Part shown: positions 1 through 64,000 of the stretch, piece after piece
How positions within the stretch are numbered: the first letter of the stretch is position 1
How the letters are laid out: each line of letters begins with the position of its first letter
Source of the DNA: Bacteroides sp.
GTDB lineage: Bacteria > Bacteroidota > Bacteroidia > Bacteroidales > SM23-62
Direction: 5' to 3'
Length of the DNA stretch: 64,000 nucleotides
NCBI GenBank assembly: GCA_011053095.1
Contig: DRHS01000002.1
Coordinates: 2,122-66,121 of the forward strand
Program-made: the position numbers and the translations under genes
Notes under the pieces: model-generated
Databases searched by the model: none
What the model was told of the DNA's origin: nothing
Seen by the model: the letters and a program-made list of their open reading frames with translations, nothing else

Positions 1-531
1 ACCAGCATAATTGGATTTGAATAAGCAATCGACAAATGTCTTTTCAAGATCAGAGCACATAACCTTGTTGAAGCTATCAATCCAATTTTTTTTCGAGCCA
101 AAAAAGTGGTCCTTATTATGGTAAATGAACTGGAATGTGACGTTTTTAATATTTAGACTCGAAGGACGAATCTGCTTTGCAACTACTATCTGTTCTTTGA
201 GTGATGGTTGAGTTATCAGGTTATGGACCTGTAAAGCAGAGTAATACCCAATGTAATGATTAGTTCCTTTTGTCAAATGCTCAGCTAGTAAATGCCAGTC
301 AGGCATGAAAGTATCAGCCTCTTGTTCATAAGGTATGATATAGTAAAGACCTTTTTTTAAGCGCATTAAAAGTCCTCTTTTTACCATGTCGCTAAGCAAC
401 TCTTTGAGAGCACTCTCACTTGAATTGGGTAATGCGGTTGCAGCTTCAGAATAATCAAAACAATCCTTAGTCATCTGATTGAAGTAAGTCAGAATTTCAT
501 TGGATTGTGTTGATATGAATTTATTCTTCAT
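1..531 (-). CDS. AbiEi-like antitoxin / wHTH regulator of a type IV (AbiE-type) toxin-antitoxin pair; partial, 3' end runs off the left edge
   Basis: Absent from the ORF track because it is open at the window edge. Reverse-strand translation from ATG (531-529) gives 177 codons with no stop: MKNKFISTQSNEILTYFNQMTKDCFDYSEAATALPNSSESALKELLSDMVKRGLLMRLKKGLYYIIPYEQEADTFMPDWHLLAEHLTKGTNHYIGYYSALQVHNLITQPS... The N-terminal wHTH-like segment followed by the Y.G.YSAL..H.L segment is what I associate with AbiEi/COG5340 proteins. The family call is from memory. Confidence 0.5.
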   Translation of the reverse strand, partial: MKNKFISTQSNEILTYFNQMTKDCFDYSEAATALPNSSESALKELLSDMVKRGLLMRLKKGLYYIIPYEQEADTFMPDWHLLAEHLTKGTNHYIGYYSALQVHNLITQPSLKEQIVVAKQIRPSSLNIKNVTFQFIYHNKDHFFGSKKNWIDSFNKVMCSDLEKTFVDCLFKSNYAG

Positions 532-540
532 AGTAAAATA

Positions 541-624
541 GTCAGCTTTAACCTGACGATAATGATACGAATAATAATTAACAACTCTTATTTATTGTAG
601 TAATAATGTCAGCTTTAACCTGAC
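541..624 (-). promoter_or_regulatory. Candidate operator pair upstream of the AbiEi-like gene
   Basis: Two exact copies of GTCAGCTTTAACCTGAC (541-557 and 608-624). Each is itself a 5-bp inverted repeat (GTCAG-N7-CTGAC). The copies are 67 bp apart and lie 10-93 nt upstream of the start codon at 531. AbiEi proteins are known to autoregulate through repeated inverted repeats in their promoter. Confidence 0.4.
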
Positions 625-1197
625 TTATATGATATAAAACATCATTAAAATACAGGGTAGAAATATTTGGCTCTTTTGTAAAGCTTGGATTGTGAGTTGG
701 CCTGTGTGGCTTTGCAAATGTGCCAAATACGGGTTGGTTGAGAAATATTAAAAAATGCGTAGCGGAGGAAATAGTAATCTTGTCAGACTTAGTCGAATGA
801 TTAAAACATAGTTCAGTTTTTATGTCGGTCCAGCAATATGTTTCTTATATCCGTTACACTTCTTGCCAAGATTCAGTCTATCCTTTTTTGCATGACGCAC
901 AATTAAGGAGTATTTGTCCAAATAAAAGGATAGAAGTTTTTTGATCATATCAGAGAAGTAATTGCACAAATCTTTTCAGTTCCAGTACAAAGAAAACTTA
1001 TGTTGGTTGGCTTTACTGGTTTATTATCTTCAATAATCAAAAACATCCAAAAGACATAGACTTTGAACTCGATGAGATTATTATTCGGGATGGTACCGTT
1101 TTTCACCAGTAGGTGGTATCGGTTTACTCCGGCGTTAAAATCTAAATACTAATTTTCATTCCCATTCAATGCTAGTACTGCAAAAGACTACCCTTTT

Positions 1198-1271
1198 TGA
1201 CGTAAATATTACGTCATTTATTTTGTAATGCGGCGAATACATATTATATTTGCCGTATATATTACGTCATT
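1198..1271 (+). promoter_or_regulatory. Candidate Fic promoter flanked by palindromic operator sites
   Basis: Perfect palindrome TGACGTAA-ATA-TTACGTCA at 1198-1216. TTTG (-33-like) sits at 1222-1225 and TATATTTG at 1245-1252, matching the Bacteroidetes -7 consensus TAnnTTTG with a 19-nt gap. The 13-nt string ATATTACGTCATT occurs twice (1206-1218 and 1259-1271), so the half-site recurs just downstream of the -7 box. The Fic ATG is at 1284. Confidence 0.45.
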
Positions 1272-1283
1272 AAGATATCTTAG

Positions 1284-2390
1284 ATGTATTTACATCAAAA
1301 CAAAGACTGGCCAAATTTCTACTGGGATAACGATATACTAGTCCCATACGTTAGTAAGGTGCGTGATCTACAAGGTAGATTAATAGGAAGAATGGAGGGC
1401 TTAGGATTCGAACTTAGAGAAGAAGCATTACTTGAGACTTTAACCGAAGATATTGTAAAGTCAAGTGCAATTGAAGGAGAGTTTTTGAATCCCGAAGAAG
1501 TAAGATCCTCAGTAGCTAGAAGATTAGGTATAGATATATACGGATTGCCGAATGCAACTCGCGATGTAGAGGGAGTTGTAGAAATGATGTTAGATGCAAC
1601 TCAGAAGTATAAAGACCCTTTAACTAAAGATCGAGTGTGTGGATGGCATGCAGCTCTATTCCCTACAGGAAGGAGTGGGATGTATAAGATAACTGTAGGT
1701 GAATGGAGGAATGATGAACACGGCCCAATGCAAGTTGTATCTGGCCCAATGGGAAGAGAAAAGGTGCATTACATTGCTCCTGAGGCTACACGACTTGAAG
1801 TAGAAATGAATCGATTTATCCAGTGGTTCAATACAGACAATAGCATGGAATTGGTGATTAAATCAGGAATTGCTCATTTATGGTTCGTTACTATCCATCC
1901 TTTCGATGACGGGAATGGAAGAATAGCTAGAGCCATTGCAGATTCTCAATTAGCCAGAGCAGACCGGACCAACCAAAGATTCTATAGTATGTCGGCTCAG
2001 ATAATGAAATCAAAAAAGGGATATTATGCCATATTGGAGTCTGCCCAAAAGGGAAATTTGGATGTCAGCCACTGGCTGGTTTGGTACTTTGAACGTCTAA
2101 CTGAGGCACTTGAGGCAACAGATGAAACACTGTCGAAAGTCTTTGTAAAGGCAAAGTTTTGGGAAATACATAAAACTACCCAGATAAATGATAGACAAGT
2201 CAAAATGATCAATATACTTCTTGGTGACTTCATCGGTAAGTTGCATTCATCCAAATGGGCCAAGATGACAAAAGTGCATAGAGATACTGCCCGCAGAGAT
2301 ATTCAAGACTTAATCGAGAAAGGTATTTTGTCGGATTCAGGTGAAGGAGGAAGAAGTACAAACTACATATTAAATCTTCCAACTCTTTGA
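1284..2390 (+). CDS. Fic family protein (AMPylator-type Fic domain with N-terminal inhibitory-helix motif and C-terminal wHTH-like tail)
   Basis: Canonical Fic motif HPFDDGNGRIAR (aa 205-216, nt 1896-1931) fits HPFx(D/E)GN(G/K)RxxR. The upstream motif S60-SAI-E64-G65 (nt 1461-1478) fits the (S/T)xxxE(G/N) auto-inhibition helix. 368 aa with an ATG start. Confidence 0.9.
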   Translation: MYLHQNKDWPNFYWDNDILVPYVSKVRDLQGRLIGRMEGLGFELREEALLETLTEDIVKSSAIEGEFLNPEEVRSSVARRLGIDIYGLPNATRDVEGVVEMMLDATQKYKDPLTKDRVCGWHAALFPTGRSGMYKITVGEWRNDEHGPMQVVSGPMGREKVHYIAPEATRLEVEMNRFIQWFNTDNSMELVIKSGIAHLWFVTIHPFDDGNGRIARAIADSQLARADRTNQRFYSMSAQIMKSKKGYYAILESAQKGNLDVSHWLVWYFERLTEALEATDETLSKVFVKAKFWEIHKTTQINDRQVKMINILLGDFIGKLHSSKWAKMTKVHRDTARRDIQDLIEKGILSDSGEGGRSTNYILNLPTL

Positions 2391-2589
2391 TTGAAAAACT
2401 ATATTTTAAATCTAAAGGACAGACCCGGTTTTCATTCACATTACTACATTCAGCAATCAAATCCAATAAACAAACGCACAATTTTTTGCTGTAAATAATC
2501 GGGGAAGAAAAATAAACCTACCAATAACCTTTTGTAAATGTTTTGTAAGTATTAATTGAAATTGCATGGAGAAGGATATTTGGATGCTT

Positions 2590-3081
2590 TTAAACCCCGG
2601 ATTCGTAAAGGGTGACGTCAGCTAGGAACTGGTGTACAAAACCGGCTATGAGTCCCTCAGTAACATAAGAAGGCTCAATAGTTACCAGATGTTTGCGGAG
2701 CTGTTTTGAAATCTGGAGATCTTCCCAGTATGGGTATTCAAACCAGACATTGATCTTGCCGGAGATCATCTGGGTAAATCCCAGTTCAGCCCCGATCTTT
2801 ATGAATTGCCGGGTCTTACCGTCCGATGCAGCTTCACTGATCCCGCTGGGGGTATCCTTGATTTTCATCATCACGGTCTCAAGGTTTTTTCTTTCATCCA
2901 TAGCTGAAATTTCCCAGTCAATTCTTTTGAAATTACTCTGTACAGACTCAAGAGTAGATTTTATTTTATCCTTTACCGCAACAGCCCACATATCCCTTCT
3001 CCGTTTAACATTTTTCAAATGTGTTTCGTAGATGAAAGCATTCTCCTGAATAGTGGTTAGTTCGAAATTCAATATTTCCAT
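2590..3081 (-). CDS. hypothetical protein (163 aa)
   Basis: Clean ORF with an ATG start, no signal peptide and no motif I recognise. It sits in the AT-rich accessory patch next to the Fic gene. Confidence 0.5.
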   Translation of the reverse strand: MEILNFELTTIQENAFIYETHLKNVKRRRDMWAVAVKDKIKSTLESVQSNFKRIDWEISAMDERKNLETVMMKIKDTPSGISEAASDGKTRQFIKIGAELGFTQMISGKINVWFEYPYWEDLQISKQLRKHLVTIEPSYVTEGLIAGFVHQFLADVTLYESGV

Positions 3082-3240
3082 TTCCTGTTATTTTATGCGT
3101 TTCCAGCTATATAAAATTAAGAAAATCTTTCCGAATAATTCATGCAAGGATTTTTCAGTACCATTTATACAGACCAGAGCGATAAAGTTGACTGTATCTC
3201 ATTTTTTAATTAACTTACCTGAAACTTAACTTTTGAAACC

Positions 3241-4191
3241 ATGAAACGCCGTAACTTTATCAAATTAAGCGCTGCAGGGGGGATGGCCCTGCAGTTTACT
3301 GATATTCTGAGTATGTATGAAAATATGAAACCAGAGTACATGCCTCGACGCGCTCTTGGCAAAACGGGTGATAAGCTATCTATCGTCGGATTTGGTGGAA
3401 TTGCCCTGCGTAACAATGGACAGGAATTTGCAAAAGAACTTATCCCCAAGGCCTTTAATGCAGGTATCAATTATTTTGATGTCGCCCCTGGCTATGGTGA
3501 TTCCCAGGAATTGATGGGTCCACCATTACGAGTATACAGGAATGATGTTTTTCTTGCCTGCAAGACAGGAGAAAGGGATAAAGCCGGAGCGGAAAAAGAA
3601 CTCCATGAATCCCTGAAATTGTTAAAGACAGATCATTTCGATCTTTATCAGTTCCATGCCATGAGCAAAATGGAGGATGTGGAGAAGGTATTTGGTCCCG
3701 ATGGTGCAATGGAGACTTTCCTTAAAGCCAGGAAGGATGGAAAAATACGGCATATTGGCTTTTCAGCTCATAACGAGGAGGTTGCCCTGAAGATGATGGA
3801 ATTATTTGATTTCGACTCTATATTGTATCCCATAAACTGTGTTTGCTGGGAGAACGGTAATTTCGGTCCCCAGGTATTTAAAATCGCTAAAAGTAAGGGT
3901 ATGGGAGTCCTTGCTCTTAAAGCAGTAGCCAGCCACAGGGTTCCTGAAGCGGAAAGACAATATCCCAATATGTGGTACAAGCCCTTCGAAGAGGATGAAA
4001 AAATTGAGAAAGCATTGGCATACACCCTGTCAAAGGATATCACTGCCACAGTTCATGCAGGTGATAGTATATTCATGAAAAAGACGCTGGACTTTATCCG
4101 GGCAAACAAAGAATTTAAACCACCAACTCAGGCTGAGATCAGTAAAATGGTTAAGGGGATCAAACCCATATTCAGTCATCCGGCAACTTAG
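3241..4191 (+). CDS. aldo/keto reductase with twin-arginine (Tat) signal peptide
   Basis: The N-terminus MKRRNFIKLSAAGGMALQF carries a Tat-type RRxFxK motif. The body is AKR-like (GINYFDVAPGYGDSQE, DLYQFHAM, IRHIGFSAH). Confidence 0.85.
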   Translation: MKRRNFIKLSAAGGMALQFTDILSMYENMKPEYMPRRALGKTGDKLSIVGFGGIALRNNGQEFAKELIPKAFNAGINYFDVAPGYGDSQELMGPPLRVYRNDVFLACKTGERDKAGAEKELHESLKLLKTDHFDLYQFHAMSKMEDVEKVFGPDGAMETFLKARKDGKIRHIGFSAHNEEVALKMMELFDFDSILYPINCVCWENGNFGPQVFKIAKSKGMGVLALKAVASHRVPEAERQYPNMWYKPFEEDEKIEKALAYTLSKDITATVHAGDSIFMKKTLDFIRANKEFKPPTQAEISKMVKGIKPIFSHPAT

Positions 4192-4312
4192 ACAGGAGAA
4201 AGTTGCACTTTGAATAAACCGGCAATAAACAATAGACCATTGCTTCAATGTGCAATCATGAAGCTTCCCTTTCTTGTCTTTATATTAACCTTGCCAACAT
4301 TGTTTTAATTCC

Positions 4313-4320
4313 TAATTTTG
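4313..4320 (+). promoter_or_regulatory. candidate -7 promoter box for the hemolysin-III family gene
   Basis: TAATTTTG matches the Bacteroidetes TAnnTTTG consensus and lies 26 nt upstream of the ATG at 4346. No clean -33 TTTG is present (ATTG at about the right distance). This is a single degenerate motif match only. Confidence 0.25.
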
Positions 4321-4345
4321 CAGGAGTAATAACATATTCTCTCAA

Positions 4346-5008
4346 ATGACCTCTGACGCACATAGATTTTCAGCCTCCGAAGAAAGGGCTAACGCAATTT
4401 CTCATTTTTCAGCTTTGGTTCTGGCTTGCGGGGGACTCGTATTAATGATTGTTTTCTCAGCCATTCGCGGGACAGCCTGGCATGTTGTCTCAACATCAGT
4501 TTTCGGTGCCACCATGATCATTCTTTATACATCATCTACCTTTAATCACTGGCTGAAACCAGGAAAAAGCAAGGAATGGTTCTTTAATTTTGACCAGGTG
4601 GCGATTTTTCTGCTTATCGCCGGGACCTATACACCGCTGACACTGGTTCTGATCCGCGGTGGACTAGGCTGGACAATTTTCGGCATTGAATGGGGACTTG
4701 CCATCATTGGTATAACAATTAGAATTCTCAATCCTTCCAGGTTTGAATCCGGAGTGAATTATTTTTTCATTGCCCTGTATGTCATTATGGGATGGATGCT
4801 GCTGATAGGGATCGGTCCCCTAGCAAGAGCCATTTCTCCTATAGGACTCGCCTGGATACTCATCGGAGGAGGATGCTACACCCTGGGAATACTTTTTTAT
4901 AAAAAAATTATTTTTCCATATCACCACCTTGTATGGCACCTGTTTGTCATCGCCGGAAGCATTTTCCATTTCTTTGCTATATTTTTTCATGTGATACCTG
5001 ATTCATAA
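4346..5008 (+). CDS. hemolysin III / PAQR family channel protein
   Basis: 220 aa with about seven hydrophobic helices. It has an N-terminal SxxEExANAxSH-type segment (SASEERANAISH) and a C-terminal HLFVxxG segment (WHLFVIAGSIFHF), typical of YqfA/hemolysin III proteins. Confidence 0.85.
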   Translation: MTSDAHRFSASEERANAISHFSALVLACGGLVLMIVFSAIRGTAWHVVSTSVFGATMIILYTSSTFNHWLKPGKSKEWFFNFDQVAIFLLIAGTYTPLTLVLIRGGLGWTIFGIEWGLAIIGITIRILNPSRFESGVNYFFIALYVIMGWMLLIGIGPLARAISPIGLAWILIGGGCYTLGILFYKKIIFPYHHLVWHLFVIAGSIFHFFAIFFHVIPDS

Positions 5009-5014
5009 AGGTCG

Positions 5015-6043
5015 ATGCCAATCATTCAGAGATTATTAACAACCTTTCTTTTAATTTTTGCATTATCATGGGCATCTTATGGACAGAATGATACCATTGT
5101 CAGCACAAGGGGAGAAATACTCATAGGGAAGATCGAAATTCTGGAAAAAGGAATACTGACATTCGAGACCCACTACAGCGATAAAGACTTCAATATAGAA
5201 TGGGATCAGATCCAGGAAATGAAAACAAGCCGTACCTTTTTAATCATTCTAACCGATGGACGACGCATGAATGGAAGCGTGAACAGTCTTCCGGGGGACT
5301 CCTCAATTGTAATGATAACCAGTGGCTTCAGATTCTTCATGATTGATGATATTCTCGATATTGTCTACCTGAAACCTGTGGAAAGTACTTTTTTTGGAAG
5401 GCTTGATGCCTCGATTGAAGTCGGATATACATTTACGAAAGAAAATAATAATCATCAGTTTAATACAAGAAGCAGTATTGGCTATTTTGCAGATACATGG
5501 GGAGTAAATGGCTTTTTTGATATGAATCAGAGCGTGCAGGATTCAGTTGCACCAACACAAAGGACAGACGCTTCTGTCGGATTCATTAAATATTTTGAAA
5601 ACTCCTGGTATCTTGGCCTCTCCAACAACTTTTTTCAGAGTAATGAACAGAAAATTAAACTAAGGAGTATCACGAACGTCAGCTATGGACATTTTATTAT
5701 AAATACTTACAAATCATACTGGGGTCTCGGAGCGGGACTTGCTTACAACTATGAATCCTTTACAAGTGATGAACCCGACGAAAAAAGTCTTGAAGCATTG
5801 ATCAACAGCGAGCTGAACCTCTTCGCTTTTGAAGACCTGAGCCTGCTGAGTACACTAAAGCTATATCCCAGTATTACAGTGAGAGGAAGAATTCGTTCAG
5901 ATTTTAAGTTTGATATAAAGTATGATCTGCCTCTGGATTTTTTTATAAAACTTGGTTTAACGCATAACTATGATAATCAGCCAGTGGTAGGTGCAGCCGA
6001 ACATGACTTCATTTTTCAGACAACATTCGGATGGGAGCTCTGA
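5015..6043 (+). CDS. putative outer-membrane beta-barrel protein (DUF481-like?)
   Basis: Signal peptide (LIFALSWASYGQ). The C-terminal two-thirds has alternating aromatic/polar beta-strand-like periodicity and ends in TTFGWEL. The family assignment is tentative. Confidence 0.45.
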   Translation: MPIIQRLLTTFLLIFALSWASYGQNDTIVSTRGEILIGKIEILEKGILTFETHYSDKDFNIEWDQIQEMKTSRTFLIILTDGRRMNGSVNSLPGDSSIVMITSGFRFFMIDDILDIVYLKPVESTFFGRLDASIEVGYTFTKENNNHQFNTRSSIGYFADTWGVNGFFDMNQSVQDSVAPTQRTDASVGFIKYFENSWYLGLSNNFFQSNEQKIKLRSITNVSYGHFIINTYKSYWGLGAGLAYNYESFTSDEPDEKSLEALINSELNLFAFEDLSLLSTLKLYPSITVRGRIRSDFKFDIKYDLPLDFFIKLGLTHNYDNQPVVGAAEHDFIFQTTFGWEL

Positions 6044-6087
6044 TACAAATCAGTTGATTACAGATATTGTCTATAAATGTCAACAGA

Positions 6088-7272
6088 ATGAAATTAATCA
6101 GAAAAAAGTTTCAAAACTTACAAAGCCTCACTATCCTAATCAGCCTCCTGGCTCTTATTGTAGTCTTTTCCCCGGTTCGGGCCCAGGATTATTATTATCC
6201 CCCGAAAGGGGAATGGGAAAGAAAATCACCCTTATCTGAAGGTATCGATACTGAAAAGCTGAATGCTGCTGTAGAATTTGCAAAGGAAAATGAGTATTCC
6301 GGATCCCGTGACCTGAGAATCGCTATTCTGAAATCATTTGCATACGAACCCTTTCACGAGATCGTCGGTGCGGTGAAGGAAAGGGGAGGACCCGCCGGTA
6401 TTATCCTGAAGAACGGATATATTGTTGCCGAATGGGGGGATCCAGGCAGAGTTGATATGACGTTTTCAGTAACCAAAAGTTACCTGTCGACCGTTGCCGG
6501 ATTGGCTGTTGACCAGGGAATGATCTCAGATGTCAACGATAAGGCAGCCGAATATGTTTGGGATGGCACCTTTATGGGAGAACACAATGCTAAAATTACC
6601 TGGAAGCATTTACTGAACCAGTCCTCCGACTGGTCAGGATCCCTTTTCGGAATGTACGACTGGGCTGACCGGCCGCCGGCAGAAGGGGGAATAGATGACT
6701 GGCGCAATCGTACCCTGAATGAGCCCGGTACATTTTACAAATACAATGATGTCCGGGTTAATGTGCTTGCCTATTCACTTCTTCAGGTATGGAGAAAACC
6801 ACTTCCGGTGGTACTTAAGGAACATGTAATGGATCCAATTGATGCGAGTTCAACCTGGAGATGGTTTGGATACGAAACATCCTGGGTGAACATGGATGGA
6901 GTGAAGGTCCAATCCGTGAGTGGAGGAGGACATTCAGGTGGAGGCGTTTTTATCAATAGCTACGACCATGCAAGATTCGGGCTGCTCTTCCTGTCAGAAG
7001 GCCGTTGGGCAGATAAGCAAATCATATCGGAGAATTGGATAAATAAGGCAACCCGGCCTTCCGATGCCAACGAAAGTTATGGCTTCCTATGGTGGCTGAA
7101 CAAGGGAGACAGGCAGGTAGATGGTGTTCCGGAAACTGTATTTTATGCCTCGGGATTCGGGGGCAACTATATTATTATTGATCCGGAGCATGATCTGGTC
7201 ATTGTGGCCCGATGGCTGGAGCCGGCAAAAAGACCTGAATTTCTGAAACTGGTCCTGGATTCCATGAAATAA
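6088..7272 (+). CDS. serine hydrolase, beta-lactamase/transpeptidase-like family
   Basis: SxxK motif in MTFSVTKSY, plus a signal peptide after MKLIRKKFQNLQSLTILISLLALIVVFSPVRAQ. The track ORF begins at a TTG (6067); the in-frame ATG at 6088 is the more likely start. Confidence 0.8.
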   Translation: MKLIRKKFQNLQSLTILISLLALIVVFSPVRAQDYYYPPKGEWERKSPLSEGIDTEKLNAAVEFAKENEYSGSRDLRIAILKSFAYEPFHEIVGAVKERGGPAGIILKNGYIVAEWGDPGRVDMTFSVTKSYLSTVAGLAVDQGMISDVNDKAAEYVWDGTFMGEHNAKITWKHLLNQSSDWSGSLFGMYDWADRPPAEGGIDDWRNRTLNEPGTFYKYNDVRVNVLAYSLLQVWRKPLPVVLKEHVMDPIDASSTWRWFGYETSWVNMDGVKVQSVSGGGHSGGGVFINSYDHARFGLLFLSEGRWADKQIISENWINKATRPSDANESYGFLWWLNKGDRQVDGVPETVFYASGFGGNYIIIDPEHDLVIVARWLEPAKRPEFLKLVLDSMK

Positions 7273-7279
7273 GGAGGGT

Positions 7280-7516
7280 ATGAGTTCAGAACCTAAACTT
7301 CAATTACCAGCCGGGCTGATAAAATTCCTGCTGGCTACAGAGTTTGCGTTCCTGTTTTTTGGGATTCCGTTGCTGATGTATTTCGATACCGGTTTCAAAC
7401 TTCCCAGCGCTCTTCTGATTCCGGTTATTGTAATAATCCTCGGGATTCTCAGGTACTGGACCGATTTTAGCTGGAAAGAACTTATTTATTCAAAAGATAA
7501 GGAGACAAAGCATTAA
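7280..7516 (+). CDS. small membrane protein (78 aa), possibly an N-terminal remnant of a CPBP-type intramembrane protease
   Basis: Two hydrophobic helices (FLLATEFAFLFFGIPLLMYF, LLIPVIVIILGIL). The ORF stops 34 nt before the convergent folD stop. The resemblance to CPBP N-termini is recalled only and not verifiable here. Confidence 0.3.
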   Translation: MSSEPKLQLPAGLIKFLLATEFAFLFFGIPLLMYFDTGFKLPSALLIPVIVIILGILRYWTDFSWKELIYSKDKETKH

Positions 7517-7549
7517 CTTGGCCAGCGACATCAACCGGTATTGTATTCT

Positions 7550-8431
7550 TTAGGAATAGACCTCTTTCTTGGCAGCCTTAAGGGTATTCAACAACAGGGA
7601 AACACGGGTCATGGGACCAATTCCCCCAGGAACCGGTGTGATATAGCTGCATTTGGGTGCAACAGCTTCGAAATCAACGTCCCCTTTGAGTTTGAAGCCT
7701 GATTTTGTCTGGTCAGATTTTACCCGGGTGGTACCTACGTCAATGATGACCGCTCCTTCGGGAACCATGTCTTCGGTGAGGAATCCAGGATAACCCATGG
7801 CAGCTATGATGATATCAGCCTGAAGTGTAAGCTCCTTGATGTTCGTTGTACGACTGTGACAGACGGTAACTGTGCAGTTGCCGGGAGACCTCTTTTGGGC
7901 AAGAAGGGAGGCAATGGGTTTGCCTACAATATTGCTGCGGCCAATTATGACACAATGCTTACCACTGGTTTCTATATTGTATCTATCAATAAGTTCTACT
8001 ATGCCTGCAGGGGTAGCGGACTGGAAACAGGGCATGCCGATCATTAATCTTCCGGCATTTACAGGATGGAAACCATCTACATCCTTGGAAGGATCAATGG
8101 CCTCAATTACCTTGGATTCGGCAATATGGTCAGGAAGGGGAAGCTGAACGATGAATCCGTCTATTTCCGGATCTTCATTGAGTTCTTTTACCTTGTCAAG
8201 CAATACCTGTTCTGAGATATTTTCATCGAATCGGATCAGGCTAGATCCAAAGCCAACCTGCTCGCAATCCTTTACCTTATAATTAACATAGGTTTCACTA
8301 CCACCATCCGTACCAACAAGGACTGCTGCCAGGTGGGGTTTCTTTCCGCCACTGGCAATTATTTTCTTCACTTCCTCAGCTATCTCAAGTTTGATTTTAG
8401 TTGCTGTTTCTTTTCCGTCAATTAAGATCAT
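7550..8431 (-). CDS. folD: bifunctional methylenetetrahydrofolate dehydrogenase / methenyltetrahydrofolate cyclohydrolase
   Basis: 293 aa. [10 protein letters not shown]...[25 protein letters not shown]...GFIVQLPLP...DGFHP.N.G...ATPAGI..L....I...[16 protein letters not shown]...TVCHSRT...[10 protein letters not shown] is collinear with FolD. Confidence 0.95.
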
Positions 8432-8530
8432 TGTATAAGTTATTTAGGTAGTATAAAAGACATATCAAATCTTGACCAGAAATCATACGCGGCATTCAAT
8501 ACTCGTAAATATCATTCTGCTTATTAGATC

Positions 8531-9802
8531 TTAGAACAATGAATCTACGGATCTGTACTCATTCACTGCTTCCAGCATTGCAATGATGTTTTGTATTGGC
8601 ACATTGCTCTGAATATTATGTACAGGATTAAACACATATCCACCATCACCATTAAAAATTTCAATGTTTTTTCTCACTTCATTTTTTACTTCGGACGGCG
8701 TTCCAAACGGCAATGTTTTTTGTGTATCTATTCCCCCTCCCCAGAAAACAATATCTTGCCCAAATTCTTTTTTAAGCTGTACCGGATCCATCCCAGTTGC
8801 TGAAATCTGAACAGGATTTAATATATCCCATCCCGCCTCAATAAAATCAGGAATCAATTCAATAATAGCTCCACAGGAATGAGTAAATGTTTTCCAATTG
8901 GTTAGTTCATGAATTTTATCATTCAGTATTTTCTGATATGGCTTGAATAATTCACGGTAAGATTCGATAGAACTGAACAGTCCGGTTTGGGTTCCGAAAT
9001 CTGTGCCACTGAGAAATACTACCTGAACGCGGTCCCCCATAGCATCAGCTAAAAGTTCAATATTTTTCAGTGCAATTTCACATTGATTCTCAAATATTTT
9101 ATGGATATATTCCGGTCTTGTCAACAAGGACATATACCATTCCGTTATATCACGAACGCCTTTGGGGTTTTTTAACCAGGGAGCTGGTACTAGTGCTATA
9201 TCACCAAATGCCATGCCTGGTAATGTTGCATATATTCCAAGATCAGTCTCTTCAAATAATTTTTTAGATAATTGTTCATAGTATACAAGATCATCTGGCG
9301 ATAGTATCTCAAATTCTTCAAAATTATCAGAAGGATTTAAATTTAAGTCATCAATGGGTAGTTGTCTTGGTAGAGCGTCAAAGAAGAAACTATCCCTGGG
9401 CATTTTAGCACATGGGGGTAAAGTAGTATCACCTTCAGGATACATGTAGATTGCTTCTGTTTCATCCTTAGTGTAATTAAATTTTTCGGGAACCAGACAA
9501 TCAACGCCTCTCATTGAAAATGGTTTCCAGCCTTCATTCCTAAAACCGAACATATTACCCGGGGTAGAAATTCCTGTAACGTCCAATTGCAGAGCATTGA
9601 TTAGTTGGAGGTCAATTTCTCCAAGCATCTGATATGGTTCAATAACTTTAACCTTGTAGTCAGGGTCGGCGATAATTCTTTGTCTCAAATTATGAGCTGC
9701 CAAAATACCCATTCCTGTTTGAGCTCCAGCACCAAGGTCAACGCATAATTGATCTGGCATTCTATGGTTAATTGTTGCTAATAATCTCTCTCTTGAATTC
9801 AT
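8531..9802 (-). CDS. URO-D superfamily protein (uroporphyrinogen decarboxylase / MtaA-like fold), function unknown, not HemE
   Basis: 423 aa with no signal peptide. N-terminus MNSRERLLATINHRMPDQLCVD is shared in pattern with the three paralogues below. Central THSCG motif at nt 8870-8881. It lacks the HemE RQAGR motif. Its ATG (9802-9800) overlaps the upstream GH2 stop codon (9804-9802) by 1 nt. Confidence 0.75.
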   Translation of the reverse strand: MNSRERLLATINHRMPDQLCVDLGAGAQTGMGILAAHNLRQRIIADPDYKVKVIEPYQMLGEIDLQLINALQLDVTGISTPGNMFGFRNEGWKPFSMRGVDCLVPEKFNYTKDETEAIYMYPEGDTTLPPCAKMPRDSFFFDALPRQLPIDDLNLNPSDNFEEFEILSPDDLVYYEQLSKKLFEETDLGIYATLPGMAFGDIALVPAPWLKNPKGVRDITEWYMSLLTRPEYIHKIFENQCEIALKNIELLADAMGDRVQVVFLSGTDFGTQTGLFSSIESYRELFKPYQKILNDKIHELTNWKTFTHSCGAIIELIPDFIEAGWDILNPVQISATGMDPVQLKKEFGQDIVFWGGGIDTQKTLPFGTPSEVKNEVRKNIEIFNGDGGYVFNPVHNIQSNVPIQNIIAMLEAVNEYRSVDSLF

Positions 9803-12672
9803 TAATTAATTTTAGCATATAAAGTATGGTTGATGAGACTTGCATTATCGATGTCAATTACGAGTTTTGGGTCAAATCCTTCTGAATTCATATAATTCAG
9901 AATACTGCTGAGCATTTGTCTCGCCTCGGGACGATTTTCAAGATCCCGTGAAAGATCCATGCTGGAAACCATTAGCTTTCCTTCACCCATTTTTACTTCA
10001 TAAAGAATTCCAAGTCTGCGGGCTGTGTTCCAGTCATCAATAGGTTGAATAAGGGGACTTAAAGCCGGATCGAATTCATCAAGAATCATATTATTGGAAC
10101 GCATGGCAACATCCCACCATTGCCAGTTGCTATGATATTCGGTCGGGAATATTTCAAACACCGGATGAGCCGGATCACACAATAGTCCTAATGTATATGT
10201 CGGTTGAGAGGGGAAATAAAGCCTATTCCAGAAAATAGGTGCAAAACCGAAGGCTTTATCTATAGGAATAGAGTCCGGGTGGATCAACAGGAGGACCTTA
10301 CCTCCATCGGAAAGAATATCGTTGGATGTCTGGTCAAGTTTATGACATACCATAACCTCAGCTTTTTCCAATGATGGATCAGCCGGATAAATCCAGAGAT
10401 TCCAGGAATTCATGAAATCTGTCCCTTTGAGGATGAATTCTAATTTCAATTGCGAAGGTGCCGGAAGATCTGATGTCTCGATCTCAAAATTACCGGTAGA
10501 ATTCTCATTTCCAATTTGAATATCGAATGGTCCAAGTTCTCCATTTTCAATTTCAGTTCCGTCCATTGTGCTCAGGGTCCATCCAATAAGTGCATTTTCA
10601 ATTGGTTCAGGACCGAAATGAGATACTTCCGCAGATATCTCAATGGTGTCTCCTTTAACCCATGTCATTTTACTAACCCTCATGAGAGGAACGGTCACAT
10701 TGCAGAAATGTCTGAATTCTTCAGGAGAGATATATCCTTTTTCATCCCAAAATGCGTCCAAAATACCTACTGTAGCAGTACCCTGTCCCGGGAAATCATG
10801 AATGTCCAGAAGTTGAAATCCGGCATGCCCAGGAGTTCTTAGAACTGCTTCAATTTCTTCCTTATACAAAATCGATTGAAATCTACCAGAAGCCATAAAC
10901 ATGTCTTTCCACTGCTCACCCATATGATTTTCTTCGAGAAAATCACGGGCTATCTCAAAATTATAGGCCCTGGTTACACCGGTATATTTATTGATCTCGG
11001 CGAAGTTTGGGTATACAACCCACTGACCAATCTCGTGGCTTATTACCGGTCCGTCAAATAAGGTATCCAGATCTGCATAGTCAACTCTCATATCCAATTG
11101 CGCGGCATCCAGCCGGCTGGTATACTGGCTTAGCCAGTTGAATATCCGTGGTTCCTGCCGAACATGAAAATCACTTTCCTCAAGATATGGCCAGCCGGAC
11201 CCACTTGTATATAGCCGCCTTTCATCCTGGGATTTCCAATAATGCAAAATGTCTCTCAAGACTGAATCACGTTTATGAGTCTCCGTTCTGGGCCAGATTT
11301 CATTTCCGACACAAAGCATTGTAAAAGACGGATGATTCCCATACTCCCTGAGTATCCGGTCTCCTTCAGCATAAATAAAATCATTCAATTGTTCATCCTC
11401 TCCCAGGTAAGGCCAGACCGGAGCCTCAACCTGAAGCATGAAACCCTCCTCATCGGCTGCTGTGAATGCTGCTTCGGGTGGACACCAGGAATGAAACCTC
11501 AAATGGTTGAGTCCATGGGCTTTTGCCTGTAGATAAATTTTCCTCCATCCTTCAACATCCATATGCGGATATCCCGTAAGTGGAAATATGGCGCATTCCA
11601 AAGATCCCCTAAGGAAGGTTTTTCTTCCGTTCATAGTAAACTGGCTTCCTTCAATACCAATCTCCCTAAGTCCAAAATCACGATGAACCCTATCCTGGAA
11701 TTCTTCCGCCTCAATAGACACGTTCAGTCTGTAAACATTTGGATTGAACTCATCCCATAAGACTGCTTTGTCTCCCATATCGTATTCTAACCTTATTAAA
11801 GATTCACCTTTTAGAAAAGTTTGTTTGCGTGTAAGGGGTTTAACCGTGTTATTTACGGGACTTTCCTTAGTTGTAAAGGCCTCAAGCTTTACATTTCCGG
11901 AAAGCGCACCACCACTGTAATTTTGAACTTTAATTATTGTATTGACCTTTTTTTCCGCAACATCCGGATATACTTGCACGTCCACAATATGAAGGGGGTC
12001 ACGGACCTCAAGCTGAAGTTTGCCAATCAGACCATTCCAGTTTGTCTGTGTATGGTCTGAAACCGAATGTGCGTTTTTGCTGACATTTATTTTGTAGCGG
12101 TTATCTACACTGATGGTGATTTTATGCTTCCCCGGACTTAACCACTTACTCAAATCATAGCAATGAGGTGCACAAAGACTGTTCCGGCTACCTGTATAAT
12201 GATTGTCCACCCATACTCTGGTTTCCCAATGAGCCCTCTCAAGAAGAAGCTGTACACGTTTAGCATCCCAATTGTCGGGTATAACCACTTCCTTCTGAAA
12301 CCATGCCACTCCGGTAAATTTCTTAGTCTGGGTCAACCAAATTGGCATCTTAATCTCTCCGGGTTGTCTGTAACGAGCGTAGCGTTCATCGGTATAGAAG
12401 GAAATATCTGAAACCTTACCAAACCATTCGGTATCCTCAGTTATTTCATTACCATATCCATATTCAACTGTGGAGCCGGGGAGGATAATCTCATTTTCAA
12501 ATTTCTGCCCGTACCATTCTTCGGTATTTCCGACCAGATCAGGATCCAGCCTGATATTCCAGGTACCTTGCAGATCCAGTAATTCTCTTTCTGGTATTTC
12601 TGAACATGAAAGAAACAGAAAAACAGGTACAACTAGAACCAGGTATCTTAATATCAGCTTAGGGAAATACAT
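9802..12672 (-). CDS. glycoside hydrolase family 2-like lipoprotein (canonical catalytic motifs)
   Basis: GH2 sugar-binding domain pattern (VVIPDNWDAKRVQLLLERAHWETRVWVDNHYTG...CYDLSKWLSPGKHKITISV). TIM-barrel motifs are GLNHLRFHSW, the acid/base-type motif GNHPSFTMLCVGNEIW and the nucleophile-type motif PVISHEIGQW. The track start at 12684 is a TTG. The ATG at 12672 gives MYFPKLILRYLVLVVPVFLFLSC, a lipoprotein signal. Confidence 0.8.
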   Translation of the reverse strand: MYFPKLILRYLVLVVPVFLFLSCSEIPERELLDLQGTWNIRLDPDLVGNTEEWYGQKFENEIILPGSTVEYGYGNEITEDTEWFGKVSDISFYTDERYARYRQPGEIKMPIWLTQTKKFTGVAWFQKEVVIPDNWDAKRVQLLLERAHWETRVWVDNHYTGSRNSLCAPHCYDLSKWLSPGKHKITISVDNRYKINVSKNAHSVSDHTQTNWNGLIGKLQLEVRDPLHIVDVQVYPDVAEKKVNTIIKVQNYSGGALSGNVKLEAFTTKESPVNNTVKPLTRKQTFLKGESLIRLEYDMGDKAVLWDEFNPNVYRLNVSIEAEEFQDRVHRDFGLREIGIEGSQFTMNGRKTFLRGSLECAIFPLTGYPHMDVEGWRKIYLQAKAHGLNHLRFHSWCPPEAAFTAADEEGFMLQVEAPVWPYLGEDEQLNDFIYAEGDRILREYGNHPSFTMLCVGNEIWPRTETHKRDSVLRDILHYWKSQDERRLYTSGSGWPYLEESDFHVRQEPRIFNWLSQYTSRLDAAQLDMRVDYADLDTLFDGPVISHEIGQWVVYPNFAEINKYTGVTRAYNFEIARDFLEENHMGEQWKDMFMASGRFQSILYKEEIEAVLRTPGHAGFQLLDIHDFPGQGTATVGILDAFWDEKGYISPEEFRHFCNVTVPLMRVSKMTWVKGDTIEISAEVSHFGPEPIENALIGWTLSTMDGTEIENGELGPFDIQIGNENSTGNFEIETSDLPAPSQLKLEFILKGTDFMNSWNLWIYPADPSLEKAEVMVCHKLDQTSNDILSDGGKVLLLIHPDSIPIDKAFGFAPIFWNRLYFPSQPTYTLGLLCDPAHPVFEIFPTEYHSNWQWWDVAMRSNNMILDEFDPALSPLIQPIDDWNTARRLGILYEVKMGEGKLMVSSMDLSRDLENRPEARQMLSSILNYMNSEGFDPKLVIDIDNASLINHTLYAKIN

Positions 12673-12795
12673 AATGTTGAACAAGGAATTAGATTTAATA
12701 TCTGATTTGTAACAAATATAAATGTATATGACAAGTCAGATTAGGATAGATTTACCATGTATTATGTTAAATCGGGCGAATTGTATAATATGCCT

Positions 12796-15700
12796 TTATT
12801 CAATGATCGATAGTTTGGCGAATTCATTCTTATATCCATAGTCTACTGAAATTATATAGAAGCCTCTCTTCAGCTGGGATGTATTAAGAATTACTTGCTC
12901 AGAGGTAACTTTTTTATTTATCAGGATCTTTCCGGTCATATCTATAAGGCTGACACCTACGGCTGATTCTCCGACAAATTCAACAATTGCCCTATCCGTC
13001 GCGGGATTGGGATAAAGTTTGAAGGAGGGTTTTTCCAGCAGGTCTTTTTCCTCTCTGTCGATAACAGCAGTAGTATTGGTAAGCTCTCCCACCAGTGTAA
13101 CAATTGAAAATCCTGGCATCAGGAAGGGTGCACTTGCATCTGCTTCCCCATAAGCCTTGAGATTCTCCTCTTCTGATGTTACATAGGGAATTAACTTGTC
13201 CAATGTCAGATGTGAAGGCAGAGTACTCAGATCGAAGCTGATATTCTGGGGATTTTTATCATAGTTGATTGCAACGATGATAATTTTCGTTGAATCTTTG
13301 TCCATATATGCAGAAAGGAACTGTTCGTAAGCAGCACCAACGGTACTTGCGCCATCAGAACGTTCCACTTCAAAACGCTGGGATCCGGGTCGGACGAAAC
13401 GGCTGTAATTTCCAAGTGTCCAAAGGGTCCTGGTGACCCAGAAGCTTCCATCGGTATGCGTTGCGTCATCCGGATCCGGATAAAAGTTCATCAGGCCAAA
13501 GCGGTATTCGTGGGTCTGGTAGACCGCATTAACAAGACTTGTCCACCAGTCCCATCCAGTGGCGTTTCCTTCAGTCAGGTCGATATGGATAATTCTTGCT
13601 GTCCACAGGGAATATTCAATGGGTGTCACATTATCCCTTCCTTCCTCGTAATCAGCTCCAAGCAGGCTGTATTCTGTCTGCCAGAAAGACAATGATGAAT
13701 CAAGGGAATTGATCTTGTTCAGTAACTTTTGCCTATGACTGACGGCAGTGGAAACATCCGGATTGGACCAGTAAGAGTGGCCGGCAACGTATTTTGACAT
13801 ACTGGGAAGATCGCCTACATAATCCTGGCTGGCTGGATTCCAGAAGGCATTTATCTGGTCTGAAGTGGCCGGATCACCCAGATTAGTTGAGTGAAGCACC
13901 TGTAGATGCCCAGCCTCGGGGATCAGGATCTTTGAATTGACACCATGCTCGGTAAATTTTGCATCAATGGCCCTTGCAAGATTTGCAATTTCACTATTTG
14001 TTGCATAGGATCCGGATTGTACTGCACCACCATGTGCATACGACCATGCCCACTGAGGCTCATTAACCGGGCTTATAACTTCAAAAGGAGTGCCGTTATC
14101 CTGGAAATGTCTGGCAATTTTGGCAAGGTATTCTGCGTAGTCAACATACTTGTCGCCTGCCAGGTTATACCCAATGGTAGTATCGTGGGCAAAAGAATAA
14201 CCATTTTTGGTCATATGATAGGGCGGGGTTGTAGCCCATCCCGTCAGATATTCCACTCCTGCATTTAAAGCCCAATCCCTGAACCAGTCCGAACCTGGCT
14301 GTTTTGTAAAATCATAGGATCCATCTGCGAGCATAAAGCTCGGTGTTTCTTGCAGCCATGCACTGGAATGAAAACCGGAATCGTCCATATATGCCGATCC
14401 GTCCCCGATATGGTATCTCCAGTTGGATAGTCCAATTCCTTTGGGGCTCCCATCGGGATACATTTCCTGGCTGAACAGGAGCATTGCTATTGAATCACGC
14501 TTGACATCCGGCCATTTGGCAATCCACTGGGTAACCTCTCCGTCAGAGGCTCCGAAATGATGAATTTTCTGCCTGGGTTCATCAAATTTTACCGTGAATG
14601 TCATGTCCTCTGTAGCCACTATTTTGGCTGAATTTCTGCCGGATACATTTCCCTGCTGGTCCTTAGCCCTGACAGACAAATTGTATTCAGAGGAGGAAAG
14701 AAGTCTCAGCTTCATGGCCTCCAAATCGGAAACTGCAATAATTCTCTCACCATCATATATATCATAGGAGCTTACCGCAATATTATCACTTGAAGCAGTC
14801 CATGCAATGATTGCTGATTTAGCATCCACCTTGCCGACAAGCAGTTCGCCAGGATCTGTTGGTGCAACGGTATCGGTCTTCTCATATTCAGTATCCGGAT
14901 TAAATCCCCAGTCCGATGTGAAGATGAACTTGTCTACTTTGACATTTGCTGCACCGGGCGCAATGTTTATGGAATGATAACCCGGGGCCAATGACGGCGA
15001 TTTGTACAGGTTCAACCATTGCCAGCCTTGTGTCATGTGTACGCTGTCAAGCGCTGAATAAGTATCCTGATTGTCTGCCTTTACAAAGAATGGTGTTGCA
15101 ATATCGGCATCAATATTCATGTATGCCCATAGGCTGTAGGTACCTCCTCCGTCAACATATCCATAAAGAACTGATTCATCATCCATAGCTATCTCAGCAG
15201 AAGCTCCATTCCAGAAACCGTATGTGGTATCACCGTCTGATGCAGTACTCCAGTCTCCAAATGTATAGTCCTCCAGTTCAAATACATAAGGGTCAGTATT
15301 GGGACGAATAGGAGAGGTGTCATTTGCAATTGCAAAAATCTGTTCCCCTGTAAGGATCTCTTCCCATATAGCAATGTCATCGTACTTTCCATTTATGGTT
15401 CTGTAGACCCTTCCTTCCTCAATACTGGTACCGAAATAGAATTTCACAAGGTCCATTTCTGAAAGCAAAGATTCCGTAGACCCTGCAAAAGACCGTGCCC
15501 CGTCCAGATATCCTATAACATCACCTTCATTGTAGGTGAATGCCAGGTGTACCCATTTATCAGATGGTAAGGGATTAACATCTTCTATGACCGTCCAGGG
15601 TGGATTGGTTACCAGTCCATAGTTACTTCCTGCCCTTGGAGAAAGATAAAAATGTGAGGTTCCATCGGTATTGTCCCACTCAAATATTTCCTGCCACCAT

Positions 15701-16674
15701 TCTTCAAACTCCGAATCCCAGTAGAACCATGTTGAAAATGTAAAGACATCTTCCGTAACCATGGGTTGTTGTGCAAGCATGTAGGCCGTATCAAGGTGAT
15801 GCATGACAGCCACAGTTCCACCACGTTCAGGAACCCTTTCAAAGCTTATATTTTTCAGGTCCAGCATATTGTCTCCTATGGAATCATTCCCGTTCCCGTC
15901 AAGCGGGAACCAGACAGTTGCTTTGGAGTACAGAGTTGCCTTGTCAATAACCTTAAGAGGTTTATTCTCCTTTGACAATTCTTTGACAGTTGCAGCATCC
16001 AGCGCCTTATGAAAGAATTTCAGGTCATCCATTTTCCCATCATGTGGAAAATTCCTTGCCAGGTCACCACCACCGCCATTAAGGAAAAAGAAGGTGTCGA
16101 CTGCAACTTCGCTGGGAAGGTTCTGGACAGATCCTTCTGCATACATCTCACCATCCAGATAGACTGTCATGAATGTATCCTTTTGGGTAAGAGCAATATG
16201 GTGCCATTTTAAGTCAGGCAGCTCTGGTTCGGCGGTGATCCATTCCCATGCGTCCCCGTAGAAGATTACCCCGTAATTAATTCCCCAGAGGTTGGGTGAC
16301 ATATAGATGTATTTTCCTTCCATAGGATGCCCGGCCTTAGTATTGTTAAACTCAAAAATCTGCTTCCAGTCCCCCTGTGTACCCTCATAAAAATACCAGC
16401 AGGAGACTGTATACTCATCCTGACCTGGAGGCATCATGGCTGACATGGCATACATGTATCCCGCAGAATCTTTTGCCACCTCGGCAACATAGCCCTTCAG
16501 AGAATCCCAGACTACATTCACATCAACCATTCCAAGATTGACATTACCCATACTGTCAACACCACTTTCTTCGAAAGCATAATAGGCAAACAGACTGTCA
16601 GCACCCTGGGCGTTGATCAGGTTCATACCTGCTGTTAGCAGGTATAATAGAATGAGAGTAAAGAATCGGTTCAT
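12796..16674 (-). CDS. secreted multidomain glycanase: 2 LamG-like (Laminin_G_3) modules + CBM-like module + FN3 + GH30-like catalytic domain + T9SS C-terminal sorting domain
   Basis: - Signal peptide: MNRFFTLILLYLLTAGMNLINAQ.
- LamG_3-type terminal strands: KMDDLKFFHKALDAATVKEL and KYDDIAIWEEILTGEQIFAI.
- FN3: AIIAWTASSDNIAVSSYDIY...YNLSVRAKDQQGNVS.
- GH30-type motifs: HHFGASD, SPVNEPQW, FWQTEYS.
- C-terminal KLYPNPATDRAIVEF...FYIISV matches type-A T9SS CTDs. Confidence 0.85.
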   Translation of the reverse strand: MNRFFTLILLYLLTAGMNLINAQGADSLFAYYAFEESGVDSMGNVNLGMVDVNVVWDSLKGYVAEVAKDSAGYMYAMSAMMPPGQDEYTVSCWYFYEGTQGDWKQIFEFNNTKAGHPMEGKYIYMSPNLWGINYGVIFYGDAWEWITAEPELPDLKWHHIALTQKDTFMTVYLDGEMYAEGSVQNLPSEVAVDTFFFLNGGGGDLARNFPHDGKMDDLKFFHKALDAATVKELSKENKPLKVIDKATLYSKATVWFPLDGNGNDSIGDNMLDLKNISFERVPERGGTVAVMHHLDTAYMLAQQPMVTEDVFTFSTWFYWDSEFEEWWQEIFEWDNTDGTSHFYLSPRAGSNYGLVTNPPWTVIEDVNPLPSDKWVHLAFTYNEGDVIGYLDGARSFAGSTESLLSEMDLVKFYFGTSIEEGRVYRTINGKYDDIAIWEEILTGEQIFAIANDTSPIRPNTDPYVFELEDYTFGDWSTASDGDTTYGFWNGASAEIAMDDESVLYGYVDGGGTYSLWAYMNIDADIATPFFVKADNQDTYSALDSVHMTQGWQWLNLYKSPSLAPGYHSINIAPGAANVKVDKFIFTSDWGFNPDTEYEKTDTVAPTDPGELLVGKVDAKSAIIAWTASSDNIAVSSYDIYDGERIIAVSDLEAMKLRLLSSSEYNLSVRAKDQQGNVSGRNSAKIVATEDMTFTVKFDEPRQKIHHFGASDGEVTQWIAKWPDVKRDSIAMLLFSQEMYPDGSPKGIGLSNWRYHIGDGSAYMDDSGFHSSAWLQETPSFMLADGSYDFTKQPGSDWFRDWALNAGVEYLTGWATTPPYHMTKNGYSFAHDTTIGYNLAGDKYVDYAEYLAKIARHFQDNGTPFEVISPVNEPQWAWSYAHGGAVQSGSYATNSEIANLARAIDAKFTEHGVNSKILIPEAGHLQVLHSTNLGDPATSDQINAFWNPASQDYVGDLPSMSKYVAGHSYWSNPDVSTAVSHRQKLLNKINSLDSSLSFWQTEYSLLGADYEEGRDNVTPIEYSLWTARIIHIDLTEGNATGWDWWTSLVNAVYQTHEYRFGLMNFYPDPDDATHTDGSFWVTRTLWTLGNYSRFVRPGSQRFEVERSDGASTVGAAYEQFLSAYMDKDSTKIIIVAINYDKNPQNISFDLSTLPSHLTLDKLIPYVTSEEENLKAYGEADASAPFLMPGFSIVTLVGELTNTTAVIDREEKDLLEKPSFKLYPNPATDRAIVEFVGESAVGVSLIDMTGKILINKKVTSEQVILNTSQLKRGFYIISVDYGYKNEFAKLSIIE

Positions 16675-16744
16675 AAGTTTAAGTTTTTGAGATTTATTTA
16701 ATGGATTTGAATTATTTAGTAAATGCCGGGTTAAGTATATATTA

Positions 16745-18139
16745 TTAACCTATCAATTCTTTTTCTATGGTTTCGAGTGATTTTTGCTTTGTTTCGATTA
16801 GTCTTGATCGTATAAAGATGAATCCTGCTACACAAACTAATCCGAATATCCAGAAAGAACCCGATGCTCCCAGGGCTTTGTTCAGGAAAGGAAAAGTATA
16901 TACGAGTATAAAACTTGCTGCCCAAAGTGAGACAGTAGCAACTGCCAGTGCAGCGCCGCGGACCCGATTCGGGAATATTTCGGATAAAACCACCCAGGTA
17001 ATTGGTGCAATTGACATTGCATAACATGCAATTGCGAGCAATACAACAATCAGTACTGGTAATCCATGGAATTCAAAATAATAAAAGGCTCCCATGACGG
17101 CATAAATGCCTGCAAGTCCAGCAGATCCAATCATCATCAGTGCTTTACGGCCAATCTTATCAACTGTATATATGGCCACAAAGGTAAATACCAGGTTGAC
17201 GCTGCCGGTGACTACAATATTGAATAGGATGTCTGAGACTCCATAGCCAGCAGCTGAAAAAATTTCCTCGGCATAATTGAATATAATGTTGATTCCGCAC
17301 CATTGCTGGAAGGCTGCAAGCACAATCCCAATTATTAAAACCTTTGACATACCACCCGAGAACAATGCTTTGAAGCTGACACCACCGGTATTGGCTTTAA
17401 GTGAATTCTCGATTTCGACGATCTCCCGTTCGGCATATTCTTTGCCTCCCAAACGCTTCAATATGGAAAGTACACGATCATATTTATTTCGTGTGGCAAG
17501 CCAGCGTGGACTTTCGGGGACGAACCACATAAGGGTAAAGAAAAGTGAAGCTGGAACAAGTTCTGCCCAGAACATCCACCTCCAGCCGCTTTGTCCATTC
17601 CATGATTGAAGTATATCAGCAGCATTTGCAGTTTCTGGAACAGGCTCTGCAATCAACCAGTTAACAATCTGTGCTGCCAGTATCCCGATTACAATGGTTA
17701 GCTGGTTTATGGAGACAAAACCTCCCCTGAATCGTGCAGGAGTTACTTCAGCTATGTACATTGGTGATAGATTGGAGGCCAGGCCAATGCCTATACCACC
17801 TAATATCCTGAATATGACAAAGGAGTTAAAATGATTGGATGCACCAGTTCCCAGAGCAGACAGGATAAATAAAAATGCTGCCAGGATTAACAGCCTTTTT
17901 CTTCCATATCGGTCGCTGAGAAATCCGGATAATATGGCGCCAAGAAGGCAACCTGTAAGGGCACAACTCATGGCCCAACCCTGCAACCTGGGAAGGTCAG
18001 CAATCTCAAAGAATTTCTCATAAAAGGGTTTCGCTCCCCCGATCACCACCCAGTCATAGCCAAACAGTAACCCACCCATGGCTGAAACAAGAGAAATACC
18101 AAAAATATATCGGTAGTTAAATTTATTTTGTAGTTCCAT
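16745..18139 (-). CDS. MFS sugar porter (sugar:H+ symporter, XylE/GalP-like)
   Basis: 464 aa. Motifs: GGLLFGYD, GRKRLL, PESPRWL, and the C-terminal PETKQKSLETIE (PETKG-type) motif. Twelve hydrophobic segments. Its start overlaps the upstream GH30 gene by 17 nt. Confidence 0.9.
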   Translation of the reverse strand: MELQNKFNYRYIFGISLVSAMGGLLFGYDWVVIGGAKPFYEKFFEIADLPRLQGWAMSCALTGCLLGAILSGFLSDRYGRKRLLILAAFLFILSALGTGASNHFNSFVIFRILGGIGIGLASNLSPMYIAEVTPARFRGGFVSINQLTIVIGILAAQIVNWLIAEPVPETANAADILQSWNGQSGWRWMFWAELVPASLFFTLMWFVPESPRWLATRNKYDRVLSILKRLGGKEYAEREIVEIENSLKANTGGVSFKALFSGGMSKVLIIGIVLAAFQQWCGINIIFNYAEEIFSAAGYGVSDILFNIVVTGSVNLVFTFVAIYTVDKIGRKALMMIGSAGLAGIYAVMGAFYYFEFHGLPVLIVVLLAIACYAMSIAPITWVVLSEIFPNRVRGAALAVATVSLWAASFILVYTFPFLNKALGASGSFWIFGLVCVAGFIFIRSRLIETKQKSLETIEKELIG

Positions 18140-19739
18140 GAGATAATATATTTTCTTCCATTAACAGAGTCAATACGGATCGGGCGGGTATGTTCAGAAG
18201 CTTTCCCCTTGTTTCTACATATTCCAGATTTTTGTCTTCACTGGTAATATAGGAGTGAAGGGAAAAATATTTTTCATTATCCGGAAGGTGCACACTTTTT
18301 TCTTCCCCGGAATAATTCACAAATACGATCACAATATCTTTTTTTACCGGGTCCCTGAATGCAGACACCATTAAATCGGTGGCTTGCTCTGTCAAGGAAA
18401 ATCTGTTTGCGAATTCGGCATTTATTCTATGCATGCCCGGACGAATGAAATGTGAATAATTCCCCAGTGCCCAGAGAATTTTAGAATCCCTTATTTCTCC
18501 ATCGTATTTCAAACTTTCATATAATTTATCGCGGGGACCAGTACTTCCCTGGTTCCCTTCTCCTGCATCAACATAGATTAATCCTCCTTTGAAATTCATG
18601 TGGGTCATAGCTGTCCAGAACTGCCAGGAGGAGGCATTTGCCAGGCTCAGATCATGATGTATTATCCTTGCAACGTACAATGCGGTATTTATCCCAAGAT
18701 CACGTCTCCACCCATTTCCTATGTCATCATTTTGCTGCAAAATGCAATACTCTGTCTGCCAGAAAGATATATCAGCATTGGTGTTACTTATTTTTTCAGT
18801 AATCCTCTTTCGTGTAAGGATCAGGGTATCCACCGGCCAGACACTATGGTAGCTATGGGAGGAAATAGCTTTTTCAACATTGGGGAGATTACCGAGGTAG
18901 GATGGGGATGAGGGAGAATAGAAGTAATTTATTTTATTACCGCGTGCTTTGTCATTGTTGAAATCACTGAATAGATATCTGTGGTCGCCGGCATCTCCAA
19001 TCAGCATTTTTGTGCTTAATTTTCTCTTTGAGAATTCACGATCAAGTTCCTTTATAAGCGTATAAAGTTCATCGTTAGAAGCGGGTGAGCCTTCTGCAAG
19101 ACCACCTGACCAGTCCCATTCCGGTTCGTTAAAGGGACTGAGATAGTCAAAGGGTGTACCCTCATCCTGGAAGTGTTGTAGAATATCTGCGAGGAAGGAA
19201 GCATATTCTGATATTTTTTCCGGTTGGATATTCATATGCAAGGTCTCCTCGGGTGCGGAAATATTCAGACCGTTTCGGGTCCACCAATAGGGTGGGGAAT
19301 AAACGATGGCTTTGTAATACTCCACCCCATATTCCCTGGCCTTATTCAAGAACCATTGCTGACCTTCCTGCTTACTCCAGTCCCAGTTTCCGTCAGCATC
19401 CCTGAAACAATCTGTTCTTCTCCAGTTCCAATGCATTCTGCTGCTGTCACCTAACTGGGCTCCTCCCGTGCCTATGTTAAATCTCCAAAGTGACAGGCCA
19501 ATCCCTGAGGGATTTCCATTTTCATCGAATTCTTTGCTGAAGAGCCACTCTGCCATTTTCTCTCTTTTTTCAAGAGGATAATTTTTTCCAAAAAATTGTG
19601 CTGCCCATGAATCAGAAGCTCCGAAACTATGCATGGTTTGATAATTGATATCAGGATCCAGGATAAGCTCAAGTTCAGCCTGCGCAGAAGATCTGTGCAG
19701 GGACAGGAGAGACAGTGATATAAGAAAAATAATGCGCAT
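18123..19739 (-). CDS. GH30-like glycoside hydrolase, periplasmic/secreted
   Basis: Signal peptide MRIIFLISLSLLSLHRSSAQA. Motifs: HSFGASDSWAAQF, GLSLWRFNIG, SPPYWWTRNG, SPFNEPEWDW (acid/base-type NEP) and FWQTEYC (nucleophile-type). A C-terminal beta-sandwich-like tail is present. The subfamily cannot be assigned by eye. Confidence 0.75.
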   Translation of the reverse strand: MRIIFLISLSLLSLHRSSAQAELELILDPDINYQTMHSFGASDSWAAQFFGKNYPLEKREKMAEWLFSKEFDENGNPSGIGLSLWRFNIGTGGAQLGDSSRMHWNWRRTDCFRDADGNWDWSKQEGQQWFLNKAREYGVEYYKAIVYSPPYWWTRNGLNISAPEETLHMNIQPEKISEYASFLADILQHFQDEGTPFDYLSPFNEPEWDWSGGLAEGSPASNDELYTLIKELDREFSKRKLSTKMLIGDAGDHRYLFSDFNNDKARGNKINYFYSPSSPSYLGNLPNVEKAISSHSYHSVWPVDTLILTRKRITEKISNTNADISFWQTEYCILQQNDDIGNGWRRDLGINTALYVARIIHHDLSLANASSWQFWTAMTHMNFKGGLIYVDAGEGNQGSTGPRDKLYESLKYDGEIRDSKILWALGNYSHFIRPGMHRINAEFANRFSLTEQATDLMVSAFRDPVKKDIVIVFVNYSGEEKSVHLPDNEKYFSLHSYITSEDKNLEYVETRGKLLNIPARSVLTLLMEENILSHGTTK

Positions 19740-19749
19740 AATTTTCTTC

Positions 19750-21342
19750 TTAATTATCCAGAATTATTGTAGATATTGATCTTGCGGGTATAATGAGTTC
19801 ATCCAGGTTCACGATGGATTTTTTGAGATTGCTGATATTGGAGGTAACATACATCTCTGCAATTGAGCTTGCTGCCTCATTCATTATCCTGCTCTTAAGT
19901 TTAACTTGACGGTCAGTTGTGGTCTGGTTAACGATAACCAATACGAGGGGACCGGATAGGGTATCTTTAAAAGCTGAGACCATGAGCTCCTTTGATTGCT
20001 CAACTAGAGTGCCCGATCCCTCAATTTCAGCCTGGACACGGATCATACCCGGCCGGATGAAACGGGAATAGTTACCAAGCGCCCAAAGCAATTTCGTATC
20101 ACGTACGTAACCGTCATATTTCAAAGATTCATTTAATTCACTTCTTGGGTCTCTAACCCCATTGCTCTTACCATCATCGAGATGAATCAGTCCATCTTTA
20201 TAATCAAACTGGGACAGGGCCGTCCACCATTGCCAACTGGCGGCATTGGCTATACAAAGATCATTATGAATAATTCTGGCAACAAAAAGAGCAGTTGGCA
20301 TACCAAGGTCACGTTTTCTTCCTCCCTTTATTTCATCATTTTTCTCAAGGATGCAATATTCTGTCTGCCAGTATGCAAGGTCCGGATCTGTTTGTTGAAT
20401 CTTTGCGGCAAGCTTTTGCCGAGTTTCAACCTGGTCTTCAATTGGCCAGACCGTAAAATAGCTGTGACCTGAAATGGTATTACTGATGTTAGGAAGATCA
20501 CCGATGTACATAGCTGAGCTGGGATTAAAAAATACTTCCACCTGGTTATCTCTTGAATCGTTATCTACTGTGTCTGTCAGGTGTCTGATAGTGGCAGCTT
20601 CCCCAATTACCAACTGGGTGTGTAGTTTTCTTTCATTTAGTTCAGCTGACAAATACTTAATAAATCTGTACAGGTCTTCATTTTGAGCTGATGTGCCTTC
20701 CTGGGAATTCTTATGCCAGGACCATTGTGGTTCATTAAAAGGACTCAGGTAATTGAATTCGAGTCCCTCATCCCCAAAATGTTCCATCACCTCTGCAAGG
20801 TAAGCAGCATAATCTTCAAGGTGTGCGGGTTTTATATTCATACCCATGTCGTCTTTGATGGAATGACCCATTCCATTTTTAGACCAAAAAACTGGAGGAG
20901 CGATTGTAAAAGCAAGGAACTTACTGACCCCTCTTTCCTTTGCAGTTCTGAGAAACCTTTGTTGTCCACTGTGCTTCGACCAGTCATAATTTCCATCTGC
21001 ATCAAGGAAACATTCTGCGCGTCTCCATTCATTAACTATGCCTGAAGATTCTCCCATTTCACTGGTACCGGCTCCAAGATAGAATCGCCAGATTGATAAC
21101 CCTATACCCAGCGGATTACCATCCGGATCAATATTCTGACTGAATAAAAGGTCAGCTATTTTTTCGGTTTTTTCCTCAGGCCAGTAGGCTCCTGTAAATT
21201 GGATCCTCCAGGCATCGGAGGCTCCGAATCCTACTATAGTCTGATATCTTATTTGTTCGTCAATTATAACGGTTACAAGATTATCTTCAGCAATGCAAAC
21301 TGCAGATAACTGGCACAGTATCAGAAAAATCAGGGTTTTCAT
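19750..21342 (-). CDS. GH30-like glycoside hydrolase, tandem paralogue of 18123-19739
   Basis: Signal peptide MKTLIFLILCQLSAVCIA. Motifs: GFGASDAWRIQF, GLSIWRFYLG, SPFNEPQWSW, YWQTEYC. It is collinear with the neighbouring GH30 along the full length. Confidence 0.75.
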   Translation of the reverse strand: MKTLIFLILCQLSAVCIAEDNLVTVIIDEQIRYQTIVGFGASDAWRIQFTGAYWPEEKTEKIADLLFSQNIDPDGNPLGIGLSIWRFYLGAGTSEMGESSGIVNEWRRAECFLDADGNYDWSKHSGQQRFLRTAKERGVSKFLAFTIAPPVFWSKNGMGHSIKDDMGMNIKPAHLEDYAAYLAEVMEHFGDEGLEFNYLSPFNEPQWSWHKNSQEGTSAQNEDLYRFIKYLSAELNERKLHTQLVIGEAATIRHLTDTVDNDSRDNQVEVFFNPSSAMYIGDLPNISNTISGHSYFTVWPIEDQVETRQKLAAKIQQTDPDLAYWQTEYCILEKNDEIKGGRKRDLGMPTALFVARIIHNDLCIANAASWQWWTALSQFDYKDGLIHLDDGKSNGVRDPRSELNESLKYDGYVRDTKLLWALGNYSRFIRPGMIRVQAEIEGSGTLVEQSKELMVSAFKDTLSGPLVLVIVNQTTTDRQVKLKSRIMNEAASSIAEMYVTSNISNLKKSIVNLDELIIPARSISTIILDN

Positions 21343-21368
21343 TAGAATTAAATAAGGAAAGAAATTTT

Positions 21369-21410
21369 TAAAAAAAGAGGCTGCCCGGTTTATGGATCCA
21401 GGCAGCCTCT
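21369..21410 (-). terminator. rho-independent terminator after the giant LamG-GH30 gene
   Basis: A 10-bp GC-rich stem, AGAGGCTGCC (21376-21385) pairing with GGCAGCCTCT (21401-21410). It is followed on the minus strand by a run of 8 T (plus-strand A-run 21369-21376). It sits 35 nt after the stop codon at 21445-21447. Confidence 0.65.
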
Positions 21411-21444
21411 TAATGTTTAATTAACGTCTACAAGCTGAATGATC

Positions 21445-24400
21445 TTACTCAATTATTGATAATTTCTGGAATTCAGTTTTGTAACCGTATTCAACTGCTA
21501 TGATATAGAATCCTCTATTCAGGTTCGATGTATTAAGAATTACCTGTCCATCGGTAACACTCTTATAAATGAGGATCTTTCCGGTCATATCAATAAGCTT
21601 TACAGCATCGGCAGGATCTCCGGCAAACTCAACAATTGCATGATCCATTGCAGGGTTAGGATAGAGCTTGAAGGAAGCCTCTTCCAGAAGGACCTTTTCA
21701 CCCCTGTCATCAATAGCTGTAGTATTGGTAAGATCTCCAACCAAAGTGACAATGGATAATCCTGGCATCAGGAAGGGTGCAGTTGCATCCACTTTTGCAT
21801 ATGCCTTCAGATTATCGCTCTCAGATGTTATATATGGAGTTAACTTATCCATTAACAGATGAGCAGGCAGATTGCTTACATCGAAAGTCAGATTCTGAGG
21901 ATTTCTGTTATAGTTAACAGCAACAATAATAATTTTAGTTGAATCTTCATCTACGTAAGCTGATACAAACTGATCATAAGCAGAGCCAACAATACTGGCA
22001 CCATCTGAGCGTTCAACATTAAGGCGCTTACTCCCAGGGCGTACAAATCGACTGAAGTTACCGAGCGCCCAAAGGTTAGGCATTACCTCAAATGTTCCAT
22101 CTGTATGGGATGCATCGTCCGGTTCAGGATACCAGCTTAATAAACCATAACGATAATCCATAGTAGGTGAAGGCACCCTGGTTAAAGCAGTCCACCAATC
22201 CCAACCAGTTGCACCTCCTTCCGTTACATCTATATGGATAATACGAGCCATCCACAAAGAATATTCGATAGGCTTCAGAGTGATTCGTCCATCCTGGAAT
22301 GCACCACTAAGAAGACTATATTCGGTCTGCCAAAAGGAAAGATCAGAATCCACATCATTGATTTTGTCCAAAAGGCTTTTACGGTTTGCCACGGTAGTGA
22401 TTACATCTGGATTCGAATAGTAGCTATGTCCTGCCACGTATTTTGACAGATTGGGTAAATCTCCAATATAATCAGGACTTGTGGGATCCCAGAAGGCATA
22501 AACCTGGTTTGAAGTAGCAGGATCCCCAGCATCGGGAGAATGTAGCTTATCGATCATCCCAGCTTCAGGAATTAGAATCTTGGCTGTGACTCCAAACTCA
22601 GTGAATTTAGCATCTATGGCTTTCGCAACGGCTGCAACTTCACTATTGGTTGCATAGGATCCTGACTGGACCGCATTCCCATGAGAAAAGGCCCAAGACC
22701 ATTGTGGTTCATTGATCGGGCTTATCACCTCGAAAGGTGTCCCATCGTCCTGGAATTGTTTGGCAATCTTCGCTAAATATTCCCCATAGTCATCATACTT
22801 GTCAACTGCTAGGTTGTACCCGATGGTTGAATCATGCCTATATGGGAAACCGTTCTTGGTCATATGAGGGGGAGGAGAAGTGGTCCACCCTGTAAGATAC
22901 TCAACTCCCGCTGCTATTGCCCTGTCCTTAAACCAGTCAGATTCAGCCTGTTTAGTAAAGTCATAGGTCCCGTCTGCATTCATAAAACTAGAGATCTCGC
23001 GGAACCAGTAATCTGGATGAAATCCTCCATCTGACATGTCCGCAGATCCTTCACCGATTTGGTATCTCCAGTTTGACAGCCCTATCCCTTTGGGACTACC
23101 ATCGGGATACATTTCCTGGCTGAAAAACAACATGGCAATGGAATCCCGTTTTGCATCCGGCCAATTCGCTACCCAACGGATAGCCCAGGCGTCTGAAGCT
23201 CCGAAGTGGTGTATGGTCTGTTCTGGTTCATCAAATTTCACAGTAATTGTGAGATCTTCAGTTGTTACATCCTTTGCGGCATTTCTTCCGGACACATTTC
23301 CCTGCTGGTCTTTGGCTCGTACGGACAGGCTGTAATCGCTGGATGCCATTAGCTTCAGTTTCAAGGCTTCTACATCGGAAATGGCCACAATTCTGTCACC
23401 ATCGTATATATCATAGGTAGTTACCTTTACATTGTCAGTTGATGCTGACCAGGCCATTGTTGCAGAGGAGGCATCAACATTGTTAATAAGCAGTTCTCCA
23501 GGATCTGTCGGAGCTTCGGTGTCGGTAATCTCAAACTCGGTATTGGGATCAAAGCCCCAATCAGATGTATAGATGAGCTTATCTATCATGAAATTTGCAG
23601 CCCCGGGAGCAATTCTAATTGTATGATTACCCCCTGGTAGTGAAGGTGTTTTGAACAGTTGTACCCATTGCCATCCCATTGTTGGATGCACAGTGTCAAG
23701 TGCTGTGTAGAAACCATCATTACCATCCCAACTCAAAAAGAGAGGATTGGCGACGTCCACATCTGTTTTAATACGTCCCCACAGTTTAAAAGTTCCTCCT
23801 CCATTGGCATATCCATATAGAATGGATTCATCATGCATGGCCACATCAGCAGAAGTACCGCCCCAGAAACCATAGGAAGTATCTCCATCGGTTCCTTTAC
23901 TCCAGTCGCCAAAAGTGTAATCCTCCAGTTCGATAATATAAGGATCCACATCCGGTCGAACAGGAAATGTATCGTTGGCGATGGCAAAAATTTGCTCTGC
24001 TGTCAGGATTTCTTCCCATAATGCTATATCATCATATTTACCGGATATGGGACGATAAATTCTGCCAGGTTCCAGGCTCGTACCAAAATAGAATTTGACC
24101 AGGTCCAACTCCGAAAGTAGTGATCCTGTCTCTCCTTGGAAAGCCTGAGCACCATCAAGATATCCAATAACATACCCTTCATCGTAGGAGAATGCTAGAT
24201 GGATCCATTTGTCATGGGGCAAGGTCTTAACATCTGTAGTGGCGGTCCAAGGAGGATGAGTCACAAGTCCGTAGTTAGCACCGGCTCTGGGAGATAGATA
24301 TATATGAGCAGTCCCGTCAATATTGTCCCACTCAAAGATTTCCTGCCAATATTCATCGTACTGTGAATCCCAATAGAACCATGTGGCAAAAGTAAAGACG

Positions 24401-26658
24401 TCCTCTGTTATCAGTGGTTGCTGAGCAAGCATGTAGGAGGTATCAAGGTGGCTTAAGGAAGCAACCAAGCCGCCACGTTCTATTTCCTTTACAAAGGTAA
24501 CGTCGGACAAATCAAGGATATGGTCGCCGATATTATCATTGCCATCTCCATCAAGCGGAAACCAGACAGTAGCCTTCTCATACAATTTTCTCTTATCAAT
24601 AAATTTCAATGGTTTATTCTCCTGAGAAAGTTTCTTTACCGTTTCAGCGTCCAGGGCTTTATGGAAAAATTTCAGATCATCCATTTTTGCATAATGGGGA
24701 AAATTCCTGTCAGCACCTGCAGCTCCTACTCCGGCTCCTCCATTGAGGAAGAAGAAAGTATCAACGGCCATCTCACTTGGAAGTAACTGAACCTTGCTTT
24801 CAGCATATACCTCACCATTCAAATAAACTGTAACCACGGTATCTAATTGGGTTACAGCAAGATGATACCAGGTTGAGTCAGGGAGAATGGGCTCTTCAGA
24901 GATCCATTCCCAGCTTGTTCCTCCTGAAATATATCCATAATTTGATCCCCATAGATTTGGAGATAGGTAGTAATAGCTGTCTTTCTGTGGATGCGGATCC
25001 TTGGTATTATTAAATTCGAATATTTGTTTCCAGTCTCCATAATTATTTTCATAATAATACCAGCAGGAAACAGTGTATTCATCTTGGTCTTCAGGCATCA
25101 AAGCTGACATCCCGTACATATAACCAGATGAATCCTGGACAATCTCAGCCACAAAACCCTTCACAGGATCCCAGACAACTTCAACATCGACCATTCCAAG
25201 ATTTACATTTCCCATACTGTCTACTCCACTTTCCTCGAAAGGATAGTAGGCAAAAAGACTGTCAGGCGCTGGAGGAGGAGGAGGAATATACACCAAATCA
25301 GGCCGGTCTTCGTTTGCCAGTACCGCGACAGCCACAGAATCAAGGGCTTTGTGGAAAATTTTCAGGTTGTCCATCTTTGCATCATGCGGGAATTTCCTCC
25401 CGTCCGGCCAACCTCCATTGAAAAAGAAAAATGTGTCCACTGCCAAATCACTGGGCATAGTGGTGGTTGTATCCTTCAAAAATTCCACGCCATCAAGGTA
25501 AACCGTAACCACGGTGTCCTTCATTGTCAAAGCAAGATGCCTCCATTCTTTTTCTGGCAGTAGGGGTTCCTTGACTATATAGTCCCAGTTATTTCCATAG
25601 TATACCAATCCAAGACTGTTGCCACCCAAATTAGGTCCCATATAAAAATGTTTCTGATAATGTGGATGCGCGGGTTTAGAATTGGCCCACTCTAAAATTT
25701 GTTTCCAATCTCCGGAATTGTTCTCGTAGAAGTACCAGTAGGAGACGGTGAACTCATCCTGATCATCGGGCATTAACGGGGACATAGCATACATGTAACC
25801 CGAAGAGTCCTGAACGACTTCGGCGACCATGCCTTTGAGCGAGTCATTAACGATCTTTACATCCACAAAACCCAGGTCGACATTTCCCATACTGTCTACA
25901 CCGCTTTCTTCAAATGCATAATAAGCATAAAGGCTGTGAGTCCATGGCTCATCTTCCTTTGCCAGGATTGCAACGGTTGAGGGTTCCAGTGCCTTATGGA
26001 ATATCTTCAGGTGGTCCATTTTTGCATCGTGGGGAGATTTCCTCCCGTCCGGCCAACCTCCGTTAAAAAAGAAAAATGTATCCACCGCCAATTCGCTGGG
26101 CATGGTGGTGGCTGTATCCTTAAAAAATTCCACCCCATCAAGGTAAACCGTAACCACGGTGTCTTTCATTGTCATAGCAATATGCCTCCATTCTTTTTCT
26201 GGAAGTTTGGGTTCCTTGACTAGATAGTCCCAGTTATTTCCATAGTATACCAATCCAAGGCTGTTGCCACCCAAATTAGGTCCCATATAAAAATGTTTCT
26301 GATAATGAGGATGCGCAGGCTTAGAATTGGCCCACTCTAAAATTTGTTTCCAATCTCCAGAATTGTCCTCGTAGAAATACCAAAAGGATACGGTGAATTC
26401 ATCCTGATCCTCGGGCATTAACGTGGACATAGCATACATGTAACCCGAAGAGTCTTGAACGACTTCGGCGACCATGCCTTTGAGTGAGTCCCTTACGATC
26501 TTAACATCTACAAAACCGAGGTCAACATTGCCCATGCTGTCTGTTCCAGTCTCTTCAAAGGAATAGAAAGCAAAAAGACTATCAGCGCCCTGGGCACTGA
26601 TATTGTTTATGCCTGCCAATAGCAGGCATATCCAGGTAAAAAGTAAGATTCGCTTCAT
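21445..26658 (-). CDS. giant secreted glycanase: 4 LamG-like modules (3 type A + 1 type B) + CBM-like module + FN3 + GH30-like catalytic domain + T9SS C-terminal sorting domain
   Basis: Collinear paralogue of 12796-16674 with two extra N-terminal LamG modules. Motifs: KMDHLKIFHKAL, KMDNLKIFHKAL, KMDDLKFFHKAL, KYDDIALWEEIL; a PPPPPAP linker; FN3; HHFGASDAW, SPINEPQW, FWQTEYS. The C-terminal KLYPNPAMDHAIVEF...FYIIAV is a T9SS CTD. The track ORF extends to 26766. The ATG at 26658 gives MKRILLFTWICLLLAGINNISAQ, a proper signal peptide that aligns with the paralogue. Confidence 0.85.
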   Translation of the reverse strand: MKRILLFTWICLLLAGINNISAQGADSLFAFYSFEETGTDSMGNVDLGFVDVKIVRDSLKGMVAEVVQDSSGYMYAMSTLMPEDQDEFTVSFWYFYEDNSGDWKQILEWANSKPAHPHYQKHFYMGPNLGGNSLGLVYYGNNWDYLVKEPKLPEKEWRHIAMTMKDTVVTVYLDGVEFFKDTATTMPSELAVDTFFFFNGGWPDGRKSPHDAKMDHLKIFHKALEPSTVAILAKEDEPWTHSLYAYYAFEESGVDSMGNVDLGFVDVKIVNDSLKGMVAEVVQDSSGYMYAMSPLMPDDQDEFTVSYWYFYENNSGDWKQILEWANSKPAHPHYQKHFYMGPNLGGNSLGLVYYGNNWDYIVKEPLLPEKEWRHLALTMKDTVVTVYLDGVEFLKDTTTTMPSDLAVDTFFFFNGGWPDGRKFPHDAKMDNLKIFHKALDSVAVAVLANEDRPDLVYIPPPPPAPDSLFAYYPFEESGVDSMGNVNLGMVDVEVVWDPVKGFVAEIVQDSSGYMYGMSALMPEDQDEYTVSCWYYYENNYGDWKQIFEFNNTKDPHPQKDSYYYLSPNLWGSNYGYISGGTSWEWISEEPILPDSTWYHLAVTQLDTVVTVYLNGEVYAESKVQLLPSEMAVDTFFFLNGGAGVGAAGADRNFPHYAKMDDLKFFHKALDAETVKKLSQENKPLKFIDKRKLYEKATVWFPLDGDGNDNIGDHILDLSDVTFVKEIERGGLVASLSHLDTSYMLAQQPLITEDVFTFATWFYWDSQYDEYWQEIFEWDNIDGTAHIYLSPRAGANYGLVTHPPWTATTDVKTLPHDKWIHLAFSYDEGYVIGYLDGAQAFQGETGSLLSELDLVKFYFGTSLEPGRIYRPISGKYDDIALWEEILTAEQIFAIANDTFPVRPDVDPYIIELEDYTFGDWSKGTDGDTSYGFWGGTSADVAMHDESILYGYANGGGTFKLWGRIKTDVDVANPLFLSWDGNDGFYTALDTVHPTMGWQWVQLFKTPSLPGGNHTIRIAPGAANFMIDKLIYTSDWGFDPNTEFEITDTEAPTDPGELLINNVDASSATMAWSASTDNVKVTTYDIYDGDRIVAISDVEALKLKLMASSDYSLSVRAKDQQGNVSGRNAAKDVTTEDLTITVKFDEPEQTIHHFGASDAWAIRWVANWPDAKRDSIAMLFFSQEMYPDGSPKGIGLSNWRYQIGEGSADMSDGGFHPDYWFREISSFMNADGTYDFTKQAESDWFKDRAIAAGVEYLTGWTTSPPPHMTKNGFPYRHDSTIGYNLAVDKYDDYGEYLAKIAKQFQDDGTPFEVISPINEPQWSWAFSHGNAVQSGSYATNSEVAAVAKAIDAKFTEFGVTAKILIPEAGMIDKLHSPDAGDPATSNQVYAFWDPTSPDYIGDLPNLSKYVAGHSYYSNPDVITTVANRKSLLDKINDVDSDLSFWQTEYSLLSGAFQDGRITLKPIEYSLWMARIIHIDVTEGGATGWDWWTALTRVPSPTMDYRYGLLSWYPEPDDASHTDGTFEVMPNLWALGNFSRFVRPGSKRLNVERSDGASIVGSAYDQFVSAYVDEDSTKIIIVAVNYNRNPQNLTFDVSNLPAHLLMDKLTPYITSESDNLKAYAKVDATAPFLMPGLSIVTLVGDLTNTTAIDDRGEKVLLEEASFKLYPNPAMDHAIVEFAGDPADAVKLIDMTGKILIYKSVTDGQVILNTSNLNRGFYIIAVEYGYKTEFQKLSIIE
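25294..26583 (-). repeat. intragenic tandem duplication, 2 x 645 bp (one LamG module each)
   Basis: Copy 1 is 25939-26583 and copy 2 is 25294-25938. The DNA aligns base for base at a 645-nt offset (for example GGGTTCCTTGAC at 26209 vs 25564). My manual protein alignment shows about 29 mismatches in 215 positions. A third, more diverged copy follows at ~24590-25263. Confidence 0.85.
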
Positions 26659-26782
26659 TAAAATTGATTTTTGTGGTTTCAATTTCAATCGAAATGAAAC
26701 CGGTTTAAAAAATTGTTTAGAGGAAGGTCTTTTCATAGTTTTGATTTTAGTTAGGAGTATGTACATATTACTATTTTCAATA

Positions 26783-27868
26783 TTATTTGGAGAGTGTCAC
26801 AATGATCTCGCTTTTTGACTGGAATATCTCCTCTGAACCAGGTTGCTTGTAAAGCAGATGGTAGGTCAGGGGATTTGTAAAATCATTTGTCGAAACTCCG
26901 CTTTCCTGTGGTACATTGTCCACCATCACCTCAATACTATCATCCCATAAGCTAAAATCAGCTGCCAGGTTACTAAGATCAGTGACATGGTCTACTGTCA
27001 GTTCAATATAGAATTTATGATAGGTAAGAGGATCAACTAGGTAATTGGTCATATGATCGGCAATGTTTTCCGTGGAAACGGTCTTTCCTGCTATGGTAAA
27101 TGTCTTGAATTCAGGTATGAACATAAGTCCAACATCATACTCCCTTTTAGATCCGTCATCTGCGGTTACCAGATATGTTTTTGGGATAAGATTGCCGCTT
27201 TCGTCTACATGGTTTACATATTCTCCATTCCCAACCTGGGATCCGTCAACGGTAACTACAGCAACCTCTGAATCAAGTGTAATAATTGGAATAACAGGGA
27301 TTTCCGAAGCGCCGGTATAGGGAAGCTTTGTTGAAAGGTTAAATATACGGGCATACTGGTATAGATATACTTTGACAATCCCTTCATCCTGATAAATCGC
27401 ACCTTCCTGGCTGAAATCAAGGAAATCATTTGCACCGGAGAAATAGGCTCCTAAAGTGCCGAAATCCATTTTTTCAATGGTATTGCGGTTTTCAGATATG
27501 GATATGGATTTTTCATAAGTATCCCTGACGGTTTTTCCATCTCTGTGATCATAACCTGTTGCGATAAGCACAATATTGTAAGTTCCGGGTTTTCTGTAGG
27601 AGTGGATCAGTTCACCCTGTGGATTGGGACTTAAACCAATATCTCCTGCTGAAAGGCTATCATAATTATGTCCTTCATCCCCTGTAAAGAATGTGAAATA
27701 CTGGCCACCGCCTGTGATTTGAAGAGTAATCAGGTCAAGCACGCTTGCAGATTCAGGTTGAAGGGTGAAATCCGCTTTTGGCTGGATAAAATAATCGTCA
27801 TTCTCACACGCATTAAAGATGAGAATGGCAGGCAAAATCAAGCCTATAAATCTTTTCATTGCTTTCAT
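26783..27868 (-). CDS. surface lipoprotein downstream of susD; candidate surface glycan-binding protein with PKD-like N-terminal domain
   Basis: Lipoprotein signal MKAMKRFIGLILPAILIFNAC. PKD-like segment (FTLQPESA...GTYNIVLIATG). Its position immediately after susD (2-nt gap) is typical for SusE/F-type SGBPs. No catalytic motif was seen. Confidence 0.55.
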   Translation of the reverse strand: MKAMKRFIGLILPAILIFNACENDDYFIQPKADFTLQPESASVLDLITLQITGGGQYFTFFTGDEGHNYDSLSAGDIGLSPNPQGELIHSYRKPGTYNIVLIATGYDHRDGKTVRDTYEKSISISENRNTIEKMDFGTLGAYFSGANDFLDFSQEGAIYQDEGIVKVYLYQYARIFNLSTKLPYTGASEIPVIPIITLDSEVAVVTVDGSQVGNGEYVNHVDESGNLIPKTYLVTADDGSKREYDVGLMFIPEFKTFTIAGKTVSTENIADHMTNYLVDPLTYHKFYIELTVDHVTDLSNLAADFSLWDDSIEVMVDNVPQESGVSTNDFTNPLTYHLLYKQPGSEEIFQSKSEIIVTLSK

Positions 27869-27870
27869 GG

Positions 27871-29553
27871 TTAATATCCCGGATTTTGTGTAACAATGCC
27901 ATTCGAAAGGTCAATCTCCACCTGGGGTATCGGGAATATTTCGTTGACCCCTTTGACGAAATGTTTCTTATACCGGTCCAGTCCCATTTTCTGATTAAAC
28001 TCGGCCAGTCTCTCAGCTGCCTGTCCCGTCCTTACAATATCCCAGAACCTGTCGAATTCACAGGCCTTTTCTATTCTTCTTTCCTTCCATATCCGGTCGC
28101 GGACCTGGAGATAATTTCCATATGGTATGTCATCAGGACCTGATGGGATGGCTGTCCACCGTCCACTGACAGCAATTTGTCGTGCCCTGTATCTTAACTT
28201 ATTTGCTTCATCAATGGCAGCAACCGGATCTCCAGTCTCATTCAGTGCTTCGGCATAATACAGAATAATGTCGGCGAAGCGCAACATCCTGAAATTTTTA
28301 GGATTCCCAGCCTGAAGCTGTCTCTCATATCGCAGGGTATACCATTTATAGCAGGAGGTATATGTCGGTCCTGCCTGTCCACCGATAGAAGTATTATCGG
28401 GTACAAAGCCAGGCTGCTCAAGCACTGTAGTAAACAACCTGGGATCATTGCTTGAACCTTTCAGATCGAGCAGGTTCTGGGAAGGTTGTATGATATCAGC
28501 ATGGGGATAATTCCTGGAATTAAGTTCCTCTGAAAACCATGATCCAAAATTCCTGTCTATGTTGGGTGTGTTTACATGATTGACTTCAATCAAGGAACTC
28601 TCGGAGAATTCCCCGGAAAGATTCCACAACTCATCATAGGCAGTGGAAAGATTGTATTTACCAGCAACCATAATCAGGCTGTCCAGATTTAAGCTATTTC
28701 TGAATCCAAGCCTTTCTGCAATCTCTTCCGGGGATTCATCAGGATATAGGTTGTCGAAATCCAGTAATTCGCGAATGGACATGTTTTCCTGGTTAATGAA
28801 TGCAGATCCCATACTTACCACCTCGTCCCATTTTGGGTGCTGAATCCCCGGTTTGCCCTGGTAAGCAAGAACCTTAATGAGGAGGCCTGTTGCTGCTCCT
28901 TTTGTAATATGTCCAAATTCTTCCTCTATGTAAGATTCCCTGAGTCCAAGAATAGATTCCCGGAGGTCTTTTTCAATATACTGGTATACTTCCGTGAGAG
29001 AAGACCGTGGCTGGACAAAATTGTCTGTTCCATCTGCAGTAATCTCCAACTTCTCTGGTTTTATAGGCACACCTCCATAGGTTTTAACAAGATTGAAGTA
29101 GAACAGTGCCCTTAGAAATTTGGCCTGGCATATTATCTCCCTTAGAACATTCTGGTTTGCACCCCCTAAGCCCGGCCACTGGTATGTCCCGGGTGCATTA
29201 AGAATGATCCAGTTTGCACGAAAGATACCTGTGTAATTGATCTGCCATCGTGTCCTAATCATATCATTATCAGAAGAAAACGTAAATAGCCCTACCTGAC
29301 CCAGGTGGCTGGATGGATTGACGCCATCCGTAAGAGTGCAATCATCTCCGCAACCGTCGCCAAACAACCATTCACTTTTTTGAAAATTGTTATCTGCAAG
29401 AATTGAATATACCGCGTTAAGACCGATCTGCAATTCATTCAGATTTTGATAGAACTTTTCATCAGTCGGGTTACCCTGGGGCGTATGCTCGAAATAATCC
29501 TCACAAGAGGAAAACAAAACAAGGATTATTGTAAAACAAATGGTCTTTCTCAT
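27871..29553 (-). CDS. susD: SusD/RagB family nutrient-binding outer-membrane lipoprotein
   Basis: Follows susC with an 11-nt gap. MRKTICFTIILVLFSSC is a lipoprotein signal; the track start at 29595 would overlap susC. SusD-like features: RALFYFNLVKTYGGVP, LRFADIILYYAEALNE, IWKERRIEKACEFDRFWDIVR. Confidence 0.9.
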   Translation of the reverse strand: MRKTICFTIILVLFSSCEDYFEHTPQGNPTDEKFYQNLNELQIGLNAVYSILADNNFQKSEWLFGDGCGDDCTLTDGVNPSSHLGQVGLFTFSSDNDMIRTRWQINYTGIFRANWIILNAPGTYQWPGLGGANQNVLREIICQAKFLRALFYFNLVKTYGGVPIKPEKLEITADGTDNFVQPRSSLTEVYQYIEKDLRESILGLRESYIEEEFGHITKGAATGLLIKVLAYQGKPGIQHPKWDEVVSMGSAFINQENMSIRELLDFDNLYPDESPEEIAERLGFRNSLNLDSLIMVAGKYNLSTAYDELWNLSGEFSESSLIEVNHVNTPNIDRNFGSWFSEELNSRNYPHADIIQPSQNLLDLKGSSNDPRLFTTVLEQPGFVPDNTSIGGQAGPTYTSCYKWYTLRYERQLQAGNPKNFRMLRFADIILYYAEALNETGDPVAAIDEANKLRYRARQIAVSGRWTAIPSGPDDIPYGNYLQVRDRIWKERRIEKACEFDRFWDIVRTGQAAERLAEFNQKMGLDRYKKHFVKGVNEIFPIPQVEIDLSNGIVTQNPGY

Positions 29554-29564
29554 TTTCTTCAACG

Positions 29565-32500
29565 TTAAAAAGTTACATTTAATCCAAGTTGCCATGTCCT
29601 GGCCTGGGGGTAATTTGCATTATCAAATCCTAGTTTTAGATTGTCAGTTCTTCCCGTCTGGGGATCAAGTCCCCCAATCTCGGGATCCATCCCATTATAA
29701 TCGGTAAAGGTCATAAGATTAAGAACTCCGAGGTATACCCGTAGGTGCTGAATGCGCAATTTTTCGCAAATCCCGGATGACAAACTATAACCCAGTTGAA
29801 CGTTTTTCAACCTCAGATAGGATCCATCTTTTACATAGAAATCAGACGGCCTGTAATTCTTGTTCTTTCCTTCTGCCAGTTTTGCACGTGGCAAATCCGC
29901 TTCAGTGTTTATCAGCCTGGTATCGTTCGGATCATTGTCATTCACATAATCCATGTAGAAAAGATTCCAGGTTCCCTCAAGGGCATTATTGTTATGAAAT
30001 GCCCTTAGATTATAGTCCATTTCATTGTATATACTATTCCCAAAACCTCCCTGAAGAAAGGCTGTAAAATCAAATCCTTTGTAATCAAAGCCCAGGTTAA
30101 TACCCAGCAGGATATCGGGATGTGGACTTCCGATAAATGTTCTGTCCTTGTCATCGATAAGACCATCTCCATTCAGGTCAAGGAACCTTACATCCCCTGG
30201 CTGGGCCAGGTCCTTCTGAGAACTTTCAGCGATTTCCTCCCAACTTCTGAAGAGGCCATCTGCTACCCAGCCGTACATCATCCCGATTGGATAACCGACA
30301 ACAGTTTTTGTCCGGAAATAATCCTGATCGTAGGCACCCCAAACTGGATCATTCCGCTGCCCCAGGCTTGTAACTTTATTGGTGATACTTGTGAAATTAA
30401 ATCCGGCATTGTACTTAAATCTATTTTTGGTATTTCGATATTCCAGGGTGAATTCGTAACCTGTGTTCTGAACCTCACCTGCATTTCGGTAGGGATTAAT
30501 ATCCATTCCGGATGATGGAACCAGAGGAATTCTCAGAAGCATATCCCGGGTATCCTTTTTGAAATAGTTCCCTGTCATGTAAAGGCTGCGAAAAAGATTG
30601 ATATCGAATCCCAGGTTATATGAAACCACAGTTTCCCACAATATACCTGAATTGGCTAAGCTCTGGGGAGCCCATCCGCTTTGTATGTGGTTCTTCCGGT
30701 CGGAACCATAGACATAATCCATCTTGGGGTATAGAAGGGTATAGATCCCATAATTCCCGATCCGGTCATTTCCATTCTGTCCGTAATTTGCTCTAAGTTT
30801 AATCATGTCTATCCAGACTGGGGGTGTCCAGAAATTTTCCTGAGTTATTCTCCATCCCACTGAAATGGATGGAAAGAATCCCCAGCGATTATCTTCTGAG
30901 AAACGGGAGGATGCATCGGCTCTGAATACTGCATTTAAAAGGTACCGTTCATCGTAGGAATATGTAAGCCTTGTAACACCACTGAAACGGGTCCAGCTTG
31001 ATGCCTGTCCCTGAGCAGAATTATAGCTGAAACCGGCGGATAAATAACCGTAATCCGGATCCGTTCCAACGAAACCCCAGTTACCACCATTCATATACTC
31101 GTTCCAGTTTCCCTCCATGCTGGAAACCAAAATGGCTCCCAGTTTATGCTTACCATAGATGTTATCGTAGCTAAAAATATTGTCCCATTGCCATTTGTTA
31201 TTGTAATTATAACTACTGTAATTATTTGAGCCGTAATCCCCGTAATTATAGTTGAATGCATCTGAGGCAGCCTGGAAATACTTCTGGAATACATCTGACC
31301 TCTGGTAGGACCCCAAGGTGGTATATTTGAAATGGGGAGTAATATCCCATTCAAGATTGAGGCTCATCCTGCCGGTTTCGGTAGTAATATTATTCTGTAC
31401 CCGGGTAATTCGGGTGTAAGGATTATCGGTCAGAAATCCATCGGTGTTGCGAAGCGTTGAGAGGGGACTCCAAATCAGGGCATCCTGGAAGGATGTACCG
31501 GGAACAACATTCTGGTCCGAATTACTGTAGAAGAGATTTGTTTTCAAAACGAGATTATCCCTCAGCTTGAAGGTAATATTCGAAATGATATTGTAGCGAT
31601 TATAATCACTTTTAATTACCATTCCCTTATCACTGAAATAATCTGCACTGAGATAGTATGTAATCTTTTCGGATCCACCCGTTAAAGAAAGATTGTATTT
31701 CTGAATGGCCCCTTTCTGAGAGATCAGGTCTACCCAGTCCTTTACAGCATCTTTGTAATCAGGGTGATCATCACTGCGGTTCTCATCAAGTCTTAACCTT
31801 GCCTTATCGATAAATCCCGAACCCACATTTTTGAAGATATCATACTCGGCCGGCCCCATGACATCGATAGTTTTCCAGTACTCTTTGAAGGCGTAGTAGG
31901 TATTGAAATTAACCTGGATCTTTCCACTTTTGCCTTCTTTTGTTGTAATTAATACAACACCGTTTGCAGCACGTGAACCATATACAGCTGCTGAGGCAGC
32001 ATCCTTCAGGATTTCTGTAGAGGCGATGTCTGAAGGGTTAACATTATTTATGTCTTCCACGATGATACCATCCACAACATACAAGGGCTCGGAATTATTA
32101 ATTGTCCCTGTCCCCCGAATCTTAATGGAAACTCCGTCACCTGGTGCCCCTGAATTCTGAACTACCTGCACACCTGCTGCACGACCCTGGATTGCTTGAG
32201 CAGCACTTGATACAGGCATTTTCTGAATTTCATCCACATCTATGGAGGCAATGGCCCCGGTTACCTCACTCTTCCTCATTTTGCCGTAACCAACAACAAT
32301 GATCTCGTCAATCTCTGTGATTTCTGCCAGCAACTGGATATCAATGATTGTTTGCACCGATATGGAAATTTCCTGAATGGCATAACCAATAAATGAGAAC
32401 ACCAGGATATCCCCATCATTTATTTCAATATTGTATAAACCATCAAGGTTGGTGACGGTACCGGAAGTTGTACCTTTTCTGAACACGTTGGCTCCGGGAA

Positions 32501-32621
32501 TTGCCTCTCCGTTCTCAGCATCTGTTACAGTACCAGAAATGGTTCTTTGTCCAAAATTAGATACCAGAATTCCAAAACTGATGAGAGTCACAAATACAAG
32601 AAATTTCCATTTTCCTTTCAT
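29565..32621 (-). CDS. susC: SusC/RagA family TonB-dependent outer-membrane transporter
   Basis: About 1018 aa. N-terminal carboxypeptidase-regulatory-like domain (ISGTVTDAENGEAIPGANV). Plug motifs (IVVGYGKMRKSEVTGAI, QGRAAGVQVVQNSGAPG, IRGTGTINNSEPLYVVDG). The C-terminal barrel ends in WQLGLNVTF. The ATG at 32621 gives MKGKWKF; the track start at 32627 is a TTG. Confidence 0.95.
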   Translation of the reverse strand: MKGKWKFLVFVTLISFGILVSNFGQRTISGTVTDAENGEAIPGANVFRKGTTSGTVTNLDGLYNIEINDGDILVFSFIGYAIQEISISVQTIIDIQLLAEITEIDEIIVVGYGKMRKSEVTGAIASIDVDEIQKMPVSSAAQAIQGRAAGVQVVQNSGAPGDGVSIKIRGTGTINNSEPLYVVDGIIVEDINNVNPSDIASTEILKDAASAAVYGSRAANGVVLITTKEGKSGKIQVNFNTYYAFKEYWKTIDVMGPAEYDIFKNVGSGFIDKARLRLDENRSDDHPDYKDAVKDWVDLISQKGAIQKYNLSLTGGSEKITYYLSADYFSDKGMVIKSDYNRYNIISNITFKLRDNLVLKTNLFYSNSDQNVVPGTSFQDALIWSPLSTLRNTDGFLTDNPYTRITRVQNNITTETGRMSLNLEWDITPHFKYTTLGSYQRSDVFQKYFQAASDAFNYNYGDYGSNNYSSYNYNNKWQWDNIFSYDNIYGKHKLGAILVSSMEGNWNEYMNGGNWGFVGTDPDYGYLSAGFSYNSAQGQASSWTRFSGVTRLTYSYDERYLLNAVFRADASSRFSEDNRWGFFPSISVGWRITQENFWTPPVWIDMIKLRANYGQNGNDRIGNYGIYTLLYPKMDYVYGSDRKNHIQSGWAPQSLANSGILWETVVSYNLGFDINLFRSLYMTGNYFKKDTRDMLLRIPLVPSSGMDINPYRNAGEVQNTGYEFTLEYRNTKNRFKYNAGFNFTSITNKVTSLGQRNDPVWGAYDQDYFRTKTVVGYPIGMMYGWVADGLFRSWEEIAESSQKDLAQPGDVRFLDLNGDGLIDDKDRTFIGSPHPDILLGINLGFDYKGFDFTAFLQGGFGNSIYNEMDYNLRAFHNNNALEGTWNLFYMDYVNDNDPNDTRLINTEADLPRAKLAEGKNKNYRPSDFYVKDGSYLRLKNVQLGYSLSSGICEKLRIQHLRVYLGVLNLMTFTDYNGMDPEIGGLDPQTGRTDNLKLGFDNANYPQARTWQLGLNVTF

Positions 32622-32668
32622 ATTCAAAATATTTCAAAAGAATTACGGGCTGACCGCAACGATAGAAA

Positions 32669-32701
32669 GGTGTCCCTGAATTCTGAAAAATTCAGGACAC
32701 C
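32669..32701 (-). terminator. hairpin terminator after the ELWxxDGT-repeat gene
   Basis: GGTGTCC(C)TGAATT (32669-32682) pairs with AATTCAGGACACC (32689-32701), a 13-bp stem with one bulged C and a 6-nt loop. It starts 7 nt after the stop codon at 32708-32710. The downstream T-tract on the minus strand is short (TTTCT). Confidence 0.5.
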
Positions 32702-32707
32702 ATATTA

Positions 32708-34672
32708 TTATTTAATTATGAAGTTTGCGGTTCGTACTCTGCCTTCAAGGGTAATCATAAAGACATAAAGACCGGACTCAAAATTACTTACCGGAACCTG
32801 GGAGCCTGACTCAACTCTCTGTCTCCAGATTACTTGTCCCACCGAATTCACGATCAATGCATTTGCAGATCCGGCTATTTTTATATCAACGGTTAGGTAA
32901 TCAGATGCCGGGTTGGGATATATAGCAAAACCCTGGTTCACCATCAGGTCTTCAACGGACTCAACCACGCAGGGTCCCTTATAATCACAGGTATCTCCAA
33001 TACTCTCCTGATAATCATCAATTCGTGTGTTTTTAAGGCTGGTTACAGCCGGCCCTTTCATAGTGGCATCATTCTGAGATTTTTTCGGCCAGCGTCCATC
33101 GTCATACATGTACAATCTCTGCTTATCAATATCACCCTCCTTGAATTTTGTAATGAAAGCAAGTTTTTCTCCCGCATTTATTAGGGAGTGGTAGATTGTG
33201 TTTTCATTACCCTGTTCATCAAAAACAGTTAGGGGTGTTTGGGTCGGATCATCTGCTCTTGGTTTCATGCTCCAGATCTTTCTGCTGGCTTCATCCTGGT
33301 CAGCTGCGTGATAATACATTCTGTCATTAACCACAACAAAGTCCTCCGGCCATCCACTATAGGCTCCTTCGCTTCCCGGCACATGATCATAGGTAAGGTA
33401 TACTTCATCGGTGTTGATATCGTAATGGAAGAGCTCGTATCCAACGTTTGGAAACACTCCGTGATGAGAACTGTCAATCCATACACCTGCAAACATATAG
33501 ACCAAACTGTCGAAAACCACCTCGTAACCCTGTAGCCAGGAAGGTGCTTCTGCTCCTTCCCATGCTCCGTTAATATTGAAAGTATGCTTAGTGCCGTCAG
33601 GGGTCAGATCTGTCTCACTCCATTCCACATGATGCAGTCCATCATCAGCACGGAAAAAAACTTTTCCTCCATATTGAAGTGGGAAGGCATATCCTGTACC
33701 CTGGGTTCGGGTGATATCATCTATCTCCAGGGCTGTATTAAAATCTTTTAATAGGTAGGTGCCTGCAGCCGTACCGTCAGTTACCCAGAGCTCTTCGCCT
33801 ATGCTGGAAAGCTCTGCTTCCTTATTTAGCCACCATGCAGGTGTTTCCGCCCTGAAAAGTATCTGTTTCTCATTAGCTACAACCTGCCATTCGATCTTCG
33901 TTGATTTAGTGGCACCATCAATGGGATTATCAATATCATCTGCAAAACCTATATCAAGTATCATATGCGTTCCTTCAGCAGTACCATCCGATACCCAGAA
34001 TTCCTCTCCGTATTTAGCATCCTGGCCTATAAAGAAGGCCTTGTTATTGGTCACCTGGATGAAGTAAATTGGAGGTTCAGCATCACCAGCATTTCTTATC
34101 TGGATCTCAGCCAGCATTTTGGTTCCCTCAGCGGTACCATCTGATATCCACAGCCATTTCTCTTCCTCCAGGTTGCTCCAAAGGTCTGTGGCCCTGAAAA
34201 CAACACTGCCATAAAAAGGTGTGATCATATCCGGAGAAGAGGAATTGCTTCCACTGAATACGTCTTTTACCATCACAGTGCCATCGGATGTTCCGTCTGT
34301 CATCCAGAGTTCGATCCCTGAAGATCCATCAAAGGCAGCAAAAAACACCTTGTCTCCTGATACTTCAAGGTTTGTTGGGGCTGAACTTCCTGAACCCGGA
34401 TTAATATCCTTCAGCAGTTTGGTGCCTGCAACCGAACCATCAGTAATCCAAATCTCTTCGCCATTGGTTGCATCTTTACCAACAAAAACGATCATGGTAT
34501 CAAGAACTGCAAGTTTTTTTCCATAATTCCCTTTGCCTGCGGTCGTATTCATTATTTCAACCCCATCGGGAGTAAGGTCGATAATGGTTCCTGGTGCACC
34601 CGGCTCAAGGGACTGAGCCTGCAGGAAGAAACCTACTAATAAGAAAAAGAAGGGTAAAAGAATTTTTTTCAT
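32708..34672 (-). CDS. ELWxxDGT-repeat protein with T9SS C-terminal sorting domain
   Basis: Repeated motif: EEIWITDGSVAGTKLLKDINPG, IELWMTDGTSDGTVMVKDV, WLWISDGTAEGTKMLAEI, EEFWVSDGTAEGTHMILDI, EELWVTDGTAAGTYLLKDF. Signal peptide MKKILLPFFFLLVGFFLQAQ. The C-terminal AIYPNPASDYLTVD...LYVFMITL is a T9SS CTD. Confidence 0.75.
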   Translation of the reverse strand: MKKILLPFFFLLVGFFLQAQSLEPGAPGTIIDLTPDGVEIMNTTAGKGNYGKKLAVLDTMIVFVGKDATNGEEIWITDGSVAGTKLLKDINPGSGSSAPTNLEVSGDKVFFAAFDGSSGIELWMTDGTSDGTVMVKDVFSGSNSSSPDMITPFYGSVVFRATDLWSNLEEEKWLWISDGTAEGTKMLAEIQIRNAGDAEPPIYFIQVTNNKAFFIGQDAKYGEEFWVSDGTAEGTHMILDIGFADDIDNPIDGATKSTKIEWQVVANEKQILFRAETPAWWLNKEAELSSIGEELWVTDGTAAGTYLLKDFNTALEIDDITRTQGTGYAFPLQYGGKVFFRADDGLHHVEWSETDLTPDGTKHTFNINGAWEGAEAPSWLQGYEVVFDSLVYMFAGVWIDSSHHGVFPNVGYELFHYDINTDEVYLTYDHVPGSEGAYSGWPEDFVVVNDRMYYHAADQDEASRKIWSMKPRADDPTQTPLTVFDEQGNENTIYHSLINAGEKLAFITKFKEGDIDKQRLYMYDDGRWPKKSQNDATMKGPAVTSLKNTRIDDYQESIGDTCDYKGPCVVESVEDLMVNQGFAIYPNPASDYLTVDIKIAGSANALIVNSVGQVIWRQRVESGSQVPVSNFESGLYVFMITLEGRVRTANFIIK

Positions 34673-34868
34673 AGCTATTAGTTTGATTGGTGAATAGACT
34701 TGGTTTAATTGTGTTTATTATATGAAAACAATATTATTAATTGATGAACAAATGGATTAAGATAAATCAACCTTGGATTGTGTCAAATCCTTCACTCGGG
34801 GGATTTATACTCCAGCCTTCCTGTGAAAAGGGTCCTCTGATAGAAATAATAAGACAATAAATATTTTT

Positions 34869-36443
34869 CTACTTTGTACTTCCCCACCATTCATTTCCGG
34901 GATCAAAATCCTTTGACAGAAATATCATCCTTTGGCGTTCAAGGTGGGGAAGAAGATTTTCTTCTATTTCTTTAAGATATGTCTGTTCATTCTCCAATAC
35001 ATATGTTGGATCTTTCCGGGGATACCTGGCATTGTTATCATTCAGGAATTCAAATAACTCTTTCATCAATTTCGAAACAAGTTCCGGTTGCTGACCCGAA
35101 ATCTCATGTTCTTCTTCCGGGTCATCCAGCAGGTTATACAACTCCTGCCGGCCATCTTCATAAAAATGAATGAGCTTCCAGGGTCCCTTGCGGATTATTG
35201 AAGATGGATCACCACCCTGGTTTCCATAATGAGGATAATGCCATATTAGTGAACGCTCACCAATGCTGCCACCACTTAACAGTGGAACGAGGCTGACGCC
35301 ATCGGAATGCTCTTCCGGCAATAGGTCTTCACCTATAAGATCGAGTATGGTAGGATAGAAATCACTCCCTGTGACAGGGACATCACATCTTTTCAATCCC
35401 TTCTGCCAGGGAACCTTAATGAAATAAGGTTCACGGATCCCTCCTTCATAAGCTTGTCCTTTACCACCCCGAAAGGGAAGATTTGAAGTCGCAAAAGCGT
35501 CCCCTGCTGCAACACCTCCATTGTCCGATGTGAAAATAACTATTGTATTGTCATTCAATCCCAATTCATCAAGACATGCAAGAACTTTTCCGACAGCATC
35601 ATCCATGCTTTCTACCAGTCCCCCGTAAACCGGATTATCCTGAACCTTTCTAATCGGGAGGTAATTCTCCATTTCGAATCCGGTTTTTAAAATTCCTGCA
35701 GCTTCAGCCTTCTGACGATATTTGGCCCATTTTTCCTGTGTGGTCTGGATGGGACCATGTACTGCATAAAAGGACAAAAAGGCAAAAAAGCTTGTGTCTT
35801 TATGTTCTGAAATGAATTTCACTGTTTCCCCGGCCAGACGCATGGATAGATTTTCTCCATTTTCCAGATTTTCCAGGTTCGGATTTTCCCAGGGAGAGAA
35901 ATATCCTCCCCGGGGACTGCCGGATTGCCAGCCTCCAATGTTAATGTCAAATCCATGATCTGAAGGCCAGGATCCTTCTTTGCCAAGATGCCATTTTCCG
36001 GCAAAGAATGTTTTATATCCTGCCTGTTTCATTGCCTCAGGAAGGGTAATGTATTCAGAGGAAAGATTATGGACGTATTCGGCAGGCAAAAGTTTATTGT
36101 ATCGTCCCAATTCCCTCCATTTTTCACCGGTTCTTGCACCGATCCAATCTGTAATGCCATGTCGGGCTGGAAACTTGCCGGACATTATACTTGCTCTTGA
36201 GGGACTGCAAACCTGGCAGTTTGCATATCCATTCGTAAAGACTATCCCTTCATTTCCTATCCTGTCAATATTCGGAGTTTCGTAAAATGCACTCCCCATA
36301 CAGTTCAGATCATAGTATCCCAAATCATCAGCCAGTATAAACAGTACGTTTGGTTTCATTGGATTAACCTCTTTACTGCCGCACCCAAATACAATAATGA
36401 CCAGGCAGACACCAGTGAAAATTTGCAGAGACCTCTTTTTCAT
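34869..36443 (-). CDS. S1-family (formylglycine-dependent) sulfatase, lipoprotein
   Basis: Lipoprotein signal (VIIVFGC). Metal-site motif NVLFILADDLGYYD. Formylglycine motif CQVCSPSRASIMSGKFPARHG (C-x-P-x-R). Also SDNGG and a GKW.L.K-type segment. Confidence 0.9.
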   Translation of the reverse strand: MKKRSLQIFTGVCLVIIVFGCGSKEVNPMKPNVLFILADDLGYYDLNCMGSAFYETPNIDRIGNEGIVFTNGYANCQVCSPSRASIMSGKFPARHGITDWIGARTGEKWRELGRYNKLLPAEYVHNLSSEYITLPEAMKQAGYKTFFAGKWHLGKEGSWPSDHGFDINIGGWQSGSPRGGYFSPWENPNLENLENGENLSMRLAGETVKFISEHKDTSFFAFLSFYAVHGPIQTTQEKWAKYRQKAEAAGILKTGFEMENYLPIRKVQDNPVYGGLVESMDDAVGKVLACLDELGLNDNTIVIFTSDNGGVAAGDAFATSNLPFRGGKGQAYEGGIREPYFIKVPWQKGLKRCDVPVTGSDFYPTILDLIGEDLLPEEHSDGVSLVPLLSGGSIGERSLIWHYPHYGNQGGDPSSIIRKGPWKLIHFYEDGRQELYNLLDDPEEEHEISGQQPELVSKLMKELFEFLNDNNARYPRKDPTYVLENEQTYLKEIEENLLPHLERQRMIFLSKDFDPGNEWWGSTK

Positions 36444-36718
36444 ATTGACTCTTAATTTAAAAATTGTTTAAAACTATGAATTGGCTTTTGAATTAACTAT
36501 GATAAAACAGGCATGAACTGTACCAGATTCATCAATCAGGGATGGCCGAACAAAATTCTATCTGCCAGGTACCAGCTAACATTTCAGCATACAACATATT
36601 GCACGGCTGAATGATTAGTCCAATAAAATGAAGAATAAATTTTATTTTGATCAATATTAAAGATCTAGATTTACCTCAAACAATTGAATCTGGTAGAAAA
36701 AAAATTAAAATCAACAAA

Positions 36719-39700
36719 ATGAGCAATTGGTCCATGTCACTGAATACTGCAATATACATTTTATTGCTAAGCACCTTCCCGATTAATTCTATTGCCCACG
36801 CATCTCCTGCAGACAATGAACTGGAGGGCTACCTTTTATGCAAAAAGGCTGTTTTTACAAACAGAGGTGACGTGCACAGCAACTGGATAAAGCCGGACTG
36901 GAAAATTGTGAAGCAGGGTGTTTACTACAAATACACTTCATTTGACATTCCTGAGGAAAAAATCCCAATTGACGATGATGTACGATCAATTGTCTCACAC
37001 AGCGAAGAGATAAGGCTACATTTATACGGATTGAATCCCACATCAAAATTTAAACTCAGGCTTACATATCTATCCAATTCATCCGGCCGGGTATTCTCCC
37101 TGAAAGCCGATGATAAGATTCTGCAAAAAGAGATAACCCTGCCTGCAGGTGAAAAGATAGAATATATACTCGACCTCCCGAAATCTGTGTATAAGGACGA
37201 AGCTGTAGATCTCAGTATTATTAATGAATCAGGTCCCAATGCCGTCCTTTCTTCAATTGAGCTTTGGGGGAACAGCAAAGAATCACTTGTTAACCTCGAG
37301 ATAGATATCCAGGGAGATTTTCGTTCCAATATATTCGGCAATATATCTGATGGCTATATGCAGAAAGTTGAAGATGCTGAAATTGAACTCAAACTCGAAG
37401 GAACTGAAAAATCAATAAAACTAAAAAGTGGCAAGGACGGGGCGTTTGAAGCCACGATACCACAGGATTGGAGAAACGATGAGGATAAATGGATATTTGT
37501 CTCTGCAAAAAAAGGCCGTTTGCATGGGAATAATATCCTTGCAAGTATGGAGGTTTTCATTCCAAGGCTTTCTCCAAAACCTTTCAGCGTGAAATCGGTA
37601 AGAAATGCGGAAATAGATCTGAAAGGAATATGGCAATTTAATCCGAATCCGCCGAAAAATAACTATGACATCAATATTAATACTGCAAACTGGGCAAGCA
37701 TAGAGGTACCCGGAGAATGGGGCATGCAGGGATTTGAAGTAGAGGTTGACTCTGCTGCTGCCTACCGGCGTATCATAAACATCCCCCAGGATTGGGCTGG
37801 TAAAAGTGTAAAACTGCGTTTTGATGCTGTTTATAGTGAAACCGATATATGGTTTAATGGCATATATGTAGGGCACCACATGAGTACATATACTCCTTTT
37901 GAGGTTGATGTCACAAAGGCTGTAATGCCGGGTAAGCCGAATGTGCTTGCCATGGAAGTATGCGGAGAGAGTCTTGCCGATGACAATACCGCAAATTATA
38001 TGATGATAGGCAGACGGGCAGGTGGTATTATCCGGCGCACTTCAGCCTTTGCCCTGCCAAAGGTAAACATAGCTTTATTGCATGTTGAGACCCAGTTTGA
38101 TAATGAGTATAACGATGCCGTGTTAATGGTATTTATTGAAATCGCCAACGAGAGTACTGAAGATGTAAGCGGAGTCTCTATGGATTTCGATTTGACCGAT
38201 ACGGATATAAATACTAAAAAATTAGAATTCGGTCCGGCATCCTTCAATCTTGGAGATATAAAAGCCGGAGAATATCTATACAAGACCCTTGAGATCCCGG
38301 TAAAATCACCAAAGCACTGGAATGCTGAAAATCCCAATTTGTACTATCTGGATGGGAAACTGAACATAGAAGGAAATGAACTGCAGGTCTCCAGGCGAAG
38401 AATCGGTTTCCGGGAGTTGGAGATCAGAGGAAATCAGGTCTTAATAAATGGCTCGGTAACAAGGCTTCGGGGGATGTCCCGTCAGGATTCTGATCCTCTT
38501 TGGGGAAGAACCGTTCCGGAAGAAACATTACGCAGAGAAATGGAACTTCTAAATCAAATGAATGTAAATAATGTGTATACCTGTGCATTTTCTCCCGACG
38601 AGTTGATTCTTGATCTGGCTGATGAAATGGGGATGTATATGTTTGAAGAACCAAGTACCTGCTGGATTGGATGGTGGAACGATAATATGGAATCCAGACA
38701 GTATCATTTCAGGCAAAATAAAGTATCCGGCAATACGGATCCAAAAATGTACATGGAATTTCTCAGGCCTGTTGTTGAAATGATACAGCGGGGAAGGAGC
38801 CATCCTTCTTCCATGACATGGATGATTGCAGATGAGTCCGCTTTTATTCCGGCATTTGAGAGGGTTAGGAAATGTGTAAAAGTGTTAGATCCTACACGAC
38901 CTGTGCATTTTGCATGGGATGTACGCGATGAAAGCATTTTCGATCTGGGAAGCCATCACTATCCGAGTTATGTACAGCTTGAAGAATATTCTCATTCGAC
39001 ACGTCCTGTAATTTTTGACCAGTATTATCATATATACAGAAACCGGTTTGTGCTGTCAGTTGATCCCGGGATCCGTAATGAATGGGTGAATGCATTTGTG
39101 CCTTTTTGGGAAAAAACATGGGACACACCTTCTATTTGGGGCGGACAGCTCTTCAATTACACCGATGATATATTTTTAATGCCTTCAGGTGAAGTTGTTG
39201 GATACGGAGCCTGGGGTGTAATAGACCTCTGGAAAAGAGAAAAACCTGAAGCATGGCATATTAAAAAGGGATATTCACCTGCAAAGATTGTGGATGAAAC
39301 AAGTCCCATCCCCGTACCTAAAAGCGGGAACCCGATTGAAATCCAAATAGAGAACAGATATGATTTCACAAATTTAAATGAATTAAATATTGAGTGGTCT
39401 ATTGAGGATGAAACAGGCAAAATAGCCCCGGATATTCCTCCACAAACAAATGGTGTTCTTTCCATCTTTCCTAAAACGAAGAAGCTTGACGGTAAATTGA
39501 TGTCACTCGATTTTTATAAAGACGGGGCATTGGTTGACAGCTACCGTCTCAGGCTTGGAGAACCGAAAAAAGTAAAAATTGGAAAACCAGCTGGGGCAAT
39601 TGAACTTTTGGAATCCGATGCTGCATTTTATATAAATGGAAATGAATTTAAGATGGAAATTGATCGAGAATCAGGGCAATTAAGTGTGAGTTCTTCTGAG

Positions 39701-40465
39701 GGTAAAAAACTACTGGCCACTGGACCCGAACTTGTAATCATGCTGGAAAACAATGAAATTCATACTTCAGGATTCCCCTGGCCCAGACCTGAGATGCCTC
39801 CTCTGAAAGAACTTAATCAGAAGTGTACTGGCTGGGAAGCCAGAGAGGTTGCTGCAAACAAATCGGAGAGTGGGGTAGAGATACTAATCAGGGGAAGCTA
39901 TCAGGAAGCTGAGGGACTGTATCGGTTGAATATCGGAGGCAATGGTAAAATGACTATCGATTATGAGTTTACAACTCATGAGGAAATGCATGTGCGACAG
40001 ATTGGGATCCTTTTCTATCTGCCAAATTCATATGATGAACTGAGCTGGAAAAGAAATGGAAGGTGGTCTAGCTATCCCGACAATCACATAGGCCGCAACG
40101 AGGGTACAGTAAAAGCCTTCAGAGATGCAAGTTTTCCTGAAGTTGATTCAAAAACCAAACCACCCTGGCCCTGGGAGCTTGACAGTAATGAAATGGGAAC
40201 CAATGAGTTTCGTGCAACGCGAACAAATATTCTGGAAGCTGCTCTCAGAGATAAAGATAATGCTGGGATAACAGTAAGGTCGGATGGCAGCCAACAAGTA
40301 AGAGCATTTATAGAAGGCGAGCATACTGGATTATTAGTTTCTGATTTCTATTCACCCGGCCTTGGTAGTTTTGCCGGGGCACAATTAAAATACCAGTTGT
40401 TCAGTGATAAAATACCGAAAGATTCTGTAATCAAGGGCAGGGTAAATTTAGAACTGATTCCATGA
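36719..40465 (+). CDS. GH2-like protein with ~300-aa N-terminal extension and atypical catalytic motifs
   Basis: GH2 sugar-binding domain (INIPQDWAGKSVKLRFDAVYSETDIWFNGIYVGHHMSTYTPFEVDVT). TIM-barrel segments are collinear with LacZ. HPSSMTWMIADES aligns with HPSVIIWSLGNES (Asp replaces Asn before the acid/base Glu; nt 38831-38836). TRPVIFDQYYH aligns with TRPLILCEYAH (Gln CAG at 39020-39022 at the nucleophile position). The ATG at 36719 gives a signal peptide; the track start at 36647 is a TTG. Confidence 0.75.
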   Translation: MSNWSMSLNTAIYILLLSTFPINSIAHASPADNELEGYLLCKKAVFTNRGDVHSNWIKPDWKIVKQGVYYKYTSFDIPEEKIPIDDDVRSIVSHSEEIRLHLYGLNPTSKFKLRLTYLSNSSGRVFSLKADDKILQKEITLPAGEKIEYILDLPKSVYKDEAVDLSIINESGPNAVLSSIELWGNSKESLVNLEIDIQGDFRSNIFGNISDGYMQKVEDAEIELKLEGTEKSIKLKSGKDGAFEATIPQDWRNDEDKWIFVSAKKGRLHGNNILASMEVFIPRLSPKPFSVKSVRNAEIDLKGIWQFNPNPPKNNYDININTANWASIEVPGEWGMQGFEVEVDSAAAYRRIINIPQDWAGKSVKLRFDAVYSETDIWFNGIYVGHHMSTYTPFEVDVTKAVMPGKPNVLAMEVCGESLADDNTANYMMIGRRAGGIIRRTSAFALPKVNIALLHVETQFDNEYNDAVLMVFIEIANESTEDVSGVSMDFDLTDTDINTKKLEFGPASFNLGDIKAGEYLYKTLEIPVKSPKHWNAENPNLYYLDGKLNIEGNELQVSRRRIGFRELEIRGNQVLINGSVTRLRGMSRQDSDPLWGRTVPEETLRREMELLNQMNVNNVYTCAFSPDELILDLADEMGMYMFEEPSTCWIGWWNDNMESRQYHFRQNKVSGNTDPKMYMEFLRPVVEMIQRGRSHPSSMTWMIADESAFIPAFERVRKCVKVLDPTRPVHFAWDVRDESIFDLGSHHYPSYVQLEEYSHSTRPVIFDQYYHIYRNRFVLSVDPGIRNEWVNAFVPFWEKTWDTPSIWGGQLFNYTDDIFLMPSGEVVGYGAWGVIDLWKREKPEAWHIKKGYSPAKIVDETSPIPVPKSGNPIEIQIENRYDFTNLNELNIEWSIEDETGKIAPDIPPQTNGVLSIFPKTKKLDGKLMSLDFYKDGALVDSYRLRLGEPKKVKIGKPAGAIELLESDAAFYINGNEFKMEIDRESGQLSVSSSEGKKLLATGPELVIMLENNEIHTSGFPWPRPEMPPLKELNQKCTGWEAREVAANKSESGVEILIRGSYQEAEGLYRLNIGGNGKMTIDYEFTTHEEMHVRQIGILFYLPNSYDELSWKRNGRWSSYPDNHIGRNEGTVKAFRDASFPEVDSKTKPPWPWELDSNEMGTNEFRATRTNILEAALRDKDNAGITVRSDGSQQVRAFIEGEHTGLLVSDFYSPGLGSFAGAQLKYQLFSDKIPKDSVIKGRVNLELIP

Positions 40466-40493
40466 TTAAATAGCTTTAATTATAAGTCGTATC

Positions 40494-41525
40494 ATGCCAA
40501 ACCCAGATCAGATAAAAATCCATAAACTGCAGAATAAATCCGGAATGACAGTTGGTCTTAGCAATTATGGAGCAAGGGTATTATCAATTATTGTAAAGAA
40601 CAAACATAATAGATATACTGACGTGGCGCTTGGGTACGATACGATTGAAGAATACCTGGTATCAAATGATCCGTATTTTGGAGCAACAGTTGGTAGGTTT
40701 GCAAACAGGATATCCTCTGGCAAATTTGTATTGAATGGAAAAGAATATCAGCTGTCAAAAAATGATCCATGCGGCCCAAATCATGTTCATGGAGGAGATA
40801 CCGGGTTTTCTCATGTTGTATGGAATGTAGTGTTGTCAGACACAAATTCGATAGAGTACCAGTATTTATCCAGGGATATGGAAGAAGGCTTTCCAGGGAA
40901 TTTAAATGTCAGGGTAAAATACAGCTTAAATGATGAAAACTCTTTGGTTATAGACTATAGGGCAACTACCGATGCATCAACGATATGCAACCTTACCAAT
41001 CATACATTTTTTAACCTGAACGGAACCCGAAGTGTTGATATATTGGATCATAGATTATTAATTAATGCCGCAGAATACACACCCGTAAATGATCAATTAT
41101 TACCCATTGGAAATAACATGTTGGTAAAAGATACACCTTTTGATTTCAATTCATTTTCAGCAATAGGTTCCAGATTAGATTCCATAGATGAACAGATTCG
41201 TATTGGCAGGGGATATTGCCATAATTATGTATTAAATAAGAATAATTCTGATTCACCTGCTGCTATAGCTTTTTCCCCGGAATCTGGTATAAGGATGGAG
41301 ATGTTTACTACTGAACCCGGATTACAGTTTTATTCCTGTGGATTTATGGATGGCAGTGATACAGGAAAGGGTAACATGGTTTACGGCAAAAACAGTGCAT
41401 TCTGTCTGGAGGCGCAACATTTCCCGGATTCACCAAACCAACCCGGTTATCCTTCGACCGAACTTATGCCTGGTGAAGTATATTCCCAGATAACGACATA
41501 TAATTTTTCGCTGGATAATTCATAA
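40494..41525 (+). CDS. galM: aldose 1-epimerase (galactose mutarotase)
   Basis: 343 aa, cytoplasmic. Motifs: GATVGRFANRI, NHVHGGDTGF, the C-terminal FCLEAQHFPDSPN motif and NLTNHTFFNL. Confidence 0.9.
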   Translation: MPNPDQIKIHKLQNKSGMTVGLSNYGARVLSIIVKNKHNRYTDVALGYDTIEEYLVSNDPYFGATVGRFANRISSGKFVLNGKEYQLSKNDPCGPNHVHGGDTGFSHVVWNVVLSDTNSIEYQYLSRDMEEGFPGNLNVRVKYSLNDENSLVIDYRATTDASTICNLTNHTFFNLNGTRSVDILDHRLLINAAEYTPVNDQLLPIGNNMLVKDTPFDFNSFSAIGSRLDSIDEQIRIGRGYCHNYVLNKNNSDSPAAIAFSPESGIRMEMFTTEPGLQFYSCGFMDGSDTGKGNMVYGKNSAFCLEAQHFPDSPNQPGYPSTELMPGEVYSQITTYNFSLDNS

Positions 41526-41555
41526 TAACACAAACTATTAGCCTAAAAATCTATT

Positions 41556-42938
41556 GTGAAATATAAAATCAACATTCTGTTTGTCTCCGCAATTACGATG
41601 ATATCCGCTATGGGTGGATTATTATTTGGGTACGACTGGGTAGTGATAGGAGGCGCAAAGCATTTCTATGAAATTTATTTCAATATAATGGACTCTCCCA
41701 ATTTGCAGGGCTGGGCAACAAGCAGTGCATTAATAGGGTGTATTGCCGGGGCAATCCTGGCAGGTACTTTATCGGATAAATACGGCAGAAAACCACCCCT
41801 GATCTTTTCAGCACTGCTTTTTACAATATCAGCAATCGGTACCGGCATGGCTGAAAACTTCACAATATTCATTGTGTTCCGGTTGGTCGGAGGAATTGGT
41901 ATTGGCATGGCAGCATTACTTTCTCCGATATACATAGCAGAAATATCGCCGGCCCGTTTCAGGGGGCTTTTTGTATCAATAAACCAATTGACTATAGTTA
42001 TTGGAATTCTCCTGGCACAAATCGTTAATTATTATATTGCTGAAATTGTTCCTGAAGGATTTACAAATGAGCAAATTCGGAATTCCTGGAACGGACAAAT
42101 GGGCTGGCGATGGATGTTCTGGGCTGAAACCATTCTATCGATATCCTTTCTTTTTCTTGCGTTTTTAATTCCCGAAAGTCCCCGCTGGCTGGTTAAAGCT
42201 GATAAAGGGGACAAAGCCCTGAAAGTACTTTCAAAAATCGGGGGGATGGAGTTTGCTGCAAAAATAAAAGGAGAGATCCAGGATAACCTAAAGAGCGAAA
42301 CGACTAAAATAAATCTCAGGGAATTTAAACATCCCAAAATCAAAAAAATATTAATGATAGGAGTGATTTTCGCCATCCTTCAGCAAATGTGCGGCATAAA
42401 CGTAATTTTCATTTATTCTGATGAAATTTTCACAAATGCCGGATACGGTGTTAACGATATGCTGTTTAATATTATAATGACAGGAAGTGTTAATCTGCTA
42501 TTTACCCTTATTGCTCTCGGGGTAATAGATTCCTGGGGACGACGCCTGTTGATGAAGCTGGGATATGGTGTCTTGGCATTTATCTATATTATTTTCGGAA
42601 TATTTTATAAAATGGGCCTGACCGGTCCCGTTATGCTGGTCTGTGTTTTACTGGCAATTGGTATTTACGCCTTGGCCCTCGCCCCAACAACATGGGTTGT
42701 GCTATCTGAAATTTTTCCAAACAAGGTAAGAGGAGTGGCTATGTCGATAGCTACTTTTGCACTCTGGTCATCCAGTTTTCTAACTACCTATAGTTTTCCG
42801 ATTATTAATAAAACTTTTAAATCATACGGAACGTTTTGGATTTATGCAGGTGTATGCGTTTTGGGATTTATATTCGTTTATAAATTCCTGCCTGAAACCA
42901 AAGGGAAGACCCTAGAAGAAATTGAGGATGCATTTTAG
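41556..42938 (+). CDS. MFS sugar porter, paralogue of 16745-18139
   Basis: GTG start. The N-terminus is collinear with the paralogue (GGLLFGYDWVVIGGAK identical in both). Also GRKPPL, PESPRWL and PETKGKTLEEIE. Confidence 0.9.
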   Translation: MKYKINILFVSAITMISAMGGLLFGYDWVVIGGAKHFYEIYFNIMDSPNLQGWATSSALIGCIAGAILAGTLSDKYGRKPPLIFSALLFTISAIGTGMAENFTIFIVFRLVGGIGIGMAALLSPIYIAEISPARFRGLFVSINQLTIVIGILLAQIVNYYIAEIVPEGFTNEQIRNSWNGQMGWRWMFWAETILSISFLFLAFLIPESPRWLVKADKGDKALKVLSKIGGMEFAAKIKGEIQDNLKSETTKINLREFKHPKIKKILMIGVIFAILQQMCGINVIFIYSDEIFTNAGYGVNDMLFNIIMTGSVNLLFTLIALGVIDSWGRRLLMKLGYGVLAFIYIIFGIFYKMGLTGPVMLVCVLLAIGIYALALAPTTWVVLSEIFPNKVRGVAMSIATFALWSSSFLTTYSFPIINKTFKSYGTFWIYAGVCVLGFIFVYKFLPETKGKTLEEIEDAF

Positions 42939-42981
42939 AAATTTCATCAGATATTATGACAATCAATAAAATCCAAATATC

Positions 42982-44154
42982 ATGAACTCAAGAGAAAGAC
43001 TGCTAAAAGCGATTAATGGAGAGAAGACAGACAGAGTACCCGTTACCCTGTTCATTCAGGATCATGGGCATTATATTCATCAGTTGCATCCTGAGATCGA
43101 TCCAATGGATTACCAGCAACTCACATTTAAAGTGATTGATTACCAGAGAAAACTTGGCTGTGATGTTTTTGCCCGGATGATCTTCGATCTGTATCACCCG
43201 ATTAATATTTGCCTTGGTGGTGTAAATGACGGAGAGGAAACAGATACCTGGAAGGTTGATACAGAAATCATTGAGGAAGGGAATAATTACATCAAAAAAT
43301 CGAAAATAACAACCCCCGAAGGTGTACTTAACCAGACACTTACCCGAGCCTCACAGAATAAGGGCACACATGTATATTGCTGTACCGAAAAGCCAATTAC
43401 CACCGAAGAGGAACTTGACATTGCTATAAAATATGAACCAAAAATGTCAAAAGAGTATGGTGAAATGGTGACTGGAAAAATACAAAGAATAAAGGATTAC
43501 ATAGGAGATGACGGAATTCTCGGAACCTGGGTTTCCGGGGGTCCTGTAAACAATGCTTCAATGATTTTTGACCATGTTAGTTTATATATGCTGTTCATGA
43601 CTGATCCTGATTTTTTCGACAAACTGATGAGATTTACCACAGAGCGTACTCTCAGTTATACCAAGGCTTTCATTGATGCCGGAGCTGATGTTATGCTGGT
43701 TGGTGGCAATGTGGCGGGAGGCTTTCTGGGTACTGAAGTTTATGAAGACTATATATTAAAATACGAGAAAGAATATATTGATTTCATTCAAAATACCGGA
43801 ACACCGGCAGTTTATCATAATTGTGGAAACATTATGAATCTTGTTGAATCATATAAGAAACTTGGGGCACAGGTAGTAGAACCATTTTCTCCTGTACCAC
43901 TTGGAGATGCAGACTTAAAGAAAGCAAAGGAGATTGTAGACGGAGAATATGTAATGATCGCTGGGATAGATCAGGTAAATGTTTTAAAAAATGGTACCGT
44001 CGAAGACGTTATCAAAGTGACAAAAGAAACTATTGATATTGGTAAAAAAGGCGGAAAATTTATCATGCAGAGTGTTGATTTTCTGGAATATAATACGCCT
44101 CCTGAAAATGTGGAGGCATTTGTAAAAACAGCTCTTGAAAATGCATATTACTAA
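42982..44154 (+). CDS. URO-D superfamily protein (MtaA/HemE-like fold), function unknown
   Basis: 390 aa with no signal peptide. N-terminus MNSRERLLKAINGEKTDRVPVT. HNCG motif at nt 43816-43827. No RQAGR motif and no Cys downstream of the HxCG motif. It starts 43 nt after the sugar porter. Confidence 0.75.
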   Translation: MNSRERLLKAINGEKTDRVPVTLFIQDHGHYIHQLHPEIDPMDYQQLTFKVIDYQRKLGCDVFARMIFDLYHPINICLGGVNDGEETDTWKVDTEIIEEGNNYIKKSKITTPEGVLNQTLTRASQNKGTHVYCCTEKPITTEEELDIAIKYEPKMSKEYGEMVTGKIQRIKDYIGDDGILGTWVSGGPVNNASMIFDHVSLYMLFMTDPDFFDKLMRFTTERTLSYTKAFIDAGADVMLVGGNVAGGFLGTEVYEDYILKYEKEYIDFIQNTGTPAVYHNCGNIMNLVESYKKLGAQVVEPFSPVPLGDADLKKAKEIVDGEYVMIAGIDQVNVLKNGTVEDVIKVTKETIDIGKKGGKFIMQSVDFLEYNTPPENVEAFVKTALENAYY

Positions 44155-44292
44155 ATCTGTCAGATCAAAATTATAGTTATCTGCATAGGTACTTACTCAG
44201 ACAGCTTTAAGGTGATTTAGAGACTGTTTTTATTCTTTGAACTTTTCTTAGTTCGGGATATTCATTATCATTGCGATATCAGTATTCGTTCA

Positions 44293-47200
44293 ATGATAAA
44301 ACGGCAAAATATTGTTATAAGTTTTCTTTTGCTACTGTGGATGTCTCAAGTGATTGAAGCACAGCCACTACCAATTTCTCCAGAATTTGTAAGAATCGAT
44401 AGCAAAACAGGTCTTTCCTCAGATAATGTTACCGACATTTTACAGGACAGGGAAGGATTTTTATGGTTTACCACGGTGGATGGAATAAACCGTTTTGATG
44501 GTTATGATATTAAAGTTTTCAAACCTGACTTCAACACCATTAACAGTTTCAATACAGTTCATTTTCAATGCATTGAAGAAGATGCTGAAGGAAATCTCTG
44601 GTTTGGGAGCTATCATTCCGGAATTAATATTTATAGTCGGGTCGATGAATCCGTGCGAATAATTGATGAGAACGGGCCCGAAGGAATGGCTCTTCTGGAC
44701 AATCATATCAATGATATTTTTTGCGATTCAAAAAACAGGATGTGGATATCCACTTTCGCGGGACTAAACCTTTATCTCAGTGATTCAAACAAAATGATCA
44801 CATTTTCCGATGATTACAGTCCCAAAAAAACATTTCCCCGAGGTACAGTTTCCAGAACATTTGAAGATTCCAGGGGCAGAATAATTGTGGGCACATTCGG
44901 TGAGGGACTCTTTCTGTACAATGAAGAAGAAGATGACTTCACACAATTGCTTATAGATGAGATCTATAATATTGAACCTTATGAGAACAGAATATGGACC
45001 ATGCTTGAGATCTCCATGGATACGTTCTGGATTGGGACCTGGGCTGGTGGACTGTTTAAGGCTGTTATTAAGGATGGTGATCCCATTGAAATCCTTACGC
45101 ATTATTCCACAAGCTCTGATGCTCCCAATACCCTGAACAGCGATATCATATATAGCCTGTATTCTGATCCGGATAGTACCCTGTGGATAGGAACACCATA
45201 CGGCCTTCATCTCATGGAAAATCCCGGATCGCCGAAATCAAGTATCACAATTATCCCCGCAGGGTCAAAACCGAATGAAGTCTCCAACAATGAGATCAAT
45301 CGAATTTTTAGTGACAGGGCTGGTGTGATTTGGTTGGGTACCGGAGCAGGTGGTGTTAATAAAGCGGACCTTTCAATCAAGAAATTCGATCTTTTTACCA
45401 TTCCCATCGAGCCCCAATTAGAATCACAGGCCATCCGGGCTTTTGTAAAGGGTCCTGACTCAAGATTTTACGTAGGGGTTAATGGAATGGGCTTCGGGGA
45501 GTACAATGTAAACGACAGAACTTTTATCTCCTATACCCTCATCCCTATGTTCCGGAATGTCAGAAAAGATCTGAATGCAGCTTTATGTTTCCTTCAGGAT
45601 TCCCGGGGATACTTCTGGATTGGAACAAGATATTTTGGATTGATCCGGGTCAGGCCTGAAACCGGTGAAGTAAAATCCTTTTTTCCGTTTGAGTCGGGCA
45701 GCAGCAGGACCATTTACAGCTTGCTTGAAGACGCTTCAAATAATATATGGGTAGGCACAGAGAATGGACTTTTTAAACTTGTTTCAAGGGATGGTCCTGA
45801 ACCATACCAGATTCATCGATTCATTAATGATGAAGATGATCCGTTCTCGATAAGTGGGAATTTTATAAGTGAAATAAAGATGGATTCCCGTGGAAATATC
45901 TGGGTTGGTACCGTTGGAAATGGATTGAACCGGATTGGCAACAGCACAAATACTAATCCACAATTAACTTTCCAGCGATATAATGCCGATAGATCGAATC
46001 CTGAGGGATTGAAGTCCGACATTGTTTATAGTATACATGAAGACGCTAATAAAAGAATTTGGATAGGAACTGGTGCAGCCGGACTTGCCCTGTTAAATCC
46101 CTATAACGGGTCATTTAGGCATTTCTCTGATAATGTCGGCATCAGAGGAGATGCCATCTATGATATTCTTGAAGACGATCAAAATCAACTATGGCTTTCA
46201 AGCAATAATGGCATTACCAAATTTCAATTCAATAATCCTGATGATACCAAGGTTGAAAACTTTGATTACGAAGATGGACTCCAGGGAAATATTTTTAATA
46301 ATGGGGCTACCTATAAGGATGAAACCGGACAGATGTATTTCGGAGGCTCTCATGGGTTTAACCGCTTCAGACCTGATCAATTTGTCAGAAACGAATATAT
46401 TTCCCAGCCAGCATTCACCCAAATCAGTGTTTCTAACAGGCCAGTTAATATATATTCTGCTCTTAGGGATGGACTGGTCATAAAGCACAAGGATAAAAGC
46501 TTTGAATTTTCTTTTACAGCCCTTTCTTTCTCACAGGAAAAAAAGAATAAATTTTCATATATCCTAGATGATTATGACAGTGATTGGCAGATCGTTTCTT
46601 CAAACAGGCGTGAAGTGCGCTATACTAATATCCCGCCCGGGCATTACAAATTCATGCTCACAGCTTCTAACTCCAGTGATGCCTGGAATGATGAACCACT
46701 TATCCTAAACATCCGAATATTGCCTGCACCTGCATACACCTGGTGGGCATTCTCAATATACGGCATCTTACTGATCTCAATTCTTATTACGATTTACTAT
46801 TTTCTGGTAAATAATATTAAGATCAAACAGGCTTATGAAATTGAGAAGATTGAACATATTAGGGATGAGAAGCTTGCCCAGTTCAAATTGAGATTTTTTA
46901 CCAATATTTCCCATGAATTGCTTACTCCTTTATCTGTGATATCCTGTACGGTTGAGGATTTTCTGCATAACAGGCAAATCAAAAATGATAATATACTTGC
47001 CATGCAGAGGAACATCAACCGTCTTATGAGGCTAATCAGTCAGTTGCTGGATTTTCGCAAGGTTGAAAGCGGTTCAATGAAGCTAGTGGTACAAAAGGGG
47101 GATTTCAATGTATTTATGAAGCAAATGATCGACAATTTCAAGCCCCTGACCAGTAGTAAGAACTTAGACATCGAGTTAACCGGCAACCTGGAAAAGGATA

Positions 47201-48444
47201 TATGGTTTGATCTGGATAAACTTGATAAAATAATCAGCAATCTTATGTCCAATGCGCTCAAATATTCACCAGATCATGGAAAGCTGCGGATAAAATACAA
47301 TTTGACCCGAAAGGAAAACAGCAATTTTCTTAATGTTGAATTCACCGATTCCGGTCCCGGAATTGACAAGGAAAAACTGCAACATGTTTTTGATAGGTTT
47401 TACAGGATAGAATCCGTGACAGGTAAAACCTTTGGTACAGGTATTGGACTGGCATTGTCTAAAACTCTTGTCGAGGTTCATAAGGGAGAGATCCATGTTG
47501 AAAATGACAAGGAACTTGGTGCCAAATTTTCATTTGAGATTCCGGTTTCGAAAAAATCTTTTGATCCAGTACAGACCCAGTCCCAGGAAATGGATTACAA
47601 TTCTTTAAATCAAATTACGGATTTTGAAGATTATCCTGACAAAGACGCAGATGACATACCTGAAATATCTGAGGATAAGAAATTTACCATACTCATTGTA
47701 GAAGATAACATAGACTTCAGAAGACTTCTTTCAAATTATTTTTCCACTTTCTACAATGTCATTGAAGCAGATAATGGTAAACAGGGATTGGAACTTACCA
47801 GTGAGAAGCATCCGGACCTGGTTCTGTCAGATGTGATGATGCCTGAGATGAACGGAGTTGATCTTTGCAAGCAGATAAAGACCAATCTTGAAATAAGTCA
47901 TATCCTTGTAATCCTTCTAACAGCGAAAACAGGAGAACAAACCATGCATGAAGGATATTATGCCGGAGCCGATTCCTATCTTGCGAAACCCATAAACCTG
48001 CGAATACTTCATACACGTGTCAATTCCTTACTGGATCAGAGAATCAAACTGATCGAGAAATTCAACACTGGTTATATGCCAGAACCCGGTGAGAAAAAAT
48101 TACCCAGCCTGGATAATAAATTTCTTACAAAGATCCAGGATCTGATTATGGATAAGATAACCGATCCTGAATTAAATGTTACAAGTCTGTGTCGTGAAAT
48201 AGGGGTTAGCAGCTCCATGCTATACCGTAAGTTAACTCGAATAACAGGCAAATCCCCGGTAGAGTTTATTCGGTTCATACGGCTTCAAAATGCTGCCCGA
48301 CAAATGGTTAAAGAAGATGTTAATGTATCCGAAGCAGCCTATCAAAATGGCTTCAATGACTTGAGTTACTTCAGCAAAAGCTTTAAGAATCAATTTGGAT
48401 CCACACCCAAACAATTTATTAAAGACAAGTCGGGAATAAAATAA
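44293..48444 (+). CDS. hybrid two-component system regulator (HTCS): periplasmic beta-propeller/Y_Y_Y sensor, HisKA-HATPase, receiver, AraC-type HTH
   Basis: 1383 aa. It has repeated propeller blades (LWFGS, MWISTFAGL, LWIGTPYGL, IWVGTENGLF and others), a TM helix (WWAFSIYGILLISILITIYYF), an H-box (FFTNISHELLTPL), an ATPase domain (DSGPGID...GTGIGL), a receiver (DLVLSDVMMPEMNG) and an AraC HTH (AYQNGFNDLSYFSKSFKNQFG). Confidence 0.95.
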   Translation: MIKRQNIVISFLLLLWMSQVIEAQPLPISPEFVRIDSKTGLSSDNVTDILQDREGFLWFTTVDGINRFDGYDIKVFKPDFNTINSFNTVHFQCIEEDAEGNLWFGSYHSGINIYSRVDESVRIIDENGPEGMALLDNHINDIFCDSKNRMWISTFAGLNLYLSDSNKMITFSDDYSPKKTFPRGTVSRTFEDSRGRIIVGTFGEGLFLYNEEEDDFTQLLIDEIYNIEPYENRIWTMLEISMDTFWIGTWAGGLFKAVIKDGDPIEILTHYSTSSDAPNTLNSDIIYSLYSDPDSTLWIGTPYGLHLMENPGSPKSSITIIPAGSKPNEVSNNEINRIFSDRAGVIWLGTGAGGVNKADLSIKKFDLFTIPIEPQLESQAIRAFVKGPDSRFYVGVNGMGFGEYNVNDRTFISYTLIPMFRNVRKDLNAALCFLQDSRGYFWIGTRYFGLIRVRPETGEVKSFFPFESGSSRTIYSLLEDASNNIWVGTENGLFKLVSRDGPEPYQIHRFINDEDDPFSISGNFISEIKMDSRGNIWVGTVGNGLNRIGNSTNTNPQLTFQRYNADRSNPEGLKSDIVYSIHEDANKRIWIGTGAAGLALLNPYNGSFRHFSDNVGIRGDAIYDILEDDQNQLWLSSNNGITKFQFNNPDDTKVENFDYEDGLQGNIFNNGATYKDETGQMYFGGSHGFNRFRPDQFVRNEYISQPAFTQISVSNRPVNIYSALRDGLVIKHKDKSFEFSFTALSFSQEKKNKFSYILDDYDSDWQIVSSNRREVRYTNIPPGHYKFMLTASNSSDAWNDEPLILNIRILPAPAYTWWAFSIYGILLISILITIYYFLVNNIKIKQAYEIEKIEHIRDEKLAQFKLRFFTNISHELLTPLSVISCTVEDFLHNRQIKNDNILAMQRNINRLMRLISQLLDFRKVESGSMKLVVQKGDFNVFMKQMIDNFKPLTSSKNLDIELTGNLEKDIWFDLDKLDKIISNLMSNALKYSPDHGKLRIKYNLTRKENSNFLNVEFTDSGPGIDKEKLQHVFDRFYRIESVTGKTFGTGIGLALSKTLVEVHKGEIHVENDKELGAKFSFEIPVSKKSFDPVQTQSQEMDYNSLNQITDFEDYPDKDADDIPEISEDKKFTILIVEDNIDFRRLLSNYFSTFYNVIEADNGKQGLELTSEKHPDLVLSDVMMPEMNGVDLCKQIKTNLEISHILVILLTAKTGEQTMHEGYYAGADSYLAKPINLRILHTRVNSLLDQRIKLIEKFNTGYMPEPGEKKLPSLDNKFLTKIQDLIMDKITDPELNVTSLCREIGVSSSMLYRKLTRITGKSPVEFIRFIRLQNAARQMVKEDVNVSEAAYQNGFNDLSYFSKSFKNQFGSTPKQFIKDKSGIK

Positions 48445-48460
48445 TTAAAATATTCCTGCG

Positions 48461-50368
48461 ATGAATTTCCGGATATACATTTTGATCTTGCTGAGTTACG
48501 GAACCAAATTTACTCTCACATCTGCACAAACTCCAAACATTCTCTGGATCACCATCGAAGATACTTCTCCTCAGTTTATCGGATGTTATGGAAATTCAGA
48601 TGCCAGGACACCCACGATAGACTGGATAGCTGAGGAGGGCGTATGATTTGAATCTGCTTTTTCAAATGGGACTGTCTGCTCTCCCAGTCGTTCTTCCATC
48701 ATAACCGGATGCAGAACAAATGCTATGGGCACAGGTAACCACCGGAGTTCTTATCCAATTCCTGAATTTATCAGAGGATTTCCGGCATATCTTCGGGAGG
48801 CTGGGTATTATACTTCCAACAATAGTAAAACTGACTATAATACCTCGGAAGCCAGACGTATTAGCCTGGAATCATGGGACGAGAGTTCAGATACTGCCGG
48901 CTGGTGGAAAAGGAAACCGGGTCAACCCTTTTTTGCCGTTTTTAATTTCATCGATTCACATCAGTCCCGCGTCATGACCAATCCCTGGACCATCTACAAA
49001 AGCCAGGTTCTGGATCATCTGGACAAAGAAGAAATCATCGATCCCGAAGATATAACTATGCCGCCGTTTTATAAAGATTCCCCTCCTATGAGGAAGGAGC
49101 ATTCACGGATATATAACGGCCTCAGCCTGACGGATAAAAAAATTGACACTCTTTTGTCTGCGCTAAGATCGGACGGGTTAATTGATAGTACTATTATATT
49201 TTTTTATGCCGATCACGGTGAAGGCATGCCCAGGGGGAAAGCCAATTCAACCGGACTTGGTTACAGGGTGCCATGGGCTATATGGTTTCCTGACATGTAC
49301 AAACATTTATCTCCATGGGGAACCGGAACCCATACCAGGGAAACTGCAAGTTTTGTCGACCTGGCACCAACCATACTAAGCCTCGCAGGTATAGAAATTC
49401 CTGCATATATGTCCGGAAGAGCTATACTCGGGGAACAGAGGACGCATGCAGATGAATTTCTTTACCTCAGCAACGACCGCAGCGGTGAAGCAAGTGACAT
49501 TGAACGTTCATTAACTGACGGGAGGTATATGTACACCAGGGTATACAAGCCATTTTTGCCTGAACACCGATGGCAGAAATATTTCGATTATGCCGAAATA
49601 TGCAAAATCATGGTGAACGACTACAGTGCTGGCATACTTGACCCGGTCCAAAAACGCACATTTCAAAAAAGATCAGCCGAATATCTGTATGATCTCGAAA
49701 AGGATCCCTGGGAGATTCATAATCTGGCTGGGGAACAAGCCTACGAAAATCAGCTTGTAAAGTTCCGTAAAGCTCTAAATGACAATCTGAGCGAGATCAG
49801 GGATATTCATTTCCTTCCTGAATATCATCTGGACAGTATTAGCAGTTCTATTACCCCCTGGGAATATCGCCTAAAAGAGGACCGGTATTCATTCGAGGAT
49901 ATATTCGCAGCGGCCTCACTCTCCGGAATGGGCAGCAAAGTCCTTAAACAGCAGTTAGAACTTCTTAAACATCCCAATGGTGATGTCCGTTACTGGGCTG
50001 GCGTGGGACTAAGATCTCAGTCTATCGACCTTGGAAAATACCGCAATCAAATAATAGATGCCCTTGGGGATGAATACCCCCCTGCCAAAATTATAATCTC
50101 TGGAATATGCCATAATGATTTCCATGAATCCATGGCAAGGGATTACCTGGAGGAAACCTGCAGAAATGAAAACCCCCATCTTGCATTGATGGCTCTCCAG
50201 ACCATTATGTATCTTGATGAGGAAAATTCCAGGTCCTATCTGCCAATGATCCATGAACTTTATGCAGGCCTGGAAAACAAAAAAGGTTTTGAAGGAGTGA
50301 GGGATGCCTGCGAAATGCTGTTGTATGTTTTAGAGGGAAAGGAACTCTCCTATGAGTTGTTCTGGTAA
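48461..50368 (+). pseudogene. S1-family sulfatase interrupted by an in-frame TGA upstream of the active-site CxPxR
   Basis: ORFs 48461-48646 and 48725-50368 are in the same frame. Reading through the TGA at 48644-48646 gives ...TPTIDWIAEEGV*FESAFSNGTVCSPSRSSIITGCRTNAMGTGNHR..., a continuous sulfatase N-terminus. The signal peptide lies before the stop and the CSPSR motif (48677-48691) lies after it. Confidence 0.75.
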
Positions 50369-50520
50369 GGACGGTCTATCCATTCAGGCTGTATGTCAAG
50401 CAGCCAAAAGCAGGTTTTGATTCAATAAATGAAGGATTTATACCAATTTACTTCAATTGATTGGAATAATTTAGCAGAATAAACCCGGTATTACCCGGAT
50501 TTAACTTACATCTTTTGAGA

Positions 50521-52512
50521 ATGAATCAAACTACAATATCTCTTATAGTTACATTATTTATGTTCCAGCTGTCATCATGTGACCAATTACAGGATGCGGG
50601 AAAGCATGATAGCCTGGTTATTCAAATCGATCCTGAAGGATCAGGACGGACTTTTGAGGGGATAGGCGGAGTCAGCGCAGGAGCATCGTCGGAATTGTTG
50701 ATTGATTATCCCGAACCATACAGGTCAGATATCCTTGACTATCTTTTCAAGCCGGGATTTGGAGCTTCCTTTCAGCAACTTAAAGTAGAGATAGGAGCAG
50801 ATGCAGTGGTGGTAGGATCAGAACCCAGCCATGCACGGAACCGAGATGAACTGCTCAATCCCAGGCCGGAATATTATCAGAGAGGTTATGAGTTCTGGTT
50901 TATGAAAGAAGCCCTGAAACGAAATCCCACGATAACTACCTCTGCACTCGAATGGGCTGCGCCGGCATACCTTGGGGGACACTGGACGCAGGCCAATGCC
51001 GATTACATTGTTCAATTTATCAGAGGTGCAAAAGATTTTTGGGACATAGACATTAAGTACATTTCTCCGGGCAAAAATGAAAGTAAAATCAGTACAGAAT
51101 GGCTGAAGGATGTTTTCAAACCAACACTCGATGCAGCCGGTTTTTCCGATGTAAAAATACTTGCCCCGGATAACCTTGGTTATTATTGGGAGATATGTGA
51201 AGAGATGATAACAGATCCGGAGCTTGAATCTGTTATTGATGCAGTAGGCTATCATTATGTATATTATCATCTTCCACAATTGGGTCATGAGGAATATGCC
51301 TCTACAGAATCTGCAAAATCTCTGGATGCATCGCTCTGGGCGTCGGAGGACTGGTCTGCGCACGATGGATCCTGGAAAAATGCACACCTACTGGCCGGTA
51401 TCCTTAATAAAATGTATATCCGTGACCGTATTACAGCTATGCAGATTTGGTGTCCATTCGACGGGTATTATGATAATACCGGAGAATGGAAATCTACCGG
51501 ACTGATGAAAGCCGATCAACCTTGGACCGGATACTATGAAGTCTCCCCAGCCATATGGGCAGCTGCACATTTTACTCAATTCACAGATATTGGATGGAAC
51601 TATATTGACTCCGCTTGTGGTTATTTTGAGTCTTCATCGGGTGGCAACTATACCACTCTGATCAATCCTGAAAAGACCGAATATTCTACTATTTTCTTTA
51701 CAGACAGTGTTGCCAGATCTATCGAGCTTATCTGCCCGGAGCAAGCAAGTGGAAGAATTCATAAAATTTGGCATTCTAATGAGAGTGAACAATTTGTCCA
51801 ATTACAAGACATCGAACCCCTCAATGGAAGGATCACACTCGAACTCGAGCCCGGGTCCATCTATACCATATCTACTTTGGAAGGACGCAGAAAAGGGAAA
51901 GCTCTTTCAGCGATCCCTGATTCCGCAGGTTTCCCAATACCATATGCTGAGAATTTTAACGAGGAACGACCGGGTATGAGTCCCTCGTATTTCGCAGACA
52001 TTCAGGGAAGTTTTGAATTAACATCAGCAAACGGAAAACAATGGCTGGAACAAAAAGTTACAGAGGATCCCATCGATTGGACCTTCTTCAATGCATTCAA
52101 GCCCCTTGGCCCACTTACCCAGGTTGGTGATATCACCTGGGAAGATTATGATGTTTCAGTAGACGTTATGCTCCCCGACGAGGGATATGCACAGCTTATT
52201 GCACGGATGGGAGAACTGCCAGTTTATACCAGTGGATATATACTTAAGCTGTATCATGACGGATATTGGGAATTACTATTAAACAGCCACCAAATATTGG
52301 GCTCCGGCAAAATCGGGAATAAGAGCAATGAATGGCATAGTTTGATGCTGCGATGTTCAGGTTCCAGGATTGAAGCATACATAGATGGATCCCTTCTTAA
52401 GATGGTCGAGGACGACAGGGTTGGAAGGGGACTTGTGGGACTTGGATGCAGCTGGAATAAAATCAGATTCGATAACCTTACAATTGAAGAATATGTACAA
52501 AATCCCAAGTAA
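50521..52512 (+). CDS. GH59 glycoside hydrolase (galactocerebrosidase-like beta-galactosidase) with C-terminal lectin-like domain, lipoprotein
   Basis: Long collinear matches to human GALC as I remember it: [33 protein letters not shown] vs [48 protein letters not shown] vs GYEWWLMKEAKKRNP; KNES (acid/base-type); LWASEDWS vs LWSSEDFS (nucleophile); [14 protein letters not shown] vs SPVWVSAHTTQFT. The signal ends in QLSSC. ATG at 50521. Confidence 0.9.
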   Translation: [663 protein letters not shown]

Positions 52513-52516
52513 ATAC

Positions 52517-53626
52517 ATGGATCGCATAGAAAACTCCAAGGAAAGAATCCGAGCTGTCTATGAACACCGTAACCTTGAGATGCCATATATCGTGAACTAC
52601 ATGAATTACTGGCTTGAGGGTGAAACCCCATCCATGATACCTCAAGATTATTTCGATGATCCTGCTGTTATGACAGATTTTCAGCTGAAGAAGATTGATT
52701 TTCACATGGAAAATTTTCAGGATGATTTCATCCCCCTGCTGCATCCCTGGTTCGGAATAGGAGTGGTACCATCGGCAATGGGATGTGAAATTGAATTTGT
52801 AAAAAATGGGGATCCTGCAATACGTAAAGCCGCCATCAACCACCCCGAACAAATAATGGAGCTGAAAAGGCCGGATCCTTATAGTGATGGACTTATGCCC
52901 AGGGTACTCGGGGCAATCGACTATATGAAACAGCATACCGATATTCCTGTGAGTGTAACCGATACCCAGGGACCCTTGAATATTGCACTAAGTGTATGTG
53001 GACTTGAAAACATGTTCTCCTGGATGCTTATGTATCCGGAAAAGGCACATGAATTAATGGAACTAAGTACAGATATCCTAATTGATTGGGTAAAGGTTCA
53101 GAAAAAACATGCGGGACAGGAGATGGAATCAGGTGCCTGGCCCCATGCTATCCACCTTCCTGAGGGATATGGGGGTGTATGGCTTTCTGATGATGATTGC
53201 ACCCAGCTTCCGGCCGATCTTTACAGGGAATTTGTTGTCCCCTATAACAGCAAGGTGCTAAAAGCCTTCGGGGGTGGGACGATTCATTTCTGCGGAACGG
53301 CGGATCACCAGCTTGATAATTTCCTGGCGACAGATGGACTTACAGGGATCAATAATTTCTGCATGGGAGATTTCAACCAGGTAAAGCTGATGCAGGAGAA
53401 GTTTGAGGACAAGATTGCCATAATGGTTTGTGATTTCGCTCCCCTGGATATGGAAGGATATTTTCATGAAATCTTTTCTGTTATGCGCACTAAAGGCAAT
53501 ATTCTGGCAATTTTTATTGCCCCCGAATTTGCCCTGGGTGACGGACGCTATAAATTGGGTTCCCGCGAGGGTAATGAAACATCGAGGATTATCAATGAAA
53601 TTATTCGGAAGCAATTAAATAGATAA
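52517..53626 (+). CDS. URO-D superfamily protein (MtaA/HemE-like fold), function unknown
   Basis: Start taken at the ATG at 52517, 4 nt after the GH59 stop; the track ORF from 52385 overlaps GH59. N-terminus MDRIENSKERIRAVYEHRNLEMPYIV. HFCG motif at nt 53285-53296. No signal peptide and no RQAGR motif. Confidence 0.7.
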   Translation: MDRIENSKERIRAVYEHRNLEMPYIVNYMNYWLEGETPSMIPQDYFDDPAVMTDFQLKKIDFHMENFQDDFIPLLHPWFGIGVVPSAMGCEIEFVKNGDPAIRKAAINHPEQIMELKRPDPYSDGLMPRVLGAIDYMKQHTDIPVSVTDTQGPLNIALSVCGLENMFSWMLMYPEKAHELMELSTDILIDWVKVQKKHAGQEMESGAWPHAIHLPEGYGGVWLSDDDCTQLPADLYREFVVPYNSKVLKAFGGGTIHFCGTADHQLDNFLATDGLTGINNFCMGDFNQVKLMQEKFEDKIAIMVCDFAPLDMEGYFHEIFSVMRTKGNILAIFIAPEFALGDGRYKLGSREGNETSRIINEIIRKQLNR

Positions 53627-53634
53627 ACTGCATT

Positions 53635-54300
53635 ATGACTGAATGGAAAAATGATGATGAGCTGATCAGGACCATTAAAGAGGAACTGTTCACCGCAGTG
53701 ATTGGAGATATCATGGACAAGATGAATTATCTGAACCAATTCCTTCCTCCTCAGATTCAGCCCCTCCGTGACAACATGATAGTGGTTGGCAGGGCAATGC
53801 CGGTACTTGAGGCAGATACCTTTGGGAATACCGTTGCGGGTACGGCCAATGACTTAATGAACAAACCTTTTGGATTAATGCTCGAGGCGCTTGATGACCT
53901 TAAGAAAAATGAAGTTTACATCTGTACGGGATCCTCTCCCAGTTATGCTTTATGGGGTGAGTTGATGAGCACAAGGGCCATAAAATTAGGTGCTGCAGGC
54001 GCAGTGGTTGATGGGTATGCCCGGGACACCCTGGGCATATTGGACCTGAACTTCCCCACATTTTGCTACGGTAGGTACGCACAGGACCAGGCTCCACGCG
54101 GTAAGGTGATTGACTTCCGGCTGCCAGTTCAAATAGGAAATGCTAAGGTCAATCCCGGAGATCTGGTAGTTGGAGATCTTGACGGTGTCTGCATCGTTCC
54201 CAGAGATATCGAGAAAGAGGTTATCGGGGAGTCCCTTGAGAAAGCCAGGGGAGAAAAAATGGTACAAAAAGCCATTGAAGAGGGAATGAGCGCAAGGTAA
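53635..54300 (+). CDS. RraA-family protein (class II pyruvate aldolase / oxaloacetate decarboxylase-like)
   Basis: 221 aa. LWGELMSTRAIKLGAAGAVVDGYARDT...FPTFCYG...PGDLVVGDLDGVCIVP matches the RraA/HMG-CHA aldolase family pattern (G.....A...G..G.V.DG..RD ... GD.DGV..VP). Confidence 0.8.
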   Translation: MTEWKNDDELIRTIKEELFTAVIGDIMDKMNYLNQFLPPQIQPLRDNMIVVGRAMPVLEADTFGNTVAGTANDLMNKPFGLMLEALDDLKKNEVYICTGSSPSYALWGELMSTRAIKLGAAGAVVDGYARDTLGILDLNFPTFCYGRYAQDQAPRGKVIDFRLPVQIGNAKVNPGDLVVGDLDGVCIVPRDIEKEVIGESLEKARGEKMVQKAIEEGMSAR

Positions 54301-54338
54301 GCTTTTGATAAATTTGGAATAATGTAACTCTGAAAATT

Positions 54339-55499
54339 ATGAAGATTACTGATGTAAAAGTCTGGCTTGTCGAGGGAATAAAGTACAACTGGACCATGCT
54401 GAAGATCTATACCGATGAAGGTTATACAGGAGTAGGAGAGGCTACCAACTGGCCTGGAAGCCCTATCGTTGAAGCTGCAGCAAAACACGCGGGTGAAAGG
54501 ATAATAGGCATGGATCCTATCCGAACGGATTATATCTGGACCAAGCTTTACCGGGACCTTAACTGGGTAGGACCATTTGGCGCTAGTTTATGTGCCATTA
54601 GTGGCATAGATATGGCCCTGCTTGACCTGAAGGCCAAGGTCCTCGGAGTCCCATGCTATGACTTATTGGGAGGTGCATACAGGAATGAGATCCTGCTCTA
54701 TGCAAATTACTGGTTTATAGATGGGGGACATAATGCCCGTGATTATGCTGATCAGGCACTAAAGGTGGTTGAGAAAGGTTTTACGGGACTCAAATTTGAT
54801 CCATTTGCACACACAAGTTATTTTTATGGGGACGATCTTTCCACAAATATGGCATTGGACCGTGACCAGCAGGATAAATCCTATGAAATTGTGAAAGCCG
54901 TCAGAGAGGCAGTTGGTCCAAATGTCGATATACTGATAGAAACACATGCCCTGCTGAATTTCAAGACTGCCATCATAATGGCCGAACGCTTAGCCGAACT
55001 TGATATTACATGGTTTGAAGAACCTGCCGGACCTGAGAACGAAAAGACATTGAAGGTTTTCAGGGAGCGCCTTGATCCCAGGGTCTCAATATGTGTGGGT
55101 GAGAGGCATTATACCCGCTATGGTATCAGGCCAATCCTGGAAAACGGTATTTGCGATATCATTATGCCCGATATTACCCGATGCGGTGGACCATCCGAGA
55201 TGAAGCGAATGGCGACAATGGCAGAAACCTATAGTGTACTGATTGCTCCGCACAATCCCAACGGTCCGTTGAGCACCCTGGCAAGTGGACATGTATGTGC
55301 CTCTATACCAAATTTATACCGACAGGAATTTATGCTGAAAGATGTGCTCTGGAGAGATGAAATCATCGATCACCCCCTTGAGTTCAAGAATGGGCACCTG
55401 GTACTTTCAGACCGATCGGGACTTGGGGTCGATCTTGTAGAAGAAGTGATGGAAGCGCATCCTGGTATTCGTAAAGCGAAACAGGGTTTTTATGTATAA
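54339..55499 (+). CDS. enolase-superfamily sugar-acid dehydratase (mandelate racemase/muconate lactonizing family; galactonate/mannonate dehydratase-like)
   Basis: MKITDVKVWLVEG...LKIYTDEGYTGVGEAT is a DgoD/ManD-like N-terminal capping domain. Barrel motifs: GIDMALLDLKAKVLGVPCYDLLGG, VDILIETH, ITWFEEP, ICVGER, DIIMPDITRCGG. Confidence 0.85.
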   Translation: MKITDVKVWLVEGIKYNWTMLKIYTDEGYTGVGEATNWPGSPIVEAAAKHAGERIIGMDPIRTDYIWTKLYRDLNWVGPFGASLCAISGIDMALLDLKAKVLGVPCYDLLGGAYRNEILLYANYWFIDGGHNARDYADQALKVVEKGFTGLKFDPFAHTSYFYGDDLSTNMALDRDQQDKSYEIVKAVREAVGPNVDILIETHALLNFKTAIIMAERLAELDITWFEEPAGPENEKTLKVFRERLDPRVSICVGERHYTRYGIRPILENGICDIIMPDITRCGGPSEMKRMATMAETYSVLIAPHNPNGPLSTLASGHVCASIPNLYRQEFMLKDVLWRDEIIDHPLEFKNGHLVLSDRSGLGVDLVEEVMEAHPGIRKAKQGFYV

Positions 55500-55517
55500 C
55501 CCATATTAATATTAAAT

Positions 55518-56309
55518 ATGATACCCATTGATCTCAAAGACAAAGTGGCCATTGTGACAGGTGTTTCCAGTGGGATCGGTGCCGGTGTTGCGGCAACCCT
55601 TGCAGAAGCTGGCTGCCACATATCCTGTTGCGCAAAGAATAATCCGGATTCCCCGGGAGTCTTGAATTTCATACATACAGTGGAATCTCTTGATCGCAAA
55701 TGCATGTATCAGAAAGCAGATGTCACATCCACAGAGGAAATTCAATCCTTAGTAAAAAATACCGTTGATAAATATGGCAGGATTGACATCCTTATATCCA
55801 ATGCGGGAATGAATGTTTTTAAAGGTGCTGAGGAAGCTTCAGAAGGAGACTGGGATTTTAATATGAACCTCAATCTGAAGTCTCACTGGACAATTGCCAA
55901 ACTATGTAAACCATATCTATCAGAAAGTCCGAATGGTGTAATTATTATTAACTCCTCCAATCATGCCTACAGTACAATACCCGGTTGTTTCCCCTATAAT
56001 GTATCCAAGGCTGGAATTTCTGGCCTGGTACAGTCCATTGCCATTGAATGGGGACCTGATATCCGAACCATTGGGATTGCTCCCGGATTTATCGTTGTCG
56101 AAAGCACAAAAGCATGGTTCGATTCCTTCCCCGATCCCGGGGCTGAGCTGGAAAGAACCATACAGAGACATCCTGCGGGCAAGATTGGGACTCCCCAAGA
56201 CATAGGGGCGTTCTGCGCTTTCCTGGCCAGTGATTATGCGGGATTTATTACAGGTGTTACCTACCTTATCGACGGGGGCAGATCTGCTCTAATGCAGGAT
56301 GATCAATAA
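55518..56309 (+). CDS. short-chain dehydrogenase/reductase (SDR)
   Basis: TGVSSGIGAG (TGxxxGxG), NAG and YNVSKAG (YxxxK). 263 aa. The stop TAA (56307-56309) overlaps the next ATG (56309-56311). Confidence 0.9.
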   Translation: MIPIDLKDKVAIVTGVSSGIGAGVAATLAEAGCHISCCAKNNPDSPGVLNFIHTVESLDRKCMYQKADVTSTEEIQSLVKNTVDKYGRIDILISNAGMNVFKGAEEASEGDWDFNMNLNLKSHWTIAKLCKPYLSESPNGVIIINSSNHAYSTIPGCFPYNVSKAGISGLVQSIAIEWGPDIRTIGIAPGFIVVESTKAWFDSFPDPGAELERTIQRHPAGKIGTPQDIGAFCAFLASDYAGFITGVTYLIDGGRSALMQDDQ

Positions 56310-57205
56310 TGCAGGCTGAACTCATATATGATGCACGTGCAACGCTCGGCGAGGGTCCATTCTGGGACCATCAAAATGACCTGCTGATCTGGGTCGACAT
56401 CGAAGAAGGCAGTGTGCATTTTTACAATCCTGCCAATGGGCAGGATAAATACCGGGAGCTTGGAACGAGAATTGGAATGGCAGTACCAAATACCGAAGGA
56501 CATATAATCGCAGCCCTACAGGATGGATTCGCCTGGATTATTGAAGACAGTAATCCGATTTATATTGCGGATCCGGAAAATGATCTTAAAAATAACAGGT
56601 TCAATGACGGGAAATGTGATCCTCAGGGACGGCTCTGGGCAGGGACGATGGATTTGGAAGCTGAGGAAAATTGCGGAAGTCTTTATCGTATGAATGAAGA
56701 CCTCACGGTCTCTCAAATGATATCCGGTGTCAGCATTTCAAACGGACTGGCATGGTCGCATGATTCTAAAACCATGTATTACATAGATACCCTTAGCTAC
56801 AATGTAATGTCATATGAATTTAGTCCCTCAGAAGGTATCATTGCCAACCCGGAGACAGTTATCGTAATCCCGAAAGACCATGGCGCCCCCGACGGCATGA
56901 CCATTGACCGGGATGGAAAGCTCTGGATCGCTCACTGGGGTGGGGGAAATGTCAGCCGCTGGGATCCCGATACCGGTCAATTGATGAAGGTAATAATCGT
57001 TCCGGTGCCTCAACCCACATCCTGTGTTTTTGGAGGCAGTCTGCTGGATACTCTTTATATTACATCTGCCAGAACAGGATTATCCGTACAGGAACTTAAT
57101 GAATACCCGGAAAGCGGGGGATTATTTGCTGTAAAACCGGGGGTGAGCGGCTATCACTCTTCCTGCTTTAAAGGAAAACCCGGGCGGATTGATGATAAGA
57201 TGTGA
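56309..57205 (+). CDS. SMP-30/gluconolactonase/LRE-family lactonase
   Basis: LGEGPFWDHQNDLLIWVDI, RFNDGKCDPQGRLWAGTM, SNGLAWSHDSKTMYYIDT, PDGMTIDRDGKLWIAHWGGG and TSCVFGG...LYITSA form a regucalcin-type six-blade pattern. Confidence 0.85.
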   Translation: MQAELIYDARATLGEGPFWDHQNDLLIWVDIEEGSVHFYNPANGQDKYRELGTRIGMAVPNTEGHIIAALQDGFAWIIEDSNPIYIADPENDLKNNRFNDGKCDPQGRLWAGTMDLEAEENCGSLYRMNEDLTVSQMISGVSISNGLAWSHDSKTMYYIDTLSYNVMSYEFSPSEGIIANPETVIVIPKDHGAPDGMTIDRDGKLWIAHWGGGNVSRWDPDTGQLMKVIIVPVPQPTSCVFGGSLLDTLYITSARTGLSVQELNEYPESGGLFAVKPGVSGYHSSCFKGKPGRIDDKM

Positions 57206-57250
57206 TCAAATCAAGTTAAATGAATCAACTGAACTAAAAGTAAAATAAGT

Positions 57251-58324
57251 ATGAGTACAAATAGAGAAAATCTTATAAGATCCCTGAAACGTGAAGGCTT
57301 TGATCATGTGCCAGTAGATTTCTGGCTATGTGAATCGCAGATTAAGGCCTTTAAGGATCGGATAGGACATGAAGATTACCAGTACTGGTTTAATCTGAGC
57401 CACAGAATGTTTGAAATGGAGGTTAGGAGAAATTTTAAAGATGGGCATGAACTGTTTCATAGAGAAAAGCTTCCTTCAGACACAAAGTTTGATGAATATG
57501 GAATAGGTCATTCCAAAGGTTCAGAATTGGCATTTCATATGACAAGGATGCACCATCCGCTGAAAGGAGCCGGTTTGAGCGAGATTCTCGATTATCCTTA
57601 CCCCTCAGTAGACTCCCAAAAGGAGAAGAAAATAGAAGAAATTGTAAATGGTTTGCATAGCCAGGGACTAGCTTCCTTTGCTTTCATGCAGATGACTGTA
57701 TGGGAAGCCTCATGGTATCTTAGATCCATGGAGGAATTGATGATGGACATGATGATGATGGATGAAAAAGCAACCGTTCTTCTTGATAAAATCACCGAGT
57801 TTGCCTGCGCCAAAGCCGGTGCATATGCGGAAGCCGGAGTGGACATCTTGAGCCTTGGAGATGATATCGGTACTCAGAATTCTATAATGATTGATGTGGG
57901 ACTATGGGAGCAATGGCTGAAACCCAGGATCTCAAAGGTTATCGAGACTGCCCGGGAAATCAATCCGGATATATTAATATTTTATCATTCCTGCGGATAT
58001 ATTGTTCCCTTCATCGACCAGCTTATCGAAGTTGGCGTGGATATATTGAACCCTATCCAGCCCGAATGTATGAGTTTTGATGAAATCGCCAATAAGTATG
58101 GCAATAGGGTGTCATTTTGGGGAACAATCGGTACGCAGGAACTCTTGCCCTTTGGTACAGCTAATGAAGTCAGGAAAGTGAGTACATCAAGGCTTGAGAA
58201 ATGTGGAGAAAAGGGAGGTCTTTGCATTGGTCCGACACACCTTGTCGAACCCGAAGTTCCCTGGGAAAACCTTATGGCAATCAAGGAAGCCGTCAGTGAA
58301 TTTGAAAGCAAAATTAAAGGGTGA
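57251..58324 (+). CDS. URO-D superfamily protein (MtaA/HemE-like fold), function unknown
   Basis: 357 aa with no signal peptide. N-terminus MSTNRENLIRSLKREGFDHVPVD. HSCG motif at nt 57986-57997. Its C-terminal part (VDILNPIQPE..FWGTIGTQELLPFGT..EV) closely parallels 8531-9802 (WDILNPVQIS..FWGGGIDTQKTLPFGTPSEV). Confidence 0.75.
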   Translation: MSTNRENLIRSLKREGFDHVPVDFWLCESQIKAFKDRIGHEDYQYWFNLSHRMFEMEVRRNFKDGHELFHREKLPSDTKFDEYGIGHSKGSELAFHMTRMHHPLKGAGLSEILDYPYPSVDSQKEKKIEEIVNGLHSQGLASFAFMQMTVWEASWYLRSMEELMMDMMMMDEKATVLLDKITEFACAKAGAYAEAGVDILSLGDDIGTQNSIMIDVGLWEQWLKPRISKVIETAREINPDILIFYHSCGYIVPFIDQLIEVGVDILNPIQPECMSFDEIANKYGNRVSFWGTIGTQELLPFGTANEVRKVSTSRLEKCGEKGGLCIGPTHLVEPEVPWENLMAIKEAVSEFESKIKG

Positions 58325-58329
58325 CTATA

Positions 58330-59052
58330 ATGAAATGCATCCAATGTCATCTATGCTTTATTTTTCTGATACTTCTTACATCAGGTATGGATGCACAAAA
58401 TCAATTCCCTGAACAAATGTATCTCGATAATATTAAGACAGAACTGCAGCTTGAGTGGCCTGAAAACCGTACCATAAACATCGTTTTTCATGGTCATTCT
58501 GTGCCTGCAGGATATTTTTCCACTCCTGAAGTAAATACCCTGGAATCATATCCACATCTGACCCTGAGGAAAATTAAAGAATCATACCCCAATGCAGTTG
58601 TTAATGTTATTTTAACTGCAATCGGAGGAGAACATTCAGAACAGGGTGCTGCTCGATTCAAGGCTGATGTAATGAACCATAAACCCGACCTTGTGGTTAT
58701 AGATTATGCGCTGAATGACAGAAGTATAGGTCTCCAAAAAGCAAGACTGTCATGGGAAATAATGATAAAAATGGCCAAGTCTTTCGAAGTTAAGGTAATA
58801 CTTCTTACCCCAAGCCCTGATACCAGTGAAGATATCCTTCAGCCGAATGCTCAACTTGCTCAACACAGTAAACAGATCCGGGAGCTGGCATTACTGCATG
58901 AAGTTGGACTTGTTGACAGTTATTCCATTTTTAAAGAGATAGCTGCAGAAGAATCGCTTGAAAAATACATGGCACAGAGCAATCATATAAATGCACTTGG
59001 ACATTGGCTGGTATCTGAGCAGCTGTTTGAATGGTTTAAGCCAGGTAATTAA
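58330..59052 (+). CDS. SGNH/GDSL-type hydrolase (probable carbohydrate esterase), secreted
   Basis: Signal peptide MKCIQCHLCFIFLILLTSGMDAQ. Block I-like IVFHGHSVPAG (GHS in place of GDS). Block III-like VVIDYALNDR. Block V-like SNHINALGH. The track start at 58321 is a GTG overlapping the previous stop; the ATG at 58330 is preferred. Confidence 0.65.
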   Translation: MKCIQCHLCFIFLILLTSGMDAQNQFPEQMYLDNIKTELQLEWPENRTINIVFHGHSVPAGYFSTPEVNTLESYPHLTLRKIKESYPNAVVNVILTAIGGEHSEQGAARFKADVMNHKPDLVVIDYALNDRSIGLQKARLSWEIMIKMAKSFEVKVILLTPSPDTSEDILQPNAQLAQHSKQIRELALLHEVGLVDSYSIFKEIAAEESLEKYMAQSNHINALGHWLVSEQLFEWFKPGN

Positions 59053-59078
59053 CAGATCCGATTCCCGTTAAGGTTAAA

Positions 59079-62000
59079 ATGATGAAAAGAGAAGTTAAAG
59101 TATGGAGGGATAAGGTAATTATTCCGACCTACAAAATCGGGAAACCCGAAAAATTTCCAATATTTCTTGAAAAACGTGTGTACCAGGGCAGCAGCGGAAG
59201 TGTTTATCCCCATCCTGTCATTGAAAATATAAGCGACGAAAAATCAAATGAGGAGTGGGAGGTTATATTTCTGGAAAATGACTACCTGAAAATAATGGTA
59301 TTGCCCTCCCTTGGAGGTAGGATACAGATGGCATATGACAAGATCCGCCAACGTCATTTTGTTTATTACAATCAAGTAATTAAACCTGCACTGGTAGGCT
59401 TAACAGGTCCCTGGATATCGGGTGGAATAGAGTTCAACTGGCCCCAGCACCACAGGCCGAGTACCTTCGATCCGGTTGATTTTGACCTGGAAGAAAATGA
59501 AGACGGTAGTTGTACAATCTGGGTCAGTGAGGTGGAAAGGATGTTCCGATCCAAAGGCATGGCAGGATTCACCTTGTATCCCGATAAGGCATATCTGGAA
59601 ATATCTGTAAAATTATACAACCGTACACCCCTGCCACAGACCTTCCTTTGGTGGGCCAACCCGGCTGTTAAAGTTAACGACCATTACCAATCGGTATTCC
59701 CTCCAGATGTTAATGCTGTTTTTGACCATGGTAAAAGGGACGTATCTGAGTTCCCTATTGCCAGAGGTGAATATTATAAAGTTAATTACGCCCCAGGAAC
59801 AGATATTTCCAGGTATAAAAACATTCCCGTTCCCACATCCTATATGGCCATTACTTCCAAGTACGATTTTGTTGGAGGTTACGAAAATGATACACGATGC
59901 GGATTGCTTCATGTGGCAGATCATCATGTGTCACCGGGCAAAAAACAATGGACATGGGGAAGTGGAGAGTTTGGCAAAGCGTGGGACCGTAATCTCACAG
60001 ATGAAGACGGACCTTATATTGAGCTGATGTGTGGAGTTTATACAGATAATCAGCCGGATTTTTCCTGGATGCACCCATACGAGGAAAAAAGCTTCAAACA
60101 ATACTTTATGCCCTATTATAATGTGGGACTGGTAAAAAATGCCACGAAAGAAGCTCTGGTAAACCTTGAAATTAATGAAAGGAAGGCTGTTGTAAAAGTC
60201 TATGTGACTTCTGAGTACATACATTGCCGCATAACCCTTAAAAAAAATGATGATTTCTTTTTGGATGAAAGACATGATTTGTCACCAGAGAAAGATTTTG
60301 AGTGCAGTGTGGATATAAGTCCGGCAAAATTCTATGAACTTCAATTGGAGGTTTTAGATAATAAAGGAAATTTGCTTGTTTCCTGGCATCCGGAAAAGCC
60401 AATTGAAAATCCTGCTCCTAAACCTGCTATCGCCGCAAAACTACCCAGAGAAATTGATAGCATAGAACAGCTTTACCTGCGTGGTTTACACCTCGAACAA
60501 TACCGGCATGCCACATATGATCCAGTAGAATATTATATGGAAGCCTTATCAAGAGAACCGGGAGACAGTAGAAGCAATAATGCCTTGGGTATCTGGTACT
60601 TGAGAAGAGGTATGTTCGAGCTGGCTCTGAAATATTTCAATCGAGCGATAGATACATTCACTGAGAAGAATCCCAATCCTAAGGATGGAGAAACATACTT
60701 TAACCGGGGCCTTACATTAAGGTTTCTTGGAAGAATGGACCAGGCCTATGCATCTTTCTATAAGTCCTGCTGGAATGCAGAGTGGCAGGATGCAGGGTAT
60801 TTCAATCTGGCTCAGATCGATTGCCATCGGGGTAATTATGGAAAGGCTCATGAACATGTGAACAGGTCGCTTATTAAAAACTGGCATAATCATAAGGCAA
60901 GGCATCTTAAAATTATTATCCTGAGGAAGCTTGGTAAGAAGGATAATGCACAGGAACTTATTCGTGAATCTTTGTCCATCGATAGATTTAATTTTGGTGC
61001 TCTGTTTGAGAAGTACCTCCTAAGTTGTAATTCAGACGATCTGGATCAGGTCAGGATACAGTTTCGCGATTATGTACATAATTACATTGAGTTTTCGCTT
61101 GATTATGCACAGGCAGGAATGTTTGAAGAAGCAATCAGACTTTTGAATGAATATAGCAGTGGAAAAGATACCATGTATCCAATGGCACAATATTTTCTTG
61201 GCTGGTACCATGAGCAGTTGAGGATAGGTGATGATGCAATGAAACACTATAAAATGGCTGAGGAAATGCCTTCTGATTATTGCTTTCCAAACCGGCTCGA
61301 AGAAGTTGTGGTACTGCAATCCGCGCTTAAAATTAATCAGGAAGATGCAAAAGGCCTCTACTACCTGGGTAATTTCTGGTATTCTTCAAAGCAGTACCAA
61401 AAGGCAAGAGAGTGCTGGGAGGCTTCCCTGAAAATCGACGATACTTTTCCAATAACTTACAGGAACCTGGCCTTATTGTACTTTAATAAAGAAAATAATG
61501 CGGAGCTTGCACGTAACATGCTTGAAAGAGCTTTTGAACTTGATGGTCAGGATGCGCGATTATTGATGGAGTTAAGCCAGTTATATAAAAAACTGAACCT
61601 GCCGGCCAGTAAACGATTAACCTTATTGGAAAATAATCTGGAACTCACCCATTCACGTGATGATCTTTATCTGGAAAGGATTGAACTCTACAATATTCAA
61701 GGTGATTACAAAAGGGCATTAACCCTAATAATGAAACGGAACTTTCATCCATGGGAAGGCGGGGAAGGGAAAGTACCCCTTCAATATGTTACCTCCTGTA
61801 CTGAGTTGGCCAAACAGAATATTGCACAGGGGAACTTAAAAATCGCACAGGACTATCTTGAAAAAGCACAACAATATCCTGAAAACCTGGGAGAAGGCAA
61901 ACTGTTTGGCACACAGGAAAATGATATTTTTTATTGGTTGGGTTGTGTCTATGAGGGTATGGGTCAGGACAAAGAAGCCAGAAAATACTGGAATAAAGCT

Positions 62001-62387
62001 TCTGCCGGATTAATAATACCGGGTCAGGCCATGTTTTACAATGATCAGCCTGCCGATAAAATATTCTACCAGGGCCTGGCATTACAAAAATTGGGCAGGC
62101 GGAAGGAAGCTCAATCACGGTTTAACAAACTTATTGAATACGGGGAGGAGCACATGAACAGCGATGTGCGAATCGACTATTTTGCTGTATCATTACCGGA
62201 TATTCTAATATGGGAAGATAACCTGAATCTCAGGAACCAAACACATTGCCACTATTTAATGGGGCTGGGTAAATTGGGTCTGGGAAATTCGGCAGAGGCA
62301 TTAAATGAATTTTATGAAACATTGGGACGGGACAGATATCATATTTCGGCCTTGCTTCACAAATACATGGCTGAGAACCCAATGTAA
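59079..62387 (+). CDS. 1102-aa cytoplasmic protein: N-terminal beta-rich domain (DUF5107/DUF4380-like, recalled) + long C-terminal TPR array (YphG-like)
   Basis: No signal peptide. The C-terminal ~650 aa contains many TPR-like units (ALGIWYLRRGMFELALKYFNRAI, YFNRGLTLRFLGRMDQAYASFYKS, YYLGNFWYSSKQYQKARECWEASLKID, TYRNLALLYFNK...ARNMLERAFELD, FYWLGCVYEGMGQDKEARKYWNKA). The N-terminal family name is from memory of similar ~1100-aa proteins such as E. coli YphG. Confidence 0.6.
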   Translation: MMKREVKVWRDKVIIPTYKIGKPEKFPIFLEKRVYQGSSGSVYPHPVIENISDEKSNEEWEVIFLENDYLKIMVLPSLGGRIQMAYDKIRQRHFVYYNQVIKPALVGLTGPWISGGIEFNWPQHHRPSTFDPVDFDLEENEDGSCTIWVSEVERMFRSKGMAGFTLYPDKAYLEISVKLYNRTPLPQTFLWWANPAVKVNDHYQSVFPPDVNAVFDHGKRDVSEFPIARGEYYKVNYAPGTDISRYKNIPVPTSYMAITSKYDFVGGYENDTRCGLLHVADHHVSPGKKQWTWGSGEFGKAWDRNLTDEDGPYIELMCGVYTDNQPDFSWMHPYEEKSFKQYFMPYYNVGLVKNATKEALVNLEINERKAVVKVYVTSEYIHCRITLKKNDDFFLDERHDLSPEKDFECSVDISPAKFYELQLEVLDNKGNLLVSWHPEKPIENPAPKPAIAAKLPREIDSIEQLYLRGLHLEQYRHATYDPVEYYMEALSREPGDSRSNNALGIWYLRRGMFELALKYFNRAIDTFTEKNPNPKDGETYFNRGLTLRFLGRMDQAYASFYKSCWNAEWQDAGYFNLAQIDCHRGNYGKAHEHVNRSLIKNWHNHKARHLKIIILRKLGKKDNAQELIRESLSIDRFNFGALFEKYLLSCNSDDLDQVRIQFRDYVHNYIEFSLDYAQAGMFEEAIRLLNEYSSGKDTMYPMAQYFLGWYHEQLRIGDDAMKHYKMAEEMPSDYCFPNRLEEVVVLQSALKINQEDAKGLYYLGNFWYSSKQYQKARECWEASLKIDDTFPITYRNLALLYFNKENNAELARNMLERAFELDGQDARLLMELSQLYKKLNLPASKRLTLLENNLELTHSRDDLYLERIELYNIQGDYKRALTLIMKRNFHPWEGGEGKVPLQYVTSCTELAKQNIAQGNLKIAQDYLEKAQQYPENLGEGKLFGTQENDIFYWLGCVYEGMGQDKEARKYWNKASAGLIIPGQAMFYNDQPADKIFYQGLALQKLGRRKEAQSRFNKLIEYGEEHMNSDVRIDYFAVSLPDILIWEDNLNLRNQTHCHYLMGLGKLGLGNSAEALNEFYETLGRDRYHISALLHKYMAENPM

Positions 62388-62514
62388 CAATCCTGGGATA
62401 TCCTGGATCCAAATTAAATATTTGTTCAAAATAATAACTAATTTGGAATACTTTATTAAAGTATTATATCTCCTCAGAGACCAAATCAGTAACTAAACCC
62501 AATTCATCAATCAA

Positions 62515-64000
62515 ATGATCAATTTCAAATTCATAGGGGCCATCCTGGCTGTGTTCATTTTGTGTTTAAAAGTAAATGCTCAACCCGGACATCCGAAAGC
62601 CAGGTTTAACCGTCAGGATACCCTCCGTGGTTCCATAACCCCCGAGAGGGAATGGTGGCAGCTTACCTATTATCATCTTGATGTCGAAGTCTTTCCCTCA
62701 GACAGCAACCTGAGCGGATCGGTTACTATACATTACAGGGTGCTTGAGCCATCAACCGGAACCCAGGTAGAGCCTTTCAGAATGCAGGTTGATCTGCAAT
62801 CTCCAATGCAGATCTCAAAAGTTATGCAGAATGGTGAAGAGCTTGATTTTGTGAAGGACGGGAATGCCTGGTTTATAACCATGCATGAAGAGCAACAGGA
62901 GGGAGAGCTTAAAAACATAATCGTATCCTACCAGGGAAAACCCAAAGTCAGCCGCCGCCCTCCCTGGGACGGTGGATTCACCTGGACCACTGATGAGGCA
63001 GGAAAGCCATTCATTGCCACAGCCAATCAGGGAGACGGAGCAAGCCTCTGGTGGCCCTGCAAGGACCACATGTACCAGGAAGCTGACAGCATGCTCATCA
63101 CCGTGACAACCCCAAAGGATCTTAAGAATGTATCAAACGGAAGTTTTCGCGGTATGAAAAAAAACAAGGGTGGTACGAAAACCTGGTCCTGGTTTGTATC
63201 AAATCCTATCAGCAACTACGTGATCAATCTTAACATTGCTAATTATGCTCACTTCGGCGAGGTGTATGATGGAGAACTCGGGTCCCTGAACTGTGATTAT
63301 TATGTTCTGAAGGAAAACATCACAAAGGCCAAGGAACAGTTCAAACAGGTGCCTATGATGCTCGAAGCCTTCGAACACTGGTTCGGTCCCTATCCATTCT
63401 ATGAGGACGGATTCAAACTTGTCGAGGTACCATACCCGGGTATGGAGCACCAGAGTTCAGTAACCTACGGCAATGGCTATGAAAACGGCTTCGGAGGACG
63501 GGATGTCAGCCGTACTGGCTGGGGGGATAAGTTCGACTTTATCATTATTCATGAGTCGGGACACGAGTGGTTTGCCAATAATATCACCTACAGGGATATG
63601 GCTGATATGTGGATTCATGAGAGTTTCACAGCCTATTCCGAGGGACTGTATGTAGAGTATCATTACGGAAAGGATGCCGGCTTCGAGTACCTGCGCGGGG
63701 TTCGCTCAAATATAAGGAATGACAGGCCCATTATTGGACATTATGATGTAAACCACAGCGGCTCGGGAGATATGTATCCCAAGGGAGCTAACATGCTTCA
63801 TACCATCCGGCAGCTTGTTGATGATGATGAGAAGTGGAGAGGAATTCTTCGCGGGCTTAACAAAACATTCTGGCACCAGGTTGTAACTACCAGTCAGATA
63901 GAGGACTATATGAATGAAAATACGGATATGGAGCTGTCAAAAATATTTGACCAGTACCTCAGGGATACCCGGATTCCAACATTCGAATACAGGTTCAACC
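62515..64000 (+). CDS. M1-family zinc metallopeptidase (aminopeptidase N-like), partial, runs off the right edge
   Basis: Not in the ORF track because it is open at the window edge. Translation from the ATG at 62515 gives MINFKFIGAILAVFILCLKVNAQ (signal peptide), then GASLWWPCKD and the gluzincin signature HESGHEWFANNITYRDMADMWIHE (HExxH followed by 18 residues and then Glu). Confidence 0.85.
   Translation, partial: MINFKFIGAILAVFILCLKVNAQPGHPKARFNRQDTLRGSITPEREWWQLTYYHLDVEVFPSDSNLSGSVTIHYRVLEPSTGTQVEPFRMQVDLQSPMQISKVMQNGEELDFVKDGNAWFITMHEEQQEGELKNIIVSYQGKPKVSRRPPWDGGFTWTTDEAGKPFIATANQGDGASLWWPCKDHMYQEADSMLITVTTPKDLKNVSNGSFRGMKKNKGGTKTWSWFVSNPISNYVINLNIANYAHFGEVYDGELGSLNCDYYVLKENITKAKEQFKQVPMMLEAFEHWFGPYPFYEDGFKLVEVPYPGMEHQSSVTYGNGYENGFGGRDVSRTGWGDKFDFIIIHESGHEWFANNITYRDMADMWIHESFTAYSEGLYVEYHYGKDAGFEYLRGVRSNIRNDRPIIGHYDVNHSGSGDMYPKGANMLHTIRQLVDDDEKWRGILRGLNKTFWHQVVTTSQIEDYMNENTDMELSKIFDQYLRDTRIPTFEYRFN

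Follow-up and report, generated by a model that had tools for sequence, protein, structure and literature searches.

Can a glycosidase of family GH2 do without the glutamate that serves as its nucleophile? This residue has been called invariant across the GH2 subfamilies (Lebreton et al. 2025, CAZy subfamily analysis). The question is raised by a gene at 36719..40465 on the forward strand of the window, the whole 64,000-nucleotide stretch of Bacteroides sp. DNA analysed here. An earlier note had read an Asp-Glu pair at the acid/base motif of its product and a Gln at the nucleophile position, hence the name DE/Q protein used below. It had offered three explanations: a switch to neighbouring-group participation on a beta-HexNAc-type substrate, a non-catalytic binding protein, and a recent point change or sequencing error.

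Architecture of the DE/Q protein

According to the ORF list and its translation, the gene encodes 1248 aa from the ATG at 36719, and the ORF, open from a TTG at 36647, is unbroken across 1248 codons. The database form of the protein (P0002) begins MSNWS and is likewise 1248 aa long. The N-terminal sequence contains a putative Sec-type signal peptide, MSNWSMSLNTAIYILLLSTFPINSIAHA (36719..36802, forward strand), with a cleavage site placed by eye. The signal peptide has no lipobox Cys, and a T9SS C-terminal domain is absent, as Pfam gives no Por_Secre_tail match; the protein is thus probably periplasmic. From its sequence, the product appears to be a secreted LacZ-type GH2 protein.

The mature part starts with an N-terminal extension of about 250 aa (36803..37543, forward strand), which E. 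coli LacZ lacks and which is also present in long canonical relatives. Its AlphaFold2 model (m75fff94ca290, pLDDT 85.8) is all-beta and comprises two beta-sandwich modules, one jelly-roll and one Ig-like. Foldseek returns weak generic matches only for this part, to GH2 N-domains and malectin-like folds with TM <= 0.37, and Pfam has no match within it.

The remainder consists of the LacZ domains, all on the forward strand. The GH2 sugar-binding and GH2 Ig-like domains (LacZ domains 1 and 2) lie at 37694..38413 (PF02837, E 2.5e-16; PF00703, E 2.2e-11), and the (beta/alpha)8 catalytic barrel (LacZ domain 3) at 38420..39271 (PF02836, E 1.5e-28; AlphaFold2, at a Foldseek TM of 0.76 to LacZ-type structures). 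LacZ domains 4 and 5 (LacZ_4 and Bgal_small_N; PF16353 and PF02929) lie at 39341..40462 and are covered by the model with high confidence. Each of the five Pfam families scores above its gathering cut-off, and phmmer against solved GH2 chains gives E values of about 1e-38 to 1e-40. The AlphaFold2 model of the protein has a pLDDT of 91.7 and Foldseek TM scores of 0.73-0.78 to LacZ-type structures. By sequence family, the DE/Q protein belongs to GH2, and the model predicts an intact five-domain LacZ fold with a clan GH-A barrel. In architecture and in all five Pfam GH2/LacZ domains it resembles the LacZ-type beta-galactosidases (E. coli LacZ; GH2_10 of Lebreton et al. 2025). It has no PF00728, PF07555 or PF13320 match in Pfam, which places it outside GH20, GH84 and GH123 by sequence.

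Residues of the catalytic centre and their conservation

Read directly in the frame of ORF 36647/36719-40465, the codons are GAT GAG (Asp-Glu) at 38831..38836 and CAG (Gln) at 39020..39022, both on the forward strand, just as the earlier note had them. The collinearity with E. coli LacZ motifs from which that note argued is borne out as well. HMMER searches against solved GH2 structures pair MIADES with SMGNES/SLGNES and PVIFDQYYH with PLFLCEYSH. With E. coli LacZ as the anchor, a MAFFT alignment puts the Asp on N460, the Glu on the acid/base residue E461 and the Gln on E537, with no Glu at the nucleophile position. In the AlphaFold2 model, the Asp-Glu pair ends strand 423-430 at its C-terminal end and the Gln lies within strand 489-496; these modelled positions match those where beta-4 and beta-7 are expected in the barrel.

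The beta-2 Arg of GH2 assists the nucleophile and the loop-2 His adjoins the C2/C3 hydroxyls (Lebreton et al. 2025, Suppl. Table S3). The same study connects both this His and the N-E motif with substrates modified at C2, and finds that the first residue of this motif varies in other GH2 subfamilies (S-E, S-D). In the DE/Q protein, the Glu nucleophile of beta-7/loop 7 is Gln, and within the beta-4 Asn-Glu motif the Glu is retained and the Asn is Asp. On beta-2 and loop 2, the sequence YTCA (38576..38587, forward strand) carries Tyr for the assisting Arg (LacZ R388) and Ala for LacZ H391 by alignment counts; the residue at R388 is Tyr in 17/17 clusters of the window protein's clade (clade A) and Phe in a second clade (clade B). 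On beta-1, Arg-Gln-Asp (38480..38488, forward strand) stands in place of the family norm Arg-His-Glu (LacZ R356-H357-E358). This Gln and Asp occur in 17/17 clade-A clusters, and the canonical relatives, which keep N-E and the Glu nucleophile, have His in 50/50 and Glu in 45/50. LacZ S457 is replaced by Met (38822..38824, forward strand), with Met in clade A, Gln in clade B and Ser in canonical proteins. In loop 8, the Trp stacking on the -1 sugar (LacZ W568) is Phe (39152..39154, forward strand), as IWGGQLFNYTDD aligns with LacZ GGFVWDWVDQ. Phe is found here in 17/17 clade-A clusters, whereas clade B and the canonical relatives retain Trp. The further changes of clade A are therefore H357Q, H391A and W568F. 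The LacZ Mg2+ ligands E416 and H418 are also absent, as in the whole subfamily. Shared with LacZ-type enzymes are the acid/base Glu, the beta-1 Arg and the loop-6 Tyr (LacZ Y503; 38960..38962, forward strand, by alignment counts). N460D is the sole carboxylate gained in both clades; E358D of clade A merely retains an acid.

Clade A has 17 clusters and clade B has 38 (7 + 31). The first sets held 24 DE/Q proteins and the second set 32, of which 31 are new clusters, for a total of 56 proteins. D-E and Q are present in 17/17 clade-A and 38/38 clade-B clusters, the most distant at about 33% identity. In the first sets, where just 50 of 460 ungapped columns are invariant, all 24/24 proteins have the Asp, the Glu and the Gln, and so do 32/32 of the second set. 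The acid/base Glu is kept in 56/56, R356 is retained in all, and the loop-6 Tyr is present in 24/24 and 31/32, so it is lost in one protein only. R388, N460 and E537 switch strictly together, being Y or F/D/Q in the DE/Q proteins and R/N/E in 50 + 76 relatives, and out of about 275 N-E/Glu relatives not one has Tyr or Phe at R388. All three codons show synonymous variation (GAT/GAC, GAG/GAA, CAG/CAA), and the summed tree length exceeds 6 substitutions per site over about 55 clusters. This pattern suggests a natural, multi-phylum clade in which the DE/Q combination is held under purifying selection.

These counts bear on the idea of a recent inactivating point mutation or a sequencing error at 39020 in a decaying gene copy. 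CAG is one base off GAG. Every orthologue down to about 43% identity nevertheless shares D-E and Q, as the earlier note had proposed to check, and the Gln codon is CAG or CAA, which refutes this explanation. CAA occurs in three loci, which amount to two distinct genes because L001 and L002 share one protein. The Gln also goes together with two or three other substitutions that never vary, and the ORF is intact; an error or fresh lesion is extremely improbable.

The distribution of the gene is patchy. No DE/Q orthologue was found among 40 relatives from kin (best 37% identity, all N-E/Glu), nor in 400 genomes sampled from the phylum. The residue changes require 3 steps on an 84-row quick tree and 2 on a careful 39-row tree, and AU tests are compatible with a single DE/Q clade (p 0.74 and 0.46), so convergence is not claimed. 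GH2_12 is a candidate subfamily for the clade, since it is uncharacterised, is more than 80% Bacteroidota and has proteins longer than 1000 aa; most of its members, however, are reportedly not secreted, unlike the DE/Q protein (GH2 subfamily analysis, 23 subfamilies).

The same conservation weakens the second explanation of the earlier note, a non-catalytic carbohydrate-binding pseudo-enzyme, which stays as a rival. Here, Glu to Gln and Asn to Asp would freeze a LacZ-like pocket that binds without hydrolysis, and the protein would serve the locus in the periplasm by binding or sensing glycans. In favour of this role, both the nucleophile and its partner Arg are lost, and the gene lies just upstream of a hybrid two-component sensor (44293-48444). 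The exact DE/Q substitutions, at the same positions, are also known from laboratory mutants of LacZ. E537Q (1JYN, 7BRS, 6KUZ) is the classic substrate-trapping mutant, and structures of N460D exist (3VD3, 3VD4). N460D raises the affinity of LacZ for its substrate. Those mutants, however, each have a single change in a site that is canonical elsewhere, while in the natural clade both changes occur together with R388Y/F and S457M/Q. At dead positions, known pseudo-glycosidases accept a variety of residues, and they are recognised by residue loss with relaxed constraint. Over about 55 clusters, the DE/Q proteins always have E461, R356, the new Asp, the Gln and an aromatic residue at 388, and almost always the loop-6 Tyr. 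Binding needs neither the acid/base Glu nor a newly gained Asp. Some loci contain two or three DE/Q paralogues in one operon alongside GH42 and GH2 genes of active type, which is odd for a binder of more than 1000 aa. A purely binding role is on balance unlikely.

A possible nucleophile-free mechanism

The best explanation is that the DE/Q protein is a secreted LacZ-type GH2 exo-glycosidase with a rebuilt catalytic centre. The swap of three residues of this centre, the nucleophile among them, suggests that the substrate is probably a C2-modified sugar, most likely N-acetylated. At a probability of roughly 0.45, the protein would be an active retaining enzyme that uses neighbouring-group participation in the manner of GH20, GH84 and GH123. 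Proteins that lack the nucleophile also lack its partner Arg, they keep the acid/base Glu, and the changed positions are those that the GH2 literature ties to C2-modified substrates. Of the options in the earlier note, this is the best supported.

The Glu of beta-7 and its partner Arg of beta-2 have become a neutral pair of Gln and Tyr, and the change of the beta-4 Asn-Glu to Asp-Glu adds a carboxylate beside the acid/base Glu. In the proposed mechanism, the enzyme would retain configuration without a nucleophile of its own. The Glu at the E461 position would protonate the leaving group, and C1 would be attacked by a nucleophilic C2 substituent of the -1 sugar. Most likely this substituent would be a 2-acetamido group, and the intermediate an oxazoline or oxazolinium. 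The new Asp would orient and polarise the C2 group in a pocket lined by two residues, the loop-6 Tyr that was kept and the aromatic residue that was gained, and water activated by the same Glu would open the intermediate. The -1 sugar would probably have the galacto configuration, as in beta-GalNAc or a related galactoside acylated at position 2. The locus encodes exported GH30 enzymes, sulfatases and galactosidases, and the sugar may be freed from the oligosaccharides that these produce.

GH20, GH84 and GH123 have an adjacent Asp-Glu (or Asp-Asp) on beta-4, lack an enzyme nucleophile and rely on substrate-assisted catalysis. The DE motif of GH123-type enzymes has been described (PMC11087588). 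The DE/Q protein shares with these families a (beta/alpha)8 barrel, the hallmark carboxylate pair ending beta-4 (Asp-Glu, 38831-38836), and Tyr and aromatic residues surrounding the site of the 2-substituent. Their other hallmark, that no enzyme carboxylate acts as nucleophile, would be matched by the replacement of E537 with Gln. In contrast, when compared by sequence, the protein has no relationship to them and only Pfam GH2 domains. A Gln still fills its nucleophile site, and its operon is not HexNAc-like. As Gln has the same size as Glu, the substitution alone opens no room for an acetamido group beneath C1, and LacZ itself is crippled by either E537Q or N460D alone.

A parallel within clan GH-A is man-made. 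In the work attributed to Andre-Miral et al. (Glycobiology 2015), a GH1 beta-glycosidase was reportedly engineered into a trans-beta-N-acetylglucosaminidase with oxazoline-based catalysis, by placing Asp before the acid/base Glu and a small residue at the nucleophile site. The DE/Q protein likewise has Asp before this Glu and no Glu nucleophile; it differs in family (GH2) and in having Gln at that site. Natural GH2 enzymes that adapt to a C2 substituent are also known, such as the GH2_16 exo-beta-D-glucosaminidase CsxA (PDB 2X09) and the GH2 'group II' subfamilies. These have a changed N-E motif (S-D in GH2_16) and Glu, Trp or Gly for the loop-2 His (Lebreton et al. 2025). They belong to a different branch of the family and, unlike the DE/Q clade, all keep the Glu nucleophile and the assisting Arg (Lebreton et al. 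2025, Suppl. Table S3).

Genomic context and significance

The DE/Q gene is followed on the forward strand by three probable operon partners, identified with Pfam and NCBIfam: an aldose 1-epimerase (40494-41525), a Sugar_tr-type MFS transporter (41556-42938) and a URO-D/MtaA-like protein (42982-44154). By ORF coordinates, the gaps from the DE/Q gene through 44154 are 28-43 nt. They contain no convincing terminator, as all terminator-like matches fall inside coding sequence, and none of the three partners has a signal peptide. A GH2_20-type enzyme is encoded at 9802..12684 on the reverse strand (PDB 8U01, E 1.4e-248). It carries VGNE and SHEIG, that is, an intact N-E motif and Glu nucleophile, in agreement with the earlier note. 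Its orthologues directly adjoin the DE/Q gene in other phyla (L001, L018, L020, L021, L024).

The neighbours are centred on galactose and include GH2_20, GH42, GH59, GalK, mutarotase, MFS transporter and URO-D-like genes. NagA, NagB, NagK and HexNAc transporter genes are absent from the window and from most related loci, and GH20 and GH123 genes lie next to DE/Q genes in a single locus only. This context, with its GalM-type mutarotase, Sugar_tr transporter and galactosidases, argues against a plain HexNAc substrate. A dehydratase of the enolase superfamily gives no sugar identity, as its closest solved proteins are uncharacterised.

The galactose-centred context without HexNAc catabolism favours, to this extent, an active enzyme with other chemistry, nucleophile-free or with a relocated nucleophile. 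Its substrate would be a C2-modified, non-acetamido galactoside, for example a residue bearing a 2-O-acyl group or another decoration, within a galactan that is methylated, acetylated or sulfated. The new Asp is the one carboxylate that both clades have gained. It would serve as the relocated nucleophile, or as a base on O2, in which case a 1,2-anhydro intermediate would form as it does in GH99. The loci also encode esterases (SGNH at 58321-59052; SASA in L001). One to four URO-D/MtaA-like genes occur in every clade-A locus examined except that of P0012, versus 15/74 canonical loci. Such genes are also found with some canonical N-E/Glu relatives and so do not account for the missing nucleophile, and no report was found in the literature that links uroporphyrinogen decarboxylase with polysaccharide utilization. 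Moreover, such chemistry has no precedent in clan GH-A, epoxide formation is ill-suited to trans-diequatorial beta-galactosides, and an Asn/Asp side chain normally reaches O2 rather than C1. It is somewhat less likely still than the binding role. A fuller version is doubtful. It would join a C2-decorated, non-acetamido galactoside of methylated/acetylated galactans, chemistry new to the clan (a relocated Asp nucleophile, or a 1,2-anhydro/acyloxonium intermediate), and a conserved module with the GH2_20 galactosidase and URO-D/MtaA-like proteins.

Neighbouring-group participation remains the preferred reading of the DE/Q protein. No report was found in the literature of a GH2 enzyme with substrate-assisted or neighbouring-group catalysis, nor of the DE/Q clade. 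CAZy families serve to predict mechanism, and GH2 is assumed to use one invariant Glu nucleophile. This rule appears to be broken by a conserved multi-phylum clade whose members have replaced three residues in concert: the nucleophile, the Arg that partners it and the N-E Asn. If the reading is true, the clade would be a natural example of a double-displacement glycosidase turned to a nucleophile-free mechanism, by the same route that protein engineers took in GH1. DE/Q genes are annotated "beta-galactosidase", and mis-assignment would follow in studies of marine and peat glycan degradation.

Catalytic residues and fold of the GH2 protein

The open reading frame at 36647-40465 (+) is the sole long frame in the ORF list that crosses the Asp-Glu and Gln codons. 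TTG 36647 marks its upstream limit, and ATG 36719 is the likely start codon, since the signal peptide and the database form of the protein (P0002) both begin there. Translation from this ATG gives 1248 amino acids identical to P0002. The Asp-Glu codons, GAT GAG (38831-38836, +), and the Gln codon, CAG (39020-39022, +), are read directly in this frame. All five LacZ-type GH2 domains were matched by Pfam. In HMMER alignments with solved GH2 enzymes, MIADES falls on S(L/M)GNES and PVIFDQYYH on PLxLCEYxH, and a MAFFT alignment anchored on Escherichia coli LacZ places Asp at N460, Glu at E461, Gln at E537, and Phe at W568. The earlier note had described Asp-Glu at the acid/base motif and Gln, not Glu, at the nucleophile position; this is correct in all details. 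It had also called the second GH2 of the locus (9802-12684, -) canonical, and that protein indeed carries VGNE and SHEIG.

An AlphaFold2 model of residues 276-1248 (pLDDT 91.7, pTM 0.93) places Asp-Glu where strand 423-430 ends and Gln within strand 489-496, and its best Foldseek matches are LacZ-type beta-galactosidases (TM 0.73-0.78). The protein is a GH2 by sequence and fold. It begins with a Sec signal that has no lipobox, and an extension of about 250 residues is modelled as two beta-sandwiches, for which Foldseek returned no informative match. Among its closer relatives (clade A, below), the acidobacterial proteins P0012-P0014 and P0083 have twin-arginine (SRRxFLG) signals instead of Sec and lack the extension.

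GH2 was divided into 23 subfamilies by Lebreton et al. 2025 (PMC12243196), who describe the N-E motif, a loop-2 His near the C2/C3 hydroxyls, a loop-6 Tyr, and a loop-8 Trp as variable. In Supplementary Table S3 of that paper, the nucleophile is Glu in each of the 22 subfamilies analysed, and the assisting residue is Arg in the 20 subfamily rows examined, except GH2_22. From the R-x-x-H spacing in the table, this Arg and the His correspond to LacZ R388 and H391. The N-E motif and loop-2 His are altered in those subfamilies whose substrates are C2-modified sugars (beta-mannosidases, beta-glucosaminidase, GH2_14), and for hexosaminidase activity in GH2 the sole entry there is a canonical GH2_15 enzyme, with weak side activity (PMC12243196). 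The window protein lacks two features of the catalytic machinery described as invariant for the family. A literature search found no report of a GH2 without a nucleophile or with substrate assistance.

Conservation and coupled substitutions

The 16 clusters recovered by a word-indexed search share at least 44% identity with the window protein in the catalytic domain, and each carries WM[IL]xDES and FDQ. Exhaustive phmmer against 1.8 billion representatives placed the protein in a GH2 subfamily of considerable size, with 1471 representatives matching at E < 1e-30. In the 229 proteins that were aligned, the N460-E461/E537 positions are N-E with Glu in 201 and D-E with Gln in 24; D-E with Glu, N-E with Pro, and N-E with Ala occur once each, and one fragment does not cover the motifs. 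The D-E/Gln proteins comprise clade A, the group of the window protein (17 clusters), and clade B, with WQxxDE[CA] and [FY]DQ. A search seeded with a clade-B member added 31 clusters, all D-E/Gln, and showed a sharp boundary, a 48%-identical match being D-E/Gln and a 47%-identical match N-E/Glu. One relative, P0152, which the tree places with canonical proteins, has ADES yet a Glu nucleophile and may represent an intermediate state or simply an error.

The earlier note had offered a recent point change or sequencing error as one explanation of the Gln codon. This is contradicted by the orthologues, as every clade-A and clade-B cluster shares D-E and Gln, and by the 16 gene copies in the retrieved loci, which use GAT or GAC, GAG or GAA, and CAG or CAA. 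The synonymous variety indicates that selection acts on residues and not on bases, and the chance of a lesion or error is practically nil.

Clade A is monophyletic (support 100/100) and clade B is supported at 83/96, both nested within N-E/Glu proteins. The best trees require two or three state changes, and the data remain compatible with one D-E/Gln clade in AU tests (p 0.74 and 0.46).

When each clade was compared with 50 canonical members, four LacZ positions differed in both: N460 (Asn to Asp in both clades), E537 (Glu to Gln in both), R388 (Arg to Tyr in clade A and Phe in clade B), and S457 (Ser to Met in clade A and Gln in clade B). In an independent set, R388/N460/E537 are Phe/Asp/Gln in 32 D-E/Gln proteins and Arg/Asn/Glu in 76 N-E/Glu proteins, with no exceptions. 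The nucleophile and its Arg are replaced by a neutral pair, and the one carboxylate that both clades have gained is the Asp beside the acid/base. Every D-E/Gln protein retains the acid/base Glu and the beta-1 Arg (R356), and all except one retain the loop-6 Tyr (Y503). Clade A additionally has H357Q, E358D, H391A, Y392F, and W568F, each in 17/17. Invariant columns among the 24 D-E/Gln proteins number 50 of 460 ungapped, and the summed tree lengths of clades A and B are 3.9 and 2.6 substitutions per site. Judged from these alignments, the nucleophile, its Arg, the Asn, the loop-2 His, and the loop-8 Trp of the window protein are all altered, that is, everything around C1/C2, with the acid/base kept.

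Proposed mechanism

In the TIM-barrel hexosaminidases GH20, GH84, and GH123, beta-4 bears an Asp-Glu or Asp-Asp pair, and the enzyme itself supplies no nucleophile. That role falls to the 2-acetamido oxygen of the substrate, and the acetamido group is surrounded by Tyr and aromatic residues. The window protein is not a member of these families, yet it appears to have the same arrangement, an Asp-Glu pair without an enzyme nucleophile in an intact fold, and is proposed to work alike. By this analogy, the D-E/Gln proteins would be active retaining glycosidases using neighbouring-group participation, at a rough probability of 0.45. The new Asp would polarise the 2-substituent, the Glu at E461 would serve as acid/base, and the retained loop-6 Tyr and the new aromatic residue would line the pocket. 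The substrate sugar is probably galacto-configured. Against participation, Gln alone makes no room under C1, and the single LacZ mutants E537Q and N460D are crippled. Also against participation, the genomic context lacks HexNAc catabolism, and its mutarotase is GalM-type and its transporter one for neutral sugars. A binding pseudo-enzyme is less likely than participation, and so, by a slightly wider margin, is some other chemistry without a nucleophile that acts on a galactoside with a different C2 decoration.

Distribution and genomic context

The search turned up no orthologue in 40 related genomes or in a sample of 400 genomes from the phylum. In GTDB species, the gene is carried by Acidobacteriota MAGs of peat-type origin, and the remaining members come from metagenomes. 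The window gene (36719-40465, +) is the first of a probable operon, followed by genes for aldose 1-epimerase, an MFS transporter of Sugar_tr type, and a uroporphyrinogen decarboxylase-type (URO-D/MtaA-like) protein, with gaps of 28-43 nt by the ORF coordinates and no convincing terminator in the intergenic gaps. The whole window is a Bacteroidota-style polysaccharide locus with SusC and SusD, sulfatases, GH59, a hybrid two-component sensor, four GH30 genes, of which two encode very large T9SS-exported proteins, four URO-D-like genes, and an SDR/SMP-30/enolase-superfamily/RraA-like cassette.

The canonical second GH2 is of GH2_20 type (PDB 8U01, E 1.4e-248) and lies 24 kb from the D-E/Gln gene on the opposite strand. 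Its orthologue adjoins the clade-A gene across phyla, in relatives' loci L001 (6547-9936), L018, L020 (16094-19150), L021 (663-3479), and L024 (5372-8116). One to three URO-D-like genes stand beside the clade-A gene in 8/8 loci with DNA (window, L001, L018-L021, L024, L099); a further clade-A locus, that of P0012, showed none within 10 kb in its gene table. Among loci of canonical relatives, 15/74 have URO-D-like genes and 1/74 a GH2_20 gene. The four paralogous URO-D/MtaA-CmuA-like genes of the window (8531-9802, -; 42982-44154, +; 52385-53626, +; 57251-58324, +) may form a sugar O-demethylation system. Their products all lack a signal peptide, and the polysaccharide locus shows no gene for a corrinoid protein. 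FolD (7550-8431) adjoins one of them.

Acidobacterial loci also contain GH42, galactokinase, GH31, LacI, and oxygenases. Two Acidobacteria-type loci, L020 (CAIWFH010000032.1) and L099 (JGI 3300033402), combine clade A with clade B genes. Both also have URO-D-like genes, a TonB-type outer-membrane protein, and GH42, of which L099 has two copies; L099 further holds a GH59 fragment, and its opposite strand carries GH123 and GH20. In acidobacterial operons, a URO-D-like gene and GH42 are separated by the gene of a conserved 365-aa protein (L018 9863-10957; L021 7928-9022; L099 3958-5055), which matches no Pfam family and has only a faint GH43-related match on record. P0294, a divergent D-E/Gln member grouping with clade B, neighbours GH88 and KDG-pathway genes.

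The entire GH2 subfamily, N-E/Glu members included, recurs beside the RraA-like/enolase-superfamily/SDR/SMP-30 (lactonase) cassette, in the window (53635-57205) and in L027, L029-L031, L042, L054-L057, L072, L073, L075, L076, and L079. This association spans Bacteroidota, Acidobacteriota, Bacillota, and Actinomycetota, and suggests that the sugar released by the GH2 subfamily feeds the pathway encoded by the cassette.

Follow-up and report, generated by a model that had tools for sequence, protein, structure and literature searches.

A conserved four-gene cassette with an RraA-like protein, a sugar-acid dehydratase, an SDR and a lactonase, and its probable role in oxidation of a galactose-like sugar

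Main finding

A block of four genes in a 64,000-nt stretch of Bacteroides sp. DNA (contig DRHS01000002.1, positions 2,122 to 66,121; the whole stretch is called the window here) is one copy of a widespread, conserved cassette, which probably oxidizes a galactose-like sugar. The window gene order recurs in loci of at least six phyla, and the block is therefore more than a chance arrangement. We found no published description of the cassette in the literature. Its RraA-like protein, an uncharacterised enzyme, may carry out metal-dependent aldol cleavage of a galacto-type 2-keto-3-deoxy-aldonate, a reading that we prefer but hold at somewhat less than even odds.

Organization of the gene block

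The four ORFs lie on the + strand and are as tightly packed as the preliminary description had stated, the successive spacings being 38 nt, 18 nt and a 1-nt overlap. They encode an RraA-like protein (53635-54300, 221 aa; the fold in its long form, extended by helices at the N-terminus), an enolase-superfamily acid-sugar dehydratase (54339-55499, 386 aa; DgoD/ManD-like, of an uncharacterised subgroup), a classical SDR (55518-56309, 263 aa; adh_short and adh_short_C2) and an SMP-30/regucalcin-type lactonase (56309-57205, 298 aa; PF08450, E = 3.1e-82). Family profiles bear out all four identities, and 0/4 of the proteins carry an N-terminal signal peptide. The reported bracketing by URO-D-like genes was also found, with PF01208 matches on either side of the block, both on the + strand: the upstream gene (52517-53626 within an ORF from 52385; 369 aa by gene calls; E = 5.6e-24) ends 8 nt before the RraA-like gene, and the downstream gene (57251-58324; 357 aa; E = 2.1e-19) starts 45 nt past the lactonase gene. 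The top NCBIfam matches of these flanking genes are MtaA/CmuA-type (methylcobalamin:CoM) methyltransferases, not HemE, and an H-x-C-G motif is common to all four URO-D/MtaA-like paralogues in the window. URO-D-like genes occur near the cassette in only 8 of the 160 related loci described below; proteins 26-47% identical to the one encoded at 57251-58324 are found at most four genes from it in L005, L006, L013, L036, L112 and L143. A role of these genes in the pathway is speculative.

Upstream supply genes of the same locus, assigned by Pfam and also on the + strand, encode a GH2 beta-galactosidase-like enzyme (36647-40465), a galactose mutarotase GalM (40494-41525; 305 bits vs. a cut-off of 240 for PRK11055) and a XylE-like MFS transporter of the sugar porter family (41556-42938). 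The + strand array that includes the block begins with a sulfatase gene (48461-50368; Pfam), in which an in-frame TGA (48644-48646) lies upstream of the CSPSR motif, and continues with a GH59 lipoprotein gene (starting at 50515 or 50560 and ending at 52512; Pfam and gene calls).

Conservation of the cassette

We compared 160 related loci, namely 80 genome loci centred on an RraA orthologue and 80 metagenome loci chosen by a dehydratase orthologue 73-77% identical to that of the window; 8 of the latter 80 are cut upstream by a contig end and are not evaluable for the RraA-like gene. The genomic-context comparison that had been proposed for RraA-like genes and dehydratases revealed a constant partnership: an RraA-like gene lies within four genes of the dehydratase orthologue in 72/72 evaluable metagenome loci, and a sugar-acid dehydratase candidate lies within 10 kb of the RraA orthologue in 65/80 genome loci. 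This partnership supports reading the four genes as one functional unit. Three types of dehydratase, unrelated or distant from one another, serve as partners. In two Firmicutes loci, one of them L039, the genes run SDR, IlvD-like dehydratase, SMP-30, RraA (about 70% identical), and in nine loci the RraA orthologue is paired with a distant enolase-superfamily member. Since the dehydratase type is swapped and the RraA partner is kept, the constant element is a dehydratase followed by an RraA-like protein. The matches span Bacteroidota, Verrucomicrobiota, Planctomycetota, Chloroflexota, Acidobacteriota and Firmicutes, and the cassette is also present in Parabacteroides common in the human gut. 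It is usually accompanied by LacZ-like GH2 enzymes, a sodium:solute transporter and an AraC-type regulator; L039 has an additional ABC sugar transporter upstream and GalM downstream. SDR orthologues (47-60% identical) are found in 72/80 dehydratase loci, and the lactonase in 21/80 and 18/80 of the related loci.

The window copy of the RraA-like gene carries a premature stop. Its 3' end reads AGG TAA GCT TTT GAT AAA TTT GGA ATA ATG TAA (+ strand), with the premature TAA at 54298-54300 and the ancestral stop at 54325-54327. Homologues of the RraA-like protein run to 230 aa and terminate in EAFxKYGIM, five positions of this tail being at least 90% conserved, and the in-frame remnant AFDKFGIM past the TAA matches the conserved C-terminal tail of 37/37 aligned homologues. 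The nonsense codon thus removes nine conserved C-terminal residues; it also follows from the tail remnant that the 38-nt gap is secondary and that 11 nt originally lay between the RraA-like and dehydratase genes. Four other metagenome assemblies encode the same 221-aa protein. Given this truncation and the in-frame stop in the sulfatase of the same array, the pathway may be impaired in the organism of the window.

These lesions bear on the idea that the RraA-like protein has no enzymatic part in the pathway, being instead an RNA-turnover regulator, as E. coli RraA is, or an oxaloacetate decarboxylase of general function, or that this arm of the locus is decaying in the organism. The RraA family is named after an RNase E inhibitor, and a dehydratase is missing from the vicinity of about eight RraA orthologues whose flanks are complete. 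We nevertheless give this explanation a very slight chance: the protein scores 28 bits against the true RraA model (cut-off of 136), its orthologues are 65-80% identical across phyla in strict synteny with catabolic genes, and the window frame is intact but for the last nine codons, with every invariant position kept. E. coli RraA, as Mazurkewich et al. are said to have found in 2014, lacks the catalytic residues that the RraA-like protein keeps.

Family, fold and residues of the RraA-like protein

The RraA-like protein belongs to PF03737 (E = 5.6e-32) and is under every NCBIfam cut-off (ligK/PcmE, 65 bits vs. 304.5). The best Foldseek matches of its AlphaFold2 model (pLDDT 83) are 5ir2, 3k4i and 3noj (TM 0.69-0.78). 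The catalytic Asp/Glu-X20-Arg-Asp motif of HMG/CHA aldolase is kept, as is the Glu that comes from the second subunit: E109, R130 and D131 align with D102, R123 and D124 of 3NOJ, and E207 is the equivalent of Glu-199' by extrapolation only, the 3NOJ alignment stopping one residue short. Each of the four is at least 97% conserved among 124 orthologues and invariant in a 38-sequence alignment. The roles of the catalytic residues of HMG/CHA aldolase have been described (PMC5065237), and by this resemblance the RraA-like protein looks catalytic.

Dehydratase, SDR and lactonase

The dehydratase has both MR_MLE_N and MR_MLE_C domains (E = 3.9e-58) and the motifs E201-x-H203, E227, E255, D278 and H305; 199 of its 386 positions are at least 97% invariant among 113 orthologues. 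Its top NCBIfam models, gluconate/galactonate dehydratase and DgoD, are both under cut-off (229 bits vs. 311 for the DgoD model NF010624). The nearest structures are the structural-genomics targets 2o56, 2poz, 2qq6 and 2ox4, of unassigned function (E = 1e-57 to 1e-52), and DauB (5olc) is matched at 3e-40. The lactonase matches regucalcin (3.8e-55) and 7plb (3.2e-49), deposited as 'Smp-30/Cgr1 family protein', which we take to be the Caulobacter xylonolactonase. The SDR has the TGxxxGIG, S146 and Y160-x3-K164 motifs, and its second-best NCBIfam model is glucose 1-dehydrogenase (180 bits vs. a cut-off of 215); a structure search gave no close characterised structure. In lactonase-encoding operons, including those of the window, L026, L040, L054 and L074, the SDR is the single oxidoreductase. 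A lactonase in the operon implies a 1-dehydrogenase, and the SDR must then be that enzyme; we thus infer that it is an aldose 1-dehydrogenase.

This assignment weighs against a scheme in which the SDR would oxidize the keto-deoxy acid at C4, as L-KDF/L-KDR 4-dehydrogenases do, and the RraA-like protein would hydrolyze the 2,4-diketo-3-deoxy acid so formed, an acylpyruvate, into pyruvate plus a carboxylic acid in place of an FAH-family hydrolase. Acylpyruvate hydrolysis, oxaloacetate decarboxylation and aldol cleavage all proceed via a metal-bound pyruvate enolate. The NCBIfam model NF009399, for a 501-aa protein named FAH family, matches the RraA-like protein by way of its RraA domain, and a second context of the RraA orthologue, in Ulvibacterium and relatives, has two SDRs beside it. 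The scheme is very unlikely in view of the one-oxidoreductase operons and of the SDR itself, which is nearer to glucose 1-dehydrogenase and aldose dehydrogenase models than to KduD-like ones.

Proposed pathway and the fate of the 2-oxo acid

In the route that we propose, the GH2 and GH59 beta-galactosidase-like enzymes of the PUL would free a neutral galacto-configured aldose, either D-galactose itself or a related sugar (for example L-arabinose, D-fucose or an O-methyl-galactose), which would be imported and then mutarotated by GalM. The SDR would oxidize the sugar at C1 to an aldonolactone, the SMP-30 lactonase would open the lactone ring, and the enolase-superfamily enzyme would dehydrate the aldonate to a 2-keto-3-deoxy-aldonate. 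The RraA-like protein would hold this 2-oxo acid through a divalent metal (E109, D131 and E207) and Arg130, and a retro-aldol cut at C3-C4 would yield pyruvate and an aldehyde. The protein families, their catalytic motifs and the conserved linkage of the genes are observed; every substrate in this route, like the aldol cleavage itself, is predicted. A galacto-type sugar is suggested because the GH2 enzymes of the cassette resemble beta-galactosidases of LacZ type, GalM is present in the window and in L039, and the best dehydratase profile is DgoD-like.

The window has no sugar-acid kinase or KDPG-type aldolase, as first noted: Pfam scanning of all ORFs of at least 180 aa detected no PfkB, DgoK or KDPG-type aldolase, and HMMs trained on PfkB and Eda sequences from related loci gave no match at E <= 10 in the six-frame translation. 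Neither a kinase nor Eda lies within 8-10 kb in 153/160 related loci, and aldehyde dehydrogenases, FAH hydrolases, DHDPS and HpcH aldolases are all missing from the recurring neighbours that we clustered and annotated in the 160 loci. The lack of known aldolase families in this neighbourhood, and of kinase and Eda genes in most loci, counts in favour of an aldolase role for the RraA-like protein. The absence of the kinase and Eda is weak evidence against a phosphorylative route (De Ley-Doudoroff or semi-phosphorylative Entner-Doudoroff style), since KdgK and Eda are often encoded elsewhere in polysaccharide degraders. In such a route the keto-deoxy acid would be phosphorylated by a PfkB-type KDG/KDGal kinase and then cut by an Eda-type aldolase, the genes of both usually lying elsewhere, and the RraA-like protein would be a helper, either a C4 epimerase converting 2-keto-3-deoxy-galactonate to KDG by retro-aldol cleavage and re-addition, or an enzyme supplying the open-chain or keto form of the substrate. 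L-ribulose-5-phosphate 4-epimerase, an aldolase fold working as an epimerase, is a precedent. A KDG/KDGal-kinase-like PfkB adjoins the cassette in 7/160 loci of at least three lineages, and in 5 of the 7 an Eda-type aldolase gene lies next to the kinase gene: L039 (Firmicutes), L070 (Flavobacterium) and L095, L096 and L101, where both genes are divergent from the AraC regulator; L110 has the kinase alone, at a contig edge. Bifunctional KDG/KDGal kinase models give the best matches to these kinases, which share 37-53% identity across phyla but score under the NCBIfam cut-offs. Moreover, the L039 pair is preceded by the gene of a GntR regulator and may form a module of its own, and the RraA family has no known epimerase, tautomerase or ring-opening activity. 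We consider the phosphorylative route unlikely, though not negligible.

Another possibility is that the RraA-like protein acts as a second dehydratase, or combines dehydration with decarboxylation as FlDet does, giving a 2,5-dioxo acid or alpha-ketoglutarate semialdehyde in either a Weimberg-type route for pentoses or an oxidative route for uronates. FlDet of Flavobacterium sp. UMI-01, a Mg2+-activated RraA-family protein that turns 2-keto-3-deoxy-glucarate into alpha-ketoglutarate semialdehyde and is inactive on KDG or KDPG, is the only experimental precedent for the family in sugar-acid catabolism (PMC8563752). Elimination of the C4 hydroxyl is possible by the same metal and arginine enolate chemistry, and beta-glucuronidases also belong to GH2. 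The cassette GH2 enzymes, however, are closer to LacZ than to beta-glucuronidases, the transporters are of neutral-sugar types with GalM present, and the dehydratase fits DgoD-type profiles (1e-68) far better than GudD (2e-5). FlDet adjoins a semialdehyde dehydrogenase, of a class missing from the clustered and annotated recurring neighbours of the cassette; its published N-terminus (MTTLSASTKEKLKTVSTPT) is unlike the RraA-like protein, and it is described as closer to S. coelicolor RraAS2. These differences make the possibility a rather improbable one.

Aldol cleavage by the RraA-like protein is our best reading, against which we count the HMG/CHA aldolase score far under cut-off and the missing Asn71 and His75, the chemistry of FlDet, the kinase/Eda-bearing loci, an aldehyde product with no handling gene, the truncated window copy, and the fact that we found no report in the literature of an RraA-fold enzyme cleaving a 2-keto-3-deoxy-aldonate. 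The preliminary interpretation of a complete non-phosphorylative pathway is thus supported in part: the functional unit and the aldolase-type residues stand, while "complete" is overstated because no nearby gene handles the aldehyde.

Comparison with known systems

HMG/CHA aldolase (LigK/PcmE; Pseudomonas putida F1, 3NOJ) has the same alpha-beta-beta-alpha fold as the RraA-like protein (Foldseek E = 1e-14, TM 0.69) and the same acidic residue-X20-Arg-Asp motif with a C-terminal Glu at the Glu-199' position, and its divalent metal dependence and pyruvate-enolate intermediate are also expected for the RraA-like protein. The two are only about 25% identical, Glu replaces Asp-102, and Asn71 and His75 are not conserved; HMG/CHA aldolase acts in protocatechuate or gallate degradation, whereas the RraA-like protein occurs with sugar oxidation genes in polysaccharide loci and its predicted substrate lacks the 4-carboxylate. 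FlDet shares with the RraA-like protein the family, a polysaccharide-degrading Bacteroidota host, a 2-keto-3-deoxy sugar acid substrate and Mg2+ activation. It differs in its reaction (dehydration plus decarboxylation of an aldarate-type substrate), in its neighbours (alpha-ketoglutarate semialdehyde dehydrogenase and alginate lyase, not dehydratase, SDR and lactonase) and in its N-terminal sequence, which is unrelated as far as the published N-terminus was compared.

Non-phosphorylative routes (Dahms, fungal/archaeal De Ley-Doudoroff and L-rhamnose LRA) lead from aldose to lactone, aldonate, 2-keto-3-deoxy-aldonate, and pyruvate plus aldehyde. The cassette shares their reaction order and their dehydrogenase, lactonase and dehydratase classes, but their aldolases are DHDPS/NAL class I or HpcH/HpaI class II enzymes; it has neither, and an RraA-fold protein stands in their position. 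The dehydratase resembles DgoD and DauB (3,6-anhydro-D-galactonate cycloisomerase, 5OLC) in superfamily and in the pattern of metal ligands and His / His-Asp motifs. DgoD is its best NCBIfam profile, yet the dehydratase scores under cut-off and has no dgoK or dgoA alongside. Dahms and Anderson (about 1969-1972) reportedly described a metal-dependent 2-keto-3-deoxy-L-arabonate / 2-keto-3-deoxy-D-fuconate aldolase in pseudomonad MSU-1, whose gene, to our knowledge, was never tied to a protein family. The RraA-like protein, if it is an aldolase, would carry out the same type of reaction as the MSU-1 enzyme, on galacto-configured substrates not phosphorylatable at C6.

Gene Organization of the Cassette

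The cassette consists of four plus-strand genes encoding an RraA-like protein (53635-54300; PF03737, E = 5.6e-32), an enolase-superfamily dehydratase (54339-55499; both MR_MLE domains, 3.9e-58), a classical SDR (55518-56309) and an SMP-30/gluconolactonase-type lactonase (56309-57205; PF08450, 3.1e-82). Domain searches thus returned the four families named in the preliminary description, and the ORF coordinates reproduce the tight packing it reported, with spacings of 38 nt and 18 nt followed by a 1-nt overlap. The enzymes had also been described as cytoplasmic, and a signal peptide is absent from the N-terminus of all four. The bracketing by URO-D-like genes was also confirmed: both flanking plus-strand genes (52517-53626 and 57251-58324) match URO-D, but their closest NCBIfam models are MtaA/CmuA-type methyltransferases and not uroporphyrinogen decarboxylase.

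The cassette forms the middle of a ten-gene plus-strand array in the order sulfatase, GH59, URO-D-like, RraA-like, dehydratase, SDR, lactonase, URO-D-like, GDSL esterase and DUF5107/TPR protein. The array is located within a Bacteroidota-type polysaccharide utilization locus that contains SusC and SusD, four GH30 and two GH2 enzymes, two sulfatases, a hybrid two-component regulator, GalM and two sugar-porter transporters. The window had been said to lack a sugar-acid kinase and a KDPG-type aldolase; in agreement with this, PfkB, DgoK and KDPG-type aldolase were not found by Pfam among all ORFs of at least 180 aa, and PfkB and Eda HMMs from the related loci had no matches in the six-frame translation of the window. 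A scan for sigma-70 promoters and terminators gave counts in the window equal to those in shuffled sequence.

Distribution of the RraA-Like/Dehydratase Pair

The RraA-like protein has thousands of close relatives at 65-80% identity. An RraA-centered scan of genomes yielded 80 loci from Bacteroidota, Verrucomicrobiota, Planctomycetota, Chloroflexota, Acidobacteriota and Firmicutes. By neighbor clustering, a dehydratase orthologue (70-86% identical) is encoded at 54 of these 80 loci and an SDR likewise at 54, followed by GH2 (36), a divergent AraC-type regulator (33-36), the lactonase (21) and a sodium:solute transporter (17-25). In the reciprocal direction, a dehydratase-centered scan of metagenomes yielded 80 loci, and an RraA-like gene lies no more than four genes away in 72 of them. 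In the remaining eight the contig ends short of the expected position, and an RraA-like partner is therefore present at every dehydratase locus that can be judged. Many of the dehydratase-centered loci are from human-gut metagenomes and match Parabacteroides merdae (L087-L164, for example L149 at 1402-14566). The P. merdae unit reads GH2, SusC, SusD, AraC, RraA-like, dehydratase, SDR, sodium:solute transporter and GH2, followed by unrelated peptidases; its RraA-like protein (WP_368339110) and dehydratase (WP_122203170) belong to 90%-identity clusters with 1,840 and 3,279 sequences, respectively.

Some loci depart from this arrangement. In L001 and L003 a second RraA-family paralogue (32-37% identical) is found in tandem, directly upstream of the 75-77% orthologue, and a dehydratase was not found nearby. 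L002 and L003 encode a close homologue (75-76%) of the MFS sugar transporter of the window (16745-18139), and the neighbors in L001 are sulfatases.

Exchange of the Dehydratase

In two Firmicutes loci (L039, 6621-11969, and L068, 6668-10690) the enolase-superfamily dehydratase is replaced, directly upstream of the lactonase, by an IlvD-like dehydratase that passes the curated ilvD cut-off (673 vs 618 bits). The order is SDR, IlvD-like dehydratase, SMP-30 lactonase and RraA orthologue (~70% identical). In L039 this cassette is preceded by an ABC sugar transporter and followed by GalM; the locus further encodes a GntR regulator, an Eda-type aldolase and a pair of PfkB kinases. Such neighbors bear on a kinase-dependent route, in which the RraA-like protein could serve as a C4 epimerase via aldol chemistry or as some other helper. 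A PfkB gene adjoins the cassette in seven loci from at least three lineages, with an Eda-type aldolase adjacent in five; the kinase matches bifunctional KDG/KDGal kinases best, and KdgK and Eda are encoded elsewhere in many polysaccharide degraders. Set against these loci are the 153 out of 160 in which the kinase and Eda genes were not found.

The RraA orthologue (68-73% identical) is paired with a distant enolase-superfamily member in nine further loci from Ulvibacterium, Splendidivirga and others (L017, L018, L019, L021, L037, L045, L053, L057, and L063). The order in this second context is RraA, SDR, SDR, the distant enolase-superfamily protein (377 aa), a RidA-domain fusion (292 aa), a creatininase-family hydrolase (253 aa) and a sodium:solute transporter. 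Given the RidA domain, the substrate here might be an amino-sugar acid. L018 is the sole second-context locus annotated past the transporter, where a sulfatase follows.

Altogether, a dehydratase of any of the three types lies within 10 kb of the RraA-like gene in 65 of the 80 RraA-centered loci, and several of the others are truncated. The most compelling reason to think that the RraA-like protein would act on the product of the dehydratase is that the pairing survives a change of dehydratase type.

Fold, Active Site and Family Standing of the RraA-Like Protein

The RraA-like protein has the fold in its long form, with an N-terminal extension. Its AlphaFold2 model (pLDDT 83) has 5ir2, 3k4i, 3noj, 2c5q, and 5x15 as top structural matches, among which the HMG/CHA aldolase (LigK/PcmE) structure 3NOJ is similar in fold with E = 1e-14 and TM 0.69. 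D102, R123, and D124 of that aldolase pair with E109, R130, and D131 (Asp/Glu-X20-Arg-Asp, with Glu for Asp), which reach 97% conservation or more among 124 orthologues and show no variation in a 38-sequence alignment. In the HMG/CHA aldolase these residues, together with Glu-199' from the neighboring subunit, hold the metal and stabilize the pyruvate enolate (PMC5065237). The phmmer alignment stops one residue before Glu-199', and E207, likewise conserved among the orthologues and invariant in the 38-sequence alignment, is its extrapolated equivalent. In contrast, Asn71 and His75, which have been implicated in phosphate activation and substrate binding in the HMG/CHA aldolase, are not kept and correspond to a gap and Leu83. 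The protein scores 65.1 bits against the equivalog TIGR02798 (ligK_PcmE, cut-off 304.5) and 28.1 bits against NF006875 (cut-off 136), the model of RraA proper, the RNase E inhibitor of ~160 aa. The short RraA structures also match more weakly (TM 0.51-0.58), and the RraA-like protein is longer at 221 aa (230 in homologues). Since the scores fall far under both cut-offs while the catalytic residues are kept, the protein is predicted to have HMG/CHA-type catalytic machinery and to stand outside the family of that aldolase.

Among solved structures, PDB 5IR2 is the closest (222 aa, RraA fold; Foldseek E = 1e-17, phmmer E = 5e-24). The name under which it was deposited, [quoted passage not shown] is an odd label for an RraA fold, and no paper on this structure was found in the literature search.

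Nonsense Codons in the Array

All 37 aligned homologues are ~230 aa in length and end in EAFxKYGIM. The window gene reads SAR-TAA followed by in-frame AFDKFGIM-TAA (54298-54327); the tail codons and the ancestral stop are still readable past the TAA, which points to a GAA-to-TAA change with loss of nine conserved C-terminal residues (221 vs 230 aa). Four other metagenome assemblies encode the identical 221-aa protein, and the truncation is thus not an assembly error. The other invariant positions are all intact. At the head of the array, the sulfatase gene (48461-50368) contains an in-frame TGA at 48644-48646 (EGV*FES), probably derived from CGA, downstream of the signal peptide and ahead of the CSPSR active-site motif, and gene callers split it into ORFs of 61 aa and 547 aa. 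It is either a pseudogene or the source of an N-terminally truncated product. That a single array carries two nonsense codons suggests a relaxation of selection. Reassignment of the genetic code was considered for the in-frame stops and rejected because TAA is also the normal end of neighboring genes.

The Dehydratase, SDR and Lactonase

The dehydratase contains E201-x-H203, E227, E255, D278, and H305, all kept among orthologues, and 199 out of 386 positions are at least 97% invariant in 113 orthologues. By the pattern of DgoD-type acid-sugar dehydratases, these motifs presumably provide three acidic metal ligands and the His and His-Asp acid-base residues. The top profiles are gluconate/galactonate dehydratase and DgoD, each under its cut-off (229 bits vs 311 for the D-galactonate dehydratase model NF010624). 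DgoD would be expected beside dgoK and dgoA, whereas neither the kinase nor the aldolase was found in the window. The closest solved structures are structural-genomics targets lacking an assigned function. A role as 3,6-anhydro-galactonate cycloisomerase is unlikely in view of the lactonase in the cassette and the occurrence in gut and soil bacteria.

In the SDR, the cofactor motif and the Ser-Tyr-Lys triad are both intact. Its nearest named models, glucose 1-dehydrogenase and aldose dehydrogenase, both score under cut-off, and no close characterized relative was found by NCBIfam profile and structure comparisons. Lactonase-encoding operons have one oxidoreductase only, from which we infer that the SDR is the 1-dehydrogenase. 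It is 263 aa long with the 1-nt lactonase overlap in the window, L081 and L084, and gene calls give it 257 aa and a gap of 16 nt in L082 (11884-12657) and L083 (6627-7400), metagenome copies of the same organism; the two forms differ at the C-terminus, and the tail DGGRSALMQD is conserved among orthologues. The lactonase resembles regucalcin and the SMP-30/Cgr1-family entry 7plb, which we take to be the Caulobacter xylonolactonase.

Candidate Substrates

The GH2 enzymes associated with the cassette are closest to LacZ-type beta-galactosidases, and assignment as beta-glucuronidases was rejected on the same top matches. GalM is above cut-off in the window and in L039, and the transporters are sugar porters or sodium:solute symporters. 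Together with GH59 in the window and the DgoD-like dehydratase, this sequence evidence points to a neutral galacto-configured aldose as the substrate. The candidates are D-galactose, L-arabinose, D-fucose or modified galactoses, which we could not separate on these grounds.

Predicted Reaction of the RraA-Like Protein

In the cassette the RraA-like gene holds the position that a keto-deoxy-aldonate aldolase of a known family has in an oxidative non-phosphorylative aldose pathway. No DHDPS/NAL or HpcH/HpaI aldolase was found in window ORFs of at least 180 aa or among annotated neighbors in the related loci. Nor did the recurring annotated neighbors of the 160 loci include any other aldolase family, aldehyde dehydrogenase or FAH hydrolase (recurring clusters were annotated; neighbors present in fewer than four loci were annotated in part only). 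Downstream of the cassette in nine loci and in P. merdae, the genes encode peptidases, glycoside hydrolases, a phosphodiesterase or unknowns, with no aldehyde dehydrogenase, FAH hydrolase, kinase or reductase. The simplest interpretation is that the RraA-like protein would catalyze retro-aldol cleavage of a 2-keto-3-deoxy-aldonate.

The same neighborhoods bear on two other activities. FlDet, an RraA-family enzyme able to dehydrate and decarboxylate a keto-deoxy sugar acid (PMC8563752), is a precedent for the fold acting on such a compound, and the RraA-like protein might do likewise. This is argued against by the consistent absence of a semialdehyde dehydrogenase from the recurring annotated neighbors of the 160 loci, whereas FlDet has an alpha-ketoglutarate semialdehyde dehydrogenase adjacent. 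The published N-terminal 19 residues of FlDet (LC519890), to which the comparison is limited, are also unlike the RraA-like protein. Action as an acylpyruvate hydrolase would need a second dehydrogenase, and the compact operons are without one.

The URO-D-Family Paralogues

Besides the two genes flanking the cassette, the window encodes URO-D-family paralogues at 8531-9802 (minus strand) and 42982-44154 (plus strand), and the best matches of all four are MtaA/CmuA methyltransferases. The four are divergent (21-27% identical), without signal peptide, and have in common an invariant H-x-C-G motif. One adjoins FolD (7550-8431, minus strand) and another adjoins GalM and a sugar transporter. A corrinoid-binding protein was not found in the window, and an Rfam scan across its full length had no hits, in particular none to a cobalamin riboswitch close to the URO-D-like genes. 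Genes of this kind lie in the vicinity of the cassette at 8 of the 160 related loci (among them L005, L006, L013, L112, and L143). These paralogues may be sugar O-demethylases.

A joint reading, which we consider improbable as a whole, is that the RraA fold provides a new metal-dependent family of 2-keto-3-deoxy-aldonate aldolases and that the four MtaA-like paralogues are cytoplasmic sugar O-demethylases. The cassette could then be a De Ley-Doudoroff-like route that works without a kinase on galacto-configured sugars not phosphorylatable at C6; these could be D-fucose, L-arabinose or, in marine loci like the window, O-methylated galactose from sulfated algal galactans. The demethylases would pass methyl groups towards tetrahydrofolate, an oxygen-independent alternative to P450 sugar demethylases.

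Significance and Relation to Known Pathways

At least six phyla share the RraA-like/dehydratase pair, with 65-80% identity, and a full-text literature search found no paper that describes the cassette, gives the pair a function or links the RraA-like family to keto-deoxy-aldonate cleavage. The relevant literature on RraA-like function was limited to the papers on FlDet (PMC8563752) and HMG/CHA aldolase (PMC5065237); a Zobellia transcriptome paper was set aside because it concerned an unrelated dgoD. If the RraA-like protein is an aldolase, the cleavage of keto-deoxy sugar acids would gain a further enzyme fold, "RNase E regulator" annotations would be corrected in the thousands, and a kinase-free route would come to light that metabolic reconstructions now miss in polysaccharide degraders from gut, soil and marine habitats. 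With four small soluble enzymes and candidate substrates that can be made enzymatically, the cassette is a good and cheap target for enzymology. The logic of such a pathway has precedents in the Dahms, non-phosphorylative De Ley-Doudoroff and L-rhamnose routes. The novelty, if the aldolase reading holds, would lie in the protein fold that performs the final step and in how widely it is distributed.
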